Program-made: the position numbers and the translations under genes
Notes under the pieces: model-generated
Told to the model about the DNA's origin: nothing
Databases searched by the model: none
What the model saw: the letters and a program-made list of their open reading frames with translations, nothing else
Shown here: positions 1 through 28,737 of the stretch, one piece after another
Position numbering within the stretch: position 1 is the first letter of the stretch
Layout: each line of letters begins with the position of its first letter
Source of the DNA: Gemmatimonadota bacterium
Lineage (GTDB): Bacteria > Gemmatimonadota > Gemmatimonadetes > Palauibacterales > Palauibacteraceae
Direction: 5' to 3'
NCBI GenBank assembly: GCA_029288095.1
Contig: JARFPW010000325.1
Location: forward strand, 1-28,737
Length of the DNA: 28,737 nt

Positions 1-1
1 T

Positions 2-427
2 ATCTCGTACGATCCCGAGAACCACGATCGGATGACAGCGATTCGGGCGGAGCGGATCGAGCGAATCGCGCATTACATTCCGGAACAGTCCGTCGACGCA
101 GGCCCGGAATCCGGAGCCCTCGCCGTCGTCGGTTGGGGTTCCACGTACGGGGCAATCTCGAAGGCGGTGGAGCGGTCTCAGGAGGCGGGTCTCAACGTAA
201 GCCACATTCACCTCCGGTGGCTGTCCCCATTTCCGCGCAACCTGGCGAGCTTGCTGGGCGGCTTCGACCGCGTGCTCGTGCCGGAAGTGAACGCCGGCCA
301 GCTGCTGCACGTTCTTCGGTCGCGGCTGGGAGTGCGTGCTGACGGTCTGAACCGGGTAACGGGTCGCCCGTTCCGCATCCGCGAAATCGAGTCGGCGATC
401 CGCGCCGCTCTGGAGGAGAGGTCATGA
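2..427 (+). CDS. korA: 2-oxoacid:ferredoxin oxidoreductase alpha subunit, C-terminal fragment (starts before window)
   Basis: Frame open from base 2 (ISYDPENHDRM...); VVGWGSTYG, HIHLRWLSPFP and VLVPEVNAGQL motifs; ATGA overlap with beta subunit. Confidence 0.9.
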   Translation: MSYDPENHDRMTAIRAERIERIAHYIPEQSVDAGPESGALAVVGWGSTYGAISKAVERSQEAGLNVSHIHLRWLSPFPRNLASLLGGFDRVLVPEVNAGQLLHVLRSRLGVRADGLNRVTGRPFRIREIESAIRAALEERS

Positions 428-1467
428 CCGAAGCCACCCAGACACCGCCGCCGTCCGCGAAGGACTTCGCCTCGGACCAGGAGGTTCGCTGGTGTCCGGG
501 TTGTGGTGACTACGCGATCCTCAAGGGGGTCCAGAAGACGCTCGCCGACATCGGTGCCTCGACTGAGAACACCGTCTTCGTATCGGGTATCGGGTGCGCC
601 GCCCGGTTCCCGTACTACATGTCGACGTATGGATTCCATACGATTCACGGCCGGGCGCCTGCGCTCGCGACGGGACTGAAGCTCGCGAATCCTGACCTCG
701 ACGTGTGGGTGATCAGCGGAGACGGCGACGCGCTGAGCATAGGCGGGAATCACACGCTGCACGTGCTGCGGCGCAATGTCGACCTACAGATCCTGCTGTT
801 CAACAATGAGATTTACGGCCTGACCAAGGGCCAGGCATCACCTACGTCCCGGCGCGGTACGGTCACGCCGTCCACCCCGCGAGGCTCGTTTTCGAATCCC
901 GTCCATCCCGCGTCGTTCGCCATCGGGGCGGGCGCGCGCTTCGTGGCGCGGGGGATCGACATCAACCTGAAGCACCTTACCGGGGTCATGAAGGAAGCCC
1001 ACGCTCACCGCGGCGCCTCGTTCGTGGAGATCTTCCAGAACTGCATCGTGTTCAACGACGGCTGTTTTTCGGAGTTCACCGACAAATCGCGCGCGTCATC
1101 GATGCAGGTGCTTGTCGAGCACGGCAAGCCGCTGCGATTCGGGCCGGATGGGAGTCGGGGACTGAGATTTAATTCGGAGAGCTGGACGCTCGAGGCCGTG
1201 GATGTGGGCCCGGGCGGCGCGGACGAAGAGGATCTCGTCGTTCACGACGAAACGAATCGGGCTCTGGCGCTTCTGCTGGCGGAGCTTCAACCACCCGTCC
1301 ACCCGATGGCGATCGGCGTGCTGTATCGGGATCCGGCGCAATCGTACGACGAGGTCATGCTCGCCGACGTGCCACCTGCCGGCGCTTCCGTGGCCGACCT
1401 TCTCGCCGGGGGCCGGACGTGGACCGTCGGCGACGAGGGCCAACGGTCCGACGCGGCGGCCGATTAG
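424..1467 (+). CDS. korB: 2-oxoacid:ferredoxin oxidoreductase beta subunit (TPP-binding)
   Basis: WCPGCGD, SGIGC, HTIHGR, SGDGD...GGNH, NNEIYGLTKGQASPT motifs. Confidence 0.93.
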   Translation: MTEATQTPPPSAKDFASDQEVRWCPGCGDYAILKGVQKTLADIGASTENTVFVSGIGCAARFPYYMSTYGFHTIHGRAPALATGLKLANPDLDVWVISGDGDALSIGGNHTLHVLRRNVDLQILLFNNEIYGLTKGQASPTSRRGTVTPSTPRGSFSNPVHPASFAIGAGARFVARGIDINLKHLTGVMKEAHAHRGASFVEIFQNCIVFNDGCFSEFTDKSRASSMQVLVEHGKPLRFGPDGSRGLRFNSESWTLEAVDVGPGGADEEDLVVHDETNRALALLLAELQPPVHPMAIGVLYRDPAQSYDEVMLADVPPAGASVADLLAGGRTWTVGDEGQRSDAAAD

Positions 1468-2846
1468 AAGAGGCTGCTCACGAGCTGAATGAGCAGGATC
1501 AGGATCGCCAGCGGACACAGGAATCGAATCAGAAAGCCCCATGCTCCTTCGAGGGCAAATCCCTTACCCGACGAGCGCACTTCGTCACCCGCCGCCTTCA
1601 CGCCCCACACCCACGCCACGAAGGTGCTGATCAGCAGCGCGCCGATCACCAGCGAATACTGTCCGAACAGCAGGAACATGAAGCTCAGGAAGTCCATGCC
1701 CACGCCCGGGAGGTTGGTCAGCCAGCCCACCGCGCCGTTGGCCAGGGCGCTTGGAATCCCGATCAGAAATGCGGCTGCGCCGAGGGTGATCGCGGCCTTT
1801 TTCCGGCTCCAGCCCTTCTCGTCCACGCCCCAGGAAGTGCACACTTCGAGGAGGCTCACGCTCGAGGTTAGCGCGGCGATCGCGAGCAGAACGAAGAACC
1901 CCGTACCAAAAATGATGCCGCCATACGGGTCCGGTGGTATCGAGGACAGCAGCGACGTCAACACGACGAACACCATTCCCGGGCCACCGGCTCCGGGTTC
2001 GAGGCCCGCGTGAAACAGCGTCGGGAAGATGATCAGGCCCGCCAGGATGGCGATCGTCGTGTCGAATCCCGTGACCCACGCCGCCGACGACACCAGGTCA
2101 TCCTTCTTCGACACGTATGACCCGTAGGTGATCATCGCTCCCATGCCGAGGATCAGGCTGAAGTACGCCTGCCCGACGGCCGCGAGCACTACCCTGCCGG
2201 TGATCTGACTGAAATCAGGTTGCAGGTAGAACGAGAGACCCTCGCCGGCTCCCGACAGCGTCACTGCCCGGATCGCCAGCAGGACGAGCAGGACGAACAA
2301 CAGCGGCATGAGAATCTTAGTCCAGCGTTCGATGCCGTCGCGTACGCCCTTCACGACGACCGAGACGGTTATCATGGCGAATATCGCGTGCCACAGAAGC
2401 GCATTCACCGGGTTGCCCGAGACTTCCGCGAAGATCGCAGAGGTATCCGCGCCGGGCCCAAACACGCCCGCTGCGGTCTTAATGATATAGGCGAGTGTCC
2501 ATCCGGCGATCACCGTGTAGAAGCTCAGGATGACCAGGCCCGTCAGCACCCCCAGGGCCCCCACCAGAGACCAGGCCGATCCCGGCATGATCGCCTTGAA
2601 AGCGCCTACGGGATTCTTCTGCGTGTGCCGTCCGACGATCAGCTCGGCCAGCATGACCGGTGCGCCGATGAGCAGCACGGCAATCAGGTAGATCGTCAGG
2701 AACGCGCCGCCACCATTCTGACCGGCGACAGTGGGAAACCCCCAGATATTGCCAAGACCGACGGCGCTGCCGGCGGCAGCGAGTACGAACGCCGCCTTCG
2801 ACCCCCAGGTGTCGCGCTTCGGACCTCCCGACGAATCCATCGCCAT
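1464..2846 (-). CDS. Sodium-dependent transporter, NSS/SNF (LeuT-like) family
   Basis: W-x-S...AAAGSAVGLGNIWGFP, GGGAFL, AALTSSVSLLE; many hydrophobic helices; start moved to ATG 2846 (GGGAG 7 nt upstream). Confidence 0.92.
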   Translation of the reverse strand: MAMDSSGGPKRDTWGSKAAFVLAAAGSAVGLGNIWGFPTVAGQNGGGAFLTIYLIAVLLIGAPVMLAELIVGRHTQKNPVGAFKAIMPGSAWSLVGALGVLTGLVILSFYTVIAGWTLAYIIKTAAGVFGPGADTSAIFAEVSGNPVNALLWHAIFAMITVSVVVKGVRDGIERWTKILMPLLFVLLVLLAIRAVTLSGAGEGLSFYLQPDFSQITGRVVLAAVGQAYFSLILGMGAMITYGSYVSKKDDLVSSAAWVTGFDTTIAILAGLIIFPTLFHAGLEPGAGGPGMVFVVLTSLLSSIPPDPYGGIIFGTGFFVLLAIAALTSSVSLLEVCTSWGVDEKGWSRKKAAITLGAAAFLIGIPSALANGAVGWLTNLPGVGMDFLSFMFLLFGQYSLVIGALLISTFVAWVWGVKAAGDEVRSSGKGFALEGAWGFLIRFLCPLAILILLIQLVSSLF

Positions 2847-3040
2847 GCCATCGCTCCCAGCTTGCGGCCATGTCCAGCGGTCAAGAACCGCTTTCGAAGA
2901 CACCGAGAATATGGGGAACGGGACAGATTCGACAGTCGGAAGCGCCGTGGGGTGGCGGGTTCACGCTGGCCTCCTAGGTTAGCCGGTGGTTCGGGCAACC
3001 GATATCGGACAGTGGTCGGACTCCACGAACGGGAGACGAA

Positions 3041-4147
3041 TTGGTGAACTCCTCGCAGCCTCCTTCCGAGATCCAACGGCGAGAACAATCCGGGAAGATC
3101 ACCGTGATCCTGCTCGTCGTGGGCATCACCCTGCTGTTTCTCGCGATGATCCGGAGCTTCCTGGTGCCGTTGCTGCTTGCCGGCGTGTTCAGCGGTTTGT
3201 GCTACTCGCTGCACCGGGGCCTCACGGCGAAACTCGGCGGTAGACCGCGTTTCGCAGCCATCGTGACGCTGGTCGTCGTTCTGTTTGTGGTCATCGTGCC
3301 CGTCTCACTGTTCCTGGGCATCGTCGTCTCGCAGGCGCTCCGCGTGAGCGAGACCGTAGGACCGTGGATCGATGCCCAGCTGCGGTCGCCCGATGCCCTC
3401 GATCTCTTGCTTGCGCGCATCCCGCAGCTCGAGTGGCTACGACCCTACCAGGACCAGCTCGTCGCCAAGGCCGGCGAATTGGCGGGCGTCGTGGGTGGGT
3501 TCCTGGTGGGCAGCGTGGCCTCGGCCACCCGGGGCACGGCGTCGTTTCTGCTTGATCTGTTCGTCATGCTGTACGCGATGTTCTTCTTCCTGGTCTCGGG
3601 GTCCAGCTTGCTGGCCCGCATGCTCTACTACCTTCCGCTGCCCCCGTCGGACGAAGCGCGAATGATCGACAAGTTCGTGTCCGTTACGCGCGCCACGCTC
3701 AAGGGATCACTGGTGATCGGGATCGTGCAGGGAACGCTCGCCGGCCTGGGTTTCTATGTCGCGGGGATTCCGTCGGCTGCCTTCTGGGGAACGGTGATGG
3801 CGGTGCTGTCGATCATCCCTGCCGTCGGCAGCGGCCTCGTTTGGGTGCCGGCGGTGATCTACCTGTTCGCAACGGGGGACAGCGTCACGGCTATCGTTCT
3901 GGCCCTGTGGTGCGCGGCGGTCGTTGGGACCGTCGACAACTTCATGCGCCCCTGGCTGATCGGTAAGGACACGAAGATGCCCGACCTGCTGGTTCTTCTC
4001 GGGACGCTCGGTGGGCTGATCCTGTTCGGGGCGGTCGGCTTCATCATCGGCCCGATCGTGGCTGCGTTGTTCGTGACCGCGTGGGACATCTACGGGCGCG
4101 TATTTCGGAGCTACCTGCCGGGAGAGGTCGCGGCCCCCGGCGGTTGA
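3041..4147 (+). CDS. AI-2E (PerM/YdiK-like) family transporter
   Basis: Hydrophobic protein with IPAVGSGLVWVP, VDNFMRPWLIG and GFIIGPIVAAL motifs; GGGAGA RBS. Confidence 0.88.
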   Translation: MVNSSQPPSEIQRREQSGKITVILLVVGITLLFLAMIRSFLVPLLLAGVFSGLCYSLHRGLTAKLGGRPRFAAIVTLVVVLFVVIVPVSLFLGIVVSQALRVSETVGPWIDAQLRSPDALDLLLARIPQLEWLRPYQDQLVAKAGELAGVVGGFLVGSVASATRGTASFLLDLFVMLYAMFFFLVSGSSLLARMLYYLPLPPSDEARMIDKFVSVTRATLKGSLVIGIVQGTLAGLGFYVAGIPSAAFWGTVMAVLSIIPAVGSGLVWVPAVIYLFATGDSVTAIVLALWCAAVVGTVDNFMRPWLIGKDTKMPDLLVLLGTLGGLILFGAVGFIIGPIVAALFVTAWDIYGRVFRSYLPGEVAAPGG

Positions 4148-4278
4148 CCCCGGGTGCTTTGCGGTGCTCCGGTTCGGGTCGCATGTTGTGGTTGCGAGGC
4201 CTCGATTGAGCGCTCGCTGTGAGCACATCCGGCGCGCTGACGCCGTCAACCCTGCATCCTTACCCGGACCACGGTGAC

Positions 4279-5343
4279 ATGAATAGTGAGATCCTCGAAC
4301 TTCTAGGCGATGACGCCACGTCGCTCCTGGAGCATCGGTGCGCGGGCATCGCCGCCGACCGTCTGAGCGCCCCTGGACCCGACTTCGTCGATCGGGTGGT
4401 AGCACAGTCGGATCGTAACAACCGCGTTCTGGGCAACCTGCAATGGATGTTCGGCACCGGCAGGCTCGCGGGCACCGGTCATGTGTCGATTCTGCCGGTG
4501 GACCAGGGTATCGAACACGCTGGAGGGGCGAGCTTCGCCAAGAATCCCGACTACTTCGATCCGGCGAACATCGTCGAGCTGGCGCTCGAGGGCGGATGCA
4601 ATGCCGTCGCCTCTACGTTCGGCGTGCTCGGGTCCGTATCCCGCCGGTTTGCGCACCGGATTCCGTTCATCGTAAAGCTCAACCACAACGAGCTGCTGAC
4701 GTACCCCAACAGCTTCGACCAGATCATGTTCGGCACGGTGCAGCAGGCGTATGACATGGGCGCCGCCGCCGTCGGAGCGACGATCTACTTCGGCTCGGAG
4801 GAAAGCGGCCGGCAGATAATCGAGACGGCAGAAGCCTTCGCCTATGCCCATGAGCTGGGGATGGCGACGATCCTGTGGTGCTACCTGCGGAATTCAGTGT
4901 TCAAGAAGGACCAGGACTACCACGCAAGCGCCGACCTGACGGGGCAGGCGAATCACCTGGGTGTGACGATTCAGGCGGACATCATCAAGCAGAAACTGCC
5001 GGAGAACAACGGCGGCTACGTGGCGATGAATGAAGGCGGTGTGAAGTACGGCCGGTTCGACCAGCGGATATATGACGAGCTGACGACCGATCATCCGATC
5101 GACTTGTGCCGCTACCAGGTAGCGAATTGTTACATGGGAAGGGCCGGGCTGATCAACAGCGGAGGCGCCTCGGGTGACAACGACTACGCCGACGCCGTGC
5201 GAACCGCCGTCATCAACAAACGGGCGGGTGGCACGGGTCTGATATCCGGGCGAAAGGCCTTCCAGCGGCCTCGTGCGGACGGGATTCGGCTGCTCAACCT
5301 GATCCAGGACGTGTACCTCGATTCCGACATCGGTTTGGCATGA
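4279..5343 (+). CDS. fbaB: Class I fructose-bisphosphate aldolase (DhnA/FbaB type)
   Basis: [27 protein letters not shown] (Schiff-base Lys), [10 protein letters not shown]; start placed at MNSEILELL. Confidence 0.93.
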
Positions 5344-5951
5344 CGCCGAGGGCCCGCCACGCAGCGCTGCGAGCGTCCCTCCTGTGCGGAGCCGTGATTG
5401 TCGTCAGTTGCTCCGACCGACCTGACCAATCTCCCGTCACTGAGGAGCCCGCCATCGACCCGGCGGTGGTCGTGGATACGCAGGCAGTACGCAACGCGAC
5501 CTACATGAGTCAGTTCACGGAAATCGGCTTCGTCGAATTGTCCGACGGCGAGTTCCGGGATGCCGAGCAGCGGATCCACGCGGGCCTCGATCCACACATG
5601 GCTTTCGGTGACCTCGACGGCGACCCTGGCGTCGAGGCTGCGGTCATCGTCGGGACCAATACGGGAGGAAGTGGCGGGTTCGTGGATCTCGCGATCGTGG
5701 ACGGGCGCGACGGAGACGTCGTCAACGTCGCAACCCTGTTCCTCGGAGATCGACTGCGAATCCACTCCGTGGCCATCGAAGAGGGCGAAGTGGTGCTGGA
5801 TGCCACCATGCACACGCCCGACGACCCGATGTGCTGCCCGTCCCTGCGCGCCACCCGCCGATTTCGAATGGAACAGGGTGGCCTCGTCGAGCTTGGTCGG
5901 CCGGACGGAGCGATGGACTATGGCCCGCTCGATGGAGATCTGATCCCGTGA
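5340..5951 (+). CDS. Putative lipoprotein, LppP/LprE-like
   Basis: Signal peptide ending VVSC; GDLDGD, TGGSG and DPMCCPS motifs; overlaps fbaB stop and argF start. Confidence 0.6.
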
Positions 5952-6949
5952 GCGGTGCACTGCGCGGCCGCCACTTTCTGACGCTGGAGGATTTCACGAG
6001 GGATGAGATTCTCTATCTGCTGGATCTGTCGGCTGAGCTCAAGCGACAGAAGCGGGACGGGTCGGAGACTCGTTCGCTGAGCGGCCACAACATCGCGTTG
6101 ATCTTCGAGAAGACGTCTACGCGAACCCGATGCGCATTTGAGGTAGCGGCGTTCGATCAGGGCGCGCACGTGACGTATCTCGGACCATCCGGTTCACAGA
6201 TCGGCCACAAGGAATCGATGAAGGATACGGCCCGCGTCCTGGGCCGGCTGTACGACGGCATCGAGTATCGCGGTTTCGGCCAGGAGCGGGTGCTGGAGCT
6301 GGCGGATCATGCCGGTGTGCCGGTGTGGAACGGCCTGACCGACGAGTATCACCCCACCCAGGTGCTGGCCGACGTCATGACGATGGTCGAGCACTCGGGC
6401 CGCGGGCCCGACGGACTCTCCCTGTGTTACCTGGGCGACGCCCGAAACAACGTGGGCAACTCGCTTCTCGTCGGAAGCTCGAAACTCGGCATTGACGTGC
6501 GGCTGTGCGGTCCGGAAACGAACTGGCCCGAATCAGCCCTGGTCGATCGATGCCGGGGATATGCCGAGTCGTCCGGAGGGCACATAACGATGACGGAGGA
6601 CGTCGAACAGGGCGTTGCCGGCGTCGACTATCTGTATACGGACGTGTGGGTGTCCATGGGAGAGGATGCGTCCGTATGGGCCGAGCGCATCGAACGGCTT
6701 CTGCCCTACCAGGTGAACCAGCAGGTTCTCGACCTAACAGGAAACTCGAACGTCCGCTTCCTGCATTGCCTCCCGGCATTCCACGATCGGAATACGGCGG
6801 TCGGGGAGCGCATCTTCCAGGAACACGGTCTCGACGGGATGGAGGTCACGGACGACGTGTTCGAATCCGAGCATTCGATCGTCTTCGATCAGGCGGAGAA
6901 CCGACTCCACACGATCAAGGCAGTGATGGTGGCAACGCTTGGGAGTTGA
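5948..6949 (+). CDS. argF: Ornithine carbamoyltransferase
   Basis: [45 protein letters not shown]; GTG start at 5948. Confidence 0.96.
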
Positions 6950-8141
6950 GTCGGACGCGTACCAGCGATCCGGCCCTCACGCCGATCAGTAGAAGCAACG
7001 GAATCAATGCCGAAGGCAGCTGCTGCCGCCAGAACGGGAACCCCGCCAGCAGAACCACGATGATGGCAACCGTCAACGCCATGTAGGTCCCCAGCCATCG
7101 CAAACCCTTGTCCCGTGCGATCGCCCAGGCTGCAAAGAGATGGGTCGGGAGCGCCCAGGCCAGGTTCAGATTGCTGTCCGTCACGCCGTGTAGCGACACG
7201 AACCACAGAAACACGACGACCAGGCCGGCAAGTCCCAGCAGCCCGAAGAACGCGGCGTCGAGAATCCGGCGCCTCCCGCGCCGCGCCTTTACGTCCGCCA
7301 CGGTCAGCAGGGTGCCCAGGCCGAACACGATCCACAGCACGATGGCCGGCCAGGGGGGATCCGGATCCGGCTCCCACGCGAGGTCGCTTCCGCCAGTAAG
7401 CGTGTCGGTACGCACGACCAGGGGCGCTTGTCGACCTCCCCGATCGATGACGCCGGTGGCGACGTATTCCAGCAGCAATTCAGGCAGAAACGTGGCTTCC
7501 CTCGGCGTGGCCTCACGGTCGGCCGGCAGTCCGAGGCCGAGGTCCATTCCGAAATCCGTCCAGGGGACGCCGGGCAGGTACGGATCCAGTAACTCGCGGA
7601 AGCTGCGGCCCGTGTCAGGGGCATCAAAGCTCAATGCGGATCCCACGGACGCCTCGAGGGCGTCCAGCAGCCTGGTGGCGCAGTTGTCGAAGAAGAAATC
7701 GTACTGGTAGTAGCGGTTGTCCGGCCGGGCGTTGATCCTCAGGTAGCTGAACAACGCCTGCTTCTCTCGCCCGGACAGGGCCAGCGTTTGCTCGACCGAC
7801 GCGCGCCCGAGCTCCTCCCAGTAGAACGATACCATGCGGCCCGTGTTCTGCACGCTCAGCCGGTAGTTCAGATCGCCGTACGTGAACCGTCCGATGAAGC
7901 TGGCGATTTCCGCCGGCGAATCGCCGAAGTCGAACGTTCCGTAGTTGTAGCTCTCGTCGATGCCCAGCACCGGATCGGCGACCCTGATCGCGCTGTGACC
8001 GAAAGTCGAGTAAAGGTCATCGCCAGGGAGAATCGAAATCAGCGATACGTGGGCAGATCCGGACAGCGCGGGAATGTCCTGGGCAGTCGCAGTCGAGGCG
8101 CCGAACCCGGCCATCGTCGCTAGCAGAACGGGCGTCAGCAT
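6915..8141 (-). CDS. DUF4105 protein, probable Lnb-like lipoprotein N-acyltransferase homolog
   Basis: Signal peptide; [37 protein letters not shown]; about five C-terminal TM helices. Confidence 0.75.
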
Positions 8142-8450
8142 ATGGCGGATGTGTGCACGCATGGTTCAGAAGCTACTCGGGGGAGCAGCGCCGCTCCAGT
8201 GGTCACGATCCCGCTACTCCCTGCACGCGTTATGACAAAAAAGGTTGCACCGGCTGTGGCTCGGGGCCCACACAGAACAATTCCATCCAACAGCATAACA
8301 TCTTTAAACACAGCTACATATGTACTTTTTCCACCGATAGGCGTCCTGGCGGTTCGCCCGCGCACGATTCTGGCCCCTCATGGGCGCCGACAAAGGTGCG
8401 CACCGGAGATTCTGGCACCGCACCGACCTGGAGAACGCTCGGGGGATACG

Positions 8451-9614
8451 ATGAAGGATCTGGTGAAACACGTCTTGAGTTCGCTCCGCTGGCGCTGGGC
8501 GGACCAGCGGGGAGCCGCGATGATGATCGCCGCGGGCAGCATGGTTGCGCTCGTGTCGGCCATCGCGCTGGCCGTTGACGTCGGAATGCTTACGGTCGCG
8601 CGCACCGAGTCTCAGCAGGTGGCGGATGGTGCGGCCCTGGCCGGCGCCGGGGCGCTGATCCTGTCGCCCGACAACATTGCGTTCGCTACGGCGGAGGCAA
8701 TCAACTTCTCCTCACGCAACGACATCCGTGGATCAACGGCAGTAGTGCTCCCGCAGGACGTCACCGTTGACGTAAACCTGGATCGAGTCACCGTTCGAGT
8801 GGTGCGCACACAAGCCCGTGGCAACCCGGTCGGCACTTTTTTCGCCCGCATTTTCGGCGTGAACGCAGTGAACCTGGTCACGGACGCGACCGCACAGGCC
8901 TCTCCAGCAGGCGGGATCAACTGCCCGCTACCGATCGCGCTTCCGGACCGCTGGTTGGAGGGCCCCGGCAGCGATCCCCGGAGTTTCGAGCCGCAGGACG
9001 GAGACTCGTATGTCCCGTGGATGAATACGAGCACGGATCCCGTTACGTACAACGACAATTACACAGGCTATTCGTCAGCAGACGTGGGCACGCAAATCAC
9101 CCTCAAGTCAAACACGGCCAACGGTGACATGCAGCCTTTCTGGTATTACCCGTGGAGGCCGCCCAATCAGGCGGGTGCCGACGACTATCGCACCAACGTC
9201 CGTAGCTGCGTAGACCCGACGGCAGAGTACTCCGTCAACCAATCCGTGGCGGTCGAGCCCGGAAACATGGCCGGTCCCACCATGCAGGGCTTCAGGGACC
9301 TCATGGACCTGGATCCGCACGCCACATGGAATAGCCAGATGAACTGCATAACGGACGCAAGCGAGGCACTCAGCACCAACGCTTCCTACTGCCGGTCGAG
9401 TCCCAGGGTGCGTCCGATACCGCTGTTCGACCCCAGGTACGGTCCGGAAACGGCAGCGGAGACGTTCAAGTTCACCAACTTCGCCGGCATCTTCGTGGAG
9501 GAAATCAAGGGCAAGGACGTGATTGCGCGTTGGATCGGCTACACAGCGCTTCGTCCCGCGGCACCGGGAACCACTTCCACCACTCCGTTCAAGGTGCTGC
9601 AACTGGTCGAGTAG
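8451..9614 (+). CDS. TadG-like pseudopilin (Tad domain protein)
   Basis: QRG followed by hydrophobic helix and AVDVG; ADGAALAGA; GNMAGPT; start ATG 8451 after GGGGGA. Confidence 0.78.
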   Translation: MKDLVKHVLSSLRWRWADQRGAAMMIAAGSMVALVSAIALAVDVGMLTVARTESQQVADGAALAGAGALILSPDNIAFATAEAINFSSRNDIRGSTAVVLPQDVTVDVNLDRVTVRVVRTQARGNPVGTFFARIFGVNAVNLVTDATAQASPAGGINCPLPIALPDRWLEGPGSDPRSFEPQDGDSYVPWMNTSTDPVTYNDNYTGYSSADVGTQITLKSNTANGDMQPFWYYPWRPPNQAGADDYRTNVRSCVDPTAEYSVNQSVAVEPGNMAGPTMQGFRDLMDLDPHATWNSQMNCITDASEALSTNASYCRSSPRVRPIPLFDPRYGPETAAETFKFTNFAGIFVEEIKGKDVIARWIGYTALRPAAPGTTSTTPFKVLQLVE

Positions 9615-9624
9615 CACCGCACGA

Positions 9625-9693
9625 TCCGGCGAAAGTCGGGGGTCCGGGAGTGGATCCAAACGGGCGGGTTGCCGGCGACGGCGGCCCGCCCGT
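9625..9693 (+). other. Cluster of GC-rich hairpins after tadG-like gene
   Basis: CCGGC-GAAA-GTCGG, GGGTCC/GGATCC and 15-bp stem 9660-9693 with GCGA loop; no U-tract. Confidence 0.5.
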
Positions 9694-9722
9694 CGTGCGT
9701 CCGGGTCCTGCCCGGCTTACCC

Positions 9723-9751
9723 TGTCACGACCCGCGGTCCCCGGACGTTGT
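9723..9751 (+). promoter_or_regulatory. Candidate ECF-sigma promoter (TGTCAC-N17-CGTTGT)
   Basis: Motif seen upstream of the ECF gene; resembles generic ECF -35/-10 layout. Confidence 0.35.
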
Positions 9752-9814
9752 TTAGCTGACGGCCGGATGCCGATAGGACGTCTCGGACTTCGCTCCACCG
9801 TTCCCGGAAGGGCC

Positions 9815-10312
9815 GTGGATTTTAAGACTGCCTACCGCGACCTGTATCCGGCACTCCACCGGTTTGCGCTGCGTCTCAGCGGAGACGCGGACGTGGCGGA
9901 CGACATCGTGCAGGAAGCTTTCACGCGGCTGATCGATCAGGATCTGCCTCTCGAGGAGGCGCGCCCCTGGTTGTTCGTGGTCGTAGCGAACCAGTTTCGT
10001 GACCGGGTTCGAAACCGTGAGCGACGGGCCCGACTGCTCGCCGCGCGGCCGCCCATCCCGGAAGCCCTCGAGGCGCCGGACGTCGGTGTGGAGCGGGCCG
10101 AGAAGATCCGTCGTGTGCGACGGGCGCTCGACCAACTGTCGGAGCGTGATCGCCGCATGCTGTTGATGCGCGAAGAAGGATTCAGATACAAGGAAATCGC
10201 CGAGGCGCTGGGAGTGAAAGCGTCCTCGGTCGGTGCGCTCGTCGCGCGGGCGTTGAAGCGATTCGCCCGTGCGTACGGAACCCTGGATGAGGCCGATGAA
10301 TCACCTCGCTGA
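9815..10312 (+). CDS. ECF RNA polymerase sigma-70 factor
   Basis: ADDIVQEAF, PWLFVVVANQFRD (region 2); LSERDRRMLLMREEGFRYKEIAEALGV (region 4); GTG start. Confidence 0.92.
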   Translation: MDFKTAYRDLYPALHRFALRLSGDADVADDIVQEAFTRLIDQDLPLEEARPWLFVVVANQFRDRVRNRERRARLLAARPPIPEALEAPDVGVERAEKIRRVRRALDQLSERDRRMLLMREEGFRYKEIAEALGVKASSVGALVARALKRFARAYGTLDEADESPR

Positions 10313-11054
10313 TGCCGAATTGCAGGCCTGGATAGATGAAGAGCTGGATCCGGGCGATCGGATCCGAGTCGCCGATCACCTGGCGTCCTGTGCCGATTGC
10401 CGTGGCCTGCTCGCCCAGTTGAGGGGCGCGGCGGACCTGTTTCGCGACTCTCTCGTAGTACACGATGAACTCGTGCTGATGCGTGCGGGACGGCCGGGTG
10501 CCGCGCAGACGCGCACCACGCGCCGACTTCCGCGGTGGGCCGGGAGAGCGGCGGCTGTCACACTCCTGGTCGGAGGGGCTGCAGCGGCTGCAATCGTACC
10601 GGGCTCGCCGCTCCGCGGGTTGATTGTCGGCAGCGACGCAGACGAGACACAGCCGACCGAGGTCGTGGCGAACGCGGTGCCGGAGACGTCCGGAGCGAGT
10701 ATCAGTGTTCGGCCGTCGGCCGGGGAGCTCAGGGTCCGGGTGCGGGAATTTCCGGCCGGCACGCGGATTCGCATCATGCTGATCGAACGGCCGCTCGGAG
10801 TTGCGAGCTTGCCTCACGGCGACGCGGACGCTCGATTTATTGTCGCGGCGGGTCTGCTCGAGGTAGTCGGGCCGGGGCGCGAAGGTCCGGCCCTACCGGG
10901 CGATGGCGTAGTTTTGCAGTTGCCGCGCAGGATGAGTTACGGTGTGGTGGAAGTGGACGGCGACATCGTGGCGCGGGTGTCGGGAGGCAGCGTTGAAGCG
11001 CCGCGGCAGGTCTCCGATTCGGGAGACGGGGTAGTCATCGAAGTCGGCGGGTAG
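10296..11054 (+). CDS. Zinc-binding (zf-HC2/ZAS) membrane anti-sigma factor
   Basis: HLADAELQAWIDEEL...HLASCADC (HxxxCxxC), one hydrophobic segment, C-terminal domain; overlaps ECF gene end. Confidence 0.85.
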   Translation: MNHLADAELQAWIDEELDPGDRIRVADHLASCADCRGLLAQLRGAADLFRDSLVVHDELVLMRAGRPGAAQTRTTRRLPRWAGRAAAVTLLVGGAAAAAIVPGSPLRGLIVGSDADETQPTEVVANAVPETSGASISVRPSAGELRVRVREFPAGTRIRIMLIERPLGVASLPHGDADARFIVAAGLLEVVGPGREGPALPGDGVVLQLPRRMSYGVVEVDGDIVARVSGGSVEAPRQVSDSGDGVVIEVGG

Positions 11055-11087
11055 GCCGCGCCCGCCCTGGGGAGGCGGAGCGCACGA

Positions 11088-13358
11088 ATGACGCTGGGTC
11101 TGGCTATCGTTGCGAGCCTCGGGCTCACGGTCCAGGCGGTGCCTGGCACCGTTGGGGGGGTGGTGCGCGGAGCCGGGGACGGTCAGCCGCTCGTCGCAGC
11201 CAAGATCGAACTCGTCGGCACCGGACGAACGACCACGACGGATACCGACGGCCGCTATGTCCTCCTCGACGTGCCGCCGGGTGACCAGCGCCTCAAGGCT
11301 TCGAGGTTCGGATTCTCTCCGTTGTATGTCGACCTGTCGATTCCGGAATCGAGCGCCGTCGCGGTCGATTTCCACCTGCGCGTAAAAGCCTTCCTCATGC
11401 CGCCCGTAACCGTGGTGGATCGTCGGGCCATTGATGTGGAGGCCCCTGTGCCACTGAGAGCCGAGCCGGCCGTTCCCGCGCATGCAGCGGTGCGGGTTCT
11501 GGACACGTCGCCGGGCGTGACGGAGCTGGGCATCTCGACGGGCGCGCAAGCACTCCTGGGCCCGGATCCCCCATCTCCCGACAATGTTCTGTATGTACGT
11601 GGCGCGGGCGCCTCGCTCGACCTCGTGCTGCTCGACGGTGCGCCCGTTCATGCGCCGTTCAACCTCGGGGGGCTCGTGGAGCCCGGGTTGCCGCCGTCCA
11701 TTCAACGGGCGGAGCGCATGCAGGGCGGCCTCACGGCGCGCTACGACGGCGGGCTGGCCGATGTGCTGTTGCTGACGAGCCGTCCGGGTGCCCGGGGCAC
11801 GGGCGCGAGCGTGTTCGCCGACATGCTCGCGGCCGGCGGGCATTTCGAGTCGGCATCGGAAGATGTCGGGGCGGTGTACGTGTCGTATCGCTCTCTCCAC
11901 AACTCCTGGAAGGGCGCGGTCCTGAACTCCGGTCTACCGCAGCGATACACGGATGCGCTCGTTCGCACGGATCTGTTCCTCGGGGCCGAGGATACGCTCT
12001 CCGCAACCCTGTTTCACAATGAAGAGACCGTCCGGCTGGACGGTGACTCCGGTCTTGACGAGCCGCGCTGGGGAAACGCCGCCGGATCCGTCCGGTACCT
12101 GACCCGAACCGGCATAGGCCGGATGGAGTTGGGATCGGCGCTGGGCGATTTCAGCACTCGCCTGCCGGTTGGTAGCACCGACCCGCTGACGGCCACCGGG
12201 CGGACGCGGCGGGCCAGGTTGTGGGCTGATTTCGCGAGTGAGATCGGTGCGACGGAAATCGGCTACGGCCTGCAGGGTGATCTGCTGGACCTGCGGACGC
12301 GCTTCAAGGAAACCGCTTCGGCCGACGACACACTGCGGTTGACGCAACGGGCCTCCGCCAGGGCTATTGGCGCCTGGTTCGAGGGACGCCGGCCGATAGG
12401 TCCGAAGGTTGATCTGAAGGCTGGCCTGCGTGCGAACTTCCTTTCCGACGGTATGGGTAGTTCACTATCGCCGCGGCTCCACCTCGGCTGGCAGGTGGCG
12501 AAGGATTGGCGAGTGACCGGCTCCATGGGTCGGTTCCATCAGATGGTGGTTACGCTCGATACAGAGTTGCCGGTCGAAACCACGGCGATCGCCGGCGCCG
12601 ATGGTCGCATCCTGGGCTCGATTCTGAGCGACGTTGCGGCGGCTCGATCGACACACCTGCTGCTTGGCGTCACCCACGCGCCCACGCCCCGCGAGCTGCT
12701 CCGCTTCGAGGCGTTCTGGAAATCGTCGAGCGGGGTTCCGGAGTACGGAAATGGGGCTCTGCGCAACGTCGGGATCGATCTGCTCCTGGGCAGGCCTTTG
12801 ACACCGCGTGTCTCCATGTGGGCGGCGTATTCCCTCGCGTGGGCATGGGCAGCATTTCCCGATGCGGCGAGCCAGGACGTGTATTCGGCGCGCCACTTCC
12901 TGCGCGGCGGGCTGACGGTAGAGACTGTCGATCACTTGAGACTCGATGCCGACCTGTCGTTTGGCCGGGGGTTGGAATTCGGCGCGATTCCGAGGTCGGA
13001 GCGCGCATCCCTGACCACGGGTACAGCGGGAGGAGCGGAAACTCCACTGCCCACGGCGCCGGCGAGTCCCGTACCTCCGGGTCCACAGTCCGTCGTCGTA
13101 CCGGTGGAAACGGGCGGTCCGATCTTCACCAGGGCGCCGAACGGATCGTATCTACGCTTGAACTTCCAGGTGACGGGCGAGTTCGATGTGCGCTTCTTCG
13201 GACGGGACCAGAAGCTTCTGCCGTACTTCAGGCTCGTGAATGCTCTGGACCGGGAGGATGCGCTGTTCTTCCGGTTCGACGGAGACGAGAACTCCGAGCC
13301 GAAGCCGATCGGATCCGTGCCGGTTCTGCCGATAATCGGTCTCGAGTGGCGGCTGTAG
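11088..13358 (+). CDS. TonB-dependent receptor with N-terminal carboxypeptidase-regulatory-like domain
   Basis: Signal peptide, TTTDTDGRYVL, plug-like LYVRG...LLDGAPV, GGLTARYDG, beta-strand-rich body ending IIGLEWRL. Confidence 0.82.
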   Translation: MTLGLAIVASLGLTVQAVPGTVGGVVRGAGDGQPLVAAKIELVGTGRTTTTDTDGRYVLLDVPPGDQRLKASRFGFSPLYVDLSIPESSAVAVDFHLRVKAFLMPPVTVVDRRAIDVEAPVPLRAEPAVPAHAAVRVLDTSPGVTELGISTGAQALLGPDPPSPDNVLYVRGAGASLDLVLLDGAPVHAPFNLGGLVEPGLPPSIQRAERMQGGLTARYDGGLADVLLLTSRPGARGTGASVFADMLAAGGHFESASEDVGAVYVSYRSLHNSWKGAVLNSGLPQRYTDALVRTDLFLGAEDTLSATLFHNEETVRLDGDSGLDEPRWGNAAGSVRYLTRTGIGRMELGSALGDFSTRLPVGSTDPLTATGRTRRARLWADFASEIGATEIGYGLQGDLLDLRTRFKETASADDTLRLTQRASARAIGAWFEGRRPIGPKVDLKAGLRANFLSDGMGSSLSPRLHLGWQVAKDWRVTGSMGRFHQMVVTLDTELPVETTAIAGADGRILGSILSDVAAARSTHLLLGVTHAPTPRELLRFEAFWKSSSGVPEYGNGALRNVGIDLLLGRPLTPRVSMWAAYSLAWAWAAFPDAASQDVYSARHFLRGGLTVETVDHLRLDADLSFGRGLEFGAIPRSERASLTTGTAGGAETPLPTAPASPVPPGPQSVVVPVETGGPIFTRAPNGSYLRLNFQVTGEFDVRFFGRDQKLLPYFRLVNALDREDALFFRFDGDENSEPKPIGSVPVLPIIGLEWRL

Positions 13359-14752
13359 ACCCCGCGACCGCGGCCTCGACCGGGGAAGGCCCCATCCGGG
13401 TCGCCGTCATCGGCGCCGGACCGGCGGGCTTTTACGCGGCGGCCGCTCTTTTCAAGCAGGACGAAGTCGACGTTCGCGTCGATATGTTCAACAGGCTGCC
13501 AACGCCGTATGGGCTGGTGCGCGAAGGCGTCGCCCCCGATCACGAGTCGATCAAGGCGGTAACGCGGGTATTCGACAAGACCGGCAACGATCCGCGGTTC
13601 CGCTTCTTCGGCAATGTTTCGATCGGCGACGATCTTTCGGTTGCCGAGCTCAAACGCTTCTACCACATGATCGTCTACGCCGTGGGTGCCCAGTCGGATC
13701 GCCGCCTCGGGATCGAGGGGGAAGACCTCGCCGGAAGCCATCCTGCGACGATCTTCGTAGGCTGGTACAACGGGCACCCGGACTTCGCGGACCTGGAATT
13801 CGACCTGTCGCACGAGCGAGCGGTGGTCATCGGCAACGGGAACGTGGCCGTCGATGTGGCACGCATTCTCGTTCGATCGGTGGATGAACTAGCGGATACG
13901 GACATGGCTGACCATGCCCTGGCGGCTTTGAGGGAGAGCAGTGTCCGCGAGGTCATCATGCTGGGTCGCCGGGGGCCGGCGCAGGCCAAGTTCACGTCTG
14001 CCGAACTCAAGGAATTCGGTGAGCTGCCGGGTGTGGACGTGCGGGTCGACGCCGAGCAGCTGGTCCTCGACGATGCCAGCCAGGCCCTGGTCGACGAAGA
14101 GCGACGCGTGCGGCGCAATCTCGAGATCCTGGAAGGTTTCGCCAGCCGAGAGCCGTCCGGCGCCCCGCGAACGATCGAGTTGCGCTTCTTAGCCTCTCCC
14201 GCGGAGATCATCGGGACGGACGGCCGCGTGGAAGCGGTCAAGGTAGAGCGGAACCGGCTCGAGACGGGTGCAGACGGATGGCAGCGAGCCACGGGGACGG
14301 GCCAGTTCGAGATCCTGGAGTGCGGCCTCGTCCTCCGGTCTGTCGGCTATCGTGGCGTGGCGGTGCCCGGAGTCCCATTCGACGACAAGCACGGCGTCAT
14401 CCCCAACGAACAGGGCCGCGTCACGGATCGGCCGGGCGGTGCCACACTCCCCGGAGAATACGCGGTCGGCTGGATCAAACGAGGGCCCAGCGGGATCATC
14501 GGAACCAACAAGCCGGATGCCGTCGAAACCGTCCGCCACATGCTGGACGACGTCCGCACGCTCGATCGGTCGTCCGTGAGTGGCGACCCCGAAGCCATCG
14601 TCCGGGTCCTGGACGAACGCGGCCTACGGTACGTGACGTTCGACGACTGGAAGCAGATCGACGCCGAGGAACGAGCGCGAGGTGAGCCGCGCGGACGGCC
14701 TCGCTCGAAAATCGTGCGCGTCGACGAGATGCTGGGCGTGTGCGGACGGTAG
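13346..14752 (+). CDS. fprA: Ferredoxin/adrenodoxin-NADP+ reductase (FprA type)
   Basis: VIGAGPAGFY, PYGLVREGVAPDH, FVGWYNGHP, VIGNGNVAVDVAR, GRRGPAQAKFT, GWIKRGPSGIIG; start GTG 13346 approximate. Confidence 0.88.
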   Translation: MAAVDPATAASTGEGPIRVAVIGAGPAGFYAAAALFKQDEVDVRVDMFNRLPTPYGLVREGVAPDHESIKAVTRVFDKTGNDPRFRFFGNVSIGDDLSVAELKRFYHMIVYAVGAQSDRRLGIEGEDLAGSHPATIFVGWYNGHPDFADLEFDLSHERAVVIGNGNVAVDVARILVRSVDELADTDMADHALAALRESSVREVIMLGRRGPAQAKFTSAELKEFGELPGVDVRVDAEQLVLDDASQALVDEERRVRRNLEILEGFASREPSGAPRTIELRFLASPAEIIGTDGRVEAVKVERNRLETGADGWQRATGTGQFEILECGLVLRSVGYRGVAVPGVPFDDKHGVIPNEQGRVTDRPGGATLPGEYAVGWIKRGPSGIIGTNKPDAVETVRHMLDDVRTLDRSSVSGDPEAIVRVLDERGLRYVTFDDWKQIDAEERARGEPRGRPRSKIVRVDEMLGVCGR

Positions 14753-14761
14753 CTGATCCGA

Positions 14762-15418
14762 TTAATCCGGAAGCGAGCGCAACACGGCCCGCACCGGGCT
14801 GCCGTCGAACCCGACCAGGCGCAGCGGTAGCGCTATGAGTTCGTAGTCTCCCTCGGGCACACCTTCCAGCCTCAAGCCCTCGAGAATGGTCATCCCATGC
14901 CGTGCCACCGCAGCGTGGGCCGGCAGGTCCCTCGACTCCGCAGGATCAATGCTTGGCGTATCGATCCCCACCGTCATCACCCCGGACCCGGCCATCCAGT
15001 CGATGGCAGCCGGCTCGAGCGCGGTGAACTCGGCCGTCCAGACGCTCGGGTCCGGGTAGCTCCCGGTAGCCACGAGAACTCGTGGCGGCAGAGGGCCGCC
15101 GAAATCGTCGAGCACCCGCAGGGCCGCGGCCAGCGATTCAGCCTCGATACGGCGTCCCGCTTCCGTGCCGAGCCGCACGACACGGCAACGTCCGAGCAGC
15201 CGATCGAGCGGCGTCTGATCGATGCCCGCTGCGTCGGCCTCGTAATGCACGGGCGCATCCACGTGGGCCCCGAGGTGCACCGTGGTGCGCAGCGTCGACA
15301 GTGTGACGCTGTCCCCATCCTCCCGACGGGACAGGATGTCTCGCGTGAGGGAAGTGTCGCCCGGAAACACGGCGAGGTTTGCGTCTAACGGCGGAGAAAT
15401 GTCGAACAGATCAGCCAT
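14762..15418 (-). CDS. kynB: Cyclase-family metallohydrolase, kynurenine formamidase
   Basis: HLGAHVDAPVH (HxGxHxDxPxH), VGIDTPS, DGSPVRA; adjacent to kynureninase. Confidence 0.85.
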   Translation of the reverse strand: MADLFDISPPLDANLAVFPGDTSLTRDILSRREDGDSVTLSTLRTTVHLGAHVDAPVHYEADAAGIDQTPLDRLLGRCRVVRLGTEAGRRIEAESLAAALRVLDDFGGPLPPRVLVATGSYPDPSVWTAEFTALEPAAIDWMAGSGVMTVGIDTPSIDPAESRDLPAHAAVARHGMTILEGLRLEGVPEGDYELIALPLRLVGFDGSPVRAVLRSLPD

Positions 15419-16700
15419 CGTGTTCTTCCTGGGCCTGCAACGCTTCCGTCACGAGATGTGCAGCCCGCCAGGCCTCATGGAACGTGTTGAACAGGGGAGC
15501 GGGTGCCAGTCGGACGACATCGGGCTCCCGTACGTCCAGATCGAGGCCTGTTGCCGCGAGTGACATCTGCAGCCCTCGTGCATCACGTGTGACCAACGAC
15601 AGCTGCGCGCCCCGGCTCTCGGCGCTGGTCGGAGTGATGAGGCGGAGGAGTGGCCCGGCGAGGTGCTCGAGGAGCCTCTCGAGATATCCCGTCAGCCGAA
15701 TCGACTTGTCCCGGATAGCGGGCATCCCGGCCTCCGCGCACAGCTCAAGGGCTGGTCCCAGAGGCGCCAGCGCCAGAACCGGCGGGCAACTCACCTGCCA
15801 CCCGGCCGCGTCGCGCCGCGGCACGAAATCATCCTGTCCCCGCCAGCGGAAGCGGGCGACGGGATCGTTCCCCCACCAACCGCCAAGTCGAAACCGTTCC
15901 GCGTCCAGTGCGTGCCGTTGATTCACGAACAGCCCTGCGACGGCACCGGGTCCGCTGTTCAAATACTTGTACGTGCACCAGGCGGCGAAATCGACGCCCC
16001 AATCGCTGAGGGCGAGCGGTACGTTGCCCACGGCATGCGCAAGGTCGAAGCCAACGACACAGCCGGCGGAATGGGCTGCTTCCGTGATACGCTCCATATC
16101 GAGCAATTCGCCGGTCAGGAAGTTCACGCCGCCCAGGAATACGACTGCGATCTCATCGCCCCGGTCGCGCAAAGCGGCTTCTATCCCCTCGATTCCGATG
16201 GGTCCGTGCTCCCCGTCGCCCACTTCGAGGATGCCGTCCTCGGGGTCGATACCATGCCAGGCGAGCTGCGTCTGGACCACATAGCGATCCGAAGGAAAGC
16301 ACGGCCGTTCGATGAGCACCCGGACGCGCCTACCCTCGGGACGATAGAAGCTGGCCATAAGGAGATGCAGGTTCACGGACAGGCCGTTCATCAGGGCCAC
16401 TTCGTGGCGCGTCGCCCCCACGATCGACGCCATCGTTTCCAGGTAGCGGACGTCCAGGTCTACCCAGGTGGCCGGCGAATCGAAGTAGCTGTCGACTCCG
16501 CGTCTCGACCAGCCGTCCAGTTCGTGTGCCACGGCATCGCGCGTGGCCCGGGGAAGCGGGCCCAGCGAGTTGCCGAGGAAGTAGATCCTGGACGCATCAC
16601 TTCCGGGGATCTCGAATCGATCGCGGAACCCGGCGAGCGGATCCGCCCGGTCGAGTTCGCGCGCGAACTCCTCGTCTGTCCGAAACGTCGGGTCGCTCAT
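15411..16700 (-). CDS. kynU: Kynureninase (PLP-dependent)
   Basis: GNSLG, FPSDRY, FDLAHAVGN, WCTYKYLNSGPG, RGAQLS. Confidence 0.93.
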   Translation of the reverse strand: MSDPTFRTDEEFARELDRADPLAGFRDRFEIPGSDASRIYFLGNSLGPLPRATRDAVAHELDGWSRRGVDSYFDSPATWVDLDVRYLETMASIVGATRHEVALMNGLSVNLHLLMASFYRPEGRRVRVLIERPCFPSDRYVVQTQLAWHGIDPEDGILEVGDGEHGPIGIEGIEAALRDRGDEIAVVFLGGVNFLTGELLDMERITEAAHSAGCVVGFDLAHAVGNVPLALSDWGVDFAAWCTYKYLNSGPGAVAGLFVNQRHALDAERFRLGGWWGNDPVARFRWRGQDDFVPRRDAAGWQVSCPPVLALAPLGPALELCAEAGMPAIRDKSIRLTGYLERLLEHLAGPLLRLITPTSAESRGAQLSLVTRDARGLQMSLAATGLDLDVREPDVVRLAPAPLFNTFHEAWRAAHLVTEALQAQEEHDG

Positions 16701-17503
16701 CGGTCCTCGCTGCGACCGAGCACCATGAGGCGCGCGTACTTCATTCGTACCGATTGGGCGTCGAGGCCCGCCAGAAGTAGACCGCGCCAGCCGAGCAGGA
16801 ACCCTCGCTTGAGCACGAAACCCCGCAGGAACCGCAGCGGCGGACGGAACAGAAGATCCAGGACTCCGGCCCTGATGCCACGCTCGAACAATCGCCCTGC
16901 GCTGATGGCGGCGTAGTCGTCGAGCGTCCGCAAATGCTCATCGAACGATCGATACGGATGGTGCAGGAGGTTGCCGCGTAGCTGCACCACGGTGGCATCC
17001 GTCTCCCACCGGTCGTGAGGGTCCTCACCCCCCCAGCTTCCCCGTCGGCGATCAAACAGCCGGAGCTGCCGGTTCGGGTACCAACTCCCGTACCGGATCC
17101 AGGCTCCGAGGTGGTGGGACAGCCGGGGCATCGACCACCCGCCGACATCGGCGAATTCCGACTCCCGAAGGGCGACGATCTCAGATCTCAACTCAGGGGA
17201 CAGCCGCTCATCCGCATCAACCGCAAGAATCCAGTCGTATGCTGCCGCGTCTACGGCGAACTGTTTCTGGGCACGGTGACCCGCCCAGTCCCGTTCTATT
17301 ACGCGGGCTCCCGCCGCGGCTGCGATGTCTCTCGTGGCATCGCTGGAGTGCGAGTCCACAACCAGGATTTCGTCGCAAACGTCGAGCGAGGCGAGGCAGT
17401 CACCGATTCGGTCCGCCTCGTTCATCGCGACGATGCACGCCGAAATCTTGCCGATCCGAGACGGCGCGGATTGCTCCCCAGGCTTCGATGCTGGCTTGTC
17501 CAT
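16697..17503 (-). CDS. Glycosyltransferase family 2 (WaaE/KdtX-like)
   Basis: MNEADRIGDCLASL, VVDSHSSDAT, VDADE, YPNRQLRLF. Confidence 0.88.
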   Translation of the reverse strand: MDKPASKPGEQSAPSRIGKISACIVAMNEADRIGDCLASLDVCDEILVVDSHSSDATRDIAAAAGARVIERDWAGHRAQKQFAVDAAAYDWILAVDADERLSPELRSEIVALRESEFADVGGWSMPRLSHHLGAWIRYGSWYPNRQLRLFDRRRGSWGGEDPHDRWETDATVVQLRGNLLHHPYRSFDEHLRTLDDYAAISAGRLFERGIRAGVLDLLFRPPLRFLRGFVLKRGFLLGWRGLLLAGLDAQSVRMKYARLMVLGRSEDR

Positions 17504-17545
17504 ACGCCCAGTGTCCGGTCGATGGCTCGCGCTTGCAAGGTCGCG

Positions 17546-17575
17546 TTGACACTCCGGCGGAACATCGTCTACCTT
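17546..17575 (+). promoter_or_regulatory. Candidate sigma-70 promoter for cold-shock gene
   Basis: TTGACA (17546-17551), 18-nt spacer, TACCTT (17570-17575). Confidence 0.55.
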
Positions 17576-17655
17576 GACCCACGATGTGCGGAGCGTGCGT
17601 CACGCGCGATCCCGGATACCATGGCTGTAACAGGGCTCAGTGCCAGGAGAGACGA

Positions 17656-17997
17656 ATGCGGACGACCGGCAGGGTCAAGTGGTTCGACAACGCCAAGGGC
17701 TACGGCTTCATCACGATGGAAGACGGGTCCAAGGACTGCTTTGTCCACCACACGGCGATCGATGGCAACGGATTCAAGACACTCGAAGAGGGCGAACTCG
17801 TCGAGTTCGAGGTCACGGAGGGTCAAAAGGGTCCGGCTGCAGCCAACGTGGTTCGGGTTGGCACGGAAGGACCGAGCACCGAAGAGGCGGGCAGCGAAGA
17901 GGTGGTCGCCGAAGAGGTAGTCGCCGAAGAGGTGGTCGCCGAAGAGGTGGTTGCCGAGGAGGTGACAATCGAAGAAGAGAGCGGCGAAGAAGCCTGA
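17656..17997 (+). CDS. Cold-shock protein with acidic C-terminal repeat tail
   Basis: [12 protein letters not shown] (RNP1), CFVHHTAI (RNP2); AGGAGA RBS; EEVVA repeats. Confidence 0.93.
17881..17985 (+). repeat. In-frame 15-bp tandem repeat (7 degenerate units)
   Basis: GAAGAGGTGGTCGCC-type units; four near-identical (17896-17955) encoding EEVVA. Confidence 0.9.
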
Positions 17998-18023
17998 CAG
18001 CGATCCAGTCCGGTTCAGCCGTG

Positions 18024-18054
18024 GCGCCGTCCCTCGCAGGGGCGGCGCTTTTTT
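18024..18054 (+). terminator. Rho-independent terminator after cold-shock gene
   Basis: GCGCCGTCCCT-CGC-AGGGGCGGCGC followed by TTTTTT. Confidence 0.88.
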
Positions 18055-18226
18055 GTCCCCCTCCAACACGTCCGCTCGGCCATGATTCGCAGAATTGCTG
18101 GTCCGCATGTCCCCCGGTGTCTAGTTTTGGGGTCCGAGTCGGAAGACGGCGGTCGGCCAACACCGATCGTACGACGGAGCACACTGGGAGGCCGCACTGC
18201 GCAGCATTGTAACACCTGAGGCCGTC

Positions 18227-19420
18227 GTGGCCTCTGAACGACAGCTCCTGCTGCATAGAGATCTCACGCGCTTCCCAGCCGAACTGTTTCAGTTCGATCC
18301 GAGAATTCGCGAAGGATGGCTGTCCGATCGGTATTTCGTGCGGGCTGCCGCCACGCTGAAGCACGCGAACCGGGATCCGGTGGTCACCCTGCAGGTGTTC
18401 GCGCGCCGCAGCGGCAGGGTCGCGGGCCTCTACGAGTGCGTGCGCATGCTTCAGACTCAGCTTGCTTCCGGGTACGATTACCGGGATCTCGAAGTCTGGA
18501 CGTTGCGAGACGGGGACCAGATCGAGCCCTGGGATGTGGCTTTCCGGATTGTGGGTCCGTACGTCGGATTCGCGCACCTCGAAACCACGATCGATGGTGT
18601 GCTCGCCCGGCGGAGCCGGGTAGCCACCAATGTGTCCAGGGCAGTGGCTGCGGCGGGCGAAGTGCCCGTGATCTACTTCGCTCCCCGGCACGACGACTGG
18701 CGCATCCAGACACCCGACGGGTACGCCGCGCGGGTGGGTGGCGGTCAGAGCGTATCCAGCGACGCGGGTGCGGCGTGGTGGGGGGGCGAGGGCGTCGGCA
18801 CGATGCCGCATGCGCTCATTGCCGCCTATCGGGGCGACGTCGTCGCGGCCACCATCGGATTCACGCACTACGTCCGCGAGCACGAGCCCGACGTTCCGAT
18901 CATCAGCCTGGTGGATTTCGGCAACGACTGCGTGGCAGACTCGCTCGCGGTCGCGCGGGCGATGCGCACCGAGTTCGGTGATGGTGTGCTGCATGGCGTC
19001 CGCCTGGACACGAGCGGGTTGCTGGTCGACAAATCACTTGTTGGCGACGAGACCCTGTGGGGACGCGAGGACCTGCGCGGAGTGAATCCTCACCTGGTGC
19101 GGAAGGTCAGAGCTGCTCTCGACGCCGAGGGTTTCGACTACGTGGGTATCGTCGTGAGCGGCGGATTCACGCCTCGTCGCATCAGGAAATTCGCCGAGCT
19201 CGATCTGCCGATCGTGGCTTACGGCGTCGGCAGCAGCGTGCTCGGGCGCGGTAACGAACTCGACGGCGTCGTTCCGGATTTCGACTTCACGGCAGACATC
19301 GTGGAAGTGGATGGTGAAGCAGTGGCGAAGGTCGGCCGTCACAGGCTCGACAACCCGAACCTGCTGAAGATCGACTGGGACCTGCTGGCCCGCGCCGATG
19401 CGGGGGACTCGTTTGACTGA
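18227..19420 (+). CDS. pncB: Nicotinate phosphoribosyltransferase
   Basis: SDRYF, GTMPHALI, GVRLDTS, IVVSGGF, YGVGS; next to nicotinamidase. Confidence 0.8.
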   Translation: MASERQLLLHRDLTRFPAELFQFDPRIREGWLSDRYFVRAAATLKHANRDPVVTLQVFARRSGRVAGLYECVRMLQTQLASGYDYRDLEVWTLRDGDQIEPWDVAFRIVGPYVGFAHLETTIDGVLARRSRVATNVSRAVAAAGEVPVIYFAPRHDDWRIQTPDGYAARVGGGQSVSSDAGAAWWGGEGVGTMPHALIAAYRGDVVAATIGFTHYVREHEPDVPIISLVDFGNDCVADSLAVARAMRTEFGDGVLHGVRLDTSGLLVDKSLVGDETLWGREDLRGVNPHLVRKVRAALDAEGFDYVGIVVSGGFTPRRIRKFAELDLPIVAYGVGSSVLGRGNELDGVVPDFDFTADIVEVDGEAVAKVGRHRLDNPNLLKIDWDLLARADAGDSFD

Positions 19421-20138
19421 GTTCGGGCGCCTGGTCGGCTGGGTTGTTGACGTGCAGAACGACTTCATGCGCCCGCCTTCCGAGGGCGGGAGACTCTACG
19501 TTTCCGACCTGACTGATCCGACGGACGCCGGTGCCGTCAACGCGCAGCAGACGATAGAGCGTGCCGTCGCCTGGATGCGCGAGCATTGTGACGCCGTTGT
19601 GTTCTCGGCCGATTGGCACGGGCCGGACGACGCGGAGATTGATGCTATCGCTCCCGATCCCGCTGCGGGTACGTACCCGCCGCACTGCATGGGCCGGTCG
19701 GACGATCCTGACACCGCAGAAGGCGCTGAAATCCTCGCGTCCATCAAGCCCGAGAATCCGCTTGTGCTCGACATTCCAGCCGACGAGGACCAGGAAGAGA
19801 CAGCCCGTCTCGCCGTCGCTCATCGTCGCCCTGTGGTCATTCGCAAGAACCGGTTCGATGTGTTTGCCGGTAATGCGGCGACCGAGGCGTTCGTCCGCGC
19901 GCTGGCCGGACAGCTGGGCGGCGATCCACTGTTCGTGGTCGTTGGCGTATCACGCGACGTGTGCGTGACTCGGGCCGTTGACGGCCTGCAGCAGCGCGGG
20001 TATCGGACGCTCGCGCTCAGCGATGCGACTTGGGGGCTCGGCCTTGAAACCGAGGCGGACACCCTCGACAGATGGCGCCTGGGAGGACTGGTAGCGACCC
20101 TCGAAGAGCTGGTCGGAGCGGCTTCGGACGAGACATGA
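19398..20138 (+). CDS. pncA: Nicotinamidase / isochorismatase-family cysteine hydrolase
   Basis: VDVQNDF, ADWH, YPPHC, RKNRFDVF, GVSRDVCV (D-K-C triad plus metal ligands). Confidence 0.78.
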   Translation: MRGTRLTEFGRLVGWVVDVQNDFMRPPSEGGRLYVSDLTDPTDAGAVNAQQTIERAVAWMREHCDAVVFSADWHGPDDAEIDAIAPDPAAGTYPPHCMGRSDDPDTAEGAEILASIKPENPLVLDIPADEDQEETARLAVAHRRPVVIRKNRFDVFAGNAATEAFVRALAGQLGGDPLFVVVGVSRDVCVTRAVDGLQQRGYRTLALSDATWGLGLETEADTLDRWRLGGLVATLEELVGAASDET

Positions 20139-21019
20139 AGGTTTCGGGGTTCTCGTTCTGCCGTAACGCGGTCCGCCTGTACTATCCGATCGAGGAGTCC
20201 ATTCGCTCGGCCCTGTCCATCGTCGATGAGTACGTCATCGCGGTTGGCGAAGGCGACGACTCGACCCGATCGGTCATCGAATCGATCGGTGATCCGAAGA
20301 TCCGCATCATCGACACGCAGTGGGACGAGAGCCGGTTCGTGCGCGGCCAGACCAACTCCGAGCAGACCAACATCGCGCTTGACGCATGCGACGGTGACTG
20401 GTGCCTGTATCTTCAGGCCGACGAGGTCCTGCACGAGGACGATCATCCGGCGATTCTAGCGGCCATGCGCCGGTCCGCAGGCCGGCCCGAAGTCGAAGGC
20501 CTGCTGTTCGATTATCTGCACTTCTGGGCGACGTACGGTCACGTCCAGCGGGCCAGAAACTGGTACCGGCACGAGGTACGCGTCGTGCGAGGTGGGATCG
20601 GGGCACGCTCGTGGACCGATGCCCAGGGATTCCGAATCGGGAACCGGAAGCTCAGGGTCGTACGGAGTGGGGCGCGCATCTTCCATTACGGCTGGGTGCG
20701 CCCGCCGCGGCTGATGAATCAAAAGACGATTGCGCTCGCCACGCTGTATTACGGTCCCGAGGGAGCGAAGAAACGCCACCCCGATGCGGGCGAGCCCTTC
20801 GATTACGGCCCCCTGACACACCTCGAACCGTTTGCGGGCACGCATCCGGGAGTGATGGCACAGCGCATACGTGACCGCGATTGGGAGTTGCCGGACCCCG
20901 GGCCGCAGGGCATGGCCCACGAGCACAATCGGTGGTGGAGCCGGGCGCTGGGATGGGTCGAACGTAACATTCTCCGGACGCGGCTCGGCGAGTACCGGAA
21001 CTACGAACTCATCGACTGA
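20135..21019 (+). CDS. Glycosyltransferase family 2
   Basis: MKVSGFSFCRNA, YLQADEVLHE, IFHYGWVR; ATGA overlap with pncA. Confidence 0.82.
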   Translation: MKVSGFSFCRNAVRLYYPIEESIRSALSIVDEYVIAVGEGDDSTRSVIESIGDPKIRIIDTQWDESRFVRGQTNSEQTNIALDACDGDWCLYLQADEVLHEDDHPAILAAMRRSAGRPEVEGLLFDYLHFWATYGHVQRARNWYRHEVRVVRGGIGARSWTDAQGFRIGNRKLRVVRSGARIFHYGWVRPPRLMNQKTIALATLYYGPEGAKKRHPDAGEPFDYGPLTHLEPFAGTHPGVMAQRIRDRDWELPDPGPQGMAHEHNRWWSRALGWVERNILRTRLGEYRNYELID

Positions 21020-21029
21020 GGGGAGTATC

Positions 21030-21284
21030 ATGACGACGGATCTGCAACGTGTCCCCTGGGTTGGTCCGAGCACGGAGCGGGCTCTACTCGAAGTCGGCGT
21101 CAACCGGATCGCCGACCTGCGGTCGCAGCAGCCCGACGAGTTGTATGATCGATTGTGTGATGTGCGCGGCGAGCGGATAGATCCCTGCGTGAAGTACGTG
21201 TTCCGGTGCGCGGTCTACTGGGCCACGACCCCGGATCCGGATGCTGATCTCCTGAAGTGGTGGAACTGGAAGGACCGAGCCTGA
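21030..21284 (+). CDS. Small helix-hairpin-helix protein (Cdd1/TfoX-C-like)
   Basis: DLQRVPWVGP HhH-like start, DPCVKYVFRCAV, KWWNWKD; GGGGAG RBS. Confidence 0.7.
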   Translation: MTTDLQRVPWVGPSTERALLEVGVNRIADLRSQQPDELYDRLCDVRGERIDPCVKYVFRCAVYWATTPDPDADLLKWWNWKDRA

Positions 21285-21286
21285 AC

Positions 21287-22051
21287 ATGCGTCGCCCCCT
21301 CGTCGTGGCCAACTGGAAGATGAACATCGGCCGCGCCGACGAGGCGCTTGACCTCGTGCGCCGCCTTCGCCCATCGCTCAGCCGGCTCGACAAAACCGAC
21401 ATTGTCGTCTGCCCGCCGTTCACCGTCCTGGTCCCGTTGGCCGAGGTGCTGGCGTCGTCGCCCATAGCGCTCGGCGCCCAGAACGTGCACGCGGCGGCTG
21501 CGGGAGCCCATACGGGAGAAGTGTCGCCGTCGATGCTCACCGGCCTGTGTGAGTACGCAATCGTCGGCCACTCGGAGCGGCGCGCCGCTGGTGAGACGGA
21601 CTCTGACGTGAACGCCAAGGTCCTGGCCTGCGTCGAGCACTCGCTGAGGCCGATCGTCTGCGTGGGCGAGAACCTGGCTGAACAGGAGGCCGGAGACACC
21701 GATGCGATCGTAGCCGGGCAGGTCGCACGTGCGCTGGAGGGGCTGTCCCCGGAGCAGGTGGAGGTCTGTGTCGTCGCTTACGAGCCAATCTGGGCGATCG
21801 GGAGTGGGCGGGCAGCGACTCCGGCGGCTGCCAACCGCACGATGGGCCTGGCCGTCCGCGGGAGCCTCGCCAACCAGTTCGGCGAGAGCTCGGCACAAGC
21901 CGTCCGGGTCCTGTACGGCGGTAGCGTAACATCTTCCGGGATAAGCGGTTTCATGGCCATGCCCGAGATCGACGGAGCGCTCGTCGGTGGGGCGAGTCTA
22001 ACATCCGAGTTCGCCGACCTGGTACGCCTGGCTGACGATTCGACCATGTGA
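21287..22051 (+). CDS. tpiA: Triosephosphate isomerase
   Basis: ANWKMN, VGHSERR, AYEPIWAIG, LYGGSV, GALVGGASL. Confidence 0.96.
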   Translation: MRRPLVVANWKMNIGRADEALDLVRRLRPSLSRLDKTDIVVCPPFTVLVPLAEVLASSPIALGAQNVHAAAAGAHTGEVSPSMLTGLCEYAIVGHSERRAAGETDSDVNAKVLACVEHSLRPIVCVGENLAEQEAGDTDAIVAGQVARALEGLSPEQVEVCVVAYEPIWAIGSGRAATPAAANRTMGLAVRGSLANQFGESSAQAVRVLYGGSVTSSGISGFMAMPEIDGALVGGASLTSEFADLVRLADDSTM

Positions 22052-22109
22052 ATCGGTGATTTGACCGAACGATCCACCAAGTCAAGCGCGTTGTGCCGCA
22101 GCGCCGGGG

Positions 22110-22382
22110 TCAGGGGCCGATCAGCACGTCGTCTATGACTCCGACGATCACGGCCCGGATGGCCCCAGGGTCAAGATCGAGGACCTGGCGCGCCCCATTG
22201 CCCTCGTCAAGCACGAGAACCGTATCGCCGGGACCCGCCTTCGCCTGATCCACGGCGATGTCGTATTGCTCGGTCGTGTCACCCGCGAGGTCCAGACGTT
22301 CGACGAGCAGGAGCCGGCGACCTTCGAGATGACCAATCCTGATGGTTGCCACGACGGATCCGGTAACTCGGCCGACGTACAT
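22110..22382 (-). CDS. BMC vertex protein (BMC-P, EutN/CcmL family)
   Basis: MYVGRVTGSVVAT, AGPGDTVLV, AVIVGVID. Confidence 0.9.
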   Translation of the reverse strand: MYVGRVTGSVVATIRIGHLEGRRLLLVERLDLAGDTTEQYDIAVDQAKAGPGDTVLVLDEGNGARQVLDLDPGAIRAVIVGVIDDVLIGP

Positions 22383-22384
22383 GG

Positions 22385-22657
22385 TCAGGCGTACCGGTGG
22401 ACGTCGTCGATGATGCCGGTGATCGAGAGATCGACAGGCACGAATACGTCCGGTAGCGCCTGAGCGGCCTCCCGGCTTCCCACTACGAACACCAGCGAGC
22501 CCGGTCCCGCCTGAGCGGTGGCATCGGCGGCGACCTCGGGCTGCCCGCGGTCGGTCAACTGCTTGTCGAGGTGCTGGACCACCAGCAGCTTCACGCCTTC
22601 AAGCCCCGGGTACTTCTGGCTGGCGACCACCGTGCCGATCACCCTGGCGAACTTCAT
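22385..22657 (-). CDS. BMC vertex protein (BMC-P, EutN/CcmL family)
   Basis: MKFARVIGTVVAS, QAGPG, SREAA, ITGIID; GGAGG RBS; ATGA overlap with BMC-T. Confidence 0.9.
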   Translation of the reverse strand: MKFARVIGTVVASQKYPGLEGVKLLVVQHLDKQLTDRGQPEVAADATAQAGPGSLVFVVGSREAAQALPDVFVPVDLSITGIIDDVHRYA

Positions 22658-23244
22658 TTCGCCTCCACGGCTCGTCGGCTGAATGGCGTGGCGGCCGAGA
22701 GATTGTCCCACATCTCGGTGTGGAGTTGGGGAATCACCACGCGCCTTACGAGCAGGTCGGGTCGATCAAGCGCGCCCGTTCCACTCTCGACGGCGATCTC
22801 TACGTCCGCTACCACGCCCGAATAGAACACGATCCCCTTGCCGCCGAGCCCGTCGGCCAGCCGGACCTCGACCAGACGCACCTGCGCGCTCTTGAGGCCC
22901 GCGTCCGCTGCCTGAATCGCCGCTGCGGCCGTCATCGTCTCCACGACGCCGATGGCGTCTCGCGGATCGGGGACACGGCTCCCGGTGATCGCCTCGACGA
23001 CGCCCGGATGGACGTTCGGCAGGAAGACATGGTCGAGAACCGCAGAGCCGCCGACCTCACGCCCCGCGGAAAGCGACTCTTCGACGTCAGCCACCGCGCC
23101 GCCGATGAGCACGAGATAGCGCCCTGGCTGCACGGTACCAGCCCGGATCGTGTCGATCGGCGCCCGCTTGACCATGGCGTCAGCCGCCTGGATACCAGAC
23201 GCGATGCTCGAGAAGTCGACGAGGGCGAGGGCGGGTTCAATCAT
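22654..23244 (-). CDS. Tandem-domain BMC shell protein (BMC-T, PduT-like)
   Basis: Two BMC domains: SIASGIQAADAMVK and AAAAIQAADAGLK; LADGLGGKG. Confidence 0.88.
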   Translation of the reverse strand: MIEPALALVDFSSIASGIQAADAMVKRAPIDTIRAGTVQPGRYLVLIGGAVADVEESLSAGREVGGSAVLDHVFLPNVHPGVVEAITGSRVPDPRDAIGVVETMTAAAAIQAADAGLKSAQVRLVEVRLADGLGGKGIVFYSGVVADVEIAVESGTGALDRPDLLVRRVVIPQLHTEMWDNLSAATPFSRRAVEAK

Positions 23245-23277
23245 GTCCGGCGATGCCCGCAGTTGGTCGAAGCATTC

Positions 23278-24744
23278 TCAGACGATCCGGAAGTAGTCCT
23301 TGAGGACACAACGCCGGATGCGGCTGAAGCTGATCGGACTGGTCACGCCCTCTCCGGTCGGGCTCGCGATCGTGAACGAGCAGTGACCCTCGCCGCCATA
23401 CCCGAGACCGTCGAATGACGAACCGTTCTTAACGAAAATGCTGCAGTCCATGACCCGCGCCATGCGGCTCAGGTTGTCCAGGTTCTTGGAGTGCATGACC
23501 GCCGTGTGGCGGAACCCGTGCTCGGCGACCTTCCCTAGATCGATTCCCTCGTTGGCGTCACGTACCCGGACAATGGGATGAATCGGCATCATCTGCTCGG
23601 AGAACACGAGCTGATCATCCTTCTCGACTTCGGCGAGGATGAGGCGGACCTCGTCTCCCGCATCGATACCTATGGCCTTGAGGAGCACGTTGGCATTCTT
23701 GCCGATGAACTCACGGTTCATCACTCCGTGCCGTCCGCGGGGCGGGATTTCGGTAAATATCGAGGCCTTCAGCTGTTCGATCTGTGCCGCGTCGATCTCG
23801 AACGCGCCGTTGGCGCACATCGCCCGCTTGAGGTCATCGGCAATCGACGCGACGGCGAACGTCTCCTTCTCATCGGTGCAGATGATGTTGTTGTCGAACG
23901 AAGCTCCCCGGACGATGTCGCGGCCCGCTTTTTCCAGGTCGGCGGTCTCGTCGACGACCACGGGAGGATTCCCCGGGCCCGCACAGATTGCCCGCTTTCC
24001 GCTCGCCATCGCGGCCTTCACGACGCCGGCGCCACCCGTGACGGTCAGGATGTTGACTCCCTTGTGACCCATGAGAGCCGTAGCGGATTCGATAGTCGGC
24101 TCGGCGATCGCCGTTACGAGATTGGCGGGCCCACCAGCCTCGACGATCGCATCGTTAACGAGTTGAACTGCCATGTTGGAGCTGCTTTTGGCCCCCGGGT
24201 GGGCATTGAACACGATGGCGTTTCCGGCCGAGACCATGCAGATCGTGTTTGAGACCACCGTCGAGATCGGATTCGTACTCGGGATGATGGATCCGATCAA
24301 ACCGTATGGCGCATACTCCACGACGGTCAGCCCCCCGTCGCCCGTCCAGGCCGTCGAGGTCAGGTACTCCGTGCCGGGAGATTTGTCGGCGTTCAGAAGG
24401 ATCTTCTCGATCTTGTCTTCATAGCGGCCCATCCCGCTTTCCTGCCACGCTTCGTATGCCAGCGGCTGGGAATTCTCTCGCATCGCGCGCCGGATATGGG
24501 CAACCATCTTTTCCCTGATCGACAACGGCAGATCCTGGAGCTGACGGAATGCCTTGCGAGCGGCTTCGACCGCGGAGTCCACATCCGGAAACAGATTGTC
24601 CCCGTGGCGTGGTGACGCGGACGGCGCCGGCGGCTTCACGTCGACCACCGGTTCCGGTCTCGGCCCGTGTGCCCCGGCGTCGGGATGATGCAGCTCGGAC
24701 ATCACCCGGTCGATCACCGCCTGGATCTGAGTGTCGTCGATCAT
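23278..24744 (-). CDS. CoA-acylating aldehyde dehydrogenase (EutE/PduP family) with N-terminal encapsulation peptide
   Basis: [28 protein letters not shown] (catalytic Cys), [14 protein letters not shown]. Confidence 0.92.
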
Positions 24745-25043
24745 CCGCTATCTCCCGCCTTGTCGAACGTCACACGCCCGTTGATCTCCACGGTGTCGAC
24801 GATCGCCATGACGACGCCGTCGCACGGACGGTTCTCCGTCACCCTGGTCTGGCGAGCCGAACTTCCCGTGGCGTACAGCACGACCTCACCCAGACCCGCG
24901 CCCACCGCGTCGGCCGCGACGATGCTGGCTCCGGTCTCTTTTCCATCCACGTCGAGCTGCTTCAGGAGAAGAAACTTCAAGCCCTCCAGGGACGGCTCCT
25001 TCTGTGTGGCTACGACCGTCCCGACGACCCTTGCTACGAGCAT
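24741..25043 (-). CDS. BMC vertex protein (BMC-P, EutN/CcmL family)
   Basis: [31 protein letters not shown]; ATGA overlap with AldDH. Confidence 0.93.
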
Positions 25044-25062
25044 CGGTAGCTCCCCGGCCTGT

Positions 25063-25380
25063 CTATTTCTTGGCCGTCTTGGTGACTTCTCGGGTGACCG
25101 GCAGTGTCCCCTCGACGTTGGCATGCGGCCGCGGGATGACATGAATGGCCACGAGCTCTCCAACCTTCTCGGCTCCCCGGGCACCTGCGTCCACAGCGGC
25201 CTTGACTGCGGCGACGTCGCCCCGGACCACCGCCGTCACGTATCCGCCACCTGTCTTCTCATACGCCACCAGCTCAACCCGGGCTGCCTTGACCATCGCG
25301 TCTGCCGCCTCGACCATCGCCGCATAGCTCCGGGTCTCGATCATCCCCAGGGCTTCGATCGCGCCATACTCTTCTGCCAT
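25063..25380 (-). CDS. BMC hexamer shell protein (BMC-H)
   Basis: [37 protein letters not shown]; GGAGG RBS. Confidence 0.96.
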
Positions 25381-25472
25381 TGTGTCCTCCCGTGGACATG
25401 GGTAGCGCGGCTGCACCGCGCCGTTCTGACTTCATCAACCGATTGTGCTCCTCGATCCCTGCAACTACGACG

Positions 25473-26120
25473 TCATGCCTTCCTCTTGGCCTCCATTTCG
25501 CGTCCCTCGATTCCTTCGATCGCCGCCACGGCCGCCCCGTAGCCAGCCATGATGTCGCGCTCTTCACCGCCCAGATACACGCGGCCGAAACTGCCGAACG
25601 AACGCACTTCGAGGATATTCAGATCAGCGGCCTTCTCGGCCTCGTTCGCTGCGAGGGCGGCGTATCCGGCAGGCTCCACCTCGAGCACGTACAGGGTCTG
25701 CCCGGCCAGCAGCATGTGCCCGTAGCGCATCCGGTTGACCAGCTGAACCTGGTGCGCGTCCACGTTGCGGATGATCTGACTCGAGACCACGCGGGGCTTG
25801 ATGCGCTGCGACTCGTCCACTCCGAGTGCCTGCAGGATGGCCGCGCCGGCCGCTCGAACTTCCGCCTGTACCTCGTGATGCACTTCGAGTAAACCGAACA
25901 ATCGTTCAACGACCTGCATGCCGGGGCGTACGCGCGTCGATTTGAGTGCGATATCCGTAATGCGGTTGATCTCGATGCCTGGTGAGATCTCGACCCAAAG
26001 GGACGTGTCCCCGGGCAGCGGCAGGAATCCCCGGGCTACCGTGCCGAGATAGGCCGCGTGCTGCGGCTGGAGGCTGTCCAGAAATGCGTACGTCCGGAGG
26101 TCAACGAGCTTCTGCGTCAT
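25473..26120 (-). CDS. Permuted tandem BMC shell protein (BMC-T dp, CcmP/CsoS1D-like)
   Basis: [43 protein letters not shown]. Confidence 0.9.
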
Positions 26121-26122
26121 GG

Positions 26123-26983
26123 CTAGACTCCCTGAATGATCTTAACGCTCGCACTCGCGCCGATTCGGCTGGCGCCAGCGGCAATCATCTTCTGCGCATC
26201 GGCAAACGTGCGGATTCCGCCCGAAGCCTTCACTCCCAAACCGGGCCCGACTACACGTCGCATCAGCGCGACGTCTTCCGCTGTCGCCCCACCGGGTCCG
26301 AAGCCGGTAGACGTCTTGACGAAGTCTCCGCCGGAGACCTTCACGAGCTGGCAGGCGGCGACCTTCTCTTCGTCAGTGAGGAGGACGGCTTCGATAATGA
26401 CCTTGAGAATCGCGCCGCCCGCGTGGCATGCTCGGGCGACGGACGCGACGTCACGTTGAACGAGTTCGTAGTCCCTCGACTTGAGGGCTCCGACGTTGAT
26501 CACCATGTCCACCTCGGTGGCTCCGTCGCGAATCGCCTTCTGGGCCTCGAACACCTTGGTTTCGGTGGAGGTGGCGCCCAGTGGGAAGCCCACGACCGTG
26601 CAGACACGCACCTGGGACTCCTTCAGCAGGTCGGCACACAACTTCACGTGCGACGGGTTCACGCACACCGATGCGAAATCGCATTTCTTGGCCTCGTAGC
26701 ACAACTGCGCGACCTGGTCCTGCGTAGCATCCGGCTTGAGCAGCGTATGATCGATCATGTGACTCAAGCTGCCGTCCGTCGGAGCAACGCCGAGCGTGCT
26801 CGCGATGCGGTCGGCGCCGGCCCTGACGACAGGTTGCACCCGATCGGTGTAGTTCTGCGCGGAGAGAGCGGCTCCATTCCCGCCCGCGCCGGGTCCGGGG
26901 ATCTTGCCCTGGCCCACGAGGACCAACACCTCGTGGGTGATCTGCTCGATGATGCTCTCGAGTGCCACCTCGTCGTACGTCAT
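26123..26983 (-). CDS. deoC: Deoxyribose-phosphate aldolase (DERA) with ~75-aa N-terminal extension
   Basis: [41 protein letters not shown]; ATGA overlap with rpiB stop. Confidence 0.95.
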
Positions 26984-27762
26984 TTTCGGAGGTACCTCTG
27001 CTCGATGTCCATGATCTTCTTGACGCGTCTCTCGTGTCGGCCGCTCCCCGCCGCTGTCCCCAGCCAGGTCTTCACGATCTGTCGACCCAACTGTGCCCCG
27101 ATCAGCCCGGCGCCGAGGGTCAAGACGTTCGAGTGATTGTGCTCCCGGCTGTTCACCGCGGTGGCCTCGTCGTAGCACATGGCAGCGCGGACGCCCGGCA
27201 CTTTGTTGGCGGCCATGCACGACCCGATTCCTGCGCCATCCACGAGAATCGCTCGCCAGGCCTGTCCCTGGGCCACGAGCTGCGCCGCTGCAAACGCAAA
27301 GTCGGGATAGTCGACGGACTCATTGCCATGAGTGCCGCAGTCAACGACCTCGTATCCCAACTCTCCCACGTACTCCTTGAGCATCTCCTTCAACTCGTAG
27401 CCGCCATGATCCGCTCCGAGGGCCACGACCTCGCTGGCCGGTCGAGTCGTCCGTGGACGCCCTAACGAAACGTCTGAGCTGATCCCCGGGACGACCCGAC
27501 CTGCGTCCCCCTCCGCTCGTACCAGCGAGATACTCCTCTCGGTCGCGGCCTGCTGTGCCAGCGGCGAGACGAGTCCTCCGGCCGGGACGGTGAAAGACCC
27601 GCCGGGGGAAACACCGACCAGGTCGTCTTCAGTAACGAGCCGACTCCGCGAGGCGGCAGCGACGGTTGGTGCCCCAGGCCCCGCGGTACGCAGGACGACG
27701 CGTCGCACCATGTCGCGGATCTTCTGTTCATCCGAGGCGGACACGCTGATACGGTCGTTCAT
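26980..27762 (-). CDS. rpiB: RpiB-family sugar-phosphate isomerase with ~111-aa N-terminal extension
   Basis: [34 protein letters not shown]; TGATG overlap with TetR stop. Confidence 0.88.
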
Positions 27763-28457
27763 CACCAGGCCCGCCATTCGAACTCGTCTTCCGTCTCTCC
27801 AACCGACTCATCGGCACGGGCCGGCTCACCGACGAGCGAATCTCGGGATTCATCTCGCTCGTAACGGCTTCGAGCCACCAGGAGCTCAAAGGTCGATCGC
27901 AGTTGGGCCACGCAGGCGTCGTAGGGGTCAAGCGACTCGGAGGCGCGTGACTGGACGATGCCACCCTCGGCGACGGCGAGAACGTGCTGGGCGAAGGCAC
28001 CGCGCTCCAGCCCTTCGGGCAACCGCGGGCCGGCAGCCTCCAGCCACTCTTGAACCTGCGCCACCCAGATCGCGAAATACCTCTCGATCAGCACTCGAAC
28101 CCTCGGAATGCCGCTGCCCACTTCGAGGGCCAGGCTTCCCACTGGACTGCCCAGCTTGCACCCGGAAACGAGCAACGTCCTGCGGTAGATGCCGAGCAAT
28201 GAGAACACATGTTCGAGGGGATCTTCCGTAACACTCTCCGCGGCAGCTCGCTCGAGGAACTGGGGACGCAGCATGTCCAGGTGGCGCTGCATGACGGCGA
28301 CCAACAGGTCTTCCTTGCTCGAGAAGAAGTGATACAGGCTTCCGCTCTTAACGCCGGCGACGCGGAGAATCCCGGCGACCCCCGTCGCATGGTAGCCCTG
28401 CTCGGCGAACAACCGTGCAGCGGCCTCCAGTATGCGGTCCTTCGTGTCGGTTGGCAT
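27762..28457 (-). CDS. TetR-family transcriptional regulator
   Basis: KDRILEAAARLFAEQGYHATGV...GSLYHFFSSKEDL; GCKLGS; start at MPTDTK. Confidence 0.92.
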   Translation of the reverse strand: MPTDTKDRILEAAARLFAEQGYHATGVAGILRVAGVKSGSLYHFFSSKEDLLVAVMQRHLDMLRPQFLERAAAESVTEDPLEHVFSLLGIYRRTLLVSGCKLGSPVGSLALEVGSGIPRVRVLIERYFAIWVAQVQEWLEAAGPRLPEGLERGAFAQHVLAVAEGGIVQSRASESLDPYDACVAQLRSTFELLVARSRYERDESRDSLVGEPARADESVGETEDEFEWRAW

Positions 28458-28460
28458 TGT

Positions 28461-28480
28461 TTGATAAACCAATCAATCAA
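28461..28480. promoter_or_regulatory. Candidate TetR operator
   Basis: AT-rich TTGAT-N10-ATCAA inverted repeat overlapping the putative -10 and start site. Confidence 0.5.
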
Positions 28481-28499
28481 GTGCCAGAGCCGCTGTCAA
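28471..28499 (-). promoter_or_regulatory. Candidate sigma-70 promoter for tetR-BMC operon
   Basis: TTGACA (28499-28494), 17-nt spacer, TGn-extended TTGATT (28476-28471). Confidence 0.55.
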
Positions 28500-28664
28500 G
28501 TCCTCCCAGCTATTTCGGGGAAAAGGGGCCGGTTTCGGACCCGGTTGCCGATCGGGGCCTCTCCGGTGCGTTCGGGCCCCGCAGGTCGGGTCAAAAATGG
28601 TTGAACGATCAATACAAAATGGCGTGAATTGCAGGCGTGATCGCCGTATTTGGTCGGGCTGACC

Positions 28665-28736
28665 TCACCCGAACAGGTCGGACTGCTCCTCTGCCGGACG
28701 AAGGCACTCTTCGTCGTCGTTTCGGACACTGTTTAC
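28665..28736 (-). CDS. 3' fragment of probable SOS-response-associated peptidase (SRAP/YedK/HMCES)
   Basis: Hand translation VNSVRNDDEECLRPAEEQSDLFG*, matching the SRAP C-terminal VNSxxNDxxxC(I/L)xP pattern; only 23 codons visible. Confidence 0.55.
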   Translation of the reverse strand, partial: VNSVRNDDEECLRPAEEQSDLFG

Positions 28737-28737
28737 C

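Follow-up and report, generated by a model that had tools for sequence, protein, structure and literature searches.

An SPU3-type bacterial microcompartment locus in a Gemmatimonadota MAG and its probable role in deoxyribose phosphate degradation

Does a compact gene cluster for a bacterial microcompartment (BMC) in a Gemmatimonadota MAG represent a new kind of sugar-phosphate-utilising (SPU) organelle, and what would that organelle degrade? The cluster lies in a contig of 28,737 nucleotides (GCA_029288095.1, JARFPW010000325.1), analysed at full length and called the window hereafter. Ten tightly packed genes, all on the minus strand, occupy positions 22110-28457, the limits already given in a preliminary description; the stop codon of the final BMC-P lies at 22110 and the ATG of tetR at 28457. 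They follow the order TetR, RPI, DERA, BMC-T(dp), BMC-H, BMC-P, AldDH, BMC-T(s), BMC-P, BMC-P, with DERA, AldDH and the shell genes all within 6.3 kb of a single strand. ATGA overlaps join RPI to DERA, BMC-T(s) to the second BMC-P and the first BMC-P to AldDH, a TGATG overlap joins tetR to RPI, and the remaining gaps are 2 to 92 nt.

Gene families were assigned by Pfam and NCBIfam profile matches, and all assignments are above curated cut-offs (Table 1); no NCBIfam equivalog was found for the TetR protein at its cut-off. These matches agree with the preliminary description of a complete, TetR-led locus of the SPU class with DERA, an RpiB variant and an acylating AldDH, and its count of one BMC-H, two BMC-T and three BMC-P proteins is correct. 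The Gemmatimonadota-like host proposed there is also borne out, as the nearest loci are from Gemmatimonadota MAGs.

Table 1. Features of the microcompartment locus and its flanks, in window coordinates, with the profile matches supporting each.
Feature	Position	Strand	Evidence
Promoter/operator region (putative operator)	28457..28499	-	TTGACA and imperfect palindrome
TetR-family regulator, 231 aa from ATG, first gene of the operon	27762..28457	-	TetR_N 1e-17, TetR_C_13_2 7e-9
RPI, RpiB-like, three parts	26980..27777	-	LacAB_rpiB 2e-50, residues 118-255
DERA (deoxyribose-5-phosphate aldolase), signature enzyme	26123..26983	-	TIGR00126 deoC 278 bits, cut-off 117
BMC-T(dp), CcmP-like double-stacking gated trimer	25473..26120	-	NF053796 CcmP 366 bits, cut-off 340
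BMC-H, sole hexamer shell protein	25063..25380	-	PF00936 2e-30
BMC-P number 1, pentamer, apart from the other two	24741..25043	-	EutN_CcmL 3e-29
Acylating AldDH	23278..24744	-	Aldehyde dehydrogenase NF011927 624 bits
BMC-T(s), PduT-like tandem-domain trimer	22654..23244	-	PF00936 twice, 3e-35
BMC-P number 2	22385..22657	-	EutN_CcmL 1e-24; ATGA overlap with BMC-T(s) stop
BMC-P number 3, final gene of the operon	22110..22382	-	EutN_CcmL 7e-21
Second TPI (triosephosphate isomerase) copy, downstream, convergent with the operon	21257..22051	+	PF00121 3e-77

Catalytic residues are retained in both DERA and AldDH. DERA matches PDB 6D33 at 8e-84 over residues 72-285, and D159, K194 and K223 are invariant in the sequences compared across loci. 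Its 70-residue N-terminal extension (residues 1-71) is BMC-specific and absent from solved DERAs. The N-terminal helix is kept across SPU3- and SPU6-type loci, whereas in Bacillus-type DERAs without nearby shell genes it is unmatched and the matches begin at residues 59-72. AldDH matches PDB 4C3S at 6e-122 and PduP (5JFL) at 7e-119, with the catalytic Cys289 conserved. In SPU3-type loci this enzyme possesses a conserved N-terminal helix and a Pro-rich linker, and its C-terminus is without the SPU6-type helix; SPU6-type AldDH has a C-terminal helix instead of the N-terminal one. A hydrophobic-moment calculation gives soft support to these encapsulation helices. A DeoC-family gene at 4219-5343, considered as an extra cargo aldolase, was rejected: it encodes a class I fructose-bisphosphate aldolase of full length and lacks such an extension.

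The two BMC-T shell proteins are of different classes, T(s) being single-layer and T(dp) double-stacking. The best PDB match of BMC-T(dp) is CcmP (4HT5, 5e-91), followed by HO-5816 (9e-74). BMC-H displays the standard KAA.../PRPH edge motifs, and its closest solved protein is HO-5815 of Haliangium (4e-39). When BMC-T(s) is aligned to PduT (3N79 and 3PAC), the Fe-S pore Cys aligns to Gln, and the whole protein contains zero cysteines. The genes for the second and third BMC-P are adjacent. The genome, which is 85% complete, contains exactly three BMC-P genes and one single-domain BMC match, and no further genes with BMC or EutN domains were found in it. The shell of Haliangium ochraceum (HO; PDB 5V74 and related) is similar in that its T(s) protein 5DIH also matches and HO loci likewise encode a BMC-P triplet. 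However, the main HO locus is without DERA and RPI, and HO has two T(dp) proteins against one here.

We are confident, though short of certain, that this is an SPU3-type metabolosome locus working as follows, and the organelle probably degrades deoxyribose phosphate. The shell would be built from the single BMC-H, a PduT-like BMC-T(s) that is structural and lacks an Fe-S pore, the gated CcmP-like BMC-T(dp) and the three BMC-P proteins. Three cargo proteins would be encapsulated, each with a predicted N-terminal amphipathic helix followed by a disordered linker. The chemistry suggested in the preliminary description, in which dR5P is cleaved to G3P (GAP) and acetaldehyde and the latter is converted to acetyl-CoA, is that of the published SPU model. 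Acetaldehyde would be trapped in the shell and converted by AldDH with NAD+ and CoA. The operon encodes neither PduL nor an alcohol dehydrogenase, and the shell would therefore have to let acetyl-CoA, NADH and fresh cofactors through, plausibly at the BMC-T(dp) pore. GAP would exit the shell and be handled by central metabolism and the adjacent extra TPI. The latter is probably an accessory cytosolic enzyme; it has no encapsulation peptide, a convergent TPI follows the final BMC-P in eight related loci, and a housekeeping TPI is encoded elsewhere in a gap-pgk-tpi row (contig C196).

The third cargo protein, RPI, has an amphipathic helix at its N-terminus, followed by a conserved mini-domain and then by an RpiB domain in which Asp occupies the position of the catalytic Cys. 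The change is evident against the solved RpiB 3HE8: the loop reads VDGAGIGS instead of the CGTGxG of E. coli type RpiB. This Asp is invariant in 19 sequences in one comparison and 25 in another, and the other substrate-binding residues of RpiB are conserved together with it. Because the Cys that serves as catalytic base is replaced, RPI is classed as RpiB-like and not as a proven isomerase. Its role is most likely that of a scaffold or adaptor, not isomerisation of R5P. In the study of SPU6 by Dwyer 2024 (PMC11585597), an RPI with the same Cys-to-Asp change is described as inactive and DERA-binding; it bound DERA at about 1:1 and had little or no R5P isomerase activity. A predicted complex of DERA and RPI with ortholog alignments scored 0.07 against a mark of 0.32, which speaks neither for binding nor against it. 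An alternative RPI start codon, ATG, is present at 27762.

An AlphaFold2 (AF2) model of RPI displays a helix at residues 9-27 and disordered linkers, within which lies a well-folded mini-domain of 40 residues (residues 47-85, window 27523-27639) with pLDDT 91-96. By hhalign, the mini-domain profile aligned to residues 2-45 of E. coli EutQ with P = 8e-5 and to residues 4-45 of EutT with P = 1.4e-5, while eight control proteins gave P >= 0.015. The homology to EutQ is weak (20% identity over 41 columns). The N-terminal region of RPI, in the window copy, had no match in Pfam, and neither did the N-termini of E. coli EutQ and EutT; sub-threshold, weak matches to PF15953 PDU_like were found in 27 of 41 orthologous modules, with a best E of 9e-5. 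A Foldseek search of the mini-domain against PDB gave nothing significant (best E 0.46). By profile comparison, then, the mini-domain resembles the shell-binding N-terminus of EutQ, of which the H1/H2 region, residues 9-41, binds the shell in Salmonella (Yang et al., bioRxiv 10.1101/2024.05.17.594633). In EutQ of Salmonella and E. coli the shell-binding region is fused to a cupin, whereas the mini-domain here stands between the encapsulation helix and the RpiB domain.

This architecture allows a tentative reading, to which we give less than even weight, that RPI of SPU3 is a dedicated shell-to-cargo adaptor and the counterpart of EutQ, CcmN or CsoS2. If so, the N-terminal amphipathic helix would join the cargo core, the folded 40-residue mini-domain related to the EutQ/EutT N-terminus would dock on the shell, and the catalytically altered RpiB domain would hold DERA. 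In SPU6 these functions would be shared by two proteins, RPI and a small, separate EutQ-like one.

The alternative that survives best, though we consider it unlikely, is a real compartment that handles a different sugar phosphate or aldehyde donor in place of DNA-derived dR5P, in which the Asp-type RPI would actively isomerise an unusual sugar phosphate. The strict conservation of the Asp and the remaining substrate-binding residues fits retained ligand binding or catalysis, and Dwyer 2024 (PMC11585597) leaves substrates other than R5P possible for RPI. The supply of dR5P points the same way. Searches for a canonical phosphopentomutase (DeoB) gave no match in the genome itself or in 25 relatives, of which 17 have a completeness of 90% or more, and therefore the usual route from nucleoside via dR1P to dR5P is not evident; PF05014 dNMP N-hydrolase was not found either. 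Against this, the deoC equivalog score of DERA is more than double the cut-off, its three catalytic residues are all present, and SPU6 DERA is active on dR5P (PMC11585597). Moreover, a pyrimidine nucleoside phosphorylase, PNP-family genes and PfkB kinases, one of them full-length, are encoded, so that dR5P could arise via a deoxyribokinase or a PGM-family mutase. We retain deoxyribose phosphate as the probable substrate. PF06130 PTAC (PduL) and RnfC_N/PduS-like matches were likewise not found in the genome; these absences are provisional since it is 85% complete. The lack of detected DeoB and PduL bears on dR5P supply and on cofactor recycling in PTAC-less SPU compartments.

The assignment to SPU3 was made by the descriptive features of the catalogue of Sutter et al. 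2021 (Nat Commun, PMC8217296, Supplementary Data 2), which tells subtypes apart by their enzymes, gene order and shell proteins and lists Gemmatimonadetes among the SPU3 hosts. As in the SPU class at large, shell genes are clustered with a PF01791 DERA and AldDH, three EutN_CcmL genes are present, and DERA carries the extension and the catalytic Asp/Lys/Lys. As in SPU3, AldDh, PF01791 and PF02502 are the only enzymes, PF02502 is upstream of PF01791 (RPI before DERA), and the encapsulation peptides of AldDh and DERA are N-terminal. The shell set also agrees: one standard BMC-H, a BMC-P triplet with two genes adjacent, a BMC-T(dp) of the CcmP-like clade (NF053796 above cut-off, 4HT5 best), and a BMC-T(s) without the pore cysteine or a co-occurring PduS. 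The catalogue gives SPU3 the P clades green, grey and orange and Tdp_lightLightGreen or slimeGreen (PMC8217296). The locus tags E2O48 and E2O75 are absent from the trees of the catalogue's supplement, with no accession match to a catalogued SPU3 entry, and in its T(dp) tree SPU3 is represented from other phyla only. No difference was found in the defining set; RPI and DERA are separate here and fused in 12-20 catalogued loci. The intact locus thus fits every SPU3 feature that could be tested and is a good example of that type, not a new kind.

SPU6 of Chloroflexi is the only SPU type that has been studied biochemically (Dwyer, Sutter and Kerfeld 2024, PMC11585597). It shares with this locus the 70-residue N-terminal extension and catalytic triad of DERA (about 60% identity), the N-terminal helix and Cys-to-Asp change of RPI, the absence of PTAC, and a BMC-T(dp) with a BMC-P triplet. 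However, its order is RPI-DERA-P-AldDH-H-Tdp-small ORF-P-P. Its AldDH is about 31% identical to the one here and its encapsulation peptide is C-terminal; its T(dp), of the blue clade in the catalogue, is about 50% identical; no BMC-T(s) was found; and a separate 118-aa EutQ-like protein takes the place of the mini-domain inside RPI. SPU6 identity was rejected on the N-terminal AldDH peptide, these AldDH and T(dp) identities and the lack of a separate small ORF. Two other BMC types are common in Gemmatimonadetes, FRAG8 and MUF2 (PMC8217296). FRAG8, with fragmented loci and a C-terminal AldDh peptide, does not fit one compact locus with an N-terminal peptide, and MUF2 (AldDh, PTAC and a PF00596 aldolase) does not fit a locus without PTAC.

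The preliminary description had regarded the locus as a distinct subtype, compact, TetR-led and Gemmatimonadota-specific, which we now judge very improbable. The TetR leader and convergent TPI are indeed kept mainly in Gemmatimonadota loci, the regulator of the SPU6 model locus is GntR-like, and published subtype definitions do not include regulators. By the same token, however, regulator identity is not a subtype criterion in the catalogue, and enzymes, order, peptide placement and shell set are those described for SPU3, with Gemmatimonadetes named as host. The order including TetR and the convergent TPI recurs in at least ten other Gemmatimonadota MAGs. The core order, lacking TetR, is also present in Anaerolineae, Holophagae, Thermoanaerobaculales and Eisenbacteria, where the proteins are 60-90% identical. 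A match to a described SPU subtype, which the preliminary description itself had set against its proposal, was thus found, since the locus matches SPU3 and its order recurs across lineages. The catalogue text is silent on the TetR leader and the convergent TPI, which are accessories at the level of the lineage.

SPU DERA is carried by one of seven same-genus and three of eight same-family genomes, and protein identities across phyla are 75-93%, which suggests horizontal transfer. A decaying or silent acquired locus without current function, which this patchy distribution and these identities might bring to mind, is scarcely credible given ten intact reading frames with coupled starts, conserved catalytic residues and encapsulation helices, and a GC content like that of the flanks.

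SPU is among the most widespread metabolosome classes. That it is little studied in vivo, as had been remarked, holds in part: expression and assays of SPU DERA and RPI were published in 2024, and the accessible text of that study (PMC11585597) reports no native in vivo work, nor does the SPU literature at hand report a native-host study. The additions made here are modest: the RPI mini-domain with its possible adaptor architecture, a conserved palindrome upstream of tetR, and DeoB and PduL not found in the genome. Being compact, confined to one operon and equipped with a recognisable repressor and a putative operator, this SPU3 locus is a convenient candidate for heterologous reconstruction; it could also help to identify the inducing ligand and, through it, the true substrate.

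In 16 loci a TetR homologue immediately precedes RPI. An imperfect palindrome, TTGATTGAT-N6-ATCAAACAA (28480-28457), abuts the ATG of tetR, and a perfect TTGACA lies upstream at 28499-28494. The palindrome was located by script, having been missed by an exact-seed inverted-repeat finder. It is a putative operator: the TetR-family repressor probably binds it over its own promoter and would be released by a ligand. About 12 Gemmatimonadota loci have the same palindrome, TTGATyG...CrATCAA, shortly before tetR, and in five of these TTGACA is located 17-18 nt upstream of it.

Ten closely packed reading frames, all on the minus strand from 28457 to 22110, compose the bacterial microcompartment (BMC) operon, and the gene inventory and coordinates claimed in the preliminary description were found to be correct by Pfam, NCBIfam and reading frame analysis. 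Stop codons run into the next start codon as ATGA between the genes for the RpiB-like protein (RPI) and deoxyribose-phosphate aldolase (DERA), for BMC-T(s) and the second pentamer P2, and for the first pentamer P1 and the aldehyde dehydrogenase (AldDH); the overlap between tetR and the RPI gene is TGATG. The GC content is about 64% throughout the window, and a compositional break is absent at the BMC locus. In the genome assembly, which has a size of 2.3 Mb and is 85% complete, there are exactly three EutN-domain genes, all within the operon, and no further BMC-domain genes were found outside it.

Features of the microcompartment locus and other genes in the window
Feature	Position	Strand	Evidence or remark
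Class I fructose-bisphosphate aldolase, DeoC/LacD fold	4219-5343	+	NF006707, 633 bits
Protein with Lnb N-terminal and transmembrane domains	6915-8162	-	
Second TPI copy	21257-22051	+	convergent with BMC operon
BMC-P (P3)	22110-22382	-	Pfam/NCBIfam
BMC-P (P2)	22385-22657	-	Pfam/NCBIfam
PduT-like tandem BMC-T(s)	22654-23244	-	Pfam/NCBIfam
Acylating aldehyde dehydrogenase (AldDH)	23278-24744	-	NF011927, 624 bits
BMC-P (P1)	24741-25043	-	Pfam/NCBIfam
BMC-H, single	25063-25380	-	Pfam/NCBIfam
CcmP-like BMC-T(dp)	25473-26120	-	NF053796, 366 bits vs cut-off 340
Deoxyribose-phosphate aldolase (DERA)	26123-26983	-	deoC equivalog, 278 bits vs cut-off 117
RpiB-like protein (RPI)	26980-27777	-	Pfam/NCBIfam
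RPI mini-domain, consensus region	27523-27639	-	RPI residues 47-85
TetR-family regulator	27762-28457	-	Pfam/NCBIfam

Seven subtypes of sugar-phosphate-utilising (SPU) microcompartments are defined in the catalogue of Sutter et al. 2021 (PMC8217296). Subtype SPU3 is described there with AldDh, PF01791 and PF02502 as the only enzymes, PF02502 preceding PF01791, with an encapsulation peptide at the N-terminus of both AldDh and PF01791, and with a shell of one standard BMC-H, a BMC-P triplet, a CcmP-like BMC-T(dp) and a BMC-T(s) that has neither a PduS partner nor the pore cysteine (PMC8217296). Every feature of this description that could be tested was found for the operon, and Gemmatimonadetes are among the SPU3 hosts in the catalogue (PMC8217296). 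The operon differs from SPU2, which has four BMC-P and a BMC-T(s) that usually bears Cys, and from SPU6, in which AldDh has its encapsulation peptide at the C-terminus, BMC-T(dp) belongs to another clade and the EutQ-like protein is encoded separately. The other types common in Gemmatimonadetes, FRAG8 and MUF2, are set apart by fragmentation, or by PTAC and class II aldolase. Typed by the catalogue description, this is a genuine metabolosome operon of the SPU3 type, intact and well conserved. The distinct SPU subtype proposed earlier was not borne out, as gene content and order equal the described SPU3, and the operon is a further example of an already known kind. Its value lies in a compact model locus, in a possible adaptor role of RPI, and in the questions of substrate supply and cofactor exchange.

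The shell proteins and enzymes were further compared with characterized homologs. The BMC-T(dp) matches Synechococcus CcmP with E = 5e-91 and can pass for a plain BMC-T because it is matched only weakly by Pfam BMC. The BMC-H is closest to Haliangium HO-5815. In BMC-T(s), Gln takes the place of the PduT pore Cys and the whole protein contains zero cysteines, so that no Fe-S cluster is possible. Residues 72-285 of DERA align to solved DERAs (6D33, E = 8e-84) and keep the Asp/Lys/Lys triad (D159, K194 and K223), which is invariant in all 25 aligned sequences, including that of the window. AldDH is nearest to BMC-associated CoA-acylating enzymes (4C3S, 6e-122; PduP 5JFL) and retains the catalytic Cys at position 289. 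RPI has Asp at the catalytic-Cys position of solved RpiB, within a loop VDGAGIGS versus ICGTGLG in 3HE8, and this Asp is invariant across all aligned SPU3-type and SPU6-type sequences.

A total of 565 relatives were obtained with the DERA query from one genome per GTDB species, and eleven window proteins (the ten of the operon and TPI) were mapped on the best 80 of these loci. Among these 80, the order TetR-RPI-DERA-Tdp-H-P-AldDH-Ts-P-P was found in at least ten MAGs titled Gemmatimonadota, with shell and enzyme proteins 70-97% identical to those of the window, and the convergent TPI is present in six of these ten loci. Loci with the core order but no TetR come, among the best 80, from Anaerolineae, Holophagae, Thermoanaerobaculales and Eisenbacteria, and a second Anaerolineae group displays the SPU6 order with AldDH just 31% identical. 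Database relatives of BMC-T(dp) at E <= 1e-60 exceed 7,900, and most of those with a name within the best 120 are labelled Gemmatimonadota. The locus is present in one of seven same-genus, three of eight same-family and none of ten neighbouring-family genomes. This patchy presence, together with the high identities across phyla, is consistent with the horizontal spread previously remarked in the catalogue (PMC8217296). One contig titled Akkermansiaceae (L010) carries the TetR-led Gemmatimonadota-type order with the palindrome described below and TPI at 53-87% identity, which points to wrong binning of the contig or else to a recent transfer.

The tetR gene starts with ATG at 28457, and an alternative TTG start at 28472 is less likely. 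The ATG is immediately preceded by an imperfect palindrome, TTGATTGAT-N6-ATCAAACAA, and a perfect TTGACA stands ahead of the palindrome. Variants of the palindrome (TTGATyG...CrATCAA) abut the upstream side of tetR in about 12 Gemmatimonadota loci, five of which have TTGACA at the same distance from it. The recurrence of these elements upstream of tetR across Gemmatimonadota loci provides good comparative support for a putatively autoregulated operon under TetR control. No NCBIfam equivalog fits this TetR, and the regulator of the SPU6 model locus is GntR-like instead (Dwyer et al., PMC11585597).

An alignment of the three enzymes of the window and their counterparts in up to 18 related loci reveals that DERA, AldDH and RPI each have a conserved amphipathic helix at the very N-terminus and, behind it, a Pro/Gly-rich linker of poor conservation. 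The DERA helix is kept in SPU3-type and SPU6-type loci alike, and after it comes a second conserved segment that matches the description by Dwyer et al. (PMC11585597). The AldDH helix is N-terminal in the window and in every locus of the same gene order, whereas AldDH of the SPU6-order loci lacks it and has a C-terminal helix in its place.

All SPU3-type RPIs have in common a 40-residue segment situated after the N-terminal helix and before the RpiB domain, here called the mini-domain, with the consensus LVTExDv..vP.G..l.vP.gaLVTPLARQ.A.ER.i.L. AlphaFold2 predicts a compact beta-alpha-beta-beta-alpha-beta fold with pLDDT of 91-96 and disordered flanks. The mini-domain profile aligns by hhalign to the N-terminal 45 residues of E. 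coli EutQ (P = 8e-5) and EutT (P = 1.4e-5), with P >= 0.015 for eight control proteins, and, at a weaker P = 7e-4, to the start of a separate 118-aa protein in SPU6 loci, which appears to be the small EutQ-like protein of the catalogue. Foldseek against AlphaFold DB clusters found the fold at the ends of other BMC-associated proteins (TM by query between 0.67 and 0.81, E between 3e-4 and 0.23), named as ethanolamine utilization protein, phosphate propanoyltransferase and flavoprotein, and Pfam PF15953 (PDU_like) gives weak matches in 27 of 41 orthologous copies. In Salmonella EutQ, shell binding maps to the region matching the mini-domain (H1/H2, residues 9-41), and binding of cargo encapsulation peptides to the region that follows it (Yang et al., bioRxiv 10.1101/2024.05.17.594633). 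We hypothesize from this weak homology that SPU3 RPI may serve as an adaptor uniting a cargo-type helix with a shell-binding module, which SPU6 would encode separately. EutQ goes unmentioned in the 2024 SPU paper (PMC11585597).

Mini-domains were also observed in other arrangements. Three tandem copies lie in the RPI gene region of an Anaerolineales MAG (L030:1871-2464), and a similar mini-domain is found on a non-RPI gene near shell genes in two Bacillota loci of different SPU-like layout (L065:2915-3034 and L066:2982-3107). In Vicinamibacteraceae and Luteitalea (L074 and L077, about 7270-8840), a mini-domain-bearing RPI-like gene adjoins a DERA whose N-terminus carries the BMC-type extension; a search of the 8 kb on each side of this pair gave no homologues of the window's shell proteins, and the pair may represent a fragmented locus.

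According to the published SPU model, with steps inferred from family membership and literature, dR5P would enter the shell and be cleaved by DERA to GAP and acetaldehyde, and acetaldehyde would be captured by AldDH as acetyl-CoA. Since PduL-type PTAC is absent from the operon and the 85%-complete assembled genome, and the operon also lacks an alcohol dehydrogenase, the shell would need to let through acetyl-CoA, NADH and replacement cofactors. Dwyer et al. propose the gated BMC-T(dp) pore as the passage and remark that PTAC-less subtypes typically have T(dp) (PMC11585597). Two TPI genes are present in the genome, with the housekeeping copy in a gap-pgk-tpi row of a different contig (G000:C196:4393-5127), and the convergent arrangement of the other copy is the same in eight related loci. 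The operon-side TPI has no encapsulation peptide and therefore probably acts on exported GAP in the cytosol.

A dR5P supply route for the suggested DNA scavenging role is not evident. A search for the canonical phosphopentomutase DeoB (TIGR01696) gave no match in the 85%-complete genome or in 25 relatives, of which 17 have a completeness of at least 90%, and several of these 26 same-order genomes have the SPU locus. No member of the dNMP N-hydrolase family was found. The genome has pyrimidine nucleoside phosphorylase, PNP-family genes and a full-length PfkB sugar kinase, so dR5P could arise through a deoxyribokinase or a PGM-family mutase.

The fructose-bisphosphate aldolase lies 17 kb off the BMC locus, is without an extension and is probably a housekeeping enzyme. 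The region 14762-20138 contains a cluster of genes linked to NAD metabolism, with a putative cyclase (possibly kynurenine formamidase) and kynureninase on the minus strand, and nicotinate phosphoribosyltransferase and an isochorismatase-family protein (possibly nicotinamidase) on the plus strand.

Follow-up and report, generated by a model that had tools for sequence, protein, structure and literature searches.

Introduction

The locus studied here places a protein of the RpiB fold, RPI, in a microcompartment operon, with an Asp at the position of the catalytic Cys of RpiB. This raises the question of what RPI does for the compartment: whether it is an isomerase with another catalytic residue, an enzyme for another sugar phosphate, or a binding or scaffold protein. 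We analyzed a stretch of DNA of 28,737 nucleotides, hereafter called the window, together with related loci and genomes. The substitution itself has been in print since 2024, so the present finding correctly rediscovers a known change. Dwyer, Sutter and Kerfeld (2024; PMC11585597) described Cys-to-Asp in all RPIs of sugar-phosphate-utilising (SPU) microcompartments. These authors studied the RPI of Chloroflexi bacterium GWB2_54_36, which belongs to SPU6, and compared SPU RPI with the Glu type of M. tuberculosis and with LacA. They weighed two options, a rare substrate and a role in packaging, and favored the latter (PMC11585597). The role of SPU RPI was termed unexplored in a 2025 preprint (PMC12747264). 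Our findings bear on this role in a microcompartment type that is among the most widespread.

RPI gene and operon

RPI is encoded by the first gene of a tightly coupled operon, in the order RPI, DERA, BMC-T(dp), BMC-H, BMC-P, acylating aldehyde dehydrogenase (AldDH), BMC-T(s), BMC-P and BMC-P (Table 1). The PF02502 match covers residues 118–255 of RPI (E 2.4e-50). Two starts are candidates, Met1 (27777) and Met6 (27762). Considering that the stop of the tetR gene overlaps the ATG of Met6, the second in-frame ATG (window 27760–27764), the true start of RPI may be 27762. The TetR gene is kept upstream of RPI in 16 related loci. The motifs of the catalytic Asp159, Lys223 and Lys252 were all found in DERA. 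The locus holds DERA, AldDH, BMC-H, BMC-T and three BMC-P genes, which is the gene set of the SPU type defined by Sutter 2021 (PMC8217296), and the operon is an SPU microcompartment locus.

The closest named relatives of RPI come from MAGs of Gemmatimonadota and Anaerolineae. The RPI of GWB2_54_36 is similar in its Cys-to-Asp change, kept His, N-terminal encapsulation peptide (EP) and gene adjoining DERA, and its locus likewise contains AldDH, BMC-H, BMC-T(s), BMC-T(dp) and a BMC-P triplet. However, by the scheme of PMC11585597 the CcmP-like T(dp) found here suits SPU2 or SPU3 and not the SPU6 of GWB2_54_36, which points to one of the former subtypes. A triosephosphate isomerase (TPI) gene converges on the operon, and 17 of 80 related loci have a counterpart of it at the equivalent position. 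A class I fructose-bisphosphate aldolase gene lies at window 4219–5343, some 16 kb away; its product could use triose phosphates exiting the compartment.

Table 1. Positions of the genes, and of the regions and residues of RPI, discussed in the text (window coordinates unless a contig is named).
Feature	Position	Strand	Remark
TetR-family regulator	27762..28472	-	directly upstream of RPI
RPI, SPU-type (Asp-type RpiB), 265 aa	26980..27777	-	ORF and PF02502 match
Predicted EP helix, residues 14-32	27682..27738	-	AF2 helix
Folded module of ~43 residues, residues 46-88	27514..27642	-	related to EutQ-N, EutT-N, PduM-C
Asp123-His124	27406..27411	-	binds sugar-OH and phosphate; kept
Active-site loop, residues 177-192	27202..27249	-	alignment to solved RpiBs
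Asp180	27238-27240	-	position of catalytic Cys
Ala182	27232-27234	-	position of Thr/Ser proton shuttle
Ser186	27220-27222	-	position of Met (Cys-type) or Glu base (Mtb-type)
Asn209	27151..27153	-	lines pocket; Leu/Met in Cys-type RpiB, Met92 in LacA
His213-Asn214	27136..27141	-	ring-opening His and adjoining Asn; kept
Gly224	27106..27108	-	replaces third phosphate-binding Arg (Arg113 equivalent)
Arg247-His248..Arg251	27025..27039	-	phosphate-binding; kept
DERA (deoC) with N-terminal extension	26123..26983	-	start overlaps RPI stop
BMC-T(dp), CcmP-like shell protein	25473..26120	-	NF053796, 366 bits, cut-off 340
BMC-H shell hexamer protein (EutM-like)	25063..25380	-	
BMC-P pentamer 1	24741..25043	-	
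AldDH, PRK15398 type	23278..24744	-	
BMC-T(s) tandem shell protein	22654..23244	-	
BMC-P pentamer 2	22385..22657	-	
BMC-P pentamer 3	22110..22382	-	
TPI	21257..22051	+	convergent on BMC operon
Cys-type RpiB	G000:C272:1571-1987 (L001 1462-1923)		between transketolase-like and transaldolase-like genes

Active-site loop and remodelled pocket

The loop region translates exactly to the 16-residue motif quoted in the preliminary description, and the reported replacement of the catalytic Cys is real. Asp180 aligns with the catalytic Cys of solved RpiBs (Cys66 position), and Ala182 occupies the place of the Thr/Ser proton shuttle, so that the shuttle is replaced too. Asp stands at the Cys position in 120 of the 120 nearest homologues and, after clustering at 50% identity, in 133 of the 150 best-scoring cluster representatives. 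Among 80 GTDB loci it was present in 79, with Asn in the remaining one; these loci were collected with a search pattern without the Asp, yet biased towards the Asp-type subfamily. Accordingly, Asp180 is not a sequencing accident. Cys187, in the GSC of the loop, which looks conserved, was considered as a displaced catalytic Cys and rejected, being present in 99% of close homologues and in just 32% of distant ones. Natural variants of the loop were also seen: one SPU RPI has Asn for Asp (L063 10001–10438), and another has a Cys directly after the Asp (L072 10001–10450).

In RpiB, the enediolate chemistry is carried out by Cys and Thr, the ring is opened by His, the phosphate is held by His and Arg, and the residue equivalent to 209 (Met92 of LacA) lines the pocket (PMC3755991, PMC4783025); the Thr acts as O2-to-O1 shuttle (PMC4783025). 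The preliminary description also stated that the remaining phosphate and ring-opening residues are kept. This held for Asp123-His124, Arg211-Glu-His213-Asn214 and Arg247-His248..Arg251, but not for the Arg113 equivalent. We compared 133 Asp-type proteins, with a mean identity of 51% and a median column conservation of 60%, with 48 Cys/Glu-type proteins of similar spread. Position 182 is Ala in 87% of the Asp type (Thr in 1 of 133 proteins) versus Thr/Ser in 100% of the Cys/Glu type, position 186 is Ser in 100% versus Met in 71%, and position 209 is Asn in 90% versus Leu/Met in 86%. The Arg113 equivalent is Arg in 28% of the Asp type versus 90% of the Cys/Glu type. On the other hand, Asp123 (97%), His124 (98%), Tyr157 (96%), His213 (100%), Asn214 (98%) and Arg247/His248/Arg251 (98%) are conserved in the Asp type. 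Judged from these alignments, the isomerisation residues are lost, and the residues for binding and ring opening are intact. Considering that the latter stand at 96–100% at a mean identity of 51%, the pocket appears remodelled rather than decayed. We infer that selection still acts on it, either to keep a ligand or to keep part of the chemistry. The fixed set of pocket residues names targets for mutation and favors a ligand screen.

Comparison with other RpiB types

The AlphaFold model of RPI resembles the Cys-type RpiB 3he8 of C. thermocellum (Foldseek E 2e-15, TM by target 0.88, 49% identity). The fold and the phosphate and ring-opening residues are common to RPI and Cys-type RpiBs (E. coli RpiB/AlsI, 3he8, T. 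cruzi 3k7s), but RPI differs from them in the changes Cys to Asp, Thr to Ala, Met to Ser and Leu/Met to Asn, and in the relaxed Arg113 equivalent; the N-terminal extensions of RPI are missing from the Cys type. Active Cys-type enzymes have Cys with a Thr/Ser shuttle, where RPI has Asp180 and Ala182. The M. tuberculosis-type RpiB also has no Cys. However, its Glu base, which lies six residues beyond the site of the Cys, aligns to Ser186 and not to Asp180, it keeps a Ser shuttle where RPI has Ala182, and RPI scored under the cut-off of TIGR02133, the test for this type.

The preliminary description had named a third catalytic solution among its options. In such a solution, Asp would serve as the base for ordinary isomerisation of ribose-5-phosphate (R5P). 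Asp does occupy the base position, and RPI scores 140.2 on the rpiB equivalog model, barely over its cut-off of 138.65. However, RPI lacks the Cys that serves as C1/C2 base as well as the Thr that serves as O1/O2 shuttle, so that R5P would not be isomerised, and the activity of the studied homologue on R5P was negligible, both alone and in the complex with DERA (PMC11585597). Genomes also have another isomerase for this task. The source genome, which is 85% complete, carries a Cys-type RpiB between tkt and tal; a search for RpiA in this 85% complete genome found none. RpiA is present in 11 of 12 genomes whose sole RpiB is of the Asp type. In the exception, G159 (95% complete), no other RPI was seen, which would suit an R5P isomerase. 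Because both of its congeners carry RpiA, an assembly gap is likelier, and we rejected the Asp-type protein as the sole housekeeping isomerase of G159. Since a separate RpiA or Cys-type RpiB exists in nearly every genome checked, Asp-type RPI is probably not the housekeeping isomerase of the cell, and we consider R5P isomerisation by Asp very improbable.

The housekeeping Cys-type RpiB of the source genome has the loop CGSAVG and Gln at the 209 position, a variant seen in four genomes of the same family. In three BMC-bearing genomes with a second RpiB (G221, G186 and G104), Cys-type RpiBs with Ala for the Thr shuttle were found (L144, L155 and L156), which possibly represent an intermediate state.

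LacA offers another precedent. It has Asp at the base position and often Ser at +6, and it keeps the His-Asn and Arg-His-Arg residues. As a half-enzyme of this kind, RPI would supply His, Asn and Arg in trans to a Cys-bearing partner subunit, and the source genome does have a Cys-type RpiB. However, the own half-site of LacA is dead, its His and Tyr being lost and the site filled by bulky residues, and LacA needs LacB. In RPI both half-sites are conserved, including His124 and Tyr157, no partner is encoded (no lacB is adjacent, and a LacB-like gene occurs in 0 of the 80 loci), and the score is under the LacA cut-offs. The 12 genomes whose sole RpiB is of the Asp type argue against LacA/LacB-style pairing, and the SPU RPI homologue is a homotetramer (PMC11585597). 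A tree from all columns joined LacA with the Asp type (SH-aLRT 96), but when the loop and Asn209 columns were removed this join was gone and the tree was unresolved; shared ancestry with LacA was set aside, and neither monophyly nor an origin is claimed here. We regard a LacA-like half-enzyme as extremely improbable.

Link with microcompartments and possible substrates

The Asp-type loop tracks with microcompartment loci, as the preliminary description had suggested checking. BMC-P genes are present in 20 of 20 genomes of the phylum with a close Asp-type match, in 18 of which the Asp motif was read directly, versus 30 of 301 genomes overall, a tally in which kin are not independent and which includes the unpublished genome G156, a genome that none of the other claims uses. 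DERA is the next gene after RPI in 78 of 80 loci; in the other two the sequence stops within 150 bases. In 71 of 80 loci, shell genes are found no more than 10 kb from RPI; in seven of the nine others, the sequence continues downstream for about 1.1 kb at most. Some Asp-type copies sit apart from shell genes, alone or with DERA, which fits split loci. L124 8001–9596 (fused), L126 164–2054 and L067 10001–11300 carry Asp-type RPI and DERA with no shell gene in the stretch read, and are probably such split loci.

On the other hand, the proposal that RPI would define what the compartment consumes is weak. The signature enzyme of SPU is DERA, which is active on deoxyribose-5-phosphate, whereas SPU5 has no RPI and 11 of 29 SPU4 loci also lack it (PMC11585597). 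The compartment would consume 2-deoxyribose-5-phosphate via DERA, and AldDH would then take the acetaldehyde.

It is possible, though we consider it less than probable, that the Asp/Ala/Ser/Asn set makes the pocket a dedicated active site, for ring opening of deoxyribose-5-phosphate channelled to DERA or for other sugar-phosphate chemistry. If this is true, SPU RPI would be a dual enzyme and cargo–shell adaptor, with an EutQ-like module docking on BMC-H.

On the one hand, RPI may be an isomerase, epimerase or similar enzyme for another sugar phosphate, with Asp180, Ser186 and Asn209 as a re-tuned set, while also binding DERA. Asp180, Ala182, Ser186 and Asn209 changed together and then became fixed, all other binding residues being kept; the RpiB family is broad in specificity, R5P was the sole substrate of the published negative assay (PMC11585597), and TPI or a class II aldolase is added in some loci. 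However, position 182 is without a proton shuttle, SPU5 and part of SPU4 do without RPI, and no pathway link is obvious, a transketolase being needed for one according to the 2024 authors (PMC11585597). We regard such an enzyme as unlikely.

On the other hand, RPI may be a ring-opening, anomerase-like helper, which opens the furanose of 2-deoxyribose-5-phosphate and passes the free aldehyde to bound DERA. Class I aldolases attack the open-chain aldehyde. Because deoxyribose lacks the C2 hydroxyl, no enediolate would be possible, so that Cys and Thr would be dispensable and ring opening would be the sole RpiB step open to deoxyribose-5-phosphate. The retention of His213, His248 and the phosphate residues with loss of the isomerisation residues is as such a helper would have it. 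However, loci without RPI exist, and to our knowledge ordinary DERAs need no helper of this kind. [quoted passage not shown] We consider the helper rather unlikely.

N-terminal extension

An N-terminal EP has been described for SPU RPIs, with the extension called an unstructured linker (PMC11585597). In the AF2 model of RPI, residues 14–32 form a predicted helix followed by a low-confidence or disordered stretch, in keeping with the EP of SPU RPIs. Residues 46–88 are predicted to form a folded module, with a pLDDT of 83–93 in the full model and 93.5 alone. The ring-opening His is residue 213 here and residue 152 in the RPI of GWB2_54_36; the added length holds this module. Our literature search found no paper describing the module in SPU RPIs.

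The module is related to the N-terminal parts of EutQ and EutT and to the C-terminal part of PduM, which it resembles in sequence and predicted fold; the single-sequence scores are weak to modest but concordant. It matched EutT-N of E. coli with hhalign (P 78%, E 1.9e-5) and EutQ-N of E. coli (E 7e-4), and its copies gave weak but repeated matches to the PduM, TIGR02536 and EutT models. An HMM built from the RPI copies alone was run on 16,750 ORFs, where its sole matches were EutQ-N (E 0.0024) and two class II aldolases of SPU. The module fold is shared by Atlas models of EutT-like, flavoprotein, ACT and PDU-like clusters (TM 0.74–0.88), and the Atlas feature search with the module gave matches at or below 0.80, which we take as leads. 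Among solved structures, no clear match was found by sequence or by fold (best Z 4.1).

Homologues carry 0–3 copies, up to three in tandem. Of the 80 loci, 66 carry the module, and it is present in 62 of 133 Asp-type versus 0 of 17 Cys/Glu-type representatives. We searched the 14 RPI loci without it for the module on a separate gene; there was none in 13, and in the other it sits on a class II aldolase. Class II aldolases with an N-terminal module were seen in SPU loci at L052 17491–18315 and L104 11946–12800.

EutQ and PduM tie the cargo or core to the shell, and residues 9–41 of EutQ are its shell-binding part in vivo (bioRxiv 2024.05.17.594633). For the module of RPI, shell binding is a prediction here. 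The module modelled with four BMC-H chains scored 0.44, which is weak, versus 0.01 for the best control, with at least 90% contact agreement between runs and a partner pLDDT of at least 80. In calibration, 58 of 80 solved pairs passed the mark, as did 2 of 110 mismatched pairs; those that passed it with a score of 0.60 or less were just seven of the solved pairs and both mismatches. The module is a candidate for shell docking; it makes a model of assembly concrete, and might serve as a small tag for targeting in engineered compartments.

Proposed role of RPI

We favor, with some reserve, the explanation that RPI is a non-isomerising adaptor between cargo and shell, the pocket of which may have kept the ability to bind a sugar phosphate. 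This RpiB-fold pseudo-isomerase would act as an assembly adaptor of the SPU microcompartment. Its RpiB domain would oligomerise and bind DERA, as the studied homologue does, its N-terminal helix may pack with other cargo, and its EutQ-N-like module may dock the core onto the shell. The RPI tetramer would thereby gather DERA, while helix and module would tie the core to the shell, like CcmM and EutQ. The pocket would probably still bind a sugar phosphate without turnover.

The binding or scaffold option of the preliminary description is thus supported, and is already in print (PMC11585597). The main argument against a pure scaffold is that the pocket is as conserved as in active RpiB and has gained the fixed polar residues Ser186 and Asn209; considering that decay would be expected in a pure scaffold, the conservation suggests a ligand or catalytic role under selection. 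Against the adaptor stand some Asp-type proteins without EP or module, such as the 154-aa P0230 (L127 8001–8465), which is without any extension and lies inside a shell-gene operon. In favor of the adaptor, an archaeal SPU RPI that has no predicted EP was recruited to shells (PMC12747264).

Other arrangements of the N-terminus were also observed. In one genus (L162, L172 and L173, from G159, G302 and G301), a lone Asp-type RPI, with the module at the very N-terminus and no helix before it, is flanked by genes for a metal-transporter-like permease and a malic-enzyme-like protein. RPIs of the Anaerolineales type (P0019, P0030, P0046, P0077 and P0103), of 330–407 aa, carry two or three tandem modules, recalling the repeats of CcmM.
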